Assembly: GCA_047495785.1 (NCBI GenBank)
Contig: JBLDXI010000015.1
Location: 3,472,001 to 3,536,000, forward strand
DNA length: 64,000 bases
Direction: 5' to 3'
Source of the DNA: Lepidodermella squamata
Taxonomy: Eukaryota; Animalia; Gastrotricha
A program made the position numbers and the translations under genes. Positions within the stretch are counted from its first letter, which is position 1. The number at the start of each line of letters is the position of its first letter. The notes under the pieces were generated by a model. That model saw only the letters and a program-made list of their open reading frames with translations, searched no databases and was not told where the DNA came from. Positions 1-64,000 of this stretch are shown one piece after another.

Positions 1-1310
1 CATCGCGCACACGCAAACAGAAAGTTCATCCGATTTTTATTCTATAATAAAGACATTTTTAAGAATATAATCAGCTAGTATATAAATTCCAATTATAACA
101 GCGCCTCTTTTGGTGCAAAGAAGAATATAGTGATACCTAAATATAATGTTATGTTCAAGTTCGTTTCAAATTTCCACAGCCAAAAAATCAATTATATATA
201 TCCCTGCTTAATACGAGAGTCATTATTACAGGTTGCAAAAACCACGGAGCAACTTTTACGATGTAGTCGTCTAGCGTGAATTCAGTATGTCAATCGGCAC
301 ACCATAATGATTATAATAATTAGCGTTGGATCAAACTGGGTAGCATAAATTTGTATGTTTGTGTATCAATTATTTTTTTCATCTCTCTGTACACACCGTC
401 TCACATGTGTTATTAGAGATTTGAGCCTCAGAAAATCAGGTTGGTACGTGCAATAATTTACTAGAACACCAATGTTGTTTTTTTACGCAATTTTTGTTGC
501 AAATAAATCAGCGCATAGTTTAAGAAACACTCATAACGTAGCAGCGTTATTCCTTGTTCGATTATTCACGTTATTTGTTTTTACAATCAGCAAGATTAGT
601 ATAATAATTAGTCAAAATAAAAAGACAGCATAGTGAATAATATTATATGAAGGACTGTAGTACAATTGTTGGTAGTTTTTCGCAATCAATCGATCGATCA
701 AATCAGTAGTGATATAGCCGGGAAACTGCAAAGAAAAGCTCGCACTGGGCATCTTTCAAAAAGTGATTGCCACATTCAAGATTCTAAATAGTAATGACAA
801 TAATAATAATAATAACCGTTTTCGGAATTTTTTAGCTAGCCGGACAAAAATTGGAATCATTTTTTTCAACTTTACAAACACACAACAGCGCGATCAACTT
901 CGTCGTCGTCTCAAGAAAGCGAGTAGGTATAAACAAAATTGTATTGCAGCTTTGTTACGAGTTTTCTTCATCATGGTTATAGATATATAATTTTTTTTAG
1001 TAATTTCAACCCCACGAGTAGTAAGACAGCCCTGGTAGAGGAGGATAACCCCATTTTCTAAGATAGCAGCGAAATTCATTTTTACGATAAGAAACGCAGT
1101 TTGGACGGTAGAAATGAACAACGCCTACTATTATATAACGGAAACACGTAATTCTCTGATTGATAAATGTATAAGATATATAACGCATTTATTTATAACA
1201 ACGTCCAATCTCTAGCCAGAAGAATGCATGCAGCCAATTTGACGTGACACACGGACGAGAAATTAAGTTGAATTTTGTGTTGTAGAAGACAAGAAATCGC
1301 CACCACCTGT

Positions 1311-2286
1311 TCAGCAGCACTTCTTAGCCGGCTGCTGTTGCTCGGTCGGGGCGACGGGAATCGTGGGCAACTGCCGACTTTGGTCTTCTTCTCGGCCGTT
1401 AGCCACTTGCCTTTGACCCATGTGCCGGAAAATTTCTAAAAAAAATTAAAAAAAAAACTTTTAAAATACCGCCTTAATATAACGAAATATCTTTTAGCAG
1501 AGCCAAATTTAACGAGTTTGCACCGAACGAAAATTTTGGCAAATTTTTTCAATTCATTCTGGAAATGAATCCTGCAGATCGCGGAGATTTTACGGTCAAT
1601 AATTTCGATTTTTTCAATTTATCGTTAAATTCCAAAAATTATAAAAATTCATTGAAAAAAGAGCGAATTTGAGCCGGAATTGGGTTTCACTAAAGGCAAG
1701 ACGTGTAAAATAATTGTGAATAGTTTGCCTGTTAGAATATTGTGGAAAGCAGTTTCAACGTTTGTTGCATCGAGAGCGGACGTTTCGATGAATGAAAGGC
1801 CATTTTTCTCGGAGAATTGACGAGCCTCCTCGGTAGGAACGGCGCGCAGGTGCTTTAGATCAGATTTGTTGCCGACCAGCATGATGACGATGTTGGGATC
1901 GGCGTGGTCGCGCAACTCCCGCAGCCATCGCTCGCAGTTGTCGAAGGTGATGTGCTTAGCAATATCGTATACTAGGAGGGCGCCGACAGCACCACGGTAG
2001 TAGGCATTCGTGATAGCCCGGTAACGCTCCTGACCGGCCGTATCCCAAATTTGAGCTTTGATTGTTTTCGCCTCGACTTGGACGCTTCGAGTCGCGAATT
2101 CGACACCTATCGTCGTTTTACTCTCGAGGTTAAACTCGTTTCGAGTGAAGCGAGATAGCAGGTTAGACTTTCCGACACCAGAGTCTCCGATTAGCACAAC
2201 TAAAATTCGCAAATAAATTAGCAACAATACAACTAGTAAAATTAGCACTCACTCTTGAATAGATAGTCATACTCGTCCGATGGCAT
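1311..2286 (-). CDS. RAB11: Rab11 small GTPase, 3 exons: 2286-2253, 2199-1729, 1435-1311 (209 aa)
   Basis: Spliced translation [39 protein letters not shown]...IGVEFAT...[13 protein letters not shown]...NKSDL...ETSAL...NILTEIFRHM...AKKCC* (C-terminal CC prenylation). Exon lengths 34+471+125=630 nt keep frame. Intron 2 has a GC donor. Confidence 0.97.
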
Positions 2287-2378
2287 TATAGGGATAGATT
2301 ATGCACAGGAAACACAACTTCAGTATAAAACCAACAAATTAGGTTGTCTACCTATGGAAAGAAATTAAACATCTGTAA

Positions 2379-3143
2379 TCAAAATTCTTGAGCAAATTTA
2401 AATTTAAAATCGAAGTATGTTCTCTCTCGATTTCCGGCCGGCGGTAAACTCGGATCAAACTTCGAAGCATTCGAATTCTGATTAGGCCGCATATTCAAAG
2501 GTGCATCCGGCAAGTCGGAATAATCCGCAATTCTAGCGAAATTCTTTCTATGCTTTACAACTTTTGGCTTTGGCGCCTCGGGTTTTGGGAAATCGGCAAC
2601 AATGGAGGCAAAAAGCCCTTTCGGTTTTTCAACCTCGGCCGTTTCAGTTGGAGCAGCCAGCTCGGTAGTAGTTATTTTATCATCAACGCGAGATTTTGGT
2701 AATATAGGACCATTATTCGGGATGTTTTTCGACTTTTTGAGATGCTTCCAAGCGTCCTTCACTTTCGCATCGTGACCATCCATTTCATCCGTACTCCGAG
2801 GATTCCATTTCGATTTCAGGAGTTTTGCAGCACCTGATGGACTGATCGGAAAATGCTGCGATATCACTTCTGGAGTCCAAACTTCAGGACTCTTCGCATG
2901 AAGAAATTTAATCTGCTCCTTAGCCGACCAGCTGAGAAGATTCGTCTCGACGGGTTTTCGAAAGTGCTTCTTTTCGACAGTTTTCATTTTCGTGACAAAG
3001 GATTGGGCTTTCGTAACTTCAGCAGGAACAGGTTTCAAACTTTCCTGGTAGATGTCCTCAATATCATTCGAGTTCGCGTCGATAGCTCTAGCAATTGAAG
3101 AAATTCTCAATTCACGACGAGCCAACTTAATAATTTTTAACAT
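2379..3143 (-). CDS. NGRN: Neugrin (mitochondrial 16S rRNA/mitoribosome assembly factor), intronless, 254 aa
   Basis: Basic presequence-like N-terminus (MLKIIKLARRELRISSIARA) and neugrin core LLSWSAKEQIKFLH...PEVWTPEVISQHFPISPSGAAKLLKSKWNP. Confidence 0.85.
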   Translation of the reverse strand: MLKIIKLARRELRISSIARAIDANSNDIEDIYQESLKPVPAEVTKAQSFVTKMKTVEKKHFRKPVETNLLSWSAKEQIKFLHAKSPEVWTPEVISQHFPISPSGAAKLLKSKWNPRSTDEMDGHDAKVKDAWKHLKKSKNIPNNGPILPKSRVDDKITTTELAAPTETAEVEKPKGLFASIVADFPKPEAPKPKVVKHRKNFARIADYSDLPDAPLNMRPNQNSNASKFDPSLPPAGNRERTYFDFKFKFAQEF

Positions 3144-3450
3144 TTTCTAAAATAAATAATATATAAAATCGTTAAAATTAGTCCTTTTAATTGGTACAAA
3201 TCCATACGACGAAAAGCAAATATCTTCATATTCACAACATATAAAAATGCGTTTGTTTCAACCGGAACGATAAGACACATAACACACCCAAATACGACCG
3301 ATGTTATAGTGTAACAGTAGGGAAGCATGGCTTTACTCAAGACTAGCGCGATCATGATTACATATTCCAGATTCCGTGTTCCCGGCAAAAATAAAATAAA
3401 ATAATATTGATCTTTTTTTCTCTCAGTGAAACAACTACTAGGTAACAAAA

Positions 3451-5352
3451 TCACATGCCGTCGAAGTGGAAATGCTGGGCTTCTTCCTCTTTCTCCTTCT
3501 TCTCAATACGCTTGTCACGGATATGCAGACCGCCGAGCATTATGAGGCTGATGAATGTTAGAATGCCGAGCATGATCATCACCGCAATCATAAACCAGTT
3601 TAGAAGGAGGAATGACTTGACAGCCCACGTTAATGGGTCGTGGTCCTTCTCAGCAATAAGGACCAGTTGCGAGTTGGGTATCACCAAGGTGTGTTTGAAG
3701 CTGCCGGCGCTAACGTTACCCGAGGTCATTTGCACGGCTAGTTCGTCGATAAACGGCGGCAGCTGACCAAGGCCCATCACGGCGTAAGGCAGTCCGAGGG
3801 CCATGTGAGAACTTCGTGGTGATAGCACAGCTTTTGCTGTGCTTGAACCGTAGGATATGCGAATCATTGTTCCAGGTAGAACAGCTGCGCTCATTTCTTC
3901 GACTTGTGGGTTGACAGATACTGAAACTTTAAGAAACGCCATGTCAGCCCCAGTTTTGATTTCAAAAGCTCCCATTTGAATTGAATTAGGGCTTGAGAAG
4001 TTGAAGAAAGTAGCAAGGACAGCCAAACGAGCATCGGGCGACACGTCAATGAACGTTGCAACGGCAGGAACGAGGAACTGGTCTTTCTTCTCCAGCAAGT
4101 CAATCATTTCAAAGCAACGATGAGTGCTATTGCAATTCGAGTTTCTAAACAACGCAATCAGGGGCAGTGAGAAGTCGCCGCTTTCTTTCTTCACAGAGAC
4201 GACGCCGACAAGATCCGTGAACCCATCGAGGTCAAAATCACCTGAGCGAACTGATGGATATGGAATAATACCAGAACTGCCATCGCCGTCCTTCGGAAAG
4301 ATCCATGCGAATTCAGTTATAGTTACTGGCAGCTTGACAGTAACATCCTCCCATGACTGAGATGTATTAAATGAGAGTCTCTTCAGCTTAGCCGAGCCGC
4401 AATAATTGAACAGGGTAGTTTTCGACGGGGTGAATGTTTCACAGGTGGGATACAGAATTTGCAGTTGACTAGAAGGATTTTCAATCGAAAGTACATGAGG
4501 CAGTCCTGTATACTTGGAACCCAATGAAGGAAGACTTTGATCTGCTTTCTTGAATTTTCCAGCATTATTAACGTAAACCGATTCACCAATGAGAAGATCT
4601 ACATACATGTCTGCGTCAACGGAAGCAAATAAGGACGGTAGCGGGTTGTTCGTCTGCCAATTTATGGGGCCATCGATGTATTTATCAACTTTATCCTCTT
4701 GCAAAGAAGAAACGGCAGATACCATTAGCACTCCAAGGAAGAGGCGGAATTGCCCATTGCTTCGGTCTCTTACAATTATGTCTGGAATCCAATCTCCGTT
4801 GGCATCTAACAAAATAGGCTGCTCGGAAATGGACAAAGCATCAAGGCCCTCTTCCTTTCCTTTCTCCAAAACGAGAAATCTACCACGAGTGCACTTGATC
4901 GAAGTGTCTGGACAGCCTAATAAATTACCCTGTGTGCCCTGAGTACCGTTACAGCTGCAGTAATAAATGTGTAGCGACAGCGCTTGGTTTTCATCCACAA
5001 CAACGACCAGGTCAATGTTATTATCCGCATTGAAGTCACCTGGTATCACACTCTTGATGATACCCTTAGTTTCTTTAACGGGTACTAGAAAGCCTGAAGG
5101 TTGAAGTCGTTCGTATTGAGTGTAACCAAAAGACTTCATCAAGATGACACCAACTGACTGCCTTGTCTTATCAAAAACTATCACATCGGTTGACTTGTCG
5201 CCGTTGAAATCTGTGATGGCTGCTAGCATCCAATCGTTTACATGCGACCCAAATACAATTGTGCTCAAGTCAGCGGTTTTCAGCGCAGAGCCAGAACATT
5301 GCTCCGCCAGAATAAAAGCTATCAAGAGCCTGATAACTGCATGATAGAACAT
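3451..5352 (-). CDS. ITFG1: ITFG1/LINKIN (T-cell immunomodulatory protein) type I membrane protein, intronless, 633 aa
   Basis: Signal peptide, FG-GAP/VCBS repeats (DFNGDKSTD, GDFNADNNID, DANGDWIPD, GDFDLDGFTD), LPYAVMGLG, VIPNSQLVLI, one TM helix and the diagnostic C-terminus EEAQHFHFDGM. Confidence 0.93.
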   Translation of the reverse strand: MFYHAVIRLLIAFILAEQCSGSALKTADLSTIVFGSHVNDWMLAAITDFNGDKSTDVIVFDKTRQSVGVILMKSFGYTQYERLQPSGFLVPVKETKGIIKSVIPGDFNADNNIDLVVVVDENQALSLHIYYCSCNGTQGTQGNLLGCPDTSIKCTRGRFLVLEKGKEEGLDALSISEQPILLDANGDWIPDIIVRDRSNGQFRLFLGVLMVSAVSSLQEDKVDKYIDGPINWQTNNPLPSLFASVDADMYVDLLIGESVYVNNAGKFKKADQSLPSLGSKYTGLPHVLSIENPSSQLQILYPTCETFTPSKTTLFNYCGSAKLKRLSFNTSQSWEDVTVKLPVTITEFAWIFPKDGDGSSGIIPYPSVRSGDFDLDGFTDLVGVVSVKKESGDFSLPLIALFRNSNCNSTHRCFEMIDLLEKKDQFLVPAVATFIDVSPDARLAVLATFFNFSSPNSIQMGAFEIKTGADMAFLKVSVSVNPQVEEMSAAVLPGTMIRISYGSSTAKAVLSPRSSHMALGLPYAVMGLGQLPPFIDELAVQMTSGNVSAGSFKHTLVIPNSQLVLIAEKDHDPLTWAVKSFLLLNWFMIAVMIMLGILTFISLIMLGGLHIRDKRIEKKEKEEEAQHFHFDGM

Positions 5353-6251
5353 CTAAAAAGCGAATTCAAGTATAATTTAGCGAGTAACTCAAAACAAGAG
5401 CCAGGTAACATTAAAAAGCCGACCATCCACGAGGGCGAGGAACAGGACACTTGATCAACAAGAAACTAGTTAGACCTATCTAACAATGCGAGGGACGAGG
5501 GAATATAATGAATAATGAAAAAACAGGGCTAACGGTTGAAAAGCGAACTAATCTCCAATCGGAAAGGTGAAAACATAGAGAGCAAGTTACAAGTTTTTGG
5601 TGAGAGCGAAGCCACCGTATTTATTTTATTCTATATTTCTTACAAGGGAGCGACCAGCAAGCACCATAATTCGCAGGCCTTTAGGACTGCGTCTTATCTC
5701 AGCGTCCAGTGCGTCGACAGACGAGATCATCGTTCGCAGCGGCTCAGAGGTCGGTTAGTTTAACACTGTCATCCCCGAAAAATCTCACCCTTCGACATAC
5801 TTTCTTGCGAATCGTAAAAAAATTTCCCAGTGTGATTACACCTCGAAAACATTTAGGACAAAATATTTCATTTAACTAATAATACTATTGTAAAAAAATT
5901 CGAAAACTGCGTTTACGCGGTAACTTTTTCTTTTGATATCCTACCGAATCTCGCAGAGCCCGCTAACAAGAGTGACGCAAGTTTGCCGCTAAGGCGGCCG
6001 CACCTTTTGAAGCAGCATGTGCATTTTGCGTAGATAGTTGCCCCGTCATCCCACGCTACAATCTAAGTTATGATTTCGAGCTGTAATCTGCCCGAATTTT
6101 TCTTAGAAATTCTTTGATTCAGCCTGGTGTCAGCTGAACGCTTTTTTTACGATGCAAGGAGACCTTTATTATAGGTTCCTCGAGCTATCTACTTGTGCTC
6201 TTTGTGTCCAGTTTGACAGCCCTTGTCGTAAAACTTGCAATTGTTGTTTAG
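5353..6251. promoter_or_regulatory. Divergent (head-to-head) intergenic region between ITFG1 and VPS13D
   Basis: The two ATGs point away from each other about 900 bp apart. Both are immediately preceded by pyrimidine tract + AG (ctttttag|ATG and ttgtttag|ATG). Promoter function is inferred. Confidence 0.5.
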
Positions 6252-9200
6252 ATGTTGAGTGGCTTTGTGAAGTGGGCCGTTAAAAGCTACTTTGACGAAC
6301 TTCTCGAGGATGTAGATTGCAATCAGCTGTCGCTTGGTCTCCTTCGAGGTACGTTCAACAACTTTCTAGCAGATGTAATTAATAATTTCAACTCGGTTCC
6401 TCAGGCCATGTCGAGTTAACAGATTTAACAATATGCAAGAAAGGTCGATTGTTATCGAAGCTATTTCCAATATTTATTGAATCTGGTAAGAGCTGGCTAA
6501 CTCGAGACTTTCCGTATGTCAATATTCTTTTCATTTAGGTCATGTTGATTCCTTAACGCTGAAAGCCCCTCTAAAACTATTTGGAGACGAGTCTTGGTTT
6601 CTATCCCTCAACAATGTATCAATAGATTGTTGTTCCAGGCCTCTTCAGAATGAATATGTTAGTGAAACCTTTCATTGGTTTACTCAACAATTCAGCGTTA
6701 CTCGTTTTTTGCAGGAATTACTCCAGAACCACAGAAAAGAAGCGCTTTCTCGAAAGTTCAGCGAGCTTGCTCGATTGGAAGATAGCTGGAAAGTAGAGTC
6801 TCTCGGCCATGCCAAAATTCCATGGGCTGAGCTGGCGACTTCACTGGTTTTTCAGATTTTGCGAAATATTTCAGTATATTTTGGAAATCGTAACTTTGCG
6901 GAAAGCTTGAGGAATTACTGATTTTCTAGGTGACAATTGACGTATTCAAATGCAAAATATCTATCGACAACGACTCATCGCTAGTGATAGAAGCCGATTT
7001 GGTGAAAGTTGAGCAAGACGTCTCGGTCGCCCCTCGATGCGCTAAGAACGTGCGAATCTCTGGATTGCAAATTTCGTTGTTGGAAACTAGTAATCGTGTA
7101 ATTCTTTGCGGCCCGGTAGATTTTAGTGGTAGCGCTGATATCACATCCGACGAAGAATCGCCCCTTAATTTTGACTTCAAGTTGGATAACCCCGTTCGCC
7201 TCAGTGTTCCTCCTAAGGCGTGTGAAGGTATTAGCTTGTTCGATTATTTATTTTTTACTATGCGGTATTTTCTTCTTGACAGTAATATCCTGCTTCATGA
7301 AAGATGTAGCTGCCTTGTCGGAAATCTTTAGGCTGCGGGACGATGCACTATTGAGCCCTGTAACTTCAAAGTAATACTCCACATCTCACTTGATATGTAT
7401 ACGTTAAGTGTATTCATATTGATAGCGCGAAATTATGGTGGAGACATGCGTTGTGGCTTGTGAGTTCCAAGCAACGTCGTTTCAGCCGGCTCCGGTTTCA
7501 GAAAAGACTTCGCCAGGCGGCAATATACTCAAAAGCCTATTACCAATGGCTAAAGTTTGAGTATGTCGAGATTGCTTTAAAGAAAACTCGCGAAGAAGTA
7601 GAGATTACTTGGCCCTCTGACTTACTCATCAACCTGCGGCAGATTGTTTTACATCGCTTTTTATCGGATACAAAGCGGTTAAGCGAGAGAGATTCGATCG
7701 TTGTAAGCCAGAAATCACTGGATCAACCTTCTTCACGCTCGGCTTCTCAAGGATGGTTGCGATCAATGTCTTCTTGGGTCGGATTAGGTCGAAGTAATTC
7801 CCAACCTGATTTGCTGCTCGACCAGGCTGATTTATTACCCAGTGATACACCACCTGTTGCTGAAGAGGCGAAAAAGTTGAAAGGGAAACCAATATCAATT
7901 ACTGGATTCATTGAAGCGCTCTCATTTAATTTTGGCGTGAAAGAAGAAGTGGAATTTCAGATGCAATCGCTAGCGTTTAAAAGCGAACCCGGAAATACTA
8001 ATTTTTTAATAAGTTCTATCAACGTTATTGCTAATGAAGCACAGCTAGCAAGCGTCGGAAATGGTGAAAACAAGTCACTCTGTGTTGAAATTTCGAAAGA
8101 AGAGGCTGCAACGCAGATCGACGTTAAAGTTCACGGGCCTTCCGTAACGATTAGTCCCAAGTTTATGTCGTCCGTGTTTGACACCGTTGGTGCTTATAAT
8201 TTTGAAAAAATTGGCGAGATATCCTCGGCTTTCAACCACATAGCTTCGAAAAGCAAAAGCGAATCGGTTAAAACAGCACATACTGCTTACTTATTGGAAA
8301 TTGCGAGTCCTTCGATTCAATTCGATGCAACTGAGCGATCCGAGGTTGTTTTGACCTCCAATAACTTGATATTGCGGTCAGATGATCCGCAAGAAGAGGA
8401 TACCTCTAAATTTCAGATATCATTGGACCAATTAAATCTGAAATCGAGCAAAGGATTGGAAATACTTCACATGAACAGCATGAACTGTAATTCTTCAAAT
8501 TCGCTATCGAGTACGGTGTTCGATGTAAAGCTGGCAAATAACAGTCTTTCAGTATGTTCGCAACTAGCTGAAGTGGCCTTCGATTGCGCAGAAGCGGCTA
8601 AATCAATTGTGACTTTGGCAAAATCAGTTAAACTTCCAACTAAAACACCACAATCAAAGCCGTCCAAGGCATTTTGTATCAATGTTAATCTTCCAGATAC
8701 CACACTTTCCTTAGCCGACACATCTGGCATTGGAATTGTTGATTTTCAGCTTACTAACATTGATTTTGTCGCGGATTTGAGTTCGTCAAGAACTGAATTT
8801 GCCATCGGAGGCGTTGAGCTCGGCCAACCGAGCCTTGAATCGTTGAAAGATGTTGCATTAAAAGGCTCATCGAATGGCGAGGAGACTTCATTTTTCTCTT
8901 TCGAAGCTGATTTTACCGAAAACGAGGGCGTGGAGAACAAGGTTTTAAGTATAACCGTCGCTGATATTGAGCTTCGATTGAATCCTCAGTTTTTACGAAT
9001 CTTCACCGAGTATATGCAACAAATGCTGGAAAAAATCCCGCACATGCCCAAGTCGAGTCAAAAAGAGCCATCTTCTTCGTCCCCGTTCGAGTTTGTTGCT
9101 TCTCTGGCTAGTTTCGATATGATTTTGCTATCGAACCAAAATGCCCCACAAGCGACAAGATTGCTTGTTAAGGACTTTCAAGCGCTTCGCTCGCAATCTT

Positions 9201-12200
9201 CAGTTCTGGAAGTTGCCTTCGATTTTATCAACGTGAAATTTGAGGACGAAAAGCCTCGCTCGCTAATCAAATCTTACTCAGACCCTGATAGCTGTTTCCG
9301 CCTTAAATTTGATCCAGCCGAAAGTTCGCTATCCATCGCAACTGTTTGCTTGGACGTGTTTTTGGATCCAAATGCGTTAATTTGGCTGGCATCCAATTAT
9401 ATGGACAGCTTTTTGCAATCTAAACCAACCAAGCTGAAAGATGAATCGGAAAAATCGAGTGAAATTACCGGTGGGAAAATTAAAGGAATCGTATTTTCGT
9501 CCGAAAAAACTCGATTATGCCTCGATGGCGATCTTGAAATTTCAATCGGAGGAATTGGTCACAAAATTGGTGAACATGTTGATTTTTCAAACTTGACGGC
9601 GAAAAAGACATCAACATCGCTGTTATTGTTAAGCATCGCTAATTTCGCGATATCATCTTCAAAACACGAGGAAGATGCTCAGATTGTTTCTTTGATTAAA
9701 ATCTCCAGTGATCGAGTTATTAGACTGTCATGGAGTGTTTTGACCGAAAACTTGATCAAGGAAGTAATATCGGTTTACTCGAAAATGAGCGATGAAATCG
9801 GGAAGATTAGCGGCAGAACTGAACGAGCCGAAATTAAAAAATCATCACCCCGTTTAGAGGTCGAAATCAGCTCGAGATCATTCGACATCGCGATTTTGGA
9901 CCCGTTTGAACCAAAACGCGAAATCGTGCACTGTTTACTGCAAACGCCCATCGTTAAATTCGTGAAACCCTGCGAAAATGATTCAAATATTGAATGGGAA
10001 CTGGCGGTAAATGCGAATATAGTTCGTTTAGCGGACTGCATGTTCGATGTTGTTTTATTCGAATGTACTTCCGGCTCTGAGAAGGCCGGATCTCGCTCGA
10101 GTAGTTTGCCACTCTCCTCGTCATACCCAGGCGTATCAGCCGGGTCTTCGTTCACTGTGAACACGAATTACCTATTAAGGCCACTACCGCCTGTTCCAGA
10201 TTTTTCTTCGAGTCATCTGGCGATAAACCCCTTATTCCGGCTAAACGTGACAAGTGAAAAAACGGCGAGTGGCGCTTGTCGTAGGGTGGTTCACGCCAGT
10301 GCTGAAAATGGCTGTTCGTTATCTTTGACCGAAAAATGCCTACCGACCCTGTTAGAGGCGGTCGGAGTTGGAGCGAAAATGTTCCCGGTCATAACAACCG
10401 CCGATCAATTCGGCCGGCCAATTCACCGGCTCGAGAAGGAAATCAAACCATCGCCTGATGTTTTCGAATTCACTTTCTCGGCAAATTCTGTTCATTGCCG
10501 GTTGATGACCGGCGAAACTTTGGCGACGTCCTTCGTCTCAGCCCATGCCTCGGACGGTGTGCAACTTTGCTTCTCCAGCGTAGCGAATGTTCATCGACTG
10601 GACGGCTCTTTCAGCGCTACATCGCTCCAACTTTTCGACGATTCGAAGGATTTCGGCTCGTTATATTCATGCCGAGCCCTAGCTTCGGGCCTCACGGTTG
10701 AATTTTCAAAGGCCGGCCTACCCGATTACGAATTAACGCTGTTTGACTACGAAGTTCTGGCGAAAGTTAACATTGAAACAGTGAGTTACGTTCACACGAA
10801 GCGAATTTTCGTGGCGATTCTCGATTTCGTCGACCATTTGATGCAACATCGCGAGGCGTTGGCGAAAAAAGTCGCTAATCTACTCAAAATTCCTTGCCAA
10901 GAACTGCCAGGCCATGGCGCTCGACTTGATCTACAACTTACCCTGAACAACCCGACAATTGTTGTTCCGATTAACTATTCATCCGAGAAATCTATGGTTA
11001 TTCGATTAACCGACCCAATTGTTGCGACGAGCGCGTTTGCTTGGCAGGGCGAAAAAGGCACGAATTTGTGCACAAATAGGACTAATTCGTCGATTCCGCA
11101 ATTGCACCCGAAATTGGTCGCCCTCAAGCTGCACGAGCCATCAGCTAGCGATGGCTCGTCGATTTACCCGTGTTTAATCAACATTTTACGCTTTGAAGTG
11201 ACTGGGGCGAGCATTTATGACGGGACTTGGCGGCAACCTTCAATGTACCCGGAGGAAGTTGACCCAAATATTGAGGTTCTCGATTTTCTCAATTACAACA
11301 TTGAGGTTCATCGCGATACTTCCTGGTCGCAAACGCCGATTTCGCTCCTAATTCACATGGAACGTAACCTGGACGGGAATTTGAGTCGAAATGCGCCGGA
11401 TCTAGCGGTCTCGGTGCTTTTCGATAGACTGAATCTCGACGTTTCACGCGAGCAAGCCACGCGAATTTTTGTCATTCTCGATAAAAATTTCGGCGAAGAT
11501 TTAGGTGGACCGCCGCCTCAAGCAGTTCCGGAAAATATGACGTCATGGAAAAATATCGAAGTGGTTCTTTACGCGCAAGCCTGCCGCGCTAATTTGTTTG
11601 ACGATAATCACGAAGAGTTGGTCGGGGTTCGCCTTGACCCGGCTGCGTTGTCATTTTCCCGCTTTTCGAACAACTCACGAACGATCGATTTTAAATGCCA
11701 CGAAGTATTTCTATCCGACATTCGAGCGAATAAGTTGACTAACTCCGCGCCATTCATGGCCTTTCCTGTACTTGGTAACCAGCCTGATTCGATGCAATTC
11801 GAACTGAATTATTCGGCTAATAATGACTTGGTTCGAATGGGGTTCATGTTATCCTACGTTCGCATCGTTGTTCTAGGCGATTTTTGGCAACAGGCTACGA
11901 AATTCGTGACTAGCATCATGCAAAATCAAGACAACAACCAGCCCCCAGCAGCGTCAGTCGACCAAGGCCATAAATCAGCAGTTTTCGCAGTAGGGGATGA
12001 TGTGGTGTCCAGGGCCCCGTTACCGCCGAATGTGGCGCAAAAGCGCTCTTCCTCGATCAGAGTCAGCCTTCATCGGTCGGAAATTTGCTACCTGCTACCT
12101 CAGAGCGGCGATTTTCGGGGTTTCCTAACTGAAGTCACTGCGATTTTAGTCATGAGCCCTACCCGCTCGTTAACGCTGAACATTCCTTCGTTCAAAACCA

Positions 12201-15200
12201 GCAGATTGTCGAGAGATGATACGCCTGGTGAGACTGTTGCTGTTTTGACCAGCTTTATTGGCGATATTTCCCACGAAAACGGCGGCGATCAGCAGGATCC
12301 AGCGAAAAATGTGGGCGTTCTAGAGGTGGTCCTGCCACCTTCGGATATGCGTTGCGAAGTCACGCTTGGATCACTTCGAATTGACGTTAATCCACAGCTT
12401 ATCAACACCTTGAAAAATCTTACATCGGCATCTAGTGATACGGGCCAGAACGCGGTGAATTTGAAACCAGCGGCTAACACGACGCCTCGAGATACGCCAC
12501 TATCAGTGTTGTTGAAGCTTTATCCGGAACTTGCGAAAATTAAGGTGGATTTAATGAAATTATTATTTCAATTTTCTAATTGTTTTTAATTTCTCTAGAT
12601 TTCACTGTCACTTGTCGCATGCAATCTCACCATTGATGCCGCGCCTGTAATTACTGTAACACTATCTGGTATGTGGTTAATTTATTGGATAAATGGTTGA
12701 AATTTTGTATTTTTTCTTCAGAAATGGTGTTTGAGCAAAATCTATTCGCAAGCCTTCCCGGTTCGTTCGCGCTGCGATTAGCTTGTCGCTACCACAACGC
12801 CGCTGTTTCGAACTGGGAGCCTCTGATCGAATCGTGGGGCGGCCAACTCGCGTGGAGAAATGACGGATCGCATGCGAACGAACTGCTAATATCGGCTACA
12901 TCGGACAAAGTGTTCAACGTGAACATCACCAGTGCTCTTCTTGAACTGATCACCTGGTTGAAACAAAATTGGAACGTTCCTGAATCTCTTCAACATTCGC
13001 TGTAAATATTATTCAGATATATTTAAACTTCGAACTAATCGAACCATTTTTTACATAATTTAGACCTGATGTCACTGCGATTTCGTCTTCATTGCGTTCC
13101 GAGAGCCACCATGCTGTTCGTCCATTCATTCTGGTCAACAAACTCGAGCTGCCCCTCCAGTTTTGTGTCCAGCAATCGGATATGTGGACAACAATTGATC
13201 CTTCTAACAGCGAAAGGCAATCGATCCTAATTGCCGCGCCGAACCAGGAAATCGAATTTGGGGAAAATTTTTGCCCGACTTCATCCCTGAGTTTGGCCGT
13301 GAAAATTACCGGGTTTCAAGCGATTCCTTTGCCTATTCCAGTCGACGCTCTTGGTATCGTTGTTCGCTCGACCTTACCTGAGAGTCTGCCACCTAGGACT
13401 GGGAAGAAGATGTCGAATGCGGTTAATCCGACCAGAATCATATTCCGGGTAACGCTGAATCGAAGGCGGCAGAAAGTTATCTACGCTGAATCAGCTGTTA
13501 GATTGGTCAATCGATTACCGCACGGCCTTGCTCTGACTTTTACGGACAACACCGAGGAAGATCCAGCCACGCTTGGCGCGGTGGTCACCCTTGATACAGG
13601 CGAGTCAGTGCCGCTGCCTTTGGTCAATCTCTACAAGTTGTTGTGGTTCCGGCCTTTAAAACCTGGCATCGGGTTTTGCCGGTCGCCAGTGACCTGGCAA
13701 CACGTCACTCAATCTGGGTTACCGGAAAATGTCCCAGTTTACTGCCAATCGCGGCAAGACAGCCGGCCTTACTATTGCATTGTTTCTATTGCGAAACGGC
13801 AATCGCACTTTTCAACCGATACTTTAACCTCAACATCAGATCCGTGGCATATGATAACAATATCAGCGCCTATCGTCATTCGAAATTTACTACCCTGTGA
13901 TATGAATTTCGAGTTGACCTCGTCATCAGGCCGTAGTGGGGCTCCAGTTGCTAACGACAACTTGCAATCAGGCCGCACGGCTCGTCTTACTGCACTAGAT
14001 GCAGACTCGAGCAGTTTGAGTTTGTCGGTTAAGCTGGATCAATACCCGTACTGTACCCCGGTCTCTGTCATGGTCGGGCGATCAAATTTATTCGTCCTGG
14101 ATGAGGCTAAACGGCCTCTTCGGTTGACTATGTCCACAGAGCGGTCAAGACACGGTGTCCTTGTGGTAAATTAATTAAATTTCGAATTGATCTGATAAAT
14201 TAAGGTGGATTTTTTTTCAGATTCGAATCGAGTGCAGTTATTGGCTGTATAACAACACAAACTTGCCACTGATTTTTCGCCAACATTCCAACTCCTTGCC
14301 TACAATGGACACCAGTCCTTACCAGCCTAATAACTATTCGACATCGTCAGATTCAGAAGAGGGCCATCACGTGATAGCAGCTGGCCAATCGCCAGAGTTT
14401 GAAGTTGCAAGAAGCGTTGTGCCTCTTATGTTCAGTTTCGACGACGAAGAATGGCAATTGTACGTAAAAAATTTAAATTCTTTTTACTGTAATTTTTCTT
14501 CATCAAATATAAATAATATAAATAATACAACAAAATACGTAAATGCTTAGCTGTGCAAGTGTACATCAGTTGAATTTTTATGAATTAGCCGTCTCCAAGG
14601 TTGTGTTTTTTTCTGTCGATATGCGTCCAACGTCATTTTTTAATTGAGCAAGTTGGCGCTGTTTTTCTTGCCACACGCGAAAGACTTGATTCCAATATTG
14701 TTGTTTGACGCTCGTGATCAAACGTTTTCATTCTCCGACTCAAGCACCACCAAGATTGTAGGACCGTTGTGGCTGTAATAAGGCATAGGTTGATCCATCG
14801 GTAGGACAGGGTGTCTAATAATCGGGGTGCTGTAATCGCTTGCAGTTGGTGATGTTTCCACGGGTTGTGCCGCGGTTTTGATGACAGGAGTGCTGTAGTC
14901 GCTAGGTTCAGGAGATTTTTCGGCGCTTTGCCCGGAATGGTGACTCAACTGAGGCGATTCGCTGGGTAGCAGCCGCTGATCATTCTCCTGCGTGGTTTCT
15001 CGGTAAATCGAGCCTCGCCTGCTTTCCTCCCCAGTTGGCGGGACTACTGATCGATCGCCATGGTTATTAGATGCCCAAGTTGAGTGCCGAGGAGCCCATT
15101 TAGGACAGAACATGTGTAGTGCCTTGAATATTCGTAAAATATTATTAAAAAATATATCAATATTGGCAAAAATGACCTCTTGACGGAATCGGGTACCACT

Positions 15201-18200
15201 CAGCAGATAAGTGTAAAAACTGAGCGAATGGTTCAGGTATAGGGCTAGGGTGCATACTAGCTCAGCGATCGCCATTTGATTTTTGTATCGCGTTCTTTCC
15301 GGTCCGGCTGGTAAATCACTCGAGTGGGTGAATCGCCAAAAATCCAGGATAACATTGGGCGTTGTAAGCAACAGGAAAGTGAAGCTAGCCGCGACTAACA
15401 TGATTGTCAGCGATCTCACTGTGCTGTCCTGGTGATGTTGCTGAGTTGCTTGTTTCTTGCATTTGCCCTCAAAATCTTGGTGAATCTAAGCAAATTTGAA
15501 AAAATGTAATCTTAAGCTGGATTTTATTCATTATTTTTACCTTGCAAATGATGATTGTGTTGCAAACACTGAATGAAACGAATGGACCAAGGACGTAAAT
15601 TAGCAGCACGACGTAGGGCAGGTGGTCTTTCCAGTATTTTTCTGCCCCAGGTGACGTATATCCGCATTCGTTGCGAGATTCTGAATGATGAACTCCTCTA
15701 GTTACGAAAACGTGGCTGTTGAGAGCCATCGCACAGCACGTTATGATGAAAGCTGCCAGCCAAATTCGGCGTTGAGTGAAAATTAAATTCGCCTTTAGCG
15801 GGTTGATCACAGCTATCAGCCGGCCGACGTTGAGGGCAGCCAGGTTCCAAACCGATGAATCAAGCGCGCTATACACGATGAACATGTGAATTTTACACAA
15901 CATGTAGTGTTTCAGCCTGATGTCGTATCCGAACACGATTTTGCCGTAATGCCGCGTTAGGCCCGTCAATAAAATGATACAGTCGAAAAAAGCGATTAAT
16001 CGTAGGGCGAGGCTGATTGCTGATCGCCTGATAGATGGCCGATTTAGCACGATAAGTGATAAAATATTCCCAGTAAGCCCGGCCAGAAATAAAAACGGTG
16101 AGATGTAGGTCCACAAAACTGCCGTATACTAAAATTGGTTAAATTACAAGAAAATTTCAAATTGAATATGAGATAAGCAAACCTCGTTTGTTTCGCTGTC
16201 CCGGTCTAACAGTGTTATATTGGTAATTGGTAGCACTGTGACACTGAAGTCGTCCATAGTTACAGAAAATTCTTGCGAAATTTCTTCAGCTGGTGGATTG
16301 CTAATAACAGCGAAGTTGCATCGACCTAGAACGATAAATAGCCGTTGTTTTTGTATTATTTGTATCTAAATCAGGGCATTTCACTTGGGCATATTTAGAC
16401 GAAGTGTGGGCGCGCTATATTCGCGCTAAGCTCGCAATCGCTAGTCATTTTCTATAGTAAAAAAGCGCTGATTTCGAGCAAATGCCGAGACTATTAAAAT
16501 CGTATCATCGATACGGTTTTGAATGCAGCAATCAGTGCCGTAGCGCGGCGAGCGCGTGTGATAATTTGCAACTAATTGACTTGGCATTCAGCTCCATTGA
16601 AATTGATTTTGCTCTCAGCCTATCGCAGTATTGAGACCGGATGTGTGTTCATCACTTGGTCTGCGGGTATCAATTGAGATCCGCTAGACATCATTGCCCT
16701 GAATAATGTCGCAGGAGGATTATTCTAGAAAATTGCTGTGGATATTTGGAATTTAACGGAGGAGTGAACTTATTTCTCCCGCGACTATTTAGCGGGTATG
16801 GTTGAGTATAAACAAATTTTTCTATTTCGCAGTATAAAATACATACATGATATAAAGCACGGCGTGGCGAATGACAGGAAAAAGACATGTATTTTGACAA
16901 ATAGATAGAAAGGCATTTTTGGCAAATAAAATAACAGGCAGGAAGAATTTGCGAGCAAATAACACGAGAAAACTAGATCGATTTTCTGTCTATGTGTTCC
17001 ATCCACCGTGTTGCGATTGGAATTCTTCGGCACGATACCCGATCTCAGTCTTATTTGTGACATATTTGGTGCTAATGAACCACCACCCACTACTTGGGTG
17101 TAATAAAATTACCAAAAATTTACCGATATTTTTGTTACCTAATTGGGCCGTAGTGGTGTCGTTGGTGTTGTTATTGCTGGTCGTGTTCATAATCGCCGAT
17201 TTGTTCACCGATAAATCTCCCGACTGGTTGGAACGTGCGTCATTTTTGCGATCCGCCGACTAGATTTTGATCGCTTCTTAGTTGCCACTACCTGACAAGC
17301 TGCTATTAACGCTCGAGGGCATCATCGCAGGCACTATAATTGGATTCTCGACTGATGCTTTCATACGGCGGTCGAGAATTCGCTGCTACCTTTTTTGTCG
17401 CCGTGAGAAATTTTGGCGGAAGTGATAAAATTATTATCAGGCAGCGGGCGAAAAAAATCGTGGCGGCTATCTATAGTTGCTTCTTCTATATTTGGCGGCT
17501 TAGCGAATTAAACTCAAGCGCGCGTATAAGGACGCCAGGCTATATTAGGCATGATATCGGCGACGAATCGGCGTATTCACACGACCCGCAAATCTTATCA
17601 AGAAAATACGCTTCAGGACCTACTATTATTGGACTAATATAACGTGGTAAAATGTTACGTTTTATTTAGTAAGTGATTGAAAGCGTTGAAATTTTGTTAT
17701 TCGAAGGCTCAAATACTATAATGTAATGTTTAGCCGTGGCGTTATTCAATTACAAATTTTGTTATTCGGGCAATTTTGTATCGATTTGGCGAGCTAGTGA
17801 ACAGTTTCCGGCTTTCTAAGTCTGGAATCTGCGGGCGGCTATACTCGAAGCGGCCCGCGACTCGGAAAAAGTATTGTTTAGAAATATCAAGGTGTAAAAA
17901 TTGCGGTAACGAGTGTTAGTTGGACCAGAAGGACATGAATTGCAAAATGCATATATATGTGACGCGTTTTGCACTAATACGAGATCGTTCTTTTTTTTTA
18001 ATTTGGCTGGTGTGAAAAATCGATAATAATACTTACCCGACTACAATTTATGCGTATATTGAGTCTGGGCCGCCAACTCTGATGATCGCTGCTAAGTTGT
18101 TCATTTATTAATTTCGTGCGATCGAAAACAGTTGAGACATAAGAAGCTGATCATATTGAAACAACGGATGAAACTGCGGATATTTTGTGCGGTGTTTTCG

Positions 18201-21200
18201 ATTTTTTCCGCCGGCTCTGCTTAGTCTGGCACATTGTGTACCAGAAGAGTCTTAAAAACTCGCCCGTTTTTTTTCTCCGTTTGATGTGTCTATAATTGGA
18301 AAGTTTAGAGGGCGTGGGGATTTGCGGGTTTGTTTTATACATGCAAGTATACTGCGAAGTCTTTATTCACTTGGAAGCTGGTTCACCATTTTATTATTAT
18401 TATTTTGTTACATTCGCCCCTGGTTTTTATGGTATATACAAATGGCTATCTCTACATGGAATATTACTGGCACGCGAACAGAAAAAGAAAAATAAAGAGC
18501 AGCAGAAATAAAGGCATAATAATAATAATAATAATAATGGTGATATTATATTAATTTATATTCGATAAATTGGTTTATAACAGTAAAATGAAGGATTTTG
18601 TTGCGAATGCAGACGGACTAAAAATCATCACTGTTAATGAGATTTGGCGTTGTTTTGCTGGTGGTGGTGAAAAAACGTCTCAGACATAGATTTTTCGTCC
18701 TGATTCGCTCGCGCCGCCGTTCCCCTTAGTACCGCCACTGGCTCCCTCGCTTAGCCAATACATTTGCTGTTGCTGCTGCTGGGGCATCATCATCATACTA
18801 TTGCTAGGCAGAGTGCCGCCTTGAGCCACTGCCTGAGCCGCTGCTGTCATTAGCGAAGTATGCTGCTGCCGATGCGCTGTCCCGTTGCCATTCAGCGTTT
18901 GATACTGGTAGTGATTAGGCACCAATCCTTGCTGCTGGTTGTTTTGAACACCATAAGCGCGACTAGCTGTAGGGTAATACGGCTCGTTTGTATGAATCAG
19001 AGATAGCTGTTGAGGCGGCGGCGGTGGCGGCATTTGCGCCGGCCGGTTGCTCCGGCTCAGCGTCGCCTGGGTTAACAACTTCCCAGCATCAATCGGCGCA
19101 ACATCGCTCGGGCTAATCGCTATCACCTCATCATATTTATGCTTTTTGCCAGACGATGTCGACTTTTTCCGAACCGGTGTCTGTTTTTTCGAGGAATGAT
19201 GGTGGTTGTGGTGATGCTTAGCCTTGCTATCGTGGTGGTGACTCAGGTGCTTCGGATTACTGCCCACCAAACTGCTGTGATCTTCGTTATCTAAACAGCT
19301 TTGATCGCCGAAATCTGAGTCTGATTCATCGAGAGACGCGCGCGGCTTTTTCCGCTTTTTCGACTTGGATTTCTCGTCTTTCGGCTTCTTTTCGCCGTAC
19401 AGCCCCATCGTCGACTCGGTCATTGCCGGGCAAAGTTGCGGCGCCGCCAAAAACATGAACGGCAATTTTATGACGCAATTTAGCAGCTGCGCGAATAGCA
19501 CTAAGGCTCGCATCGACGGATGGACGGTTATATTCATGAAAAGTTCCATCGCTGCCAAAACTGCGGTAGGTGCCAATAGGATTGCTTGAACTGCGGCTAG
19601 TAGCGCGAACAGCACCAGAAGATTTATTTTCAGAAGTTTGTATTTGTGCTGCTTGTGTTTGGCATCTGCCTTGTTTATAGCCGGGTGGCATCTGCCCTGG
19701 AAACTTAACGTCAACACCAGCAAAACAGCGGCAAGGGTCGGGCCTGAATTTCACAAGAAAAATTATTGAAATAAAAAAATATATATTCACGCATACCGAT
19801 GACATTGATGATAACACTGACGATCGGGTGAACGTGCAACCAAAAAATGCGAGCATCCGGAAACGAATAACCGCATTCGTTAAAAGTGTATAGCGTACCA
19901 TATTCGCCCTGCACTTGCAGTCCTGTGATAAACAACAACAAAAATAAAATGAAACAACCAAGAAAACAAATTTTAATTGACTAACCTCGGGTGATAAGAT
20001 TTTGTAAATTAAGGAGGAGCGACATGATAGTGGCGTAAATGATGAGGCGACTTGCTGGGCGCCACAATTCGCATAGGCCAAGCGGAACAAGCCAAACACT
20101 GAGATCAAGTGCGCTCGCCAGCAAAAAGTGACGCATTTTACACGACCAAGGGTGCAAGTGATCGAGACTTATCGAAAATAACCGGTCTATCGCTAAACGG
20201 CCAGCTCCAAGGACGATGCAAATCAAATCTAAAAATGATTGAGAAAAAATGCTTAAAAAATTTGACAAAAATTAAGGTGGAATTTTTCAGATGTTTTAGA
20301 TTATTTTGAATTTTTTGAATTTTTGAATATTATTAAAATTTTACCTGCAATAGCGATAGTTGCGATGAAAGCCACGCCGGGTAGTTTGTGCCGTAGCCGG
20401 CAGCAAAGCGCAAGTTGAATGGCGTTTGTGATAATTCCAAGAACTAGAATAACGATAGGGCTGTAGTTGAAAATGTACAGCGTCGAACGGCGGACGATGA
20501 ATGGCAAGCTGCCGCCGTCGATGCTGACCGATGATGCTTGGTCGAAAGCTTGATTATTCGGAAGAGGTGTCGACTCATCGCCCGCGTTTATGTACACAGT
20601 TTCCGGCTGTATGTATATCACACCGGGCGGTGGATCGCTAACGTTAAGATCCAACCAGGCCCAATTGCTTTTCCAATCGGCGTAACTTCTTTCCTAAAAA
20701 AAATTGAAAAATTATTAGGAAAATTAAGGTGGTTTGGTAAACTTACTTCGTCTTGTAGCCATTTCGAAAAATATCGTATACTCATAATTTTATTATATTC
20801 ATATAATTTTTTTACTTCGTTTTTTATAAAATTTCCTATAACAATATAATAATTTGTCTATGTATTTTTTCAGCTGCCAGATGCGGTTGGGCAAAGGCCT
20901 CCACTATCCTGCGTTGAAGCCGATATGGTAAGTTGCAAAAATGAGAAGAATGATACGCGTCATTAGGCCGTATTTTTAAAATACCTCAAGCTCAATTTGT
21001 TAGCAGCGGGAGAAAAAGCCCGGCTAGTTGATTAGCCGAGCGGCTCACAGCGAGAAATCAAACTGTGATAATATATATGGCGCGCAAAAATTTTCTCTCG
21101 CCGCGCGGCGGCTAATTTTTGTCAGCGCGCGCGCCCGCATGCGGTGCAAAGGGACAAAGTGGTAGCTTTTCTGTGATGTTATATAGTCAATATATAAAAA

Positions 21201-24200
21201 CGGCGCTGGTCATCGCGAGCCGCGAAATCACTTCATAATCGAAAATGTATAATGATTTGTTTTTGCGAGGCGTCGCAATGCGCGGTGCGTTTTTGATACA
21301 CTACTGCTACCAAAAACACGCCACTTGTAATGAATATGCATTACTATTGATGATAATATTGTTTTATAAAGTTGTGTCGAGTGAAAAAGGCCGGCGATCG
21401 GCGATAGGTGATAAGGAGTCTGGACTTGATTGATCGCGGCGCGGGCCGGGGTGAGTCGATAACCGGCACAGATAATAACGCGAGGGCGAAATTAATGACT
21501 CGTGCGATGTTTCTTCGGTAAACATCGTATATATAAAAGTATCAACATCAATACGCATACCGTTTTATTAGTTTTATCTGTAGGCTTTTGATACACGAAA
21601 CAACAACCTGTGTGCGTTTTCAAGTGCACTCGGCCTCTTTACCTGTGCGTTTCGGAATTATTAGTGTAATAATTTCGGGCACATGCTTATAATGAGCCGC
21701 TTCCTGCGTTTAATTTGCGCCGGCTGGGTTTAATAAAATTTAACAAGAATTAACCGGTAATAGTTTCCATATATTCCTAAATACTTTGAGAAAAAAAAAC
21801 AACCAGCTTAAAAGCGATAATGTTAGTGCATATTAGCTTAAATGCCTACAATAACGACGTGAAATGTAGGAAATTTTGCGAAATATTAAAATAAAAATTG
21901 AATTATCGATATATACTGTACGAATGTAAATAATAAAAACGGGACAGCTGAAGATGAAAGTATAAGTAGATTTATATGCCGGGCACATTTCCGCCGCGAC
22001 GCGCATCCTTATCTTTTGAGACCCGCCTTTACAACTCATCCGCTTGTGTCTGACGCGTTGTTTATTACAATATACTTACTATATCTATAGCGCGAGACTT
22101 AATTTATATTCACTATATATAGGAAATTTGTCGATAATTAATTAAGTATATTACGCACTTCAAAATCGTCTGTGTATATTATATGTAGGTCACAAAAATT
22201 TTCGTTGGTTGGTGGCACTACGACTCGTTGGCTTTTCGCCTCGTCGAGCGAGGAGAATTACGTACCTGAGAGGTAAATATCTACACCATTTTTTCATGAT
22301 TTATTCATCGCGTAAATAAATCCACCTTAATAAGGTGCTACGTTATCGGTCTCGAGGTCGAACAAGGCCGCGGGGAGTACGAAAATACCACTTTTGTAAC
22401 GTTCACCGCGCGCTATCAAATCGTCAACCACACGAGCCATCCGGTCTGCGTCGCGCAACACTGCCTGGTTGTCAAAAGTTTGCCGCCTTTCGATGACGCG
22501 GATTCAACAACGACTGACGGCGTTGTTCAAGTCGCGCCGGGCAGCTCGATGGCGTTTCACTGGTGGCGGGCTGATGCCGAGAGTCTGATATCAGTTCGAA
22601 TGGTGGCTTTCGGCTGTTTTTGGTCGGGAAGTTTCGATATAAACTCGCCCTCGTCGTTTCATGTCAATATGAGAGATGGCACTGGCGCCTGCCACCTGTT
22701 GCACGTTGAAATAATCTCTCTGGGTCCGATGAATTGCATTCTGCTATCTGACGCTTCAATGACCCCGCCGCCGTATCGAATCGACAATTTCTCGGAGATT
22801 CCGCTGCTTTTCAGCCAGAAGGGAACAACCGCCGATCGCCTGAGGACTTTGGTGAATCCGAAAAGTTCGATAGCCTACGCGTTGGATGAGCCGAGTTTGC
22901 CGCCGAAAATCGTGGTATCGATCGTTGGCGGCGCGGCTTCGACCGGGGTTGTCTACGACCTGGACGTGTTGGGCGAAGGCGAGTCGTTGGAATACGAGAA
23001 TTTCATCTTTATCCAGCTTGAAAATTCGAATTTGACTCTCGATGTTGCGGCCGATCAGCGGCGGGTTGTTTTCGCGCCGATGCAAGTCGGCCGGCGGAGT
23101 CAGCTGTGGCGCATGACTTCGAGTGGCATTCTGCAGAACGAGGGGGTGCTGTCTACCGGCAATGCTAGATGCGTTTTGGATACCGACGAACACGGAATTG
23201 ATCCGCACAAAAACGTTTTACTCTGCTTACGGCAACAGGTAAATATTGAGCATGAAATTATTAATTTTTTTGAAAATTTTTTTGAAAAAATGCAAAAGTC
23301 AAGCCTTTTATTGGAACCAACATTTAAAAATTGGCACCTAACTCAAAAGATGAAGTGTCATTTTTCGAGAATTCATGTTGAAGTTCAGTTTCGAGGCCTC
23401 ATGCAGGAAATTGCGAATTTATTAGAATATTTGAAAGTCCATCTTAAATTCGCGAAAATTTAAAAAATACATATTTCTGCACAGATTAATTATTTTGTTC
23501 CGCATTTTGTTCGGCACTTGGCCGCTAAATTTAGGGTTCCAACAATAAATTTGAGGCTTGAGTTATTATACTACACCTTTTTGAGTTATCGAGCTTCGGC
23601 GATTTTTTGGTATATGAAAGTATTGGCAAATTTGGTACCGCTGGAAATCCCAAGATGCGAGCTATTTTTCAGTGAAATTTGCCAAGTTTTATCAGTTGTA
23701 CAAAAATGGATATTCAGGGCCAAAGCTCAAAGGTTCAAAACTTAGGGTGTCCTAATTTTGGGCCCGTCACGGTAAGCTCCCAGTGAATGCCAAAAATTCA
23801 AGTTACAAGCGGTTTTTTTAGTCTTTTTGTAATTAAAATTAAATCTGATTTTTTTCTTTTTAGGACGATCGACGCAAAACTGTGCAAACTTGGACGTTTA
23901 CAGACGATGGCCGACTAACCTGCGGATCGCCCTCGTCAATGCTCGGCGTCCACGGCGGCGATTTGAGCGCAGCCGGGTCCGCCGAAATTCGCGACGCGTT
24001 CTTCGGGCCAAGTCCCCCTAGCCGGATAGTTCGGAAGCGACTACGGCCTGGCAGTGGTGTGCTATGCGTTTCGGTTGTTTCCGACGGTCCAACGCGGGTG
24101 CTACGTGTTTGCGACCTACGCGCGACTCGAAATTCAAGCCGGCAGTCGGGTTTGCTTCAAAAACTCAACGACTCCTCGCCAATTAGCGAAACAGTCGGAA

Positions 24201-27017
24201 GTCACTTCAAATTCCAGTTGTATCTACCTCTCGGTATCGGAATCTCACTGGTTAGTAATACGGAGGAATTGGCGTACGTCACCCTGCGACACGTTGCGGC
24301 TACCTATCGCCGCCAGCCCCCGCTCACTGAGTCGATCCGATTATCGATAAGTGCGATTCAAATCGATAACCAATTGCTGTCAACGCCGTGCCTCGTGCTG
24401 TTGTACTCTGATTCGAGGGCGAAGGTATCGCGAAGACGCCGGAGAACCACGCAATCGTCCACGGAATTGGTGACGCTGAGCCAGGCCCAAGCGCAGGGCA
24501 ACTTGTCGCCGGGGTCAATGGCACCGGCGTTGGTCATCTCAGCCAGTCGACTGCTGAATTCGCCGACCAGTGACGTCATCGTGTTCAAGGTAAAATTTTG
24601 TAATAATTCATCCAAGATATCATTTAGTGGAGAAATTAAGAAACGCGGCGAAAAAATTGAACATTAATGACGTTTTCGGGTCTAGGCCAATTCGGTTCAT
24701 AAAAAACGTAAAATACTACCATTACGCTAATAAATTGTTAAGGAGCGATAAAATTCCTAAAGAAATTTTGGAAATTCGCTCATGCGATGAGCAAAAAACT
24801 GACAACTTAAAAAATTGATAAGTTGATTTCAAATTTATAATTGAAAGGAAAAAAATTGTACCGCAAAATTTATTTGTTCCGAATCTTTAAATTCATCAAA
24901 ATTCGATGCTCTAAATTAGGAAACATATTATAGGAAAATAGTTTTTCAGTGCTCCCTCACTGTTTCTATTTTTGGTCAATTTTTTAGCTTCGGCAAAAAT
25001 ACACTTAGATATATGTGCGATGGTGTGATTTCCTTACCGCCTCAAGGGTATATATTTTGTGAAATATTGATCGCCTCTAGATTTAATGTAATATTTTGGC
25101 GCGAGAAGTGTTAGAAAAAAACACAATTCTTCGAAATTAGGTTAAATCCTTAAGAAATACCATAAAAATCGAATTTGAAAGGGTACTTGAAGTTGGTAGC
25201 AGGTAGTAAAATTGACGATGATAAAATGTGTACCAAGAACTCGGGCAATATTTGTATCAGATTTCTTTACTGATACTGGCGATAGCTGAAGAAAGCAACT
25301 TTATTTATTTACATTTTCTGCATATTTATTTTAAGAACGCGAGATAAGTGTAAGAGTGCATCTCTCGTCCTAATTCCACTATCACATTCAAATCGATGAA
25401 AAATACCGTAATTTTTATCGTAATTTTTAGGGCGTTTCAATATCGGTCGCTCGGCTGTTCATTCGGCTGGAGGAGCGATTTCTATGGAAATTCCTGCAGT
25501 TATTCGGCGTAACTGGTTCGGATTCGAACCAGCCGAACACCGGCCGACCCGCCGATCGCAGCACAGCCTCGCAACAGGCGGCGCAAGACTCGCGCTACGC
25601 ACCGCTCACCCATCGATTTTCAAACACGGTCCTAGGCCGTCGGCTCTACTTCGCCTCGTTACAAGTCCGCCTTAACCGGCTGGACCTAGGCATGGCAACC
25701 GCCTCAGCCCCGCTCCCGTCCGACCTTCGCCGCATCAAACGAGCATTCCGCGTTCCGCTGATTCAATTCACCGGGGCCCAGGTCGAGTTGGAGACATTTT
25801 CGCGGCACCACGTCCTAGTCACGTGGCCGTTGTTGATCGCAGCCGTGAAGCAGCACTACAGCCGTGGGTTTAAAAGCCAGGCCGGTAAAATTTTCGGATC
25901 GGTCGACTTTCTCGGCAGCCCGCTCGGATTATTCACCGATGTAACCGAGGGCCTGTCCGGGCTGATCCGGGACGCGAATGTTTCCGGTCTAGTGCGCCAC
26001 GTCATGCATGGCCTATCGAATTCAACGGCGAGATTTACGAGTGCGATGTCGGAGACGTTAGGGTCAGTCGCGTCGGATGTGCACTACCAGGCTGAGCGCG
26101 ACCTCATCCGGGCGATGGGGCCCTCCGCCCGCGCCTCGGACCACCTGGTCGCCGGGCTTGTCGGCTTCGGTCACGGTGTGATAGGCGGCGTGACCAGTCT
26201 ATTCACCCATACGTACCAGGGCGCGACCCAGGAGGGCCCGATAGGGTTGATAACCGGCCTGGGCCGGGGCGTTGTCGGCACTATCACCCGGCCAACAGCC
26301 GGGTTCCTCGACCTGGCGGGCGGGTTTGCGAAAGCGGTGAGTGAAACAGCTCGATCGTCAACCGCGCCTAGAATAATGGGCCGGATCCGCGAACCCAGGT
26401 GCACGTCCTCCTTAACCGGGGCGCTGGCGGAATTTTCGGCCGAAATGGCTGAGGCTCAGCAGTTTTTGTTCACCCTAAACAGCGGCCGTTTGAGTGAGAA
26501 ATTGCTAGCTATGGAGTGTTTGATCCATTCCGGCTCGGTTAGCGATGAAGACGAGCGAAATTTGCATAGAGTCGCGGTGCTAGTCACCTCAGACCGCGTC
26601 TACGTTGTCCGGCGGTACGCTGACCCGAATTCTGTCCTGCAACTTCGCTACGAAACAATTCGAAGTTGCCGCGTTGTTCACGTTAACGGCGTTCACCACG
26701 TCGAGTTGTTGTTCAGCCGAAATTTGTCGTCCAGCCTGTCGTCATCCGGGTCGTCGGCTGATTTCAGCAGTTTGTTGCCGCCTGAAATGGACGCGATGGC
26801 GTTGAATGTCGAAGCGCAACGCTCCGGCTATTTGATCCGCGGCACGTGCGAAGCGGCGTCGCAGCGCATCGCGACGATGATCAACTGCGCGCGGCAACTT
26901 CACGACCGCTCGCGGCTTTTCCTACCCGCCGCCGTCCTGTTAGCCTCGCCCGACTCAGCCACCCTACTACACGGGTATAGCGGTTGTGACTACAATGAAA
27001 TAGCCGAGTTCGATTGA
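6252..27017 (+). CDS. VPS13D: VPS13D bridge-like lipid transfer protein, about 16 exons: 6252-6348, 6405-6485, 6539-6657, 6715-6873, 6930-7228, 7283-7371, 7426-12544, 12599-12668, 12722-13001, 13064-14165, 14221-14459, 20874-20927, 22189-22272, 22335-23238, 23864-24589, 25431-27017 (about 3,670 aa; exon 2-7 boundaries +/- a few nt)
   Basis: Chorein-like start MLSGFVKWAVKSYFDELLEDVDCNQLSLGLLRG; AKLWWRHA; NWEPLIESW; VAB repeats (IVIRNLLPCDM, PPYRIDNFS); VPS13D-type ricin-B segment (LTLDVAAD...SQLWRMTSSG); ARSVVPLMFSF...CQMRLGKGLH; C-terminal GSVDFLGSPLG, ATG2_C-like glycine-rich helices and PH domain. GT-AG boundaries preserve frame. Confidence 0.92.
14718..17190 (-). CDS. Class A peptide-type GPCR (FMRFamide-receptor/GPR139-like expansion), nested antisense in the VPS13D intron; exons 17190-17139, 16325-16183, 16128-15541, 15485-15177, 15122-14718
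   Basis: N-glycosylation-rich N-terminus (MNTTSNNNTNDTT), TM1 GLTGNILSLIVL, TM2 IAFFD, CK at TM3, SSVWNLAALNVGRLIAVINP, ECL2 NECGY, TM6 FLLLTTP, TM7 LNHSLSFYTYLLSGTRFRQE. All joins are in frame. Confidence 0.88.
18680..20785 (-). CDS. Atypical GPCR-like 7TM protein, paralog of the neighbouring GPCR, nested antisense in the VPS13D intron; exons 20785-20747, 20693-20345, 20228-19986, 19922-19797, 19743-18680
   Basis: In-frame GT-AG model. Shares SP..GxxxN (TM1), IAxxD (TM2), CK...SALDxSVW (TM3), LNx4TRG and NECGYxxPxA..W..GP with the adjacent receptor. Long Lys/His/Gln-rich C-tail ending RKIYV*. Confidence 0.78.
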
Positions 27018-27595
27018 ATGTGATAATATGGGTAGATAGAGAGAGAAATATTAAAAAAAATTCGGTATTTTTTGACGCTATTTTTAACATGATGGGTTGA
27101 ATAATAATTTGTTGCGCGACTTTTTCTATACTAAAAAAATCGAACAATCAAATGCGTGTATGATATGCGTCGAAAAATTAAAAAATAAATAAAATTTATT
27201 ATAGCTCAATGACGAACAGACTACACAGCCTTGCTTTGCAAACAACTGCGGTGTTATGTACATAGCAAAAATCTTCGTCTTCTCTCTTTATAATTTCTTT
27301 CTTTTAATGACGTGTCGATAACTGCTGCTGCTGAGATGTCGCTGCTTCTGCGTCGGCGAGTACAGACTTCTTTTAGTTTTTAGTTTTTGCTGCTTTTTTC
27401 GGGGCACTTTTCGCTTGTGCTACTCACACTTTGAACACCGTGCGTTTTTGAACTTGAATATAACAACGAAAATATCATGTAACACGTTTGTTCGGCCTCG
27501 TTCTAGAATGATAAAAATAACCCAGTTGGTGTCCTACTATGCAAAAATGATGATGATGAGTCAATAAAAACAAATTTTTTTGAAAAATGTTGTTT

Positions 27596-30500
27596 TTAAT
27601 GAAAATCCACCTTGAAATTTAGCATTCTCAATGAAAACACTGTAACAGAGATGGAGGCAAATAAAAGTCGGAGGTCTATTTGAGATTGCCTTGGAGCGCC
27701 TAGCCAGATCAGGTACGGATTGTTGCAGAGATGGTTGTTGGAGCAACAGTAGACCGAGTAATGTCGTTTGTTGATGATGATTTCGTTGTTTGGGGTGGCT
27801 CCAAAATTGGTCGGGTGACACATTGACGTGTTCGTACAGCCAGCCCATACTTCTCCAGCGCCATAAGTGTCCTCCACAACCTGAAATCACATGAAAGCAA
27901 AATGAAACACCGATCAGCTGCCGAAAGTGACAGTCATTTCAAAAAATCCTTCTTTCCAGGAAACTGAAGCGATATGAAACTGCTGGACCCTTAAACCCGG
28001 TCTCGGTTACCGTAATTTTGGGTGACTTTGACATGTGAAAAAGGGGTGACTTTGGCCACTCAAATATCAAATCCCATGAGTGGGATACCGCTGGATAGCC
28101 CAAGCAAAACCAAGCCTAAGTGTATACAATTTACACCAATCCGCCTTATTATCCATTTATTACCGAGTAAAAAATGACAGGTAAAGTTAGGGGGAATTAA
28201 AAAAAGTTTGATTTCCGGTAGAATTTGGGTGACTAGCCAAGGGAGTCCATGCGATCAAAATCAAAATCGAATGCCATTTTTGAACCACTCTGTTGACAGG
28301 CTATCCAAAGGTACCCCACTCATGGGGTCATGGGATGTTATCGGCTTCGATATTTGAGTGGTACTAAGTCACCCCATCAGTATCTAACATGCGTTTCGGG
28401 TGACTTTGACCACCGTTAACTGTCCACTACAATTCATGCTTGTACCTGATAGATGCCTTGACTGCACCATCTGTTTCTACTCGTTATTGGCTTTCCGGCG
28501 ACATCCATATTGAGGGGGTTAGCTTGTCAATTGGCGAAGATTTTATTGATTGAATGTCGATCGCTAAAACCTATTCCAATGTCACCCCATTATTCAAAGT
28601 CACCACAAATTACTGTATTTCAAGACAGGGAAACTTGAATGTATTTCCCACTGGACAGTGAAAAGTGGGATTTGTCGAAACTTTTGACATCATGGAAAGA
28701 TGTTGATCCCGCTTTCAAGGAGTCAAGTGATTATCACAACGAGGCTGATAGCCATAGGGTTGCTGAGAAAATGGACTTCAAATGGCTAATGTACGCTGAA
28801 AATCTTTTTACATTTTCGTTGTGATTCTCAGTCGATATTGATTGCGGTTGATTCTCAAGCGAGAAATCCAGCTGGTATTCAGAAGTTCTTTAAGAATTAG
28901 GTTCAAATACCTTCAAATATGACTTAGGTTGACGAAAAATCGAAGGTGGTAGGGTAAAGACCCCATGAGTGTAGTACCGTTAGGTAGCCGGGAGGAAGGG
29001 CAATCTGAAGATTGCATACCTATGATCTTCATTTCAATCAGTCGGCTTTTGTCGAACAGTGGCCAAAGTTCTACCGAAACTAGCCATTTTCCCATGCAAC
29101 TTGACCTGTTATTTCATATCCCGACATGTGTTTTATTGATGTGCATTGTACACATCCAGGCAAGCCTTTTTAGGACTCTCCAACGGTACCCCATTCATGG
29201 GGTCTTTACCTTATCGCCTTCGATTTTTTGAATGCCAATTTCACCCCATTTGAGCCAATTTCACCTTTTCCACAAATACTTGGAACGATGAGGTATTTTG
29301 GCGCCAGTGCGAAATTTCCCGTCTTTTAAGGAGGATGCCTATATAATCTCGTTATTTTCCAACACTTTTCGAAATGACCTGGGCACCCCAATTTTAATTT
29401 GTTAAGGGTCATTTTTCGAATCGCAAAATCACTCAACAAAACGTTTCTAATCGAAATTCTCTAAAAACCTTTTGGCGAATATCGGGTGAATTTGAAGCTG
29501 ACGCCCATATCGGAAGTTCAAGTCGCATTTCGATTGCCTGTTGGGAAAAGACTTTGGCTTTCGTTCAAGTCATTGCTCATATGAAAGCTCTTGATTCGAA
29601 ACCCACGATTCAATCCATGCGGATACCACGCGCGTGGAATGTGCCGCTACTTGCTGCCCTCGTGGTTGATAGACCGAAGTTCTTGGGACTAATATTAGTC
29701 CTACTAGTCCCAAGCCGAAGTTGTCCCAAATTGGGATGTAAGTTCCCCAACTATGTCTTACGGTGGTATTACTTGGACTTGGCTTTAGACAAAGCGAATA
29801 ATATGCTTATAGTTGAATCCCAAATACCGTTCGCGAGCACACTTGGAATTTTTTTTTTTTTTTTTTTTTTATTTACCGCGGGGCCGTGGCCCCGGTTTTC
29901 GGAGGCGCTTCTGATGGTGGGGCACTTCCTCCTAGACAGTTGCCAGCTGTCCCCCCATTGCTCGCCGCTGGTTTTTCACCGCAGCTCTCCCGTGTGCTAC
30001 ATTTGAGGCGGGGGGAGTGATGATGGGTCACTGCACACGTGTAACCTACGCCCGCCCCATCGCGAGCCTCAAGCAAGTGTTTCAACTTGTACTCGAGTAC
30101 CGGAATTTTATTTTATCCAGCGACTTCGGTCGGCCGCTGTCGTGAGCACAAATTCTTGTGCAGACGCGGGCGTTGAACCCGTGCCTCACTAGAACCACAC
30201 TAGCATACCCTATGCTAGTTGCCTAACCACTAGGCCACTGTGTCACCTCTCAAATTTTATCTCAAATTTTGAAACATTTCATTGTTTGATGGTGAGTCAG
30301 TGGTAGAATTTCGACGGGATTGCAAGTTTCAGGTCAGGGATTCTCAACTCCGACGACTCCCAGCATTTTCGTGGTACTGACTCACGATCCCAGAGCGTTT
30401 TTAAATGTTACCAAATTTTAGCATGAAAATTACTGAAAATGCCGAATCTCGAAGCGTATCGAGGACATTTACGCACGATTTCGTCTCAATATTTCACACT

Positions 30501-31058
30501 ATTTTTTTCTGACCAAGTATTTTTGAGATAAAAAGTGGTATGGTGAGTGAATTTAGCTATTTTAGCAATTTTTCTAAAAATGCTTCAAATCCAATTTCGA
30601 GACATATTCCAGTTGAGAATGCTTGCTGCCTGCAAGAGTCGTTTTTTTTCTGGTTGAATCAAAATTGCGAGGCGTACCCCGCTTAAATGGTCCGTCCATT
30701 GTACCCCGTTTGATAAGCGTTAAGCGAAATTTAACCGGCTTCTCTTCGGGACAACTAGCAACGCCCAGTTTGGGCGTGCCCAAGTCATCCATCATCCAAC
30801 TGCAATTGGTTTCATTTCTTGGACTTACCACCAAACGAAAGCCGCTTTGATTTTAGGTTACCCACGAAAAATTTCCCTAGTTCAACTTACGTAGCACTTG
30901 CTCAGCTCAACAGGATCACACTTGACGTACTGCTTAGCAGCTATGACGGTATCTCGAGTGCATCCCTCGCAGTAGTAGCAAATGATAGGATCGGCGTCGC
31001 AAAACTCCGCAATAAAGCCGGTAGTAATAAAGACAGTAACAAAATAAAGCCATGCCAT
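27596..31058 (-). CDS. Ly6/uPAR (three-finger, quiver/sleepless-like) probable GPI-anchored protein; exons 31058-30891 and 27880-27596
   Basis: Signal peptide MAWLYFVTVFITTGFIAEFCDA, then ICYYCEGC...C...KCY|VVED...AGC...C...YCCSNNHLCN (LU-domain cysteine pattern ending CC-x-LCN) and a hydrophobic C-terminus. Phase-0 intron GTAAGT...TTTCAG. Confidence 0.82.
27991..28635. mobile_element. Degenerate non-autonomous DNA element (MITE-like) with terminal and internal inverted repeats
   Basis: Left TTAAACCCGGTCTC...CGTAATTTTGGGTGACTTTGA...GGGGTGAC is mirrored by GTCACCCC...TCAAAGTCACCACAAATTACTG...AGACAGGG at about 28581-28630. Inner inverted pair about 28043-28110 versus 28299-28376. Confidence 0.6.
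28935..29228. mobile_element. Second palindromic MITE-like copy of a related repeat family
   Basis: AAAAATCGAAGG...GGTAAAGACCCCATGAGTGTAGTACCGTT is mirrored by AACGGTACCCCATTCATGGGGTCTTTACC...CCTTCGATTTTT. Shares the CCCATGAGTGGG.TACC..TGGATAGCC core with the element at 28075-28110. Confidence 0.6.
29849..30244 (-). mobile_element. tRNA-derived SINE with poly(A) tail (about 396 bp)
   Basis: Minus strand starts GACACAG-TGGCCTAGTGG (Pol III A box), has GGGTTCAACGCCC (B box), a GC-rich body and ends GGTAAAT-(A)22. No clean target-site duplication seen. Confidence 0.8.
30288..30389. repeat. Short (102 bp) element bounded by 14-bp inverted repeats
   Basis: GATGGTGAGTCAGT ... ACTGACTCACGATC (13/14 match as reverse complement). 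Confidence 0.45.
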
Positions 31059-32342
31059 AATAGTCAAATAAATAAACCAAAACACCAAGTCGAGTGCGTA
31101 AAAACGTTTTAGTTTTATTCATTATGATTTATCCTTTCATCATCATTTCCGTACAGCAGGAGGACAGCAAGACACAGTCGCGTTTCAAAATCATTCTAAT
31201 TATTATCATTTTGTCGTTGTTGTTATTTCGCAGCGGCATGCAGATATAGCACTGTAATTTTTCTATTTAGTCATTATTACTATCATCATCATTATATCAG
31301 GCAATCGTTCACTTTGTTTCGCAGCAGACTGCTAAATAGAGTTGCTGGCCGGCGGCGGCGCTGGTGGTATCCGTTGAAAAATTCACATAGAGAGAAGACA
31401 GAGACGACAGAGACTGAAGCGGAATGAAGACAAAGCGTGTTTATTTTTCGCTGCTGCCTGCCGTCTGGCCGCGGTTTCGAGCCGGCGCCAACAAGAGGCG
31501 TCGCGCGCAAATACAACACACAGCCGCCAAACGACAACAGGTAATTGAACAATAATACACTCGCTCAAACGCAATTTGCATATTTACACGGTAAATACGA
31601 GTAGCAATATATAGGTAGAGAATGATAATAATATAGATATATACGTATGGTGGTACGAATAATTCGACAACGACTAGCAGCAAATTTTACATCATCATCA
31701 TCCAGCGCAACAATTTAACCTTATATATATCGCAATCAATCAAAGCAAGCATGCAAATGAGAGCAATTTCGAATTCTGCAAAAAAAACAGTGCGGTAGAA
31801 AATTGATATTGAATTTTTTTTATCAAGAAAATAAGTCATCCTGGTCCTTTTCTGGAAGCAGTAAAAGAAGACGAGATGTGTGAATAATGCGAAGAAATTA
31901 ATTCGTCGTATTTTTTTACCACAATAATAATAATAATAACAACCGAAAAAATGCGCTTCATTTGCATGCACAAGTTGAACTTTTGATAGCAATTGATTAT
32001 TATAATAATTATGTGATAATAAATTTGTATATCAGCAGCACCTTGATTACTTTCGTTTTTTTTATACAGGGAATGTGCGAATTGAGCGCGATCGCTTTTT
32101 TCTGTTAAGAGGGAGTGGTCCTTAATCATCACATCAATATTGGAATAATATACGCGCGACTTGCCTTGCGAAGAAGAAAACAAGGGGCTTGTTAAATTTC
32201 GCAAATTTCAAATATATAAAGCAGGTGTTATTTCAATGTTTTTGTTAGTTAATTTATAGGAGTAATAATAATAGTAATAATAGCGATAATAATAATAATA
32301 GAAGAAAGGACTGTATTTTTTTGTTAGTTTATAAGAATCTGA

Positions 32343-35300
32343 TCACATAGCTTCGTAATAATCGATGCGGCGCTTCGTGTTGCCCTGACGGATCTGCTTC
32401 AGCGTTTTGAACTTGTCGCGGCCCTCGCGCACGTTCTTCTCGTGGATCTTGTCCGCCTCCGTCATTTTTGTCACATCAAACACCAGGCCGAACTCGGCGT
32501 TGATCGCCGACAAACGGTTCTGCACCGCCGCGTCCGAGCCCGCGCGCGGCCCGTCCAAGATCAGCTCGTCGACGTTGCGGCTCTCGCCGTTGCCGTTCGA
32601 CGTCAACTCGTGGCCGTTCGTCGCCGGGTGGCCGCCGGTCGAGTCCGAACCAGACTCCGAACCCGCGTCGTTGATGTGCGCCATGTGACTGCCGTTGTTG
32701 TTATTCACGCTGTGTTGCGGCTCTGGTTGCACCTGTTGTTGCGCCTTAAAAAATCAGAAAAATACCAAATTAATCATACATAAAATTCGAAATAAAAAGC
32801 AAAAAAAATAAAGCAAAATTCCCAGCATAAAAAAGCAAATTGGAAAAGTCCTCCTTAAATTTTTCGTGCAGGTTAAAATTGTCAGATTCCTATTAAACAC
32901 CTGTTCGGAGCTCGCAATTGCAGCTCTATAAGACGCTTCCATGTTATCCTATCAACAATATTTATCGAATTATTTCGCTAATCATACTATTGAGCGCAAG
33001 CAATTTCGCTAGGTAAAGTTTTATAATTTACCAAATAAGATTGGCTTGGACGAACAGATGTTCGTGAAGGCTAGAGAAAACACCAAGCAAACCGTTACCA
33101 AAGCAACCAAGGCAAATTATTTGAAATATTTTACGTACAATAGATTCATCGAGACGATCTCCGTCCACAGCATCGCCCTAATTTAATTGATACAAATTCG
33201 AGGGTACAAATATCCGTAAAATATTGAACGATAATTTAAAAAAAAATGAAGAAATATCGCAAGCGGTTTGTTTGAATAATTTTCGCGCAAGCATTCCTAA
33301 ATACATACAGAGCGAGAGGATGCAGTCGAATAACGACCAGTAGGCTCAGCATTGACCTGTCGAGCCACAGATGGCCTAATCTCATCGTTCTAAATAGATT
33401 TTTTAAGATGGGCTGTTAAATCGGAAATTTTCCGATCAACATACGTGAACTTCAGTTTTGTTGAAAATCGACTGCCGAACCGGCTCGTCAACCGCCCGCG
33501 AAGGCCGGGGAGTGGCCGGCAGGGCTACCTCGTTGCGGATCTGCTCTTTCTCTTTCGGCGCCAAACTACGCCCGGTTTCATTCAACGGCGCAGCGCCGCT
33601 CTGCATTTAAAACGCAGCAGATTAAAAAATAATGAATTATAAAACGCAAGCTATCCGCCTTAAAATACTCGCAAGCCGAAAACTTGCCATGGAAGACCTA
33701 GTAGATAAGCTGCTGCGAGTGCTAACAGAGCTACTGCTCGGCGAAATGTCCTAACGACAGCAATGTTAGATTCATGTTAATGCATGAAATAGGCCTCGGC
33801 TAAAAATGGAGAGAAAATAAACCGAGTGGACAAAAATTTGAAAAAATCCCCCTTAAAACTAGATTGTCCACTCGGTTATTTCCCCTTCAATAAGCCTGGT
33901 TTAAGATTAAATTACTCGTGGTATGGAAGATGTGGTCAAGCGTGGCTGCGATTCCTGATAGTGCAATTATTATTAGTGATCACGCCAATTGTTACGAATA
34001 TGAATATTTACTCTACGGCTGCTCGCTCGGCTACTAACACTTGTACGTCTCGAGTCAACCTGTTTGTTTTCAACAACATGTTTAGAAATTCTAGCCGCAA
34101 GCTTATATTTTCTTCAACAAACTGGTTCTGCGACGACGCGTGGGAAAATTTGCGTCTGATTGGTGTAAACCGTAGACACCCGAGTGGTCTGTCAAAATTG
34201 AGTTAAAATTAGTTGAAAAAATCGATCTGAGTCGAGACGCAAGCAAACGCAAGCATGAGGCCTGTCTCAAACTTGTTCATCCGGAACCGGGGTGACAGTA
34301 GACGCAGAGGACGAGGACGACTTTTTAATAGTAATAATAAATTTCTAAAATAATCCTGAAAAATCGGCCGAAATTTGCCATACCTCTCTTCGCTGCAATT
34401 CGTCGTGCACAACCGAGGCTTTTGGCTTGGGCGCAGTGGGCGGGCCGTTGGAAGACTGCGATCGCTGCGAGCTGGACGAGTGGCGAGGTTCGGGCGCGGT
34501 CGTCACGTGCCGCACGTCTTCGACGGTCGACGTCCGGTTGACGACATTCGACAACTGCTGTTCCTTTTCGCGCTCGCGTTGACGCGCCGCTTCGAGCTCT
34601 TCGTGCAGCCGCTGCACTTCCTCGGCTCGCTGATGCGCGACGAGTTCGCGCTCTTCGGCCTGGCGACGCGCTTCCGCCGCTTCTTCGGCGAGGCGCTGCT
34701 TCTCCTCGACGCTCGACTCGGCCTCGAGGCGAAGCTGCTCGGCGCGCTCACGCAACGCTTCGATTTCTTGCCGCTCCTGGTCGGCCGCTTGCTTTTCTCG
34801 CTCGATAGCCGCCATTCGATGCTCAAGGTCTTGAGTGGCACGCTTGCTCTGTTCGAGTTCTGAAAAATTTAATAAAAATAAATTAAAATAAAATCCTCCT
34901 TAAAAATTATGTAAAAACCCTAAAATTTGAACCTTCTCTAAGCCGTTGTTCTTCAAGAAAAACTTCGCCATCAGGGGAGTGGAAATCCTCCCCGTCAGGC
35001 TTGAGGGTGGATTCACTCGCCGCGTCGTAATTGGCGTTAGCCAGCGTTATCTCCCGGCTTTCAGTCTCGGAACTATCCATAGTGATAATAACAACTACTG
35101 TACTACAATATAGCGCGAGTCTCTATAATATTGATTTGTGCACTCGGAAAAGTTGCATACACGTAGCTGCAAAATGAAAATGACGCTGGTTATTACCTCT
35201 GCGGCGCCGACGCTTCGGAAAGCAGCATGCCATTATTATTCCGGTATTTAAATTGCGAATAAAAAATGATTAGCTACGACCCTAAACCGGATAACTACTA

Positions 35301-37129
35301 CTAGTCAACCGCAGTCCAAGCGGATGACGATGGTCAAGTCACGCAACGTCATACCGGTACAAATTTGTCGTAATAGCATCGACTCATCGGCGTAGTAATA
35401 GTAATAGTCATCTTCTTACCTTGCCTGGCTCGCGACACTTCCTGCTCGTACTCGTTGATTCGGCGACGCAGTTCGTTCTTTTCGCGTTCGGCCGCTTCCA
35501 TCGCTTCTTTGGCCAGGCGCAGCTGTTCCCTAGATTCAAAAATACATTCAGATTAGAACCAAAAATAAACACGCCAGTGCACATTTTTTTAGCCTAATAA
35601 ATTCATAAAATTACGACTGGTCTAAGATTTTTTCAAACGTGTTGACCCATTTTTCTAATTATCAAAATATATAAAATCCGCCTTAATATTAGCTTCGAAG
35701 GCTTTTAACGCACACGAGACATCCTTGAGGTGGGCAGGTTCGGAAATTTGACCCTGAATTTGACATTCCACGCCTAAATCCGGTGTTTTCAAATTTGGTC
35801 CTCGAGCTAACAAATTTTCATAAATAGGATCTTAAACTTGAATTATAAGCTATCTAAAATTTTAAATCGGAGGCCTCTATTTTGCATAGTTATGTGGTAT
35901 ATTGTCATTTTTCACTCATTAACTTATTTTTCAACTTGTTTGATAGAATTTTTAGGGTTAGGGTTAGAGGTGGTTTTTGGGTAATTTCAGAATAAATTTG
36001 TAAAATAGTTTAAAAATGCCCCATAATTATGCACAAATATTCACACCCTTAATTAATTTTCCTTGAAATTAAAAAATGATTTTGATGAAAAAATTGATGA
36101 TTTGACATCAATTTCCTTGGAGCAAAAACTTAAATCTACGAAATTTCTTGCCACCTTGAAAACTCACTTTTGGGATTGTTTGCGCTCTTTCTCTTCCCGA
36201 GCTCGTTGTTTCATCTCTTGGACTTCGATAGTGTCGGCCCGCCGTCTTCGCATGTACAATTCGTGGTTGCCCATGCACAACGCGAGGATGCGCTTGTTAA
36301 CGCGCAGGCGTTCGGCGTAGAAGATGAAATCCGGCGATCGCTTGTCCGTTGGCTTAATCGTAAACTTCCGGTCCGAAAATGAAATGTTGCGAATTTCACT
36401 CCACGGAAAACCAACTGACGGGTTCAGTTTATTGTTTTTCTGATAGATATTAATGCCCATGGCGTCGATGCCGAGCAGCAATTCCGTGTTTTTGCGATTT
36501 TTAATCGGGAAATAATTCACGCCGTACATTTCGAGCTCTTGGGCGATTTTCAAGTACTCCATCATCGCCTCGTCCCGGTCCATGCCGTGATGCTCCGCCC
36601 AGAATTTGTGCAGTTTCGCGACGAATTGCTCCGGTGCCATTTGGTACTGCTCGATGACGCGTTTCGGTAGGAAACGCTCAGGCGCGATGGGCCTTTCGGC
36701 GACTGAGCGAGGGTCGAAGTCGCCGCGGAGTGCTTGGGCGGCGAGGGAGGCCAACAAAATGGCGGTTTCAGGCGGGCAGAACACTTCATCACTGACTATA
36801 GACTCCATGACTTGGAGGAAAAACAAGCGTTGAGTAACTTCCATAATCAACTCATCGGCAACATCTTCCGGGTAAAATTTGACACGAAAACGAAATTTGA
36901 AGGGCGTTTCTTTCTTCAGGTCGTGGCTGAGGACTTTCTTGTTGAGTTTGAGCCAACCGTCGTCGTTTTTCCGGTCTTCGTACTTGAGGCCGAAGAACCA
37001 CACCTCGCGGAGGCCGATCATTTTGGCGACCTGGTCGAAGAGTTGGCGACCGGTGGTGCTTGGCTGGATCGAGAACTCCAATTCGGCGTCCATCGTCGTG
37101 ACGAGGACGTTGACCTGGCGGGCGGACAT
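32343..37129 (-). CDS. ERM family protein (moesin/ezrin/radixin homolog); core exons 37129-36168, 35529-35420, 34859-34384, 32744-32343, with a possible 72-nt cassette exon 33600-33529
   Basis: FERM domain [12 protein letters not shown]...[10 protein letters not shown]...KFYPEDV...[17 protein letters not shown]...[12 protein letters not shown]...[19 protein letters not shown]; E/R/Q coiled coil; [32 protein letters not shown] with the regulatory Thr. Confidence 0.96.
34933..35080 (-). CDS. Second candidate alternative first (or cassette) exon of ERM encoding [49 protein letters not shown]
   Basis: 148-nt open, GC-richer segment ending GAA G|gttcaa (phase 1), followed by a typical 73-nt AT-rich intron to the acceptor at 34860. 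Confidence 0.6.
35197..35233 (-). CDS. Candidate alternative first exon of ERM encoding [12 protein letters not shown]
   Basis: aataATG GCA TGC TGC TTT CCG AAG CGT CGG CGC CGC AGA G|gtaata: 37 nt, phase-1 donor matching the phase-1 acceptor of the ERM exon at 34859. Confidence 0.6.
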
Positions 37130-38510
37130 TTTTCAACACGAAAAATCAGTGACAGAGTAATAGAATTTAAAATAACACAAAAACTAGTCTGAAACAGCAA
37201 CGTGATGATGACGCCATTAAAACGACGCTATTAATTTGCAAGCCAACACAATTTCAGTATATGGGCGCGTAAAGCAAATATACGAGCTCGCGTGTCACCC
37301 CCTCCTATCCACCTTAATGGTGATGGGCAGGCTCATCTTCGCCCCGCTCACAATAAACAACACCGGTGCGAAATTTCACGGCCAATAAAGTTCGCACAGC
37401 ATTGTATGTATGTGTGTGATAAAGGCGCGAGTCGCTGAAATTTTCTTCCGAACAACGCGCCGTGACCGCCTTGAAACAATGGCGCGAGGCCAAACCGTCG
37501 AAGCAATAATAACAATAATAATAATATAGTAGTAATCCGGAAGTGCAGGCGCGATGCGCATTTCACCTCCCAGCTATTACTACAACGTGAGCAAGCGTCT
37601 TCCCGTCTACACAAAAACGGGGCCGCATAATAATTAGTAGTGGCGATGATGAGCTAAGCGGCGCACGTATTTTAGCATAAAAATTCAACAAGCAAAGAGC
37701 ACTGTAAAAATTCCACCTTAATAAAATCGTAATCTTAACAAAATGCAAATAAAGTGTAAACACAACTCTACTACAACTACTGCTCCACTTCAGTCAAGAA
37801 ACGAATTCATTGCTAGTGAAGCATGAAAAAACCGACAAGCGATATGAGAGAAAAATATATCGCCGTTATTAATAGCCGAATATAAATTTTTCAGCGTCCG
37901 ACACACCTACTCTCGGACCGGCAACTATTACTGCCCGATTTTCGGGTTTGCGATAAGACCGCCGCCCCCTCTCCCAACAAAATACATCTAGTGCATTGCG
38001 GCTCGTGTGAAATTAACGACATACACTAGCGACCAGTCGGTTTCGTATTTCACACCAACACGCCGGTAAAACATGCGTTTATTGTTTATTAACACAAGTG
38101 GAGAGAACCCAATACACTATCCGCCCCTTTTTCGCCCAAGATAAGACTGGTCATGCTTCTCTACCAAGAAATTGCGTCTCAGTGGCAACGGCTACTAATT
38201 GCAAAAAAAAAGCATCACTCACCTGCTTTCGCGACATCTTCGTTTGGCACTCAGCAAGCAATCAGTATTTAAGTTTTTAAAAAACCTAATTAAGAAAACA
38301 AATTCAATATTATAATCAATTATTCTGCTCTATGATCAGACAAGAACAAGTCAAAAGAATTACAAAAGACACATTGATCTACAAGCGATAGATTTATAAC
38401 ACAACATTTTGTGAGCGATTGAAATCTTCTGTTTGAGAGAAAGAATCGTCGTCGTAGCGGGCATCGGAAAACATGGAATAAAAGTTGCGTAGTGATATTG
38501 CACAGGACGC

Positions 38511-38750
38511 TCAATCTTTCTTGAGCTCGACCACAGGTGTCATTTCTTCGCGCCAAGCCTTCCGAACGAACATAAATAGCACGATGTGGACGGCGAATAC
38601 AGCTACTCCAGCAGCATAAATAGAGTTATTCACTCCATTCGGATACCAATCATCGAAGACGAAGTTCTTCGAGACGAAAAAACTGACCAAAGGAAAAGTC
38701 ATCATCAAAATAGAGTATTTGACGAGGGTTGCAACGTAGGTCTCGACCAT
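38511..38750 (-). CDS. VMA21: V-ATPase assembly factor VMA21, intronless, 79 aa
   Basis: Two TM helices (LVKYSILMMTFPLVSFF; SIYAAGVAVFAVHIVLFMFVRKAWRE) and a C-terminal KKD di-lysine-type end typical of VMA21. Confidence 0.9.
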   Translation of the reverse strand: MVETYVATLVKYSILMMTFPLVSFFVSKNFVFDDWYPNGVNNSIYAAGVAVFAVHIVLFMFVRKAWREEMTPVVELKKD

Positions 38751-41006
38751 TTTTCCGATTAAAATCTATGAAATTCCATAACAATAGAACAAATAAAAAA
38801 AGAAATTTGTATCATAACAACCGCAATATCATTGAACAGTCCGTAATCAAAAACAAATTCCGCAGCTCATCCATGTCAAGTGAAAAGCATTCTGGCAATA
38901 ATTTAAACGCAAAAATACACGAGATGATGCGCCAGCTGCCAAGGCCTCGTTTTCACCAACTCCGCGCATTTGAATTTGATTCACGTAACGTGGAAAGCGC
39001 ATTCAGATTAGCGCAACGATACATAACACGAGGTAATTAGTCCGGAGATCCTAACTCAATTTTAAGCTCGTATCAAACGCCTGATCTCTCGCTGGTCTGA
39101 AAAACTATAAAGCGCGCTTTCAGAACGACACTTCACATGACAATTGTGTTACAAATTTGAGGTTAATCCGGACATTGAGAAACAATAAGATGACTTTTGC
39201 CATTGTGCAGGTCTAATTGCGCATATCGCTTGATCTTGGCAAATGAAAGGGGATAATAATGACGTTATGCATTAAACAGAACCAATACGGATTGACCACT
39301 GAATATTAATCAGACCAGCTGCTAAATGCAATACGGAAAGTAATCATTGAAACCGACTCTAATAATGGCACAAGAAAAATCAGTGATCATATGTAAGTAC
39401 TGCATATGATTATAAAAAGCCAAGCTGTGAACTGGATTTCACGGCAGACGTTTTTTTAGGAGATGACTCAAATAAATGGTAGAAAGTAGAAATAATTCAA
39501 TCAACACTCAAAGATACAAGGCCGTTTCAAAGCAAATACTTTTTCAGCACTGGACCATTCATCTGTCGCCTAGCTCATTAAAAAAATATTCCATGGCATG
39601 GATGTATTGGTTAACCATTGGAAACGCAAACCCCCCTAAATCGAAAAGTTAACTGAAACATGGTAAATAAAATTATAAACGATAAAAAGCAATTTCTAAG
39701 CGGACTACAATATGATTTATGATGTACGCCATCTCGATCACCCGCATTTAAACCAAGTTATAATAACTCATCTCCTGTTAGCTAACACTTCACTCTTCAC
39801 ATTAGTTCAGCAGAACTGCTATCAGTGTCTAGCGAGGCTCATGACTCAATACGAGAACTTCATTTTCGAAGGCCATCTCAATCATCGCCGCTCAAAAAAC
39901 TTATTAATGCACTATATTGCGCACCACCGAGGCAGTGTCGTAAATAGAGGGTAGAAGGTTTTCGTTTCTAAATCCGGTCTTCTCCTCCCAAAGGGTAATA
40001 GTCGCCATGCCGTGTACAAAAGGGGACTTTTCCGCTTTTTCCAAGAGCACGCATCTTCAAACAAAGCCGGTTGCCAAGACCCAAGACATGCATGACTACG
40101 ATTTACGATTTCCCCCTTTCCTCGCCCACAGTGATACAGAGCTAAGGAGGCAAAATTGCGAGGCGGCTCTCAATTCTAGCTTTTCCTAGCTCCTGGAACC
40201 TGGAACTTCATAATTTAGGGTCTGCATTCTGCATCTTCAGAGCCTCATGGCCCTAGGTCTGAAACTGAACACAATTTGTCATTATTAACACTTCAAGAGC
40301 TGTCTCCGCTCCAGTGGGCGCAGAGATGGGCCTGGTGAGTCCTGGCGGCACTCAGTAGCAACAAACAACGACAGAAATCAAAATCTATTTACGGCTGTTG
40401 ATCTGGCATCGCGGAAATAAGAATGAGGCGATGCAATCCCGTTTACTGTAGAACGAATGAGGTTGCTACCGGTAGTTTTTCGTAACAACTAGCGACAATA
40501 TGTCATTCAGTGAAGAAGGATTATCTGCGATCTGCGATGCGACAAAATTTGAACGCAAGAATACTTATTGAAAAGCCCGTTAAGCAATGCGATTGCCGGG
40601 TGGAAAAAGATCGAGGACAGGCCAACGGAGCCAACGGCCGCTTCGAGAAAACCGACTCTTGACTGGAAGCAAACAAGCAACGCGCGAACTTTTTTAAAAT
40701 TTTTGCAAGACAATAATTATTGTATTGTCAAACACATAATATGGCGCATTTTTATTTCTGATTACTAGTAATTCATATTCAAGGTCTTTTGCGTCATCTT
40801 GGGCGGGCAAACATTTTTTTTGGGCCACATTTCTCGTTTGAAGATGAAGTCCTTTTCATTGAGCTGCTGAGTCGTTTCCTGTTTGCTGCCGGCCTTCAAG
40901 TGTGGGACTAATTTTGAGTGTGATTTGCTCATCGATGACAAAGTACTGAGGAATTGCTCTATTGAATTCATTCGCCACGAATCTCGTGATTCAGTCACCG
41001 TCGAAG

Positions 41007-41963
41007 ATGAACTATACCGAGGGCGTCAATGCTGAAGTTCGGGCTTTATTACAACTGCATCTTCCAGCAGCGCTAAATGAGTTGGAGAATTACATTCTGG
41101 AAACATGCCGGTATTTTGATGTAAAAATACCGGGCCTTAGCGGCTCCGACATGATACACCGCCAAGCGCCGGTTTATTTGCAAGGTCAGCAAAATCAATC
41201 GCATTGTTCCGTCAAATGTGACGGAGTTCTTTTTGGCGCCGAGCTATCCGAAGCCAAAATAACAATTCAGCTTCCAAGGACAGGGAAATCGGCTACTCTT
41301 GCTACCTACCACACAACGATATCTCACGATAGCCCTTATAGGCTGGAGCAACTTCAGGATGCTGGTAATTATATTGCGTCAGCTCTTGCTATTATTCGTT
41401 CTCGGGACCGTTGTCCGAATATTTCCGGAATAACATCGAAGACGACTGGTGTAATAATCACAAGCTCGTCAGTTAGTCCGCCACTATTCGCTTCGTTGGC
41501 TGATGCTTCGGCATTCCTAAACAAGATTCTTCAGTTGTTAATGCGAGGCTTGAACACACTTTGCGCTCCTCCTAACATGCGTCTTACTTCTACTGGCCTA
41601 GTCTCATTAAAGTCGAAGCCTTTAAACCCCCCATTGCCGGATGATTTATGTATTTCATTTCACATTCAAACGGAGAAGTTGGTTCTTACTCTTTATCAAA
41701 TTCCTAGCGCTGTCGTAGCGCAGGCTTTGGCAAGTCAGCAGCGTAAGAATGCAATGGCCATGCAGGCACTACCTCAACCTGTACCAATCGCACCTTCCAT
41801 TCGTCTTCATGTCGATACATCCGTGCCGCATTTGGAACGGCTCATCGCGGAATACAGGCGCGCTGTTGCCGCCTGCCATTCTCTCGTTGATAAAGTTTCT
41901 ATCCTTAGTCAATATACCGACGGAGTGGCAGAAGTGACTCAGTCAGAAATCGTCGCTATGTAA
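41007..41963 (+). CDS. ROGDI: Rogdi (leucine-zipper protein, Rav2-like), intronless, about 318 aa from ATG 41007
   Basis: EVRALLQLHLPAALNELENYILET; VKCDGVLFGAELSEAKITIQLPR; YRLEQLQDAGNYI; LNPPLPDDLCISFHIQTEKLVLTLYQ; VPHLE...CHSLVDKVSI match Rogdi family motifs. The ORF-track start at 40962 is TTG. Confidence 0.88.
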   Translation: MNYTEGVNAEVRALLQLHLPAALNELENYILETCRYFDVKIPGLSGSDMIHRQAPVYLQGQQNQSHCSVKCDGVLFGAELSEAKITIQLPRTGKSATLATYHTTISHDSPYRLEQLQDAGNYIASALAIIRSRDRCPNISGITSKTTGVIITSSSVSPPLFASLADASAFLNKILQLLMRGLNTLCAPPNMRLTSTGLVSLKSKPLNPPLPDDLCISFHIQTEKLVLTLYQIPSAVVAQALASQQRKNAMAMQALPQPVPIAPSIRLHVDTSVPHLERLIAEYRRAVAACHSLVDKVSILSQYTDGVAEVTQSEIVAM

Positions 41964-42288
41964 TATTGAGTGATACACTGATTTTGCTTTCTCTATTCGG
42001 TGTCCTTTTTCCCCGAGTCTTGATTGTGACCATTGGTACTGATAGCTACTCATTTGATATCGACGGGATTGACAACATATGTATCACTCCATGTACAAAT
42101 AAATTTTAATTTCAAGCTCTCAGTTGAAATCCGCAAATGTGAACTGTAATGTCTTTGCAATTTCCATTGCATGAATTAACCTTGTCAAGTGCAATTTTCG
42201 CGACGTTTTATTTTGAACTGCCGTAAATATTAAAAAACAGTCGATCTATATTGTTTTATTTTTAAACTATAGGAAGTTTATTATCAAG

Positions 42289-43035
42289 ATGTTGCGACTA
42301 AACGCACTATCTCGATCTGGCAAGTCCTTATTCTCGCTGCTTCGCCGAAATATGTTTGTCCAGGTTCAAGACACCCCGAATCCGAATAGCCTGAAGTTCT
42401 TGCCTGGCACTAAAATTTTGGAATCGGCAAAGACCATCAATTTCCCAGATATAAAAGCGGCAAGGAGTTCTCCTCTTGCAAAGCGTATCTTTCAAGTTGA
42501 CGGCGTGACAGGAGTTTTTCTCAGCCAAGATTATGTTACGGTAACGAAAGACGATGACTCTGAATGGAACGTTATCAAGCCTCAAATTTTCGCTACGATA
42601 ATGGATCATTTCAGCAGCAATACTCCCGCCGTTCTCGAAAAGGAAGAAGAAGTCAAAGCGCATCCTCAGAGTGACGACCCCGTCGTAGAAATGATTTTAG
42701 AACTCCTCGACACTAGAATTCGACCAACTGTTCAAGAAGATGGTGGCGATATTGAATTCGAAGAGTGGGATGCCGATAACGGAATAGTCAGACTTCGCCT
42801 CCAAGGCGCATGTACCGGTTGCCCGTCATCATTAGTCACGCTGAAAAGCGGCATCGAACAAATGTTGAAATTCTATATCCCGGAGGTTAAAAGCGTCGAA
42901 CAGGTCGCTGCTGATGCTGATAAGCCAGCAATTAAAGACAAAGAAGGCAATGTGAAAAAACATCCAATTGATGAAGAGTTTGAAAAACTCGAGCAAAATA
43001 TTCGCGTGAGACATAATCCACAGAGCAGCGATTAA
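42289..43035 (+). CDS. NFU1: NFU1 mitochondrial iron-sulfur cluster scaffold, intronless, 248 aa
   Basis: Presequence, then MFVQVQDTPNPNSLKFLPG, SPLAKRIF, ELLDTRIRPTVQEDGGDI, GACTGCPSSLVTLKSGIEQMLKFYIPEV. Confidence 0.96.
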   Translation: MLRLNALSRSGKSLFSLLRRNMFVQVQDTPNPNSLKFLPGTKILESAKTINFPDIKAARSSPLAKRIFQVDGVTGVFLSQDYVTVTKDDDSEWNVIKPQIFATIMDHFSSNTPAVLEKEEEVKAHPQSDDPVVEMILELLDTRIRPTVQEDGGDIEFEEWDADNGIVRLRLQGACTGCPSSLVTLKSGIEQMLKFYIPEVKSVEQVAADADKPAIKDKEGNVKKHPIDEEFEKLEQNIRVRHNPQSSD

Positions 43036-43107
43036 TTAAGCCCTGTGCTATTTATAGATAAATTTTCCCCATTTTAATTGTTTATTCGTTGTTTTTAGGG
43101 TTTTATT

Positions 43108-44481
43108 ATGGGCCTTTGTCCATCTGCAGCTGCGTTCCGATCATCCTCGTCAACTGGTGCTTCGTCCTCAGCTTCGCAGAGCCCTGTCTCTCGATTCTCA
43201 GTGGTTAATGTTGACGAATTCGGCCATGATGGTTCGAAAGGCGTACTCGAAATTTACCACGATGTGATAGTTTTAAGGCGGCGGCATACTTCAAATGTCA
43301 CATGGCCGCTGAAATCATTGCGGCGTTACGGCTGTAACGAAGATTTATTCACATTCGAAAGCGGCCGTCAGTGCGATACTGGTCCTGGTGTTTTCGCATT
43401 CCGCCTCAAGCGGCCCGAAAAGCTATTTGCTCTCGTGAAACAGATAATCGAATCCGAAGCTCAAGCCCTGATCGAAGGGACCCGGCGCGGGCAGCAAAAC
43501 GGTGTTAGCACATCTGATGTAGGAATTGTTCTCACTCCGAGTGATGGCGCTGATAGTGGCATTGGTGGAGGAAATTACGTCAACTCGACTTCACCGGCTT
43601 CTCGCCCTTCGTTGCTCACGTTGAGCCGCATGCCAACAACTAACCAAAGCGCGTCGAGTAGTGAGCAGGCGCCAGCAGCCCCGTCAGACCCTGCCGGGTT
43701 TCCAAATCACCTCGAATTTATCGAACCTTCTTCTCGATATGTGACAACTCCCCCTGATGAAAAGCCTCATGTAAGTCGATTTCGAAACGTAAATAACATG
43801 TTATTCAAAGCTTTTTCATTTCGATCTCATTTTCTGCTAAAAATTTCTAATTGGAACTGAAATTTCTCGCGAGGGAGGATCGTTTAAACTAATGGCTTAT
43901 ATGAAATCGACTTCTCTATTAATTAATGGGAATTTTATGTTTAACAGTCGACTTCACGATCTAATCGCCCTGCGCCTCTTAATCTCCTTCAGCCGTTATA
44001 CACTAATCAGCCCGCTGTAAAGCCTCAGGTTGGTAATTCGAATTCGTTTCAGTGAAATCATGAGTTTTTTTTAAATTTTTTTTAGCATCCGCCTCGCTGG
44101 GACTACGTCGATTTGGCCGAACCGACGCCAAACACCCCTCAATCTGCAAATGGCAATGCCCCTGTTGTGATCGGTGGTACGAAATCGATGAGTAGCGTGA
44201 GGTCAACTACGGCGTCGAATTCAGACGCCTCGACCCACTACACCCAGGTCGACATTCCTCGAACAGACGCTATTCGAAACGCGTCAACAGCTGCACCCAG
44301 TTCAGCGGCCCTGCACAGCGCGGCAGGCAGTCATGCCAGCGGAGCGTTCAACTTGCCTTCAGTGAACGGCTCTCGGGCGACCTCTTCGTCGGCCTCGATA
44401 AACAACGCGACCTCGCCTCCTAATAGTGGCAATCATCGTCCTCTGCCGGCCGTCTCTAAGTCGGTCCGCGGTTCTGATTAG
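43108..44481 (+). CDS. FRS2: FRS2/FRS3-like lipid-anchored docking protein (IRS-type PTB); exons 43108-43770, 43948-44028, 44086-44481
   Basis: MGLC N-terminus (myristoylation/palmitoylation-like); PTB FSVVNVDEFG...WPLKSLRRYGCNEDLFTFESGRQCDTGPGVFAF; Grb2-type YVN and YTN and SHP2-type YVDL and YTQV tyrosine motifs in a low-complexity tail; phase-0 GT-AG introns. Confidence 0.85.
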
Positions 44482-45337
44482 CAATCGAATGTCTCCTCCA
44501 CCATATAAATTGTACCTATGTTTATATTTACAAACGTGAAAAAGACTCGCACCGTCGATCATCGAAGATCTGGTTCTCATATTGTTGCTACCGTAAAATC
44601 AAGGAGAAAAGGCCACTTTATATTATATTTCACAAATATATCTTTATTGCTTAAATCTTCCATATTTCTCCGGTTTTAATACATTTAAGGAGTATTACGC
44701 CTTAAAAACAGGACGTTGAGTTGTTGGCTTGTTTATTATTCAAGTATTGTTGAAGTTTAGCGCTTCCGGGATCACCGCAAATTTTTTATCGATTATTACT
44801 ATAGTGGCTAGTGTGTATACTTTTTTGGAATAATACAACGAAACCGGGGTATTTTGCGCGTTTACATGTATTATTATTATCATTATTTTGAAAAAATGGA
44901 CAACGTGTATCGTCTTTCCTTTGACAGCGATAAAAAGAATTGAGCATAAAGACATTCGATAAGTTGTGGTTTGAATTTTTAGCCAACTCTTGACTTCCAA
45001 GAATTTTTATTCTTAATTTTTATCACGTGTTATTATTATTATCTGCTGAAATATCCTCCGAAAATTGTTGACTGCTTGTTTGATTGACTGCTTGCTCTCG
45101 GAATGCTCTATCCTCCGAAAACATTGTTTTACAGCTGCTGATTTTTCTTTATTTGTTGCGATCGCTCTGAGTTGAAAATCTGATCAGATCGATGAAATTG
45201 TTTTACTGTAAAAGTGAAAATATGCTAATAATAATAATAACATTATTCTGCCAGCGGAAGTAAAATGAAGCAAAAATTGTGGGCATAACTATAGTGTAAT
45301 CATGTTGTCATAGATTGTATAATATCCGGAGTGAAAA

Positions 45338-48300
45338 ATGGCGGGGAAATATCAATTCGCGATCGACCGTGGTGGTACATTCACTGACATTTGGGCTCGA
45401 TCGCCTGATGGCCGTGTTATTGTCGACAAGCTGCTATCAGTCGACCCGACGCAGTACACAGACTCGGCTGTTGAAGGAATTCGCAGAATTCTATCGAAAG
45501 TAAAAAGAAATAATTCGAAAAAATCCTCCTTATAAACACGAATTTCTAGGAATTAGGTAAAAATCTCGACCCGGCTAAACCGATTAGTGGCGAGCATATA
45601 GACTGGATTCGTCTTGGCACAACTGTGGCCACTAATGCGTTACTGGAACGAAAGGGAGAGAAAATTGCGGTGTTGGTTACGGAGGGATTTCGTGATTTTT
45701 TGCATATCGGCACGCAAGCGCGACCTGATATTTTCGATTTGAAAGTTGCCATGCCTCCGCCGATTTACGACGCGGTGATCGAAGTCCGCGAACGGGTCGT
45801 CGTTTCTCACCCTGGCTCTGCCGATACGCCCAGGCCGAAAGAAGTCTCAACAACTGGGGAACACGTCGAAATCTGGCAAGAATTAGACGATGAAAAAGTT
45901 CGTGAAGATCTGGCTAAACTCAAGCAAAATCACCCGGAAATCACTGCTCTGGTTGTTGTCTTGTTGAATTCTTATATCTACCCGAAACATGAGCAGTTGG
46001 TTGGCAAGATTGCGAGAAATCTTGGCTTTTCTTCGGTCACCCTGTCGTCTGAAACTGTGCCTATGGCTCGGGCTGTTCAACGCGGCCAAACTGCGTTGGT
46101 TGACGGTTACTTGACCCCTGTTTTACGCCGTCACGTCGACAATTTTCTAGCTGGTTTCAGCGCCGATTTGCCGTCTGAACGTGTGCTATTCATGCAATCT
46201 GACGGCGGTTTAGTCCCGGCGAAATACGCCTCGGGAGCCAGGGCTGTTTTAAGCGGCCCGGCTGGTGGTGTTATCGGCTATGGCGTCGGTATGTACGGTC
46301 GCGAGACGAATTTGCCATTGATTGGTTTCGATATGGGCGGCACTTCTACCGATGTTTCGCGCTACGGTGGCTCGTTAGAATATCGCTACGAGTCTGAAGT
46401 TGAGGGATTGACAATGCAGCTGCCTCATGTTGATATCGAAACCGTAGCTGCTGGGGGTGGTAGTCGACTATTCTTCGTGGCTGGTAAATTGGTCGTTGGG
46501 CCTGAGTCTGCAGGTAAATATTTTTAAATACAAAGTAATAAAAATTGGCAAAAAATCAATCGGACTATTGAATTTAGATCCCAAAATTGTTTTAAGGTAA
46601 CTTGAATCTCTTTCAATCACACAATTTTTCTTTGTTTTTGCGCTTGGAGTGTCCTAATTTGACGAAATTTCACCTAAAATCTGGCTTTGATGATGCTCGA
46701 TTTTTAATTGAATTTATATGATTTTTTGTATTCTAGGGGCATACCCTGGTCCTGCTTGCTACCGACGCGGAGGTCCACTCTGTGTAACAGACGCAAATTT
46801 GATTCTCGGCCGATTGCTGCCCGAATTTTTCCCGCCATCTTTCGGTCCGAATCGAAACGAGCGAATCGACCTGGAAGGAGCCCGTAAAAAGTTTGATGAA
46901 CTGTTCACCGAAGCTAACGAATGGCTGGCTGCGAACCACGGCAAGCAGTTCAAGTCGGTTGAAGAAATGGCTGAAGGGTTTCTGGCGGTTGCGAATGAAA
47001 CTATGTGCCGACCTATTCGTTCTGTTACTCAAGGTAATTTCGAAACGAAGTACCTATTTGTAAATAATTAGGCGTTATATTTTAACCATTTGTACATAAT
47101 TTAAAAAAATGAACTTTGTTTTTTACACGATTTTTTTGGGGTTTTCCTAGTTAGGGTTCGGGTTAGGGTTAGGGTTGCTACGGTCATTCGGTTCTGATTG
47201 TTGAGGCGCCTTGTATCATTCGTGGCCCATTCATTGTGTACTGATCAGGTTTAAGTTCGCAGAATTCTCGCTGCTACTTGCGATCACAGCCGCATTTGTG
47301 TTGTCGTCTACTGATTCTTCCAAGGAAGAAGTCTCAGGTGATAAGCTGTACTTCGTCGTTACTTCCTCATCGGGTTGATCAGCGAGCTATGGTAGATTAA
47401 GATTGTTACCTTTTACCATTTAGAAAAGAAATCTTTCAGATGAACGCAACGTTTTATTCAAGTCGAGTCAGTTTCATAAGATACATCATTAAATTCCTTG
47501 TCATTTCTCCCAGCTATTCATCTTCTTGATCGTTTTCATTGACCTGAAAAAGAAAAATTAGCATTAGTCGCTTTTATTTGAATTCATATCGACAGCATTT
47601 CTTTCGCAGATTATGATTTGTTTTCAAAGTAAGAAGCCCATGTTTTTTCAAATAGTTGTAGCCTTTCTCCAGGCTTGGGCAGTATCGGATAACATTTCTA
47701 GTTTCGAACCTTTGGTTACCCCGTTTCTTTGCCGTGAAAGGCCATGGTCGCTTTGGGTTGGGGTGTTTTAGGGTTAGGGTTGCTACGGTCCTTCGGTTCA
47801 TCAAATTGTGCTAGCTGTTCAACCAAAACTTGCCACCAGCTGACAAGGTTGTCTCGCAGGTTTTTGCCGTTCATGGCGAACATCGCGGCTTACCACGCGC
47901 TAACAAAGTGATCCCTTGGCACGCCCAAGTTGATTTTGCGCAACTGGCGGATTGCTTGATTGCTTAAAATAAGGCGGAGCGCGCTGCCTTGGCTCGGGAC
48001 GATAGCGAACTTGGTCTTCTTGGCGTTGAACTGGTCGGCGCCGAGGCGCATAACGACTGGCTGCCGCCGAGTTGACAAAGTTGTAGCGAAAGCGGCCTGT
48101 GTAAGACCGCCTTGTTGGTTCGTAATTGGCCGATGTAAAGCCTTCATAGTTGTCGGTAACAAAACGATTACGGTGATTCATTTTCAAAAGTTTTATTGTC
48201 TGACTAGTTTCAGTATCTTCAGAGACAATGACAAATTAATAACTTTTTCACCGTCTCAAACTACATTTGAGACAAATTGAGCGAACAGAGTTGGGCTAAA

Positions 48301-51300
48301 GAGCGAAAGACACATTGCACAGAATAATAACAATAATAACAAGGATCCGAACGAAAATGGCTGCGTGGTTCGAGTCGGCGTGAAGCAGCGGAAGCGCGTT
48401 CATTGGCTTGAAGTAGACGCCTGTGCGGATCGAGCCATCTTCATACTTGCGGAGGCGTACGTGCGGTCGGCAATTTCACCATCCTTTGTGTAGTGATTGG
48501 ACTATTGAATCTTTCCACTGCTGCGGAATTGATTTAGTGTCGAAATTCACAAAGCTTATGGCCGCGGATATTTTCACCAAGGCGATTCCTCGTGTTCAAT
48601 TTGAATATTTGGTCAAATTAATTGGATTGAAAGAAGTCGAAACGACACCCTTATCACGATTTATTCTTTAGACGAAACAATTATCTTTTAAAATGTTTAT
48701 CTATTATATTATCGTGACCATCATGATGGCACCAAGTGTGGCTCCGGTAAACGTAAGCGCAAATACCGCCAGCCCAGCTCCAACAACCTTGAGCCATGTC
48801 GGCAACCTTCCCCTCTCGCGACTAACACCAATTACCTTCGGATCTGCCAGTAGTAAATGTCGTGAAATCTAGGCCGAAAAGGGAAATAATACAATGCAAG
48901 TCAACGTTAGCTCAAAAGGTGCTTCGTCAATGTGCGGTGAAGCAGCTGGAGTCACTTCGACTGCCAGCTCTTCAGCAAACTTGAAAGCGACTTGGCGAAT
49001 CCGATCACGCGTCAAGGGCAACCGGTCCACAATCGCCCGTTCTTGTTCCGGTTTGAAGAGTGTCCGCCGGCCACGGGGATGAAGATCGCCGTTTTTCATG
49101 CGCCGCGAAATGGTGTAATTCTTGACACCGTAGACACGTGCGGCCTCAACGCCGGACATGTTCTCCGCCCTTACTTGGGCGACTGCTTGATCGAGGCGAT
49201 CGGCGTAAGGGAGTTCATGCAGAGCGGACATTACAGTTGACTCGAAAATCAGACTAAATTGGAATCAAAAATAAGCGAATGACGATAAAAAGGCTAAAAG
49301 TCATGAAATGCGATCGGACCATGCCGCCCTGGCCATCAGGGCCATTTCGGGCATGTCTGAAACAATCGACCACGTTTTTCCCCGACTCGAAAACATTAAT
49401 TATCGGCAGGTTTGCAGTTAAGGACGAAAAATAGAAATTCGTTGCATAATTGGGGCACTTGCCCTAAATTGCAAAACCCGTTGCGCGCACTTTTCTTCCT
49501 GCACTGTGCTCAATATTAGTGTGCACGACCATCACTGTGCCATCGTGCACACGCACTAGGTCAACAAATTTTATAAGTTCAGAAAAACTAGGTACTATAA
49601 ACTCGTAAATGAAAAATTTCCATCAAAATAAACGAAGGCATCCCAGATTTGTTTCCAGTATTTTCGGAGTTTAGAGTTTAGCACTCAATCCAAACTGATG
49701 TCATTTCAAATTTCATGACAAAATCGGTCCGTGACGAAAAGGCAACTTTAGAAGGATAGGAACCGGAAGATAGGAAAGATAGGATTCCGACAGAGAGCAA
49801 GAAGTTGTTGAAACTATTTGATTTCGATCAACGTTTCAAGGGCGAATCTTGAAACTCACAATGCCGTTGCATATGCAAATAGGGTCCGCTAATTATTTAA
49901 GCGTTTCAAATCGAAATAATTTTGAAAAATATAGATAATTTCTCCAAATTTGCAGAAAAAGAGAAAGTCGATTTAATCCCCTTTGATTTGAATTCGATAA
50001 CTTTTTGTGAAAGGGCGAATTTTTAACCATCGAAAATCAGGTTACCTATGTGGCAGCATATTCATTGTGGAACATAGTTGGAAATTCAATATTTAATCAA
50101 CTGTTTTCATTTAAATTTATTAGCTCGAGGATTGGACGTCGCTAAGCATGCGCTTTGTTGCTTCGGTGGAGCTGGCGCTCAACACGCTGCCTCTGTCGCC
50201 CACGCCCTCGGAATGAAACAAGTGCTTGTCCCTCGCTTAGCTGGGGTCCTCTGCGCTGTCGGCATTGCCCTGGCTGACGTGGTACAGGAACAACAAGAAC
50301 CAGCCGCAATGCTGTACACGCCAGATCACTTCGCTGAAATCGACGCTCGGCTCGAAAAAATGGCCGATGATTGCGTCGCCAAGTTGGTCCCATACGGTTT
50401 CAGCCGTGAAAACATTTCGGTCGAAACTTTTGTCAACCTCCGATACGATCGAACTGATTTCGCAATCATGGTCCCGGGTAAAAATCCGTCAAAAACTGGA
50501 AGTTCGCCGAGAAATGGCGATTTTCTCTCGCTATTCCTCGAATTATACAAAGCCGAATTCGGTTTCACAATCCCCGAGCGGCCTATTTTGGTCGATGATC
50601 TACGAGTTCGGGCTTCGGCGAGAAGTGGCGTATGCCCAGACGCGCAATTCACGTCGAATAACGCGAAAAACGACGCTGCTAAGCCGTTGAAGCCATCTTC
50701 GGCTAAAAAAGCGTGGTTCAATGGAAAATTTCACGAAACACCGGTCTATCAAATCGACGATATGCATGCTGATGTTGACAAAATTTCCGGACCTGCCTTG
50801 ATTGCGTAGGTTTAATTTTTCGATTTTTTCGATAATTTAATTATTTTCTTAAATTTAGGACACCTCATTACACGGTTGTTGTAGAACCGGGTTGGGTCAT
50901 TGAATTGACCTCTCGCGGCAATTTGTTGATGAATGTTGACGCGGCTGTTGAGGAGAATCTTCGAAAAACGAATCCGTTGTTGAATTTGACGGCTGATGCC
51001 CCGCCTGATGCGGCGCTGCTCGCTGTGCTAGAGCATCGTTTCATGTCAATTGCCGAGCAAATGGGCCGGGCGTTGCAGCGAACGGCTATTTCGGTTAACA
51101 TCAAGGAGAGACTTGACTTCAGCTGCGCTGTTTTCGGACCTGACGGAGGGCTGGTGGCAAACGCTCCACATATTCCGGTGAGAATGCTATTATATTTGTC
51201 ATTTGCCGTATTTCCAGTCAACATCGAGACTGTGCAAAAATTGTATTAAAATATTTAATTTAAGGGATTGCAACACCTTTGCAATCTGTGCAATTTTACA

Positions 51301-54300
51301 TAGTTTTTCTGAAGAATACTTTAACCCTCAGCAAATTTATTCTTTTCGTCAGAATCTATTTTATTTCTTCAGCAAACGTATTTTTCTTCTCAAGTGTTAA
51401 TCAATTAATAATTAATAACTTATACTATTAGTTGCAATGAGTTAGAGCCGTTACAACGCGCTTAGCAATTTTATTAGCAGCAATTTAATCGCCTAATCAG
51501 ATCCACATGAATGAATTAATGAATTTATGAACGAATGATTGCATGAATGAACGAAATGACCAGATTAACTTAAATTTGCGCAACGTTTTGCGTTTTTTCG
51601 CCTCCTCGAACTGGCAAGTCCATCGGCTCAGGACTCGGGGCGAACTTCGATCGGGGCCACTTCTGCCATCGGCACTTCCGGAACGTTGAGGGCCGCAAAC
51701 GCTCGGTCTCGTATAGCATCCCTATAACGCTCCGCCATGCGAATGATGTCGTCGTTCAGAGTCAGTGGGAAACTGCCTGCACAAAACGGGTGATTTCCCT
51801 ACGTCCACGAATCTGGCGTTAATTGTAACGCATCAACCCATCCGCCCATCGCGAGAATACATGGCTTCGTTTGTTGGATGTAATGGCATGCCGCGGTGAT
51901 GGTTCTGGTAGTCTCTTATAATTCCGTTTACAAAAGAGGCGAGGCCGTCGACCGTATTAATGTCGCCAACCTGTGTGATGGCCACTAGCTCGAAGTTGAA
52001 AAAATGTTGAAAACCGTTTTCCATTGCAAGTTGTGATGCTCTACGTTTGCTACACACGGCAAGTATTTTTTTCCACTGCACGAGAAATATGCACACTGCA
52101 ACTTAAAACTTGAAGCTTTGTCACTTATAAGCATTATCGATTAATTGTTTGCGGTTGCTGGGTAAATTATTTATGAGTGCGCTTATTGATTTCTATGACC
52201 TCTTCGCGCCGAATCATTACTTCGATACTCTAACATAATTTCCAAGTCACGGCAAGCTAAGAACACGGGGTGTAGTGTTTTTTAATGAATTAGTAAGTAG
52301 GCATGGAATCGCCAAGTTTTGCAATAATCGCTTATTTATTTATTTTATTTATTTATATTTGACTTGCAATTATCGCACTTGCGATTGTAGCAAACAGTAA
52401 AACAGAAAAAGAAAGATAATTTTTCACGTATTACGGCGCCTCACTGACGACACAAGATGTTTATCAATATCAATATTCATAAGAAATTTTTTAAATGAAT
52501 TGAGGCTAGAATTAACATTTTCGATGTTGAAAGTATTCCAAACATTAACAATTCGTCTGTCAAGAGAATATTTTCTGCAGTTCAAATGGCATTCAGATTG
52601 ACGAATGCGATGAAGAGGAGCATATTTGTTGCTAGAAGGCGTAAATAAATCTGTAAATTTAGCGTCAACAAGATTATGATAGAATTTGTAAGTGAAAACA
52701 ATATCTTTAGTGAATCGGCGCTGTTCCAGAGACAACAAATCAAATTTTTTAAGTAGAAAATTATAATCAGATGACTCGTAATTCGACAGTTTCATTAAAA
52801 ATTTTCGCTGAATTGATTCCAGATCATCAATAATCCCGAGATGGAAAGGATTATAAACCGAGGACGCATAGTCGAGTAGTGGTAAAACATAGGTTTTATA
52901 GGCTTTCAAACGAAGATTTCTGCTTTTTAAAGATTTGAGAATACAACCAATCAAATTATTGCACCTTTTCTTTAGTAAACAACAATGAGTCTCGAAAGAT
53001 AGCTCGCTGTCCACTTGAACACCTAGGTCTCGTACACAGTCGACAGTTTCAAGCTTGATACCATCGATATGGTAATCGTATGAAAAGCGACGATGCTCGT
53101 GAGAAATAATTGGAACTGAGCGGGTTCACTATCTTCTTCGATGTAATAATCAGTGACATATGGCGGGGTTTCATCATCCGACACAGCCTTGTGGCACTCG
53201 GCCCAATCTGTGAGTTGCAGCGAGTTCATGGAGCCGTGAAGCTGCAGCGACGCCAACACCTACCTCATTTGTTCGTCGAGCGGATTTTTAGCATTCTTCT
53301 GCTTCTGCCGCTCGCGACTAACTAAGTTTTGAACCTGAGTCAGAGCTAGTAGTTGGTACCTTGCTTTCATATCTTCCCTTGTTTGTTGAACTGCTAAACC
53401 AGCGTGTAAGACTTACTTATTATCCCCGCGGCAGCGCACCGGTGAGGTGGAAGACTGGTCGATCGACGAATTCACTGACTCCTAAGTGTCAATCGATACT
53501 TCCTCTAAGTCAGACATCGCTCATACTCTCGTTAAAATAACGATGAACTCATGCAGATTATTAGGACGACCCCCACCCTGCCCACCCCACCGTTCGTGTT
53601 AGTGATCATGTTGACGTAAATATTTAATGGTCGGGCTGAGGGACGGTAGTGGCTAAGACAGAGAAGTATTTTTGACGAATAAGCTATGCCATGAGTAGTT
53701 TACCTGTTGTTTTAGTGAAGGTCACGTCTGTGGGCCAGTCGATGTGATAAATGATTCCTTCAGCACCGTTTGCTACTCCCTTAATCGAGAGTTGATTAGA
53801 TTTTGTTCGAACTCTTTGACCAAGGAGGAAGAGGTACATGAATGCTGGTAGGTTGTTGGTTAAGTTGTCAGGTAGCTTTGTGATTTCGTTTAAGCATTGA
53901 TAACCGGCGGGATTGCTCGGTTTGATAATTGCGGGAATTTCGAATATCTGGGTGGTTTTTTTTTAATTTTGTTCAAAGCGGCCATGTTTGCGATGTGTCG
54001 CGATGCGTTGTCTGGAAAGACGATTGTCGTCGTTTCTCCGGGAAACATAGCGGCTAGCCATGCTGCCGACATGTTGGGAGTTGGTCTGCCTGTTGAAGGT
54101 TCTACGAATGGATGGCGTCCAATCTCTTCGTCTAGCAGAAGCCAAGTCGTTTCCCCAAGGTTTATCGTCAAACAAGGTTTGTCGCGTAGGACTAGGCAGT
54201 TGTCGTATGTTCACTAGCCGAGTTCAATCATTGACCATCATGTTCGATCGAATCAAGTGAAGTAGTCGCGTGCTTGTCTGCTCGATGATCTTCGACGCAG

Positions 54301-57300
54301 CTATTTCGTATTGGATGTTGAAAGTTTCCTCGAATCCGTCGACCACCGATACGGTCGTTTTTTTCACCGGTGACGATCAACCACGACTGCTTCCGGCGAA
54401 GGTAGCCCTCCATCTGGAAAGCCCAGTCGCCGTAATTCGTGTCTTCATCTAAAATGATGATGTCGGCATCTTGCTATCGTGCTGATAACGTGTTAAATAT
54501 CTAGAGTCGGGATAGGAACGGCAAAGAGGCCTTTTCCATTCACGACTCTAGACCCCACATTTGACACCCGCGCACCCGGCGCGTCTATCATCCAGAACGT
54601 TCGACAAGGACCGCTACGCGGTACTTGGTTGTTTTGACCTGTCTCTTTCCGGGTGCTGCTCACGGCTGCGAATCGAACCACCCTTGTAGTCCCCTCCACG
54701 TCATTGGAGGGGATGATTAACCCCATCTCCCCGTGAAAATGGTTGAAAAACGCGATAATCGTGCTGAACATCTCATACTTGAACATGTTTTATTGTTACC
54801 ACTGAAAATTTTCTCACATCAGCTTACCGAAATAGAAAGCGAAGTATGCAGAGCTGATAAGCATCTCCAAGTGACGAAATAGACGAAAATTCAGCAGATA
54901 TATTGTAAACAATAGGACGAAGCCGGTACGTAGATCTCAGTCACGAAATTACAAAATTATGTCAAAATAAGAACTCAAAATTTATAGGACGAGGCTGGTA
55001 AGCACTCCGTCTGACTAACCGAGAACGACATACGAGAAGTTTGAACTGAGAAAAATCAAGAAATCAAGGCACAAATGCCGCTGGAGCAGCGCCAGCCATC
55101 ATGGCTAGTGCACCACCTACAATTGTCAGCTTGGCAAGGTGCAACTTGCTGAAGTAGGCTGCCCCTCCTTCAACATAGGCGACGGGCTTCGTCCACAGCG
55201 TCAGCTCAAAGCCCCCAATGTGCTCCTCGATGGCTGCCTTGCAGTGGGCGCCGATTTTTTCCACATCTTTCTCTTCATAATCGTGAACGACAGTAGCAGG
55301 TAGCAGTTGCAGGGCCAACGCCTTTAGGGCGAACGGCTCGGTCGCCAGCCCTCAGCGACCGTCGCAGGCGGGGTTGCTACAGGATACTAGCGTACGTGTC
55401 GCGACAACAATTAAAAAAATTTTCCTCGACTCAAGATGCTCGACTGCTCATTTACCTCATAATGAAACCAAATCGATCAACAAAGATAGAGACGGGATTT
55501 TACTCTAAATTCGTATAGGCTGACGAAAGCACAAGTTCGAAAATTAGGGCCGTCGAGATAGTCACAATCAGCAAATTCACAGCCGTCAGAGAGGAACTCG
55601 TAGCCAATTTGAGACGCTATTGGATCTGTATTGGCATGAAAAAGATTTTATTTTGCAACCTTTGCCTCTCGGCACTCGCGGCGCGTTAACTCATGCCCGC
55701 ACTACGCTTTCATAAAAATATAAAAGCCATAACAATATTTCATCACATATGTTATAATTATATATAAAACAGGATATTCTTCAACCCATCAAGAACGAAA
55801 TTTCGTGAAATTTTGCCGTAGATTGAGAATATATCGAAATGTTGTCCACAAAGGTGTACTTTTTCGGGAGTTGATAACAGAGAAAACGCTGACATTGCCA
55901 AGATGAGTAAAACCCTCGCCAATTCGCCAAGGCGAAAGCTGGCAGTGCGGACAGTCGGGCGTTCGCTTGTAGGCGATTGTACTGATCCATCATTCGGCCC
56001 AATCGGGGTGATAGCGCTGCTTGCATTGCAAACATCGAACCAGGGGAGGTTCAATGGCAACTTCAAGGCAGATACAGCAATGAGGCAGAGATTCCTCTAT
56101 ACCGAATTCAAATACTAAAAAAAAGAGCGAATGGCAAGTAATATAAGGGTTATATAAGGGTTAGCTGATAAGGGTTTCACTAGCGCGACAGGCTGAAAGT
56201 ACGAGAAAAACAGAGCAGGTGTTACAGCTAGAATAAAAACCAGCATAGCAAAAACGTCGAATGCTTTCCTCCAAAGCCTTTGTGGCGTTTGAAGCTGAGA
56301 CAAAACGAAACATCCAACGCTGATCGCCATTTTCACAGCGTTATTTGCAGAACGAAAAATACGAAAAATTAATTAATTAATTAATTGAATAAGACATGGA
56401 TTATGGATATTTGGCCGTTGGAAGGAAAGGTTCACTTTAAGGCGGCGTCCAGTTTCAGTTACCGAGCCCAATCCACCCGGGCTGAAGTCGATAGCCGGCG
56501 ATTTGAGTTGCCTATGCGCAATCCTGTTAGATGGTTTACGAGATGATTCATCGAGAGTTTTCGACAGAATTCTGGCCAGTTCCCGTGGGCAAATTTAACT
56601 TGCGGGCAACAGAACTCATCCATTTAGCGCCTGAATGCATATGTAAAAAACCGAGTATATCGTAATTCCTGAAGATTATCGTTGAAAATGATAATCGTTC
56701 GTTTCTCCATGTTGAAAATTCAATCGGTTACGTCAAAAAACGACTCTTATATTAGCATTATAAAATAATTTCTATAAATTCGATTAATTTTTCCAATTTT
56801 TATAAATTTTTTCATTAGGTACATCTGGGATCGATGCAGGACACTGTGAAATTTCAGCTGAAATATTGGCAAAACCGCCCGGCTGATGAGCGATTGAAGC
56901 CCGGCGACGTTTTGCTCAGCAATCACCCAACTGCAGGCGGTGCTCATCTGCCCGATTTGACGGTAATAGCGCCGGTTTTCTTAGACGGCAACGACCCGGC
57001 GTTTTTCGTCGCATCCCGCGGCCACCACGCCGATATCGGCGGCTGCGCGCCTGGTTCGATGCCGCACAACTCGCGAAATATCTGGGAAGAAGGCGCGTCG
57101 TTCATCGCCTTCAAACTCGTTAGCCAGGGCAAGTTTTGTGAGGCTGAGTTGGTCAAAGAGCTCGACGCCCCTGGCCTGAGACCCGGCTGTTCCGGCGCGA
57201 GAAATAAGGCGGATAACATTGCGGATTTGCAGGCGCAAGTCGCTGCGTGTCGCCGGGGTGGCGAATTGCTCGGCGAGTTGGTTGCCGAGTACACGCTGCC

Positions 57301-60300
57301 TGTTGTTCGAATTTACACGGAACACATCCGCCGACATGCCGACCACGCGGTTCGGCAACTCATTCGGCAAACGTCTCAGCGATTTGGTTGTAATCAATTG
57401 AAAGCGGTCGATTGGATGGATGACGGCTCGCGTATTCAGTTGACGGTGAATTTGGACGCTGATAAAGGCGAGGCTGATTTCGATTTCACTGGAACTACCG
57501 AAGAGGTGTATGGTAATTGGAATTGTCCTAGGTAAGTATCCAAATGAATCTGAATTTTTTTTGAATTTTTGAATGAATTTTTCGATCTGATCAGAGTTCT
57601 TGAATCGGATAAATAGAATCTGTCGCCCCAAAATGTAAAAGTTCGCCCTCGTTTCATCTCAGCCCTTATTTTAAATAAGCGCGCCCTCTGAGTAAACAAA
57701 GCCGCCCCGTCGCCCCGCTATTTATTAGTACACTCCGAACACTTGCACCGAGATGAACACTTGATATTGTTTGAAAAATTTAAAAACAGGGTTTCCCCTT
57801 CCGCTTGAAACAACCTTTTTTACACAGACCACAGACAATAAATTCTTTTTGTTATCATTGTCATTATCGTCATCGGAGTCTTTTTGGACGCGCCTGATTT
57901 TGGGCGAATTCGCAGGTGAATCAGCGGGCGGAGGTGGGCTCACAATAGTTTGATCGAGGTCGACTTCGTCAGGGTTTAGATCAATCATCGACCAGGTAGG
58001 CGAGAGGTTGCATAGCCAGAGCACCCTTGGCCAATTTTTTGCGGCCACGCTTGGCCGGCTTTTCAACCTTGGTCAGCCGCTTCTCGTAATTAGAAGGAAC
58101 CGGGCGACCCGATTGTATTTCGAACGCGAGGGAGTGATAACAAACAAATTGTTTGCTAAAAAATCGGCCCAGCTGCCGTTTCTCAGCACGGCGACGTGGT
58201 AGTTAAGCTTGTATTTCACGAAATCGGCCCAGCTTGCGAAACGACACTCAATGGAAGGAAGTCGAAGTCGAAGACGAAGTCGATCACGGCGCCAAACACG
58301 ATAACTAGCACCTGCGATGTTGATCGTACGAATTTTCACAGATTTTTTTTCGGAAATTCCAACGCGCCATGCCAATGATGAAAAGCGACTGCGGCTTGGG
58401 TTTGAAACAAACAGCGTTGGTTGAGATTATTCTGGTCCTTCGATACGACCTAAAGGGGGAAAACCTAAAGCAAAACGCCTCTAGAAGTTTCAGCAACTTC
58501 AACTGTTGTCTGGCGGTCCAAGTTCTCTTGATGTCACGATTGCCGGATTCGTTGGCATTGTTGGTCGAAGGAAGGCCGGGTGCGAAACCCTCATACCAGC
58601 TGTTTCTGTGAACATCGTCGAGCCGATTTGGGCCGATTTTATTCTGATTTTATGTTTCATTCCTTACCTATTCGTGAATAGTATTTTATATTATAGGCAA
58701 CCCTTGTTGAATGACTGAGTAATAGTAATCGGCACCATTTTACGCTAGATGTAGCTGGAGATTCGTTGTAAGACGCGTGAAACACGCAAGTGAACGAATA
58801 GTTGTGAACTAGGACATCGATTTGATAACATCGGGCGAATGCGACTATCGTGCCGTTGTCGCCCCACGATTCGGTATTACTGGCATCGAAACCATTCGTC
58901 AGAGATAGAACTGCAAATGAAGCAGGGAATAGCAACGTAATAGAGATGCCGCGGTTAAAATTTTAGTATGCCGGCCCGAACCGCCGGGCCGGCCCGATCA
59001 CCACCGGAAACCGGAAATAACCGCATTTATTTCACTTTTTATTGAGCCTCTCAACTCTTAATAATTCATCTCATCGCTCATAGCTATTACGTTGTTCATG
59101 CAGGCAAGAAATCGAAGCTTAACTCGCATGAAGAAGCTAAAGCTTGTTCATGCGTATTTTCATCATATCATCGGCTAGTTGAGACTTCGTGCGATTTTTC
59201 GATGGATTTATCACTAGTTTAAGCTGTGAAAAAAACTGTTCAGCCGCAGTTGAGGTCGCCGGTGTCGATAAGATTTTCAGTGCGGATTTGGCGAGTGACT
59301 GCAGCTGATGCCCGCTTGTTGAAGGCTGATCGCCGCCCATCAGTTCAAAATCGTGCTTCGCTTAAGTTGAGAACATAACGATCAATTTAAAATCAATTCT
59401 AGATGGTTTGTTACCTCTTTCAGTTGACGTTGCTGTGGCGGGGCGGTAATTAATACCTGAAAGTATATTATAAAAAACTTTTTGGAACATTTCAACAAAT
59501 TTAAGACATTTCTGGTCATGAGATAATTTCATTTACCGTCAATTATTTTTGTTTGCGTTACTTATAGCACATAAATTCTATTTTTTATTGCAAAATATTA
59601 ACATTAAATATTTCCATTTTTAGAGCTGTTGCTATGTCTGGGGTCTTGTACTGCCTTCGTTCGATGATCGGCTCGAAAATGCCACTCAACGCCGGTTGCC
59701 TCGCGCCGATTCGCATCAAATTCCCAGACGCGTCGCTCCTCTCGCCGAGCCCTGAAGCCGCTGTCGTAGCCGGCAACGTGTTGACCTCACAGCGGGTCGT
59801 CGACGTCGTCCTGCGGGCGTTTCAAGCCTGTGCCGCAAGCCAAGGCTGCATGAACAACGTGGCACTAGGCCGCAGCCAGACGCAAACCAGCCCGGAAAAA
59901 GCTTGGACCTCGAGTTACTACGAAACAATAGCCGGCGGGGCTGGGGCTGGTCCAGACTGGCGAGGCCGGTCCGGAGTCCACGTGCATATGACCAACACCC
60001 GAATTACAGACCCTGAGCTGCTGGAGAAGCGTTTCCCGGTCGTGCTGACCCGATTCACCCTGCGCGAGAATTCGGGCGGGGCTGGCGAGTACCCGGGCGG
60101 GGATGGGGTGATTCGAGAACTGCTATTCCGGGCTCCGACTTCTGTATCACTATTGACCGAGCGGCGTATAACCGAGCCGTATGGAATGGCGGGCGGTTCT
60201 CCGGGCGAAAGGGGCCGCAATTTGCTGATTCGCAAACGGGAGGGGCGTCGGGTGGCTCTGTCGCCGAAAACCGGGTTCGAGGCCGAACCGGGTGACCGGC

Positions 60301-60356
60301 TGCTCTTATACACGCCGGGCGGTGGCGGATACGGTTCTGCCCCTGCCGGAAAATAA
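45338..60356 (+). CDS. OPLAH: 5-oxoprolinase (ATP-hydrolysing); exons 45338-45499, 45550-46513, 46737-47033, 50124-50805, 50859-51177, 56819-57531, 59624-60356
   Basis: [80 protein letters not shown]|[50 protein letters not shown]. All seven exons join in frame. Confidence 0.97.
47151..47799 (+). repeat. Two direct copies of a (TTAGGG)n-headed motif TTAGGGTTAGGGTTGCTACGGTC(A/C)TTCGGTTC at 47151-47194 and 47768-47799
   Basis: Direct reading: 31/32 identity over the shared core, about 605 bp apart in OPLAH intron 3. Confidence 0.7.
48545..48635 (+). mobile_element. Ty1/copia RNase H C-terminal relic
   Basis: [28 protein letters not shown] matches the copia T..Q.ADxxTKAL...F..L...LGL motif. 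Confidence 0.7.
48960..49231 (-). mobile_element. pogo/Fot1-like transposase N-terminal HTH (psq/CENP-B type) fragment
   Basis: [38 protein letters not shown]...[16 protein letters not shown]; truncated before any DDE domain. Confidence 0.7.
52333..53020 (-). mobile_element. 5'-truncated CR1-clade non-LTR retrotransposon (ORF2 C-terminus plus (TAAA)n tail)
   Basis: DSELSFETH...[19 protein letters not shown]...[11 protein letters not shown]...LSLEQRR...RIVNVWN...SLNSFK; AT-rich TAAA-type tail at about 52333-52360. Confidence 0.85.
53060..53395 (-). mobile_element. Probable Mutator/MULE transposase relic (pre-catalytic region)
   Basis: [12 protein letters not shown]...*...[27 protein letters not shown]...FQLFLTS resembles the region upstream of the MULE DDE core; interrupted by a stop and abutting the CR1 5' end. 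Confidence 0.4.
53700..53890 (-). mobile_element. Helitron/Helentron PIF1-type helicase relic
   Basis: Minus-strand translation [42 protein letters not shown] fits the PIF1 2B motif LP..L.L..G..V....N.....G..NG..G.I..I. Confidence 0.65.
54185..54470 (-). mobile_element. Ty1/copia gag N-terminal relic
   Basis: [30 protein letters not shown] (copia gag NY..W...M..YL....W..V.G motif), then after a frameshift [17 protein letters not shown]...D*TRL. Confidence 0.7.
55064..55318 (-). pseudogene. Possible decayed 60S acidic ribosomal protein P1 copy
   Basis: [40 protein letters not shown]...AGAAPAA aligns by eye to RPLP1 ILHDDE...KINALIKAA...F...LFAKALANV...AGAAPA; no ATG start and no acidic GLFD tail. 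Confidence 0.45.
55921..56100 (-). pseudogene. Decayed RING-finger exon
   Basis: [50 protein letters not shown]: RING ligand spacing with one Cys replaced by Trp and an in-frame TGA; preceded by a ttttttttag acceptor at about 56115. Confidence 0.55.
57990..58612 (-). mobile_element. Mutator/MULE transposase relic (catalytic Glu region and basic C-terminus)
   Basis: [37 protein letters not shown] (W...P.TNN..ES.N..IK) and downstream [15 protein letters not shown], with frameshifts. Confidence 0.75.
58790..58900 (-). mobile_element. OTU-like cysteine protease fragment (transposon cargo type)
   Basis: [24 protein letters not shown] fits the OTU WG...I.A.A..Y...I.V motif. Confidence 0.5.
58941..59340 (-). 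mobile_element. hAT transposon 3' end (dimerisation domain plus terminal repeat)
   Basis: [35 protein letters not shown]...MKIRMN is the hATC domain; terminus TAGAGATG at 58941 with CCGG-rich subterminal repeats. Confidence 0.8.
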
Positions 60357-61068
60357 CAACTGCCAATTTACAGATAGACATGAAACAACTGCCATTGAAA
60401 TTCTCTATTTTTTCGATCTACACCTTGTAGATCTGATGCGCTGATTATATAATAAACTCGGTGTTGTTATTATGAAAATTCTCTGCTGTTTTGTTTGTTT
60501 TTCTCTCAACTTTAGCATTGATTGATTGACGCCAAATTTTGTTGCTATTTCTTTCTCAACTTGTGCGTAGTGTGTGATAAATGTCATGAAAACGACTTGG
60601 AACGAATTATTGTTTTGTGCCAATTATTGTAGATGAATTTAATTATGTATTCATTTGAGTAATAAAATTATTATTTCCATAATTCGGGTTTTTTGAAAAC
60701 TGAAGGACAAAACTTCAATATTCCGGACAGAATGTCCCTGTTGTAATTTGCAGACTAAGTTATCTAAGAAGAAATCGTTCCTGGCCAGAGTGTTTCAACG
60801 CGACTTCACTATGAAAGCGCTCAGGGGACACGAAGCTTCACACCTTCAAAACTTTTCATTTAGGCGATGGATCAGAATGATACAAAAATATTTCAAAATA
60901 TATTTTAGAAAATCAAGACTGAATGACTTGATGATACCAACTCCAAACTTCGTGGTAACTTCTACTACAACACAATTCCACTTATTACAGATGTGTTGTC
61001 TTGAGTACCGTAAAATAGGAAGACTCAAACCTGTAAAAATAACAGATGACGAGGTAAAAGAACTACAA

Positions 61069-61110
61069 ATGAGGTGGGTACCATTGGATAGCTTGGAGGA
61101 AGGACAATCT
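61069..61110 (+). repeat. Dispersed copy of the MITE-family core found in the Ly6 intron
   Basis: ATGAGGTGGGTACCATTGGATAGCTTGGAGGAAGGACAATCT versus ATGAGTGTAGTACCGTTAGGTAGCCGGGAGGAAGGGCAATCT at 28965-29006. Confidence 0.6.
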
Positions 61111-61624
61111 TAAAATGGCATATGAATAAAATTTTAATTTCACAGATTCTGTTTAGCAGTCAACAAACGTCTGGCGAAAAATAGAATTTTCCAAGCTTCT
61201 CAAAGTTCCAGTCTACCCACTAAAGACCCGCTACCGTAGGCATTATCTTGCTCTTCAGATTATTCATGGGCCAATTTTGGCGTTTGAAAATGACCTCACT
61301 CTCCAAAGCCCATCAAGTTCACACTTTATCTTGCGAAAATTCCCAGAAAATGACAAAATGCTGTTTCTCACCAGAAAATTCTTTGCGGCTCGTGCCAGGT
61401 CAACCGAAAGCACGCGAACATTTTATTTCTAAATTTTCACTAGCTTTTTGTGTGAATTGAAATTACACATAACTGATTCTTACTTTTAGGCTAGGTAACT
61501 GCTGCTTACGATATTAGTTTAGTGTGTTTTCTCAAAAATCGGTTGAAATTAATTTTTTATATTTAGTTTGGAAATTTTCGCTTTAATCTTTGCGAAAATT
61601 AATTGAGCCTTCTGTTTCACTGAA

Positions 61625-62989
61625 ATGTTTCCACCGAAGGTGCATCTTCTGTTGATTGCAGTTTTCGGTAAATTTCTTCAAATTGAAAATTCACCATTGG
61701 ATCATTGTCGATTTTCAGGATTAGCCGCTTTTGCACGAGGAAAGACTTATCACGTCGGCATCAAGCTGAAAATTTCAAATAATAACGACAACGAGAATAA
61801 TATCCATGTAGAACATAATGGCTGGAATCCGCATTATACAACCACCTCATCAACGCCTACTTCTTCAACTTCAACGACGACTATTACCTCGTCAACAACA
61901 ACGTTGCCGACTGCTGGGGCCAACCCGGCGCGCCGCCTTCGCGCAAATCGCCAGCCGAAAAACGCAGTTGAACGCGCGGCTTTATTGCGAAAATTCAGCC
62001 AAATGGACCGCGGCCTTAAAAAGAAGCACCGTTCGAAGGTTACAACAACCACAGATTTGCCAGCTGTAGTTACGGATATGCCGTATTTCGAGGTTGAAAT
62101 CACCGACAGTCCGTCTGGAAATGGCTTATTAGCAGCCGAACCTGAGCAGCCTACAACGATTAATTTTAAAACAACAACGAGTCGTCGTCCTCTCAAGGCA
62201 AAAACAGAGAAACCGAATCGCGTCGATAATCGAAGGGATATATTGAAAAATTATCGCCGACTTCAAGAGCAGCGAAAGGCCAAAGCTGCAACTACGACTA
62301 CTCGCACAACATTATCGACGACTACGCCATTTTTTATGCCGGAAACTGTTGAAAAGGTTGCTGATCATCAAGAAAATGCAATTGTTAAGGAGGCTGCGCT
62401 CCTTGAACAGCCCAAATTGCTGGAATTAACAACACAGATGCCTTCATCAACCACAATTTCGTCTAATCTTCCGAAATCTTCCACGCCTCGGTTGAAGAAG
62501 AAAAAGGTTAGCAGTGAAGAAAGTGAATCAGCCGGTGATAGCAAGAGTGGAGAGACAGAAAGCGCGGGTGAAAGTGAGGAAGAAAGTGGATCGGAAAGTG
62601 GGTCGGAAACTGCTGAAGATTCGAAGCCTACAACCAAGCCTGCGAAGAAAAAGTTGGAGGTCCTCAACAAACACCCGTCGTCTCAAAACGATGAAGATGA
62701 CGGGCTGGTTCTTGATCGCCACGGTAAGAAGTCGTCGTTGCCTAAAACGAAGGATGAAACTCGAAAATGGGCTCGAGAGGCAGTGAATGAGTACAAGAAA
62801 ATATCAAAACAACTGCCCGATATTTTACAAATGGATTTCCCGACTGAATCTCGTAAGAAGGTATCACCACGGGTTCAATCAGCTACCCTGAAGCCCCAAA
62901 AATCTGGTGATGAGGCGAATGATAGAAGCAGGCGAAAAACAAGCAAAGAGGAACCTGAGCGCGTGTTGGTTCGAGCGAAACGATTTTAG
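61625..62989 (+). CDS. Secreted low-complexity Thr/Ser/Lys/Glu-rich orphan protein; exons 61625-61667 and 61719-62989 (about 437 aa)
   Basis: Removing a 51-nt GT-AG intron restores a clean signal peptide MFPPKVHLLLIAVFGLAAFARG. Poly-Thr tracts, basic blocks and an S-E-G rich block; no cysteine and no recognisable domain. Confidence 0.75.
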   Translation: MFPPKVHLLLIAVFGKFLQIENSPLDHCRFSGLAAFARGKTYHVGIKLKISNNNDNENNIHVEHNGWNPHYTTTSSTPTSSTSTTTITSSTTTLPTAGANPARRLRANRQPKNAVERAALLRKFSQMDRGLKKKHRSKVTTTTDLPAVVTDMPYFEVEITDSPSGNGLLAAEPEQPTTINFKTTTSRRPLKAKTEKPNRVDNRRDILKNYRRLQEQRKAKAATTTTRTTLSTTTPFFMPETVEKVADHQENAIVKEAALLEQPKLLELTTQMPSSTTISSNLPKSSTPRLKKKKVSSEESESAGDSKSGETESAGESEEESGSESGSETAEDSKPTTKPAKKKLEVLNKHPSSQNDEDDGLVLDRHGKKSSLPKTKDETRKWAREAVNEYKKISKQLPDILQMDFPTESRKKVSPRVQSATLKPQKSGDEANDRSRRKTSKEEPERVLVRAKRF

Positions 62990-63973
62990 CTTGATTATTT
63001 CTAACAGAAAAAAGCCGGATTTATAGCATTGTAATATTTATTGGTATCTTTGACTCGGAACTTTCAACTCTGTCAACATAGTTTAATCTTGATCATCACA
63101 TCTTAATTTTTCGATTTTCGGTATTTTCTGACCAAAAAGTTATGCTCGGAATAAAAATAAAAAATATTTGAAAAAATCGTCTTTTTGTGTGTTCGCTGGG
63201 CCAATTAACTCACCATAGTAAATTAAATAATGAGAGCTGTTGGGTTCAGCGTTGGGCTCGTGAATTTTATTGATATTTACAGACCAGATTTCCGGCCTCT
63301 GATTTTCCATTCTTTGGATGCTGGGAAACATCGATTCTTTTGTCTATATGTAGGCAATTGAAAAATTAGAAACCCAGAATTCTTGTTTCCCCTTAAATCC
63401 GAATTATCCGATGTATCGAAAAATGCGATTGCTCTCCAGAAAAAAATCACCCTAATTAGGGGAATTTTACACCCTATAGTTGGGAATTATTCCAACGATC
63501 CCGATGGTTTTCAATCGGTTTTTATTCTTTTATTTTATTTTATTTTATTGCCACATCCTTTTTGTTCAGAATTGCAAGTTGGTAGATAACAGGTCAAGTT
63601 ATTATCACAAAGTGGAACATGACCTAGTTGAATTATTGCGACGCATGAAAACAAGGCAACAGGCGGATGGCAGAAGATAGGTCATCGTTTATAAAACCGT
63701 ACATCCTTGTAAGATTTGCAGATTCCACAGCCATTACCACGGATTTCTCATCCCATATGTTTATTTATCAACTGCTGTCATCGCGTACGAGAATAACACG
63801 CACACGCTTCAAAACAACAGCGCAGCCATCCGGCACGTGCTCGAATTCAGTCATTTTTTCAAATTTCAATCTCTTAAACACTGAATTTTAATAAGCTAGT
63901 GCCGACTTTTTACTATAATTCAATTATTTATTATTTTTCGATAGGTATTGTTACTCTTTAAAAATAGCCAAAG

Positions 63974-64000
63974 ATGAGGTTATCAGTCTTTGGCGCCCTG
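63974..64000 (+). CDS. Possible start of a further secreted-protein gene running off the window (MRLSVFGAL...)
   Basis: ATG in aaagATG context about 30 nt after a tttttcgatag acceptor-like site; only 9 codons visible. Confidence 0.25.

What the first reader, a model, noticed from the sequence alone, without database searches (positions are those of the whole stretch)
1311..5352. Operon-like cluster ITFG1 > neugrin > Rab11 with unpaired splice acceptors (spliced-leader trans-splicing signature)
Seen: three unrelated housekeeping genes on the minus strand separated by only 307 bp and 92 bp (stop to ATG). Between ITFG1 and NGRN an ATTAAA (3191-3186) is followed by ACTAAT, a U-rich tract and ttattttAG (3148-3147) three nt before the NGRN ATG. 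Between NGRN and Rab11 a tttctttccatAG (2353-2352) lies 27 nt after the NGRN stop. The ITFG1 ATG is directly preceded by ctttttAG. Known: poly(A) signal, short U-rich spacer and an acceptor with no upstream donor is the layout of SL-resolved operons in nematodes, tunicates and flatworms. Inference: a polycistronic unit processed by SL trans-splicing, possibly in a lineage where this has not been described.
Basis: partly seen in the sequence, partly recalled or inferred. Interest (0 to 1): 0.8.

Follow-up and report, generated by a model that had tools for sequence, protein, structure and literature searches.

The report
Spliced-leader trans-splicing at a conserved gene cluster
Three tightly packed housekeeping genes sit in an animal genome that pastes a common short leader onto its messenger RNAs; this is shown for the first gene only, so the operon reading is likely but unproven, and the mechanism itself is already known from other animals.

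Summary
ITFG1 (3451-5352), neugrin (2379-3143) and Rab11 (1311-2286) lie on the minus strand, 307 and 92 nt apart, and every motif is at the stated coordinate.

An RNA contig covering all of ITFG1 carries 21 non-genomic letters joined at the AG before the ATG. A DNA contig reads straight through that point. The leader (…TGCGAATTTGATTTGTGTCTAAG) is absent from the window. It occurs exactly once in a metagenome contig, followed by GTATGT and hairpins, beside a 5S gene in an rDNA spacer. That is a spliced-leader (SL) RNA gene.

A distant relative (ITFG1 42%, neugrin 39%, Rab11 core 99% identical) keeps the same three genes in the same order. Its spacers cannot be aligned to the window's, yet pyrimidine-AG sites sit at matching places.

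Not shown:
- the leader on neugrin or Rab11, whose 5' ends the RNA contigs do not cover;
- any polycistronic precursor;
- the same leader on several genes.

The RNA depths (about 146, 40 and 500) and the empty spacers give the operon reading no support.

The lineage is unresolved: a long-branch marine animal with no close relative in the protein databases. The leader matches no printed leader I could check. The scan's first readers flagged similar clusters elsewhere in this genome; none had been followed up.

Verdict: new member of a known kind.

The parts
5353..5354 (-). Trans-splice acceptor AG of ITFG1, immediately before the ATG
   Evidence: RNA contig (run X1, 1910 nt, depth 146) fits 3466-5354, then continues with 21 letters that are not in the window. 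The DNA contig of run X2 reads through.
5355..5538 (-). Outron of ITFG1: pre-mRNA upstream of the acceptor, minimum extent
   Evidence: A low-depth RNA contig (3.3, against 146 for the mRNA) covers about 5358-5538. The transcription start was not determined.
3451..5352 (-). ITFG1 / T-cell immunomodulatory protein coding sequence, single exon, 633 aa
3353..3450 (-). ITFG1 3' UTR, with the probable mRNA end near 3353
   Evidence: RNA contig 7 of X1 ends at 3353 with 30 unlaid letters. X1 depth in 3183-3352 is zero by arithmetic on the depth table. This is inferred; no poly(A) tail was displayed.
3144..3352 (-). Spacer between the ITFG1 mRNA end and the neugrin ATG. Holds ATTAAA (3186-3191), the branch-like ACTAAT (3177-3182) and the candidate acceptor AG (3147-3148).
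   Evidence: Sequence. No RNA contig lies here. The relative has a pyrimidine-TAG 12 nt before its neugrin ATG, and its stop-to-AG distance is 306 nt against 304 nt here.
2379..3143 (-). Neugrin coding sequence, single exon, 254 aa
   Evidence: 39% identical to the relative's neugrin. RNA contigs cover 2341 to about 3120 at depth 17-37 in two haplotypes.
2352..2353 (-). Candidate trans-splice acceptor of Rab11 (tttctttccatAG), 27 nt after the neugrin stop and 65 nt before the Rab11 ATG
   Evidence: Sequence. The relative has ctttcttttttcctggcAG 31 nt after its neugrin stop and 45 nt before its Rab11 ATG. Its use is not shown by RNA. The neugrin RNA contig runs 11 nt past it, to 2341.
2318..2319 (-). 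Alternative acceptor AG (tatactgaAG), downstream of the apparent neugrin mRNA end
   Evidence: Sequence only. Not conserved in the relative.
1311..2286 (-). Rab11 coding region: exon 1 2253-2286, exon 2 1729-2199, exon 3 1311-1435; intron 1 is GT-AG, intron 2 is GC-AG
   Evidence: Exon 2 is 155/156 identical to the relative. RNA depth about 420-620.
1181..1310 (-). Rab11 3' UTR, with AATAAA at 1188-1193 and an RNA contig end at 1181

Best explanation
The window comes from an animal that matures mRNAs by spliced-leader (SL) trans-splicing. A small SL RNA is encoded beside the 5S gene in the rDNA spacer. It donates its 5' exon (at least 23 nt, …TGCGAATTTGATTTGTGTCTAAG, followed by a GTATGT donor) to unpaired 3' splice sites just upstream of start codons.

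Shown:
- The ITFG1 mRNA starts with this leader, joined at AG 5354/5353, so its AUG directly follows the leader.
- A weakly represented outron lies upstream of that junction.

Inferred:
- Neugrin and Rab11 receive the same leader at AG 3148/3147 and AG 2353/2352. Pyrimidine-AG sites are kept at the same relative places in a relative whose spacers are otherwise unalignable.
- The three genes form an operon-like unit, in which 3' end formation of the upstream gene and trans-splicing of the downstream gene happen within one short spacer.
- For neugrin and Rab11 the two events would overlap, because the neugrin RNA reaches 11 nt past the Rab11 acceptor. One precursor could then yield only one of the two mRNAs.

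My odds:
- SL trans-splicing in this genome, 0.95.
- Neugrin and Rab11 also trans-spliced, about 0.65.
- True polycistronic transcription of all three, about 0.4.

The confidence given for this explanation (0.55) is for the composite: an SL-accepting, operon-like cluster.
For: -: RNA contig with a 21-nt non-genomic 5' extension at 5354. The DNA contig of X2 is continuous across 5354. A low-depth outron contig lies upstream.
- the leader is absent from all 64 kb, even allowing 3 mismatches, so it is not a nearby cis exon.
- exact leader followed by GTATGT, about 130 nt upstream of a 5S gene (114.6 bits) in an rDNA spacer after the 28S end.
- both the SL gene and a variant gene in a related rDNA unit fold into hairpins, followed by a U-rich element.
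- the only close ITFG1 relative lies in the same VPS13 | ITFG1 > neugrin > Rab11 arrangement, on contigs from three metagenome assemblies.
- the spacers are unalignable, yet the acceptor-like sites are conserved in position.
- a second cluster (Rogdi > NFU1 > FRS2) shows the same pattern in both species.
Against: - Only one contig of one gene shows the leader. The same leader on other mRNAs was not seen.
- The SL gene was found in a metagenome contig, not in this assembly.
- No RNA contig lies in 3183-3352 or 2228-2340, so no precursor spanning a spacer is seen, although a 3.3-deep outron contig of ITFG1 was assembled.
- Contig depths of about 146, 17-37 per neugrin contig, and 420-620 for the three genes fit separate promoters better than one. 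Contig depth is a poor measure of expression, however.
- The roughly 200 nt between the ITFG1 mRNA end and the neugrin acceptor could hold a promoter.
- The Sm site is not canonical, and no consensus structure could be derived.
Confidence: 0.55

Rival explanations
1. The three genes are merely close neighbours with their own promoters. SL trans-splicing trims the outron of each gene (or only of ITFG1), as it does for monocistronic genes in nematodes and tunicates. No polycistronic RNA exists.
For: -: zero RNA contig depth in both spacers, and roughly 10-fold depth differences between neighbours, with Rab11 far above the upstream neugrin.
- The whole neighbourhood is syntenic in the relative, including the opposite-strand VPS13 and its nested receptor. 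Conserved order therefore need not reflect an operon constraint.
Against: - Only 25 nt (window) and 29 nt (relative) separate the neugrin stop from the conserved Rab11 acceptor AG. That leaves no room for a promoter outside the neugrin gene.
- Neugrin RNA overlaps that acceptor.
- Layouts this tight are the criterion used for SL operons in Oikopleura (up to 60 bp, PMC7986045) and chaetognaths (under 250 bp, PMC12460157).
Confidence: 0.33
2. The AGs before neugrin and Rab11 are ordinary cis acceptors of 5'-UTR introns, or are unused. Only ITFG1 is trans-spliced.
For: - No RNA evidence at these two sites.
- Acceptor-like motifs occur about 8 per kb per strand.
- Two ATG-led ORFs of OPLAH that look the same (56834, 59634) are internal exons.
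Against: - No joint to an upstream donor was reported in the RNA contigs.
- Positional conservation in the relative despite unalignable spacers.
- The same pattern at NFU1 and FRS2 in two species.
Confidence: 0.1
3. The 21 extra letters are an assembly chimera or an adapter, and there is no spliced leader.
For: A single contig from an assembler. The raw reads were not available.
Against: - The letters, together with the two shared AG bases, match 23 of 23 a sequence that is followed by a GT donor beside a 5S gene in an independent metagenome assembly.
- Degenerate copies lie in a second rDNA unit.
- The junction falls exactly at an AG.
Confidence: 0.02

Closest known systems
Caenorhabditis elegans SL1/SL2 trans-splicing and operons
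   Same: - Short leader donated by a small RNA whose gene sits next to the 5S rRNA gene (the 5S-SL1 cluster is named in the abstract of bioRxiv 10.64898/2026.01.07.698080, listed).
- Acceptor close to the AUG, and an outron upstream of the first gene.
- Co-oriented genes a few hundred nt apart.
   Different: - The leader sequence is unrelated, and there is no Rfam SL1 or SL2 match in the window or on the SL-gene contigs.
- No canonical AAUUUUGG Sm site.
- No evidence for a separate SL2-type leader for downstream genes.
- Here the SL gene and 5S lie inside the 18S-28S rDNA spacer.
Oikopleura dioica (appendicularian tunicate) single-SL system with operons
   Same: - One leader serves first and downstream cistrons, and intercistronic spacers are very short (PMC7986045).
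- The leader shows a weak likeness: ACTCAT lies 20 nt upstream of the observed 23 nt in the gene, and the 3' end GTCTAAG resembles GTCTAACAG of the O. dioica SL printed in PMC6883708.
- Marine plankton context of the relative.
   Different: - The likeness is marginal (56 of 2000 shuffles reach its score).
- The window's proteins are not in the database, and no O. dioica protein appears among the best hits.
- The ITFG1-neugrin spacer (307 nt) exceeds the 60-bp operon criterion used for O. dioica.
- The SL-5S linkage in O. dioica is my own recollection; the original paper was not readable.
Chaetognath SL trans-splicing and operons
   Same: About half of the genes are trans-spliced, operons are defined by gaps under 250 bp, and SL genes are said to lie often in rDNA clusters (PMC12460157).
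   Different: The printed chaetognath leaders (36 nt, GGAAGCTTAT…TTTAAA; PMC2481426 table 3) share nothing with this leader.
Copepod, Ciona, Hydra and Schistosoma leaders
   Same: The same mechanism. Copepod SL genes can also be clustered with 5S (PMC4664967).
   Different: None of the printed leaders matches: the 46-nt CopepodSL and caligid-type leaders, and the Ciona, Hydra SL-B and S. mansoni leaders. S. mansoni shares only the octamer TGATTTGT.

Membership tests
Spliced-leader trans-splicing (generic) | The mRNA 5' end carries a sequence not encoded upstream of the gene, joined at a 3' splice site AG | tested here: met
   For ITFG1 only. The RNA contig switches to 21 non-genomic letters at 5354, the DNA contig reads through, and the leader is absent from the 64-kb window.
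Spliced-leader trans-splicing (generic) | The same leader on many unrelated mRNAs | not testable with these tools
   The single read-laying run was used and only assembled contigs were served. The contigs do not reach the neugrin or Rab11 5' ends. This organism's transcripts are not in the protein or contig collections.
Spliced-leader trans-splicing (generic) | The leader is the 5' exon of a small SL RNA gene, followed directly by a GT donor | tested here: met
   L002 has …TGCGAATTTGATTTGTGTCTAAG|GTATGTATC…, an exact match. It lies on a metagenome contig, not in this assembly. The scan's notes s1-373945 and s1-374104 report the same layout in this genome's rDNA but are unchecked.
Spliced-leader trans-splicing (generic) | The SL RNA has stem-loops and an Sm-binding site | tested here: inconclusive
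   Each gene folds into hairpins (z -1.6 and -2.5), with a U-rich stretch after the last hairpin (CUCUUUAUAAAAG and CCCUUUCUUGA). There is no canonical Sm consensus, and no consensus fold comes from the two sequences.
SL-resolved operon | Co-oriented genes separated by short spacers | tested here: met
   307 and 92 nt here; 318 and 76 nt in the relative.
SL-resolved operon | Downstream cistrons are trans-spliced at acceptors in the spacer | not testable with these tools
   Only positional conservation of the acceptor-like sites is available. There is no RNA at those sites.
SL-resolved operon | A polycistronic precursor, or a single promoter | tested here: inconclusive
   No RNA contig lies in 3183-3352 or 2228-2340, and the depths are unequal. 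Contigs drop rare molecules and a filter hides some records, so absence is weak evidence.
Nematode SL1/SL2 RNA families (Rfam) | Match to the covariance models | tested here: not met
   No Rfam match in the window at gathering score. On L001 and L002 only rRNA genes match at E up to 0.01.

The most novel reading that the evidence does not exclude
The genome belongs to a long-branch marine animal lineage in which spliced-leader trans-splicing and operons have never been described. In that lineage the SL RNA gene is carried, with 5S, inside every rDNA unit. The ITFG1 > neugrin > Rab11 unit would be an ancient operon, kept while its proteins diverged to about 40% identity, with overlapping and mutually exclusive 3'-end formation and trans-splicing at the neugrin/Rab11 boundary.
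Probability: 0.3. Interest if true: 0.65.

Novelty: new member of a known kind. Interest (0 to 1): 0.45.

Why it matters
- Annotation. The first readers flagged dozens of operon-like clusters in this genome. This work supplies what they lacked: the leader sequence, its donor gene and one proven junction. With the leader in hand, every trans-spliced 5' end and every operon can be called from existing RNA-seq, and gene starts can be annotated correctly.
- Evolution. SL trans-splicing is scattered over animal phyla, and its origins are debated. A new lineage, or a second well-diverged species pair with conserved clusters, would allow a test of whether operons freeze gene order.
- If the organism turns out to be an appendicularian or another group with known SL trans-splicing, the finding is routine.

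Tried and rejected
- Exact look-ups of ITFG1 and neugrin in the assembly collection found nothing. The RNA run's ITFG1 differs by V57M, and the organism is not in the collection.
- Literature searches for the leader and its parts gave only chance hits. WGS prefixes JACCDR and OGCL01, and Oithona plus trans-splicing, gave nothing useful.
- Two key papers (PMC507004, PMC2844618) are not held.
- Identifying the organism failed:
  - word-based homologue searches with ITFG1, NFU1 and Rab11;
  - a full HMMER search, with names looked up for the top 18 hits. These are slow-evolving members of many phyla: amphioxus, centipede, priapulid, barnacle, scallop, cuttlefish, bichir, limpet, octocoral, acorn worm and nemertean;
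  - an NFU1 tree, which is an unresolved polytomy with a long stem;
  - the protein atlas, which only confirmed ITFG1;
  - scan notes searched by words.
- Lineages set aside:
  - chaetognath and calanoid copepod, on leader sequence;
  - Fritillaria-like appendicularian, because the two relative introns examined are GT-AG;
  - Oikopleura dioica, because its proteins would have been found.
- Searching the scan notes by sequence with the SL gene was blank.
- The opposite-strand joints at 5381-5538 in a 3.3-deep RNA contig have no inverted repeat in the DNA. I treat them as an artefact.
- Spacer alignments between the two species show no conserved blocks.
Full report
**Observation.** The minus strand of 1311-5352 holds three unrelated genes.
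- ITFG1 / T-cell immunomodulatory protein: one exon, 3451-5352.
- Neugrin: one exon, 2379-3143.
- Rab11: three exons, 2253-2286, 1729-2199 and 1311-1435. Intron 1 is GT-AG; intron 2 is GC-AG.

The stop-to-ATG gaps are 307 and 92 nt.

**RNA and DNA runs.** Two searches found one RNA run (X1) and runs X2 and X3 that hold the stretch. Only assembled contigs were served. I laid them on 700-6400.
- A 1910-nt X1 contig (depth 146) fits 3466-5354 and then continues with 21 letters that fit nothing. In mRNA sense these are TGCGAATTTGATTTGTGTCTA.
- The two bases at 5354-5353 (AG) are shared by the leader and the acceptor, so at least 23 nt of leader are seen, and the ITFG1 AUG follows them directly.
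- An X2 contig, which behaves as DNA because it covers introns and spacers, is continuous from 2614 to 5697. The genome therefore does not encode the leader here.
- A 3.3-deep RNA contig upstream (about 5358-5538) looks like residual outron.
- The leader is absent from the whole window, even with three mismatches. A cis exon would have to lie more than 58 kb away, beyond a large opposite-strand VPS13 gene.

**The donor gene.** One scan of public metagenome contigs for 20 nt of the leader gave two hits.
- In L002 the exact leader is followed by GTATGTATC, two hairpins and a U-rich stretch. About 130 nt further downstream lies a 5S rRNA gene (114.6 bits). Both genes are antisense to a 28S 3' end on the same contig.
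- L001 is a related rDNA unit running 28S, 5S, spacer, 18S. It carries a variant gene with the same build (…AACCATCAAGTTTGATATTTCCGATACAG|GTATGTAT…, hairpins, CUUUCUUGA) plus four truncated copies of leader+GTATGTAT.
- This is the anatomy of an SL RNA gene.
- No Rfam family matches it.
- A TATA-like box sits 30 nt upstream of ACTCAT in L002 and of GTTCAT in L001. The full leader may therefore be about 43 nt, with the RNA contig truncated. This is inference.
- Two unchecked scan notes (s1-373945, s1-374104) report an SL-like gene upstream of 5S in every rDNA unit of this genome. That agrees with L002, but I could not read those pieces.

**Comparative evidence.** A full HMMER search with ITFG1 found one clear relative (P0124: 42% identity, E 2.5e-129). 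Every other hit was at 40% identity or less and far weaker, E 8.8e-39 or worse.
- P0124 and a near-identical cluster member (P0273) lie on contigs from three metagenome assemblies.
- The order there is the same: VPS13 with a nested 7TM receptor on one strand, then ITFG1 > neugrin > Rab11 on the other.
- Neugrin is 39% identical and the Rab11 core is 155/156 identical.
- The spacers cannot be aligned.
- Even so, a pyrimidine tract plus AG lies 7, 12 and 45 nt before the three ATGs in the relative, against 0, 3 and 65 nt in the window.
- The Rab11 site lies 31 nt after the neugrin stop in the relative and 27 nt after it in the window.
- The ITFG1 stop-to-neugrin AG distance is 306 nt in the relative and 304 nt in the window.
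- A second cluster, Rogdi > NFU1 > FRS2 (scan note s1-374264), is also syntenic in the relative, with acceptor-like sites 8, 17 and 7 nt before the ATGs.
- Overall, 8 of 12 starts have such a site within 20 nt, against a background chance of 0.16 per start.

**What is not shown.**
- Arithmetic on the depth table shows no X1 contig in 3183-3352 or in 2228-2340.
- The neugrin contigs stop near 3120, short of the ATG.
- Rab11 exon 1 is not covered. The tool warns that conserved, human-like records are filtered out, so this dip means nothing.
- The leader on neugrin and Rab11, a polycistronic precursor and a single promoter therefore all remain untested.
- Depths of about 146 (ITFG1), 17-37 per contig (neugrin) and 420-620 (Rab11), together with the empty ITFG1-neugrin spacer, lean towards separate transcription, at least for Rab11. 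Contig depth is a weak measure, however.
- The ITFG1 contig ends at 3353, so the ATTAAA at 3191 is probably not its poly(A) signal.
- The neugrin contig runs to 2341, 11 nt beyond the Rab11 acceptor. If that acceptor is used on the same precursor, polyadenylation of neugrin and trans-splicing of Rab11 exclude each other. This is inference, and it could also explain the low neugrin and high Rab11 levels.

**Mechanism proposed.** Pre-mRNAs carrying unpaired 3' splice sites are trans-spliced to the rDNA-encoded SL RNA. ITFG1 loses an outron of at least 185 nt. Neugrin and Rab11 probably receive the leader at the conserved sites, either from a common precursor (about 0.4) or from their own short outrons.

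**Comparison with known systems.** The layout is that of SL trans-splicing with operons, as in nematodes, tunicates, chaetognaths and flatworms (PMC7986045, PMC12460157).
- The leader matches none of the leaders printed in the papers I could read: chaetognath, copepod, and Ciona, Hydra and Schistosoma.
- It shows only a marginal likeness to the Oikopleura dioica leader (PMC6883708; 56 of 2000 shuffles score as high).
- No held paper contains it.

**Lineage.** The organism could not be placed.
- Its proteins are absent from the databases.
- The named best hits are slow-evolving species of many phyla.
- The NFU1 tree is a polytomy with a long stem.
- The relative's contig names begin CAOS20-1. 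I read this, from memory, as a study code for an ocean metagenome, probably polar. That would point to marine plankton.
- An appendicularian is my leading guess, but it is unproven.

**Verdict.** This is a new member of a known kind. Its interest is moderate, and would be higher if the lineage proves new for SL trans-splicing.

Noticed in passing
L001:2440-2600 (minus strand): A related rDNA spacer carries four truncated, degenerate copies of the leader plus the first 9 intron bases (TGCGAATTTGATTTGTGTCTAAGGTATGTAT), next to a complete variant SL gene. Scan notes report several retroelements converging on one short site in this genome's rDNA spacer. Whether that site is the SL exon, as with SL-specific retrotransposons, is worth checking.
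   Followed up: no
window 1436-1728: Rab11 intron 2 has a GC donor (CAG|GCAAAC … TTTTTAG). The intron is absent from the relative's Rab11 (L004:13540-13550 is continuous).
   Followed up: partly
window 908-1100: An abundant RNA contig (depth 574) ends at 1100 with 24 A's on the + strand. This suggests a polyadenylated convergent transcript that ends about 80 nt from the Rab11 mRNA end (1181). No ORF was recognised in 1-1100.
   Followed up: no
window 7451-27017 (+) and 15469-16116 (-): A very large, intron-poor VPS13-like gene (one exon of 1712 codons) runs divergently from ITFG1. It hosts a rhodopsin-type 7TM receptor gene on the opposite strand. A 7TM receptor gene also lies beside the VPS13 exons in the relative (L004, L005).
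   Followed up: partly
window 45625-60356 versus L003:12161-16218: 5-oxoprolinase spans about 15 kb with kb-sized introns in the window but about 4 kb, almost intron-free, in the relative. The two genomes differ strongly in intron load.
   Followed up: no
window 3147-3451 versus L004:11866-12172: The distance from the ITFG1 stop to the neugrin acceptor AG is 304 nt in the window and 306 nt in the relative, although the sequences cannot be aligned. This may be chance or a length constraint.
   Followed up: no
window 2436-3088: Neugrin is markedly polymorphic. The same alternative alleles (for example at 2475, 2476, 2667, 2716 and 2792) appear in the RNA run and in the DNA run, and two haplotype contigs cover 2500-2643.
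   Followed up: no
window 5381-5538: A 3.3-deep RNA contig shows strand-switch joints here, but the DNA has no inverted repeat. This is probably a library artefact within outron reads.
   Followed up: yes

Follow-up and report, generated by a model that had tools for sequence, protein, structure and literature searches.

The intron between exons 2 and 3 of an ERM gene in the window (the whole stretch of DNA analysed, 64,000 nucleotides) carries a candidate start for an ERM isoform without a FERM domain, and sequence comparison suggests that this isoform is probably real and conserved. We consider such a protein version probable because a distant relative keeps a Met-x-Cys-Cys start followed by basic residues at the same place. 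In the reading that we prefer, and to which we give an even chance, intron 2 supplies a conserved alternative first coding exon that is spliced through an acidic exon to exon 3, yielding a FERM-less product. The alternative exons are proposed to be transcribed and spliced in this way.

The host gene and its putative di-cysteine start exon

The host gene is an ERM (ezrin/radixin/moesin) gene on the minus strand. Pfam detected FERM_N (3.3e-16), FERM_M (1.2e-22) and FERM_C (3.6e-26) in 37129-36170 and ERM_C (5.6e-22) in the last exon, where the C-ERMAD (ORF 32343-32732) carries the regulatory Thr and fits the family pattern K-Y/F-K-T-L-R/K-Q-I-R. Searched on its own, exon 3 matched no Pfam family at E ≤ 0.01; it encodes a charged, helix-type sequence rich in E, R, K, Q and A, in the same place after the FERM domain as in ERMs. 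RNA evidence came from a single run, X1, placed on the window as contigs, and contig 4 contains the joints 36167/35528-35420/34859 (here and below, a slash marks a splice boundary). Because this contig joins 35420 to 34859, the intron between exons 2 and 3 spans 35419-34860 (560 nt). The features are listed in Table 1.

Table 1. Canonical exons of the ERM gene and putative alternative features in the intron before exon 3
Feature	Position	Strand	Evidence and remarks
Canonical exon 1, entire FERM domain within one exon	36168..37129	-	Pfam; 86% identity to P0001, 60-67% to named ERM proteins
Canonical exon 2, end CAAG/GTAAGA, phase 1	35420..35529	-	RNA contig 4 and junction list
Alternative start exon, coding part (putative)	35197..35233	-	ATG at 35233; 12 codons and first base G of a split codon; donor G/GTAATA from 35196
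Putative 99-nt intron, GTAATA...GTAGTACAG	35098..35196	-	Length a multiple of 3; holds a single in-frame TAG that splits the two ORF parts
Putative acidic exon, 165 nt (55 codons), ...EEQRLRE and G	34933..35097	-	Phase 1 at both ends; donor GAAG/GTTCAA from 34932
Putative 73-nt intron, acidic exon to exon 3	34860..34932	-	Acceptor TTTTTCAG/AA at 34860/34859, RNA-confirmed in contig 4
Exon 3, coiled-coil / alpha-helical region, phase-1 acceptor	34384..34859	-	RNA contig 4 (35420 to 34859); 55% identity to exon 3 of the relative
Last exon, C-ERMAD then stop, common to all isoforms	32343..32744	-	ORF; Pfam ERM_C; RNA joints to 32743/32744

An earlier note on this DNA had described an intronic ATG that opens 12 codons and runs into a phase-1 GTAATA donor, and rereading the sequence confirmed each of these elements (ATG at 35233, boundary 35197/35196). 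The codons are ATG GCA TGC TGC TTT CCG AAG CGT CGG CGC CGC AGA, followed by G at 35197, so that the head of the product would read Met-Ala-Cys-Cys and then six basic residues. The ATG is preceded by AATAATA and has A at -3 and G at +4; its leader is free of ATG for 116 nt, the nearest upstream sense ATG being that at 35352. The pattern ATG-NNN-TGY-TGY occurs twice in 128 kb (the window, both strands), and at least four K/R within the next 10 residues were found only at the 35233 copy. The phase fit to exon 3 holds as well: exon 3 opens AA CTC GAA at 34859, and the G of the start exon plus AA gives Glu with the frame kept. However, the fit alone is uninformative and carries little weight as evidence, because for six of the nine intronic sense ATGs a phase-1 GT comes ahead of the first stop.

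In the window, no in-frame acceptor separates the upstream TAA from the 35233 ATG, nor was there one upstream of the ATG in the relative, and both ATGs must therefore be start codons. A cassette exon comprising the MACC/MSCC part was ruled out by in-frame stops upstream with no intervening AG.

Farther downstream in the intron, an acidic ORF shares the frame of the MACC start, and the one stop between them lies inside the 99-nt GT...AG segment. The length of this segment is inside the range of 55-165 nt of most RNA-confirmed introns in the ERM gene, and its GTAATA donor at 35196 resembles the RNA-confirmed GTAATT/GTAAAT donors of the same gene. GTT donors are in use at two of its RNA-confirmed introns, and the proposed donors and acceptors in general resemble the 13 that are RNA-confirmed. 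The GC content was 0.65 in the start exon, 0.38 in the 99-nt segment, 0.50 in the acidic exon and 0.16 in the 73-nt segment, with reference values of 0.52-0.64 for the canonical exons and 0.31 for intron 1. In terms of codon usage, the alternative coding sequence of the window had the best score of the six frames, yet this score was only about 0; the acidic exon scored +0.06 in frame versus -0.52 and -1.16 in the others, and the 99-nt segment fell below zero in all frames.

The earlier note had looked to reads that use the 35196 donor, and none were present in the sole RNA run (depth 0; canonical join only). Depth in X1 was 0 over 34927-35324, with the canonical ERM exons at a word depth of about 100-400; the depth of 86.5 in the bin 34728-34926 came wholly from exon 3, hence there was none over 34860-35324. 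Among the contig joints of X1, only the canonical 35420-to-34859 joint was found at this place, and none involved the start exon or the acidic exon. This zero depth sets a limit on abundance but is no proof of absence, because contigs drop rare forms.

The orthologous intron of the relative

The sole close relative that we found is represented by metagenome contigs (L001-L004), which are syntenic with the window across OPLAH, an FRS2-like gene, NFU1, Rogdi, VMA21 and ERM. The FERM domain is 86% identical and exon 3 is 55% identical between the two, and in DNA alignments of window and relative nothing aligned outside the coding exons, the introns being unalignable. Scans of JGI metagenomes with exon 3 and FERM alignments found no further relative, and P0123, the top non-self match of NFU1, was rejected as a third syntenic species since its locus is bacterial. 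Among named proteins, the NFU1 matches reached only 52-62% and were scattered over insects, vertebrates and other groups, in line with an animal that lacks close annotated relatives.

The orthologous intron of the relative contains, on the sense strand, a 145-codon ORF that opens with MSCCLNLKRQKFKPSK (MSCC and a basic stretch) and is acidic thereafter. Thus, conservation of the peptide, the further test named in the earlier note, was borne out in the one relative available: an MSCC plus basic start lies in the orthologous ERM intron and leads to a phase-1 GT. The alternative exon of the relative (L001 11309-11735) comprises 142 codons and one base and ends at GAAG/GTTC in phase 1, 109 nt ahead of exon 3. 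The same phase-1 GAAG/GTTC closes the acidic ORF of the window. In the relative, the Cys-Cys/basic head continues uninterrupted into about 125 acidic residues before this donor, and a phase-1 G/GTCATA also occurs straight after the basic stretch, at 11360. Across 31.6 kb (both strands) of L001, there is no MxCC start besides this MSCC. In simulations, the chance of an MxCC start in the intron of the relative was 0.008, falling to about 0.0002 when at least four K/R in the next 10 residues were demanded.

Composition sets the exon of the relative apart in a similar manner, with a GC content of 0.45 in the alternative exon, 0.34 in both flanks and 0.36 in intron 1. Its codon-usage score was +0.50 bits per codon in frame and -0.38 and -1.13 in the other sense frames; the antisense frames gave +0.07, -0.13 and -0.24, and the introns were negative in all frames. 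Taken together, exon-like composition and codon usage are bounded by usable splice sites, with a strong codon signal in the relative and a weak one in the window.

Other features of the comparison are less favourable. Two out-of-frame ATGs lie 10-13 nt upstream of MSCC in the relative, which counts against the model, and the acidic parts of window and relative could not be aligned with each other. Nucleotide similarity at the proposed junctions is weak (p 0.014 at the acceptor, with 14/17 matches, and 0.11), and the acceptor value is further weakened because the sequence is of TAGTAG-type low complexity, which is present upstream of the ATG too. The four contigs of the relative vary at 16 sites, and five of these are in the alternative exon, causing three amino-acid changes and two synonymous changes, which suggests that the acidic part is weakly constrained; three non-synonymous and two synonymous sites are too few to test selection.

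Alternative readings of the intron

The intronic sequence might instead be a nested independent gene, encoding a GAP-43/BASP1-like lipid-anchored acidic disordered protein with its own stop (EGSNFRVFT-stop in the window, EGSP-stop in the relative) that is never joined to exon 3. In the relative the whole ORF, with its own ATG and stop, was predicted as a gene, a stop follows the GT within two codons (relative) or eight codons (window), both species have an ATTAAA hexamer after the end of the ORF and ahead of exon 3, and a head with an acidic tail could function on its own. However, both species have the phase-1 GAAG/GTTC, matching the phase of exon 3, amid otherwise unalignable sequence, and in the window the drop in GC from 0.50 to 0.16 falls exactly at the GT. 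A 3' UTR and a cleavage site would have to fit into the mere 73 or 109 nt ahead of the exon 3 acceptor, and RNA run X1 gives no support for such a gene either. We consider a nested gene unlikely.

The earlier note had proposed a product made of anchor, coiled coil and actin-binding tail, formed by joining 35197 directly to 34859. The FERM-less start of that proposal is retained in the relative, but the direct join is less likely and an acidic spacer is probable. The 12-codon exon would be in phase with exon 3, its GAG/GTAATA is like the RNA-confirmed donors of the ERM gene, and the G/GTCATA at 11360 of the relative, right after the basic stretch, offers a phase-1 counterpart. Nevertheless, a direct join as the main product would not account for the acidic ORF, which is conserved, is exon-like in GC and codon usage and ends at a phase-1 donor that is likewise conserved; in the relative a single unbroken ORF covers both head and acidic part, and X1 has no such RNA joint. 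We rate this arrangement as rather improbable. Because the ORF of the relative is unbroken and the frame resumes in the window, the product is more likely to consist of head, acidic spacer, coiled coil and C-ERMAD.

Equally hard to favour is an origin by chance or decay, in which the ORFs are unexpressed, the likeness between two species is a coincidence or a relic, and the ORF of the relative is open by virtue of stop-poor, purine-rich DNA. RNA depth is zero in X1, the ORF of the window is broken by a stop, the purine-rich stretch of the relative is open for 55-80 codons in other frames too, polymorphism is denser in its alternative exon than in its introns, and phase-1 GTs are common. Against this, an MxCC plus polybasic start is expected by chance in the orthologous intron at about 2e-4 and occurs nowhere else in L001, and the codon score depends on the frame (+0.50 versus -0.38 and -1.13). 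Furthermore, the GC steps fall at the proposed splice sites in both species, and the GT-AG segment that contains the stop of the window has a length divisible by three. Finally, the acidic exon (35097-34933) could be a cassette exon of full-length ERM between exons 2 and 3, with the MACC ORF an unrelated short upstream ORF, but this is very improbable: the phase-1 end of exon 2 would suit the acidic exon, which is stop-free, 165 nt long and in phase 1 at both ends, yet the conserved Cys-Cys/basic start, fused in frame to the acidic part in the relative, would be unexplained, and the RNA contig joins exon 2 straight to exon 3 with an acidic-exon depth of 0.

The proposed isoform and known membrane linkers

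In the preferred reading, with an alternative first exon and an acidic spacer, translation would start at 35233 with Met-Ala-Cys-Cys and six basic residues, the donor at 35196 would remove the 99-nt intron and lead into the acidic exon (35097-34933, 55 codons), and the GAAG/GT donor of the latter would be joined in phase 1 to exon 3 at 34859. The predicted FERM-less product would begin with the di-cysteine/polybasic head and continue through a disordered acidic spacer into the coiled coil of ERM, followed by the linker and the C-ERMAD.

The host gene is like canonical ERMs (ezrin, radixin and moesin; Drosophila Moesin; C. elegans ERM-1) in having FERM_N/M/C, a charged helical region and ERM_C with the regulatory Thr, and the coiled coil, linker and C-ERMAD would be common to them and the proposed isoform. 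Whereas canonical ERMs attach via PIP2 and receptor tails, the proposed isoform would attach via a short acylatable/basic head: since it has no FERM, membrane attachment would have to come from this head, and the FERM-C-ERMAD lock could not form. Full-text literature searches found no description of a natural FERM-less or lipidated ERM isoform, which is absence of evidence only.

In GAP-43 (MLCCMRRTKQVEK), Cys3 and Cys4 are S-acylated and needed for membrane association, and the double mutant is cytosolic (PMC2994833). The proposed product is like GAP-43 in having Met-x-Cys-Cys at residues 1-4, then a basic cluster and then an acidic low-complexity region, and the dual-Cys acylation motif (Cys 3 and 4 with an adjacent basic cluster at the extreme N-terminus) is present in both the window peptide and MSCCLNLKRQKFKPSK. 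In Pfam searches at E ≤ 10 for homology to GAP-43/neuromodulin, the exon of the relative matched nothing and the head ORF of the window matched only NICE-1, which is unrelated (E 9.3). A phmmer search with the 145-residue exon of the relative against 1.84 billion representatives returned the query itself only, as did a homologous-protein search and the ESM Atlas. As far as can be read from the sequences, the likeness to GAP-43 is one of motif and composition, not of family membership.

The string KRRRRR could equally serve as a nuclear-localisation-like signal.

A partial parallel is offered by dystrophin, for which Dp260, Dp140 and Dp71 are described as short isoforms from internal promoters (PMC7372313). 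These forms likewise have an intronic start, lose an N-terminal binding domain and keep C-terminal modules; unlike them, the proposed ERM isoform would gain a new membrane-targeting device from its first exon as well as losing a domain.

ERM proteins are the textbook membrane-cortex linker and operate under a head-to-tail lock. To our knowledge, FERM-less ERM tails are known mainly as engineered constructs. In the proposed isoform, Cys3 and Cys4 would be S-acylated with the assistance of the basic cluster, as in GAP-43, and because of this acylation the protein would tie F-actin to membranes independently of FERM/PIP2 binding and free of FERM-C-ERMAD autoinhibition. In addition, the short isoform might interact in trans with the FERM domain of its full-length counterpart. 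We suggest, tentatively, that a little-sampled animal lineage may have grafted a GAP-43-like head and an acidic spacer onto an ERM tail, giving a lock-free tether run by reversible S-acylation and not by PIP2 or Thr phosphorylation, which may titrate FERM in trans. When orthologous introns are compared, very short first exons that escape gene callers and shallow RNA data can be recovered. If true, the isoform would be a natural, evolutionarily retained swap of FERM for a lipid anchor, and thus a second, lock-free use of the same actin-binding tail.

The host ERM gene

The minus strand of the window carries an ERM gene whose exon 1 FERM domain was 60-67% identical to named radixin, moesin and ezrin proteins; identity of NFU1 and FERM to any named animal protein was only about 50-67%. 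The joins 36167/35528 and 35420/34859 and eleven downstream junctions were confirmed by contigs of X1, a single run that is RNA since its contigs are spliced, and X1 word depth over the canonical exons was ~100-400. As an ERM, the host gene is unremarkable.

In the linker (32745-34383, minus), the RNA contigs contained two forms. In one, exon 3 (34384) ran straight into the last exon (32744), with the 1639 nt in between left out; in the other, nine small exons (~38-156 nt) added a Ser/Thr-rich segment after the coiled coil and ahead of the C-ERMAD. A comparable multi-exon linker was present in the relative described below. The linker intron 33601-33687 (minus) had an RNA-confirmed GC-AG boundary (ATG/GCAAGT), and this intron together with two GTT-donor introns indicates a loose donor consensus in this genome. 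Intron 1 was 638 nt long (156 nt in the relative) and held a short telomere-like run of CCCTAA-type repeats at ~35945-35965 (..ctaaccctaaccctaaa..). At the 5' end, X1 contig 6 matched 37005-37158 and had 30 more 5' letters without a counterpart here, which may represent a leader or an upstream exon, or be artefactual; no AG precedes 37158. A further ERM exon upstream is possible: between VMA21 and the ERM start, a five-codon ATG ORF (MSRKQ, 38222-38236, minus) ends at CAG/GTGAGT, and position 37189, 60 nt before the ERM ATG, offers a good acceptor (TTGCTGTTTCAG/). RNA depth at this site was very low. Other contigs of low depth, whose joints were of the 'opposite strands' type, covered 37680-37939, upstream of the ERM start.

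Features of the ERM locus and of the putative alternative exons (window coordinates unless L001, a contig of the relative, is named)
Feature	Position	Strand	GC	Remarks
ERM exon 1	37129-36168	minus		complete FERM domain; Pfam FERM_N, FERM_M, FERM_C
ERM exon 2	35529-35420	minus
Intron between exons 2 and 3	35419-34860	minus		560 nt, phase 1
Putative start exon	35233-35197	minus	0.65
Putative 99-nt intron	35196-35098	minus	0.38	GTAATA...GTAGTACAG; contains the TAG
Putative acidic exon	35097-34933	minus	0.50
Last 73 nt before exon 3	34932-34860	minus	0.16
ERM exon 3	34859-34384	minus		charged helical region
Nine linker exons	33031-33070, 33139-33177, 33309-33389, 33445-33600, 33688-33750, 33916-33954, 34012-34059, 34123-34188, 34273-34320	minus		RNA contigs
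ERM last exon	32744-32343	minus		Pfam ERM_C match
Canonical exons			0.52-0.64
Intron 1			0.31
Relative, orthologous intron	L001 11208-11844
Relative, alternative exon			0.45
Relative, both flanks of that exon			0.34

The intronic Met-x-Cys-Cys start and its counterpart in a relative

Between exons 2 and 3, an ATG at 35233 (minus; context AATAATAATGG) opens 12 codons that end at a G/GTAATA donor (35197/35196). The earlier note had read this as a hidden first exon joined directly to exon 3 at 34859, and its ATG, peptide, donor and in-phase join were all exactly as stated. The phase match is uninformative by itself, because six of the intron's nine sense-strand ATGs open frames that include a phase-1 GT ahead of any stop. 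The MACC peptide is unusual: with both strands counted, the 64-kb window had just two copies of ATG-NNN-TGY-TGY, and only the 35233 copy had at least four K/R within the next ten residues. In neither species is there an AG between the ATG and the in-frame stop preceding it; splicing from exon 2 therefore cannot reach the Cys-Cys codons, and an initiation codon must precede them.

Searching with the FERM exon identified one close relative, protein P0001 (86% identity; every other match ≤67%), encoded on four metagenome contigs (L001-L004) whose gene order (OPLAH, IRS/FRS2-like gene, NFU1, Rogdi, VMA21, ERM) matches that of the window's neighbourhood. The two species are well separated, since exon 3 was 55% identical in protein and no intron aligned by blastn, in which the coding exons alone did (~75%). 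The same neighbours occupy far less space in the relative (L001 1-9141 versus window 38545-59623), where OPLAH is nearly intron-free; of the two genomes, it is therefore that of the window that is expanded in introns and repeats.

The relative's orthologous intron contains a 145-codon ORF from 11309, which begins MSCCLNLKRQKFKPSK, goes on as very acidic sequence and arrives at GAT GAA G/GT TCT at 11735/11736, in phase 1 and 109 nt upstream of exon 3. Its MSCC was the only Met-x-Cys-Cys start in L001, and the N-terminal motif was identical in all four contigs. Among 20,000 first-order Markov simulations of this intron, such a start arose in 0.8%, and with a basic follow-up and open frame in 0.02%. 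Because conservation in relatives had been named in advance by the earlier note, the MSCC start in this relative is an independent test in its favour. Counted against the isoform were the 5 of 16 variable sites among L001-L004 that fall in the alternative exon (three amino-acid changes), two ATGs in other frames shortly before MSCC in the relative, acidic parts that could not be aligned between the species, and the single relative found, metagenome scans and protein searches having yielded no other.

Exon structure and competing readings

In the window, the MACC ORF (intron frame 0) runs 36 codons to a TAG, past which the same frame reopens (..EEQRLREG) and ends at GAAG/GTTCAA (34933/34932) in phase 1. 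Splicing 35197 to 35097 and 34933 to 34859 would give a continuous frame (...LRE-E-LEQSKR). The putative 99-nt intron has a length usual for the gene, most of whose confirmed introns span 55-165 nt, its GTAATA donor resembles confirmed GTAATT and GTAAAT donors, and the GTT type of the second donor has two confirmed cases. In addition, GC content stepped at every proposed boundary. Log-odds codon scores, trained per species on its own coding exons (a small set), were +0.50 bits per codon in frame for the relative's alternative exon, whose two remaining sense frames scored -0.38 and -1.13 and whose antisense frames scored +0.07, -0.13 and -0.24; introns were negative in every frame. For the window's alternative CDS the score was about 0, higher than in any of the other five frames.

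The best explanation, with about an even chance of being right, is that one or more conserved alternative first coding exons are spliced to ERM exon 3. That the intron holds a separate nested gene with a stop of its own is unlikely; in the relative's ORF a stop comes two codons after the GT. The direct 12-codon join is rather improbable as the main product. A short form of this kind, without the acidic part, may nevertheless be made: the join is in phase, and the relative likewise has a phase-1 G/GTCATA directly after the basic stretch. We consider chance or relic sequence equally improbable. That an acidic cassette exon merely adjoins an unrelated upstream ORF is very improbable.

X1 contigs did not use the 35196 donor that the earlier note had predicted: depth was 0 over 34927-35324 in this one run, with no transcript evidence for the alternative isoform, and the value in the 34728-34926 bin was the contribution of exon 3 alone. 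Because contigs drop rare forms, the zero depth limits the isoform to a very small share of that sample and does not prove its absence.

A proposed GAP-43-like head

A full-text literature search turned up no naturally occurring ERM isoform that lacks FERM or carries a lipid anchor. In GAP-43, Cys3 and Cys4 of the N-terminal MLCCMRRTKQVEK are S-acylated, and mutation of both makes the protein cytosolic (PMC2994833). As in GAP-43, Met-x-Cys-Cys, a basic cluster and an acidic low-complexity stretch follow one another in both species; phmmer and Pfam found no homology to GAP-43, so the parallel is one of working alike and not of family membership. The KRRRRR stretch is also NLS-like. By analogy, the head is predicted to be S-acylated, which would tether the coiled coil and C-ERMAD to a membrane. 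ERM autoinhibition requires binding between FERM and the C-ERMAD. Since the product would lack FERM, its actin-binding tail would be permanently exposed, or the product may instead engage, in trans, the FERM domain of full-length ERM.

Follow-up and report, generated by a model that had tools for sequence, protein, structure and literature searches.

A conserved Rogdi, NFU1 and FRS2-like gene chain in the gastrotrich Lepidodermella squamata as a candidate operon resolved by spliced-leader trans-splicing

The distribution of leader trans-splicing and operons across the animal phyla is patchy, and how they arose is under debate. In the SL2-type operons of C. elegans, unrelated genes follow each other on the same strand, separated by a poly(A) signal, a U-rich intercistronic stretch and then an acceptor, and the formation of the upstream 3' end is coupled to the addition of the leader. 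Tunicate operons, known from Ciona and Oikopleura, have very short or absent intercistronic regions, use no operon-specific leader and hold mostly housekeeping genes. In the chaetognath Paraspadella gotoi, the leader genes lie in rDNA clusters and several leaders are used without operon specificity; chaetognath operons, defined by a spacing of genes below 250 bp, are reported to be depleted of signaling and developmental genes (PMC12460157). Flatworms, the sister phylum to Gastrotricha within Rouphozoa (PMC11660948), have both leader trans-splicing and polycistrons (PMC12582326). For gastrotrichs, a literature search returned no paper mentioning either phenomenon, and the genome paper of Lepidodermella squamata does not mention them.

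The stretch of DNA analyzed here (the window) comprises 64,000 nucleotides of the L. squamata contig JBLDXI010000015.1 (assembly GCA_047495785.1, positions 3,472,001 to 3,536,000 of the forward strand). On its plus strand, a Rogdi homologue (41007-41963), an NFU1 gene (42289-43035) and an FRS2-like gene (43108-44481) are arranged head to tail. By direct reading, 325 nt separate the Rogdi stop codon (41961-41963) from the NFU1 ATG at 42289, and 72 nt separate the NFU1 stop codon (43033-43035) from the FRS2-like ATG at 43108. The same-strand cluster with 325 and 72 bp gaps described in the original prediction is thus real, and all the motifs quoted there (an AATAAA, a GATAAA and three AGs) were found in place. 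Upstream, VMA21 is divergent from Rogdi, with a 2.2-kb region between the two. In a search for retrocopies that could have kept a leader junction, the locus proved to be single-copy.

The first gene is a single exon (318 aa) with a Rogdi_lz domain (Pfam, E 7e-13). NFU1, also a single exon (248 aa), has homologues across animals, and its Nfu_N (Pfam, E 4e-32) and NifU (E 3e-27) domains, the latter kind with a CxxC motif that reads CTGC, together with an N-terminus resembling a mitochondrial presequence, point to a mitochondrial iron-sulfur scaffold protein. The exon model of the FRS2-like gene was drawn by eye from GT..AG sites and the reading frame. Exon 1 (43108-43770, with a GTAAGT donor at 43771) encodes the start MGLCPS, of the myristoylation/palmitoylation type, followed by an IRS-type PTB domain (Pfam, E 5e-17); exon 2 (43948-44028) has 27 codons and, by direct reading, a Y-x-N motif; and exon 3 (44086-44481) ends at the stop codon. 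In homologue searches, for which the query was exon 1 only, extended 6 nt into the intron, the best solved relatives were FRS2/FRS3 at E about 3e-21, with Dok following far behind (8e-11). Two Y-x-N motifs of the Grb2 type, YVN and YTN, can be read directly. The Met-Gly start, the PTB domain and the C-terminal Y-x-N motifs thereby characterize the predicted product as an FRS2/FRS3 (SNT) docking protein, and the proposal that a receptor tyrosine kinase (RTK) adaptor lies downstream of a mitochondrial Fe-S gene is upheld by these domain assignments. The genes of the chain are unrelated to one another.

The chain is also found in a relative, represented by three metagenome contigs of one species that are 99.6% identical to each other. 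This species keeps the order ERM(-), VMA21(-), Rogdi, NFU1, FRS2, OPLAH, with 170 nt from the Rogdi stop to the NFU1 ATG and 38 nt from the NFU1 stop to the FRS2 ATG. Protein identity is 69% for NFU1, about 50% for FRS2 and 45-51% for Rogdi. The MGLCPS residues and the PTB core of the FRS2-like protein are invariant, and the Y-x-N motif of exon 2 is kept, the second of the two motifs being YAN in the relative. Exon 3 has 36% identity over 89 aa, in contrast to exon 2, for which tblastn gave no match to the relative. No alignment could be obtained between the intergenic DNA of the two species. Gene order alone is not operon-specific, because the entire 20-kb neighborhood is collinear between the window species and the relative. 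The tight gaps, on the other hand, do not reflect a general compaction, since about 860 nt separate FRS2 from OPLAH in both species (856 in the window, 868 in the relative) and more than 1.3 kb separate VMA21 from Rogdi in both. Beyond this pair, two farther FRS2-like genes (P0122 and P0125) do not have NFU1 upstream, and FRS2 and Rogdi alignments run against metagenome and genome contigs revealed no further relatives.

Within the gaps, a common succession of elements can be recognized. Between NFU1 and FRS2, the GATAAA at 43057-43062 is the sole hexamer resembling a poly(A) signal in the 72 nt; it ends 34 nt before a candidate trans-splice acceptor AG (43097-43098), which closes a T-rich spacer (43063-43098) and lies 9 nt before the ATG. 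Between Rogdi and NFU1, a T-rich spacer (42235-42272) leads to a candidate acceptor AG at 42271-42272, 16 nt before the ATG. The AATAAA at 42098-42103, quoted for this gap in the original prediction, is present in the Rogdi 3' UTR and may act as a proximal poly(A) signal. As the junction signal it was rejected: it lies 168 nt before the acceptor, outside the recurring spacing of 26-37 nt, and an ATTAAA at 42229-42234, a candidate distal Rogdi poly(A) signal ending 36 nt before the acceptor, better fits the layout of the other tight junctions. A further candidate acceptor AG (40993-40994) lies 12 nt before the Rogdi ATG. No paired donor is found close to the acceptors just upstream of the three ATGs.

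At the junctions of the chain in both species, 28-36 nt lie between a hexamer resembling a poly(A) signal and a T-rich acceptor AG, and a T-rich YAG precedes the NFU1 and FRS2 ATGs by 7-17 nt and the Rogdi ATG by 8-12 nt. Among the tight same-strand junctions examined in the window and in one 20-kb contig of the relative, six of seven (four in the window, two in the relative) have a hexamer ending 26-37 nt before the acceptor, a spacing found at 4-9% of non-coding AGs. The corresponding binomial p is about 6e-6, for seven junctions and a range set after seeing the data; for a wider range of 20-45 nt, with a background of 0.2, it is about 4e-4. This hexamer module is absent at the acceptors of Rogdi itself, VMA21 and OPLAH.

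Since AGs are frequent close to ATGs, the acceptors were scored as pyrimidine-rich YAGs within 30 nt upstream of the ATG against all non-coding positions. In the window, the FRS2 acceptor scores highest of the set (P 0.006-0.035), the NFU1 acceptor is marginal (P 0.06-0.19) and the Rogdi acceptor is weak (P 0.19-0.23). Taken singly, the acceptors of Rogdi and NFU1 are therefore not distinctive in the window, which counts against an operon. In the relative, the values are 0.01 for FRS2, 0.05-0.07 for NFU1 and 0.01 for Rogdi, whose acceptor is strong there, being T-rich, ending in cctAG and lying 8 nt before the ATG. A Fisher combination of the three genes in the two species gives p of about 3e-5 to 1.5e-4.

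A layout of this kind could also arise if the three genes were separate but overlapping units, NFU1 and FRS2 each having a promoter within the 3' region of the preceding gene, with their outrons trans-spliced or their transcription starts near the acceptor. Identity at third codon positions is raised at both upstream 3' ends, comparing the last 40-48 codons with the remainder (Rogdi, 12/19 against 47/123; NFU1, 19/27 against 63/128; p 0.036 in each case, for windows picked after inspection). This synonymous conservation could reflect processing signals or, equally, an internal promoter of the next gene, and so fits embedded regulatory DNA; the TATAAA of the relative, about 30 nt before the NFU1 acceptor, is likewise readable as a TATA box. 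However, a spacer of 38-72 nt would force a promoter, a start and an outron with its branch point into coding sequence, and this in both species. Moreover, six junctions repeat the spacing and use four different hexamers, ATTAAA, GATAAA and TATAAA among them, as would be expected of poly(A) signals more than of TATA boxes. Internal promoters are, on balance, an unlikely explanation, and yet the most serious competitor.

The shortness of the spacer between NFU1 and FRS2 in both species (72 and 38 nt) would also be compatible with a stable, unprocessed dicistronic mRNA, from which FRS2 would be translated by re-initiation or internal entry. However, this spacer contains a variant poly(A) signal together with a strong acceptor in both species even though its sequence is itself unconserved, and FRS2 requires an exact N-terminal Met-Gly to be lipid-modified and starts in a normal context, all of which makes this reading extremely improbable.

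Candidate leader genes for trans-splicing are present in the genome. The spacer of the rDNA unit contains two genes resembling spliced-leader RNA genes (L008 7787-7819 and 8257-8288, each followed directly by GT), each comprising an exon, a GT donor and a stem-loop, and one of them, that of leader B, also having an Sm-type site (AAUUUGA). Folding predictions show a paired donor and a terminal stem-loop. The exons are 32-33 nt long, leaders A and B are identical over their first 11 nt, and the genes have 503 and 538 genome matches, or approximately 500 copies each. No Rfam family matches the leader genes, the rDNA unit giving rRNAs only, and the Rfam search of the window gave no match either; the leaders of flatworms are not known to be similar to these in sequence. 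Leader fragments are found neither in the window nor in the contigs of the relative.

Genomic fossils nevertheless record the use of both leaders. Dozens of dispersed LINE retrotransposon copies have leader A or leader B at their start, with the joint falling precisely on the donor, and these copies have unique flanks and variable 5' truncation. Because the leaders form the 5' ends of dispersed copies, they show, as far as such fossils can be read, that both leaders become joined to other RNAs at the donor. Seven retrotransposon families have both leaders at the same junction, which argues against a strict specialization of the leaders, at least for retrotransposon RNAs; the genes of an operon may differ. 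For the genes of the chain, no exact or nearly identical product of Rogdi, NFU1 or FRS2 exon 1 was found in the searchable collections. Exact-product look-ups gave no match for NFU1, Rogdi, ITFG1 or eight further open reading frames of the window, and searches for homologues of NFU1, of its C-terminal 100 aa and of FRS2 exon 1 did not find a protein of the same species. One public transcriptome exists, from adults, SRR1273732 (PMC11660948).

An acceptor just before each ATG, with no paired donor nearby, is also what would be needed if a single promoter and a shared non-coding first exon served all three genes, the exon being alternatively cis-spliced to the three acceptors in a nested arrangement like that of the cholinergic locus, with no leader involved. 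However, the abundant leader system of this genome already supplies such a 5' exon, the hexamers about 30 nt before the acceptors would be left without a role, and no candidate for the shared exon was identified. This model is accordingly considered improbable.

The preferred explanation, to which we assign a probability of roughly 0.6, is that the three genes are transcribed as a single unit, an animal operon resolved by leader trans-splicing that runs from Rogdi through NFU1 to the FRS2-like adaptor. Of the operon proposed in the original prediction, the tight and conserved chain, the leader genes and the common junction layout are found in the DNA, and the processing and joint transcription follow from them by inference. 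Under this model, transcription would be driven from the 2.2-kb region between VMA21 and Rogdi, with Rogdi as the first gene, and the single precursor would be cut into three mRNAs. The upstream messages would be cleaved and polyadenylated a few bases past the signal variants (ATTAAA at 42229, GATAAA at 43057). About 30 nt past the signal, the next message would receive a leader of 32-33 nt, supplied by either of the two small RNA genes of the rDNA spacer, at the T-rich acceptors ending at 42272 and 43098, 9-16 nt upstream of the NFU1 and FRS2 ATGs, so that the leader would be joined to positions 42273 and 43099. The T-rich stretch probably has a dual role: the poly(A) site would use it as downstream element and the acceptor as polypyrimidine tract, so that 3'-end formation and leader addition would be coupled.

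An extension of the cluster to OPLAH, identified by its Hydantoinase domains (Pfam), had also been considered and is not borne out. The FRS2 stop codon (44479-44481) lies 856 nt before the OPLAH ATG (45338), a gap of 868 nt in the relative. An acceptor-like AG (P 0.13-0.19) does occur at 45312-45313, 24 nt before the ATG; 47 nt separate it from the end of the nearest poly(A)-signal-like hexamer, and in neither species does such a hexamer stand at junction distance. OPLAH was therefore rejected as a member of the unit, given the gap of about 860 nt without the module, and is probably a separate neighboring gene.

Compared with the described systems, the candidate operon shares with the SL2-type operons of C. 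elegans the unrelated genes on one strand and the order of poly(A)-signal-like hexamer, T-rich stretch and acceptor. Contrary to C. elegans, the distance from signal to acceptor is 26-37 nt instead of roughly 100 nt or more, no SL2-like specialization is evident, as the same retrotransposon families carry either leader, and the phylum is a different one, with leaders that belong to no Rfam family. The very short intercistronic gaps, and probably also the housekeeping character of most genes and the lack of a leader reserved for operons, recall the operons of Ciona and Oikopleura, from which the locus differs in that a distinct poly(A)-signal variant precedes the acceptor at a constant spacing of about 30 nt, in the two leader genes of the rDNA unit and in its protostome lineage. 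The location of leader genes within rDNA is shared with chaetognaths. Unlike the operons of that phylum, the chain ends in an RTK adaptor and is known from DNA alone, and the reported depletion of signaling genes in chaetognath operons counts against an operon with an FRS2-like adaptor. With flatworms, the closest phylum, it would share the mechanism of leader trans-splicing (PMC12582326).

The leader-resolved operon as a mechanism is already known from other animals, and this locus would represent a further, conserved instance. What it adds is a junction as short as 38-72 nt that two species have in common, a measurable rule, placing the acceptor about 30 nt past a poly(A) signal, that can be tested genome-wide, and evidence from retrotransposon fossils, obtained from DNA only, for the use of both leaders. 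One consequence concerns annotation: gene-finding programs that look for a promoter and a 5' UTR may merge such genes or place their starts wrongly. More tentatively, and with clearly less than even confidence, gastrotrichs may have an operon type of their own, with an ultra-short fixed junction in which about 30 nt of U-rich RNA between poly(A) signal and leader acceptor serve both processing reactions, two interchangeable leaders from the rDNA and a position that is kept while the sequence turns over, able to hold an RTK adaptor under housekeeping co-transcription. The expression of such an adaptor from a housekeeping unit would be unusual among operons. Since flatworms are the sister phylum, a gastrotrich operon type, if true, would be relevant to the question of an ancestral origin of leader trans-splicing in Rouphozoa.

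The Rogdi-NFU1-FRS2 chain lies on the plus strand. Rogdi (41007-41963) is a single-exon gene with a Pfam Rogdi_lz match (E 7e-13), and NFU1 (42289-43035), also a single exon, carries the Nfu_N (E 4e-32) and NifU (E 3e-27) domains. The exons of the third gene, delimited by sequence reading, are located at 43108-43770, 43948-44028, and 44086-44481. Searches with this gene used exon 1, by reference, and this exon contains an IRS-type PTB domain (E 5e-17). The nearest solved structures are those of FRS2 and FRS3 (E about 3e-21), against 8e-11 for Dok proteins. The protein starts with MGLCPS, a myristoylation/palmitoylation-type N-terminus, and holds Y-x-N motifs. Both this N-terminus and the three-exon structure are unchanged in the relative, and on sequence grounds the gene downstream of NFU1 is judged a true FRS2-type adaptor. 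Re-reading of the sequence returned the gaps of the original prediction (325, 72, and 856 nt, the last one up to OPLAH), as well as all of its motifs at their coordinates, including AATAAA (42098-42103), GATAAA (43057-43062), and the candidate acceptor AGs of NFU1 (42271-42272) and FRS2 (43097-43098).

The best match to NFU1 (69% identity) was found on a 27-kb metagenome contig. Two more contigs are 99.6% identical to it, and the three are therefore counted as a single species. In this relative the gene order is that of the window: ERM and VMA21, both on the minus strand, followed by Rogdi, NFU1, FRS2, and OPLAH. Since the entire 20 kb is collinear in both species, gene order alone is not specific to an operon. 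In the relative, the Rogdi stop and the NFU1 ATG are 170 nt apart, and just 38 nt separate the NFU1 stop codon, which is overlapped by an ATTAAA, from the FRS2 ATG. The intergenic DNA of the two species could not be aligned, so the short spacing has been preserved despite sequence turnover. No NFU1 was found upstream of more distant FRS2-like genes, and scans of metagenome and genome contigs returned no additional relatives.

The possible extension of the cluster to OPLAH was not supported, as the gap between FRS2 and OPLAH is about 860 nt in window and relative alike and the OPLAH acceptor lacks the hexamer module described below; OPLAH is probably a separate gene outside the proposed operon. 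Its introns in the window are large, of 2-5.6 kb (47033-50122, 51187-56818, and 57542-59621), and may contain inserted elements, while OPLAH of the relative is nearly uninterrupted (some two short introns), so compactness is not uniform across the genome.

Acceptors were scored as a pyrimidine-rich YAG at most 30 nt upstream of the ATG, using all non-coding positions as background. The FRS2 acceptor gave P 0.006-0.035 in the window and 0.01 in the relative, that of NFU1 0.06-0.19 and 0.05-0.07, and that of Rogdi 0.19-0.23 and 0.01, respectively. Pooling the three genes in both species gives a combined P of about 3e-5 to 1.5e-4. Taken singly, the NFU1 and Rogdi acceptors of the window do not stand out, which counts against the operon reading.

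More telling than the acceptor scores alone is the layout of the junctions. Six of the seven tight same-strand junctions examined have a single poly(A)-signal-like hexamer whose end is 26-37 nt upstream of the acceptor AG. In the window these are Rogdi>NFU1 (ATTAAA, 36 nt from hexamer end to AG), NFU1>FRS2 (GATAAA, 34 nt), ITFG1>neugrin (ATTAAA, 37 nt), and a junction at 12590-12723, where GATAAA and a 26-nt T-rich spacer precede an acceptor at 12720-12721 and an ATG at 12724. In the relative they are Rogdi>NFU1 (TATAAA, 28 nt) and NFU1>FRS2 (ATTAAA, 28 nt). Only neugrin>Rab11, in the window, lacks the module. The upstream member of the 12721 junction is a very long same-strand ORF ending at 12589. 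Only 4-9% of non-coding AGs have such a hexamer ending 26-37 nt upstream, giving a binomial p of about 6e-6 for this range, which was chosen after looking at the seven junctions; with a wider range of 20-45 nt (background 0.2, n=7) p is about 4e-4. The spacing rule rests on this small sample of seven junctions from window and relative. An unbiased scan of all sites combining acceptor, ATG, and ORF recovered the same six junctions plus one other site. Rogdi, VMA21, and OPLAH have no such module at their acceptors.

A further observation was counted against the operon reading. Comparison with the relative's sequence shows that third-codon and synonymous sites of Rogdi and NFU1 are more conserved over the final 40-48 codons (41847-41960 and 42890-43032, respectively) than elsewhere in the gene (p 0.036 for each gene, in codon windows chosen after looking). 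This conservation could reflect processing signals or an internal promoter.

Candidate leaders are found in the rDNA. The genome assembly (121.2 Mb, 151 contigs, with the window on contig 15) contains an 8.46-kb rDNA unit (L008, on contig 22) with two leader-RNA-like genes in the spacer between SSU and 5S, both occurring in every such unit. Gene 1 spans 7787-7890 of this unit and gene 2 spans 8257-8362, with exons at 7787-7819 and 8257-8288, each followed by a GT donor. The exons (leaders A and B) are 32-33 nt long, share their first 11 bases, diverge beyond, and have 503 and 538 matches in the genome. Folding predictions pair the donor and give a terminal stem-loop, and leader B has an AAUUUGA Sm-type site; the fold energies are not better than those of shuffled sequences, and no Rfam family matched either gene. 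The spacer also contains two copies of a 27-nt motif, CGTCGCCAATGACCAYGTGCATGTGGT (7931-7958 and 8456-8482), which may be a promoter element; one copy ends 31 nt before the 5S gene, and the other precedes the leader-B gene by about 300 nt.

Each leader exon also has dozens of dispersed copies, followed by other sequence instead of the intron. In these copies (L013-L072, e.g., L015, L023, and L028), the leader forms the 5' end of a non-LTR retrotransposon carrying a CCHC-type ORF1 or an APE endonuclease ORF; the flanks are unique, and the leader itself is truncated at its 5' end to varying extents. In at least seven element families, leader A is found on some copies and leader B on others at an identical junction, and the first base of every element after the leader is A. 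Most simply, trans-splicing of element transcripts would have preceded their copying back into DNA. Less likely, an element would have inserted at the donor of a leader gene and been transcribed by read-through from it. Insertions of this kind are present in two rDNA spacers (L064 and L068, on contigs 47 and 76), where foreign sequence sits exactly at the donor of a leader-A gene and the gene's own upstream flank is retained. Separately, a locus on contig 54 (L044, about 3855407-3855517) holds three leader-B exons within 110 nt, direct and inverted, in a small palindromic cluster; one and the same short sequence is joined to all three.

The searchable collections returned no exact products of NFU1, Rogdi, ITFG1, or eight other window ORFs, and homologue searches with NFU1, its C-terminal part, and FRS2 exon 1 found no same-species product. 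The tight layout originally described for Rogdi, NFU1, and FRS2 is confirmed, and its interpretation as an operon is partly supported, with joint transcription, acceptor use, and poly(A) sites inferred. An operon junction is very likely at NFU1>FRS2 and likely at Rogdi>NFU1. In the mechanism suggested by this layout, a single promoter upstream of Rogdi would produce one precursor RNA, the upstream messages would be cleaved shortly past their poly(A)-signal variant, and leader A or B would be added to the next message at an acceptor about 30 nt past that signal, leaving 5' UTRs made up of the leader and a further 9-16 nt. The T-rich stretch of 30 nt would probably serve both as poly(A) downstream element and as polypyrimidine tract. 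The proposed coupling of 3'-end formation and leader addition resembles that of nematode operons, whereas the compactness of the junctions is tunicate-like and unlike nematode operons. A point against the operon reading is that signaling genes are depleted from chaetognath operons (PMC12460157), so FRS2 would be an unusual member.

The literature search found no papers joining gastrotrichs with spliced leaders or trans-splicing, and the genome paper of Lepidodermella squamata mentions neither spliced leaders nor operons (PMC11660948). The mechanism would be of a known kind, in a phylum for which no published record was found, and the locus would represent a conserved example of operon-like junctions in this genome.
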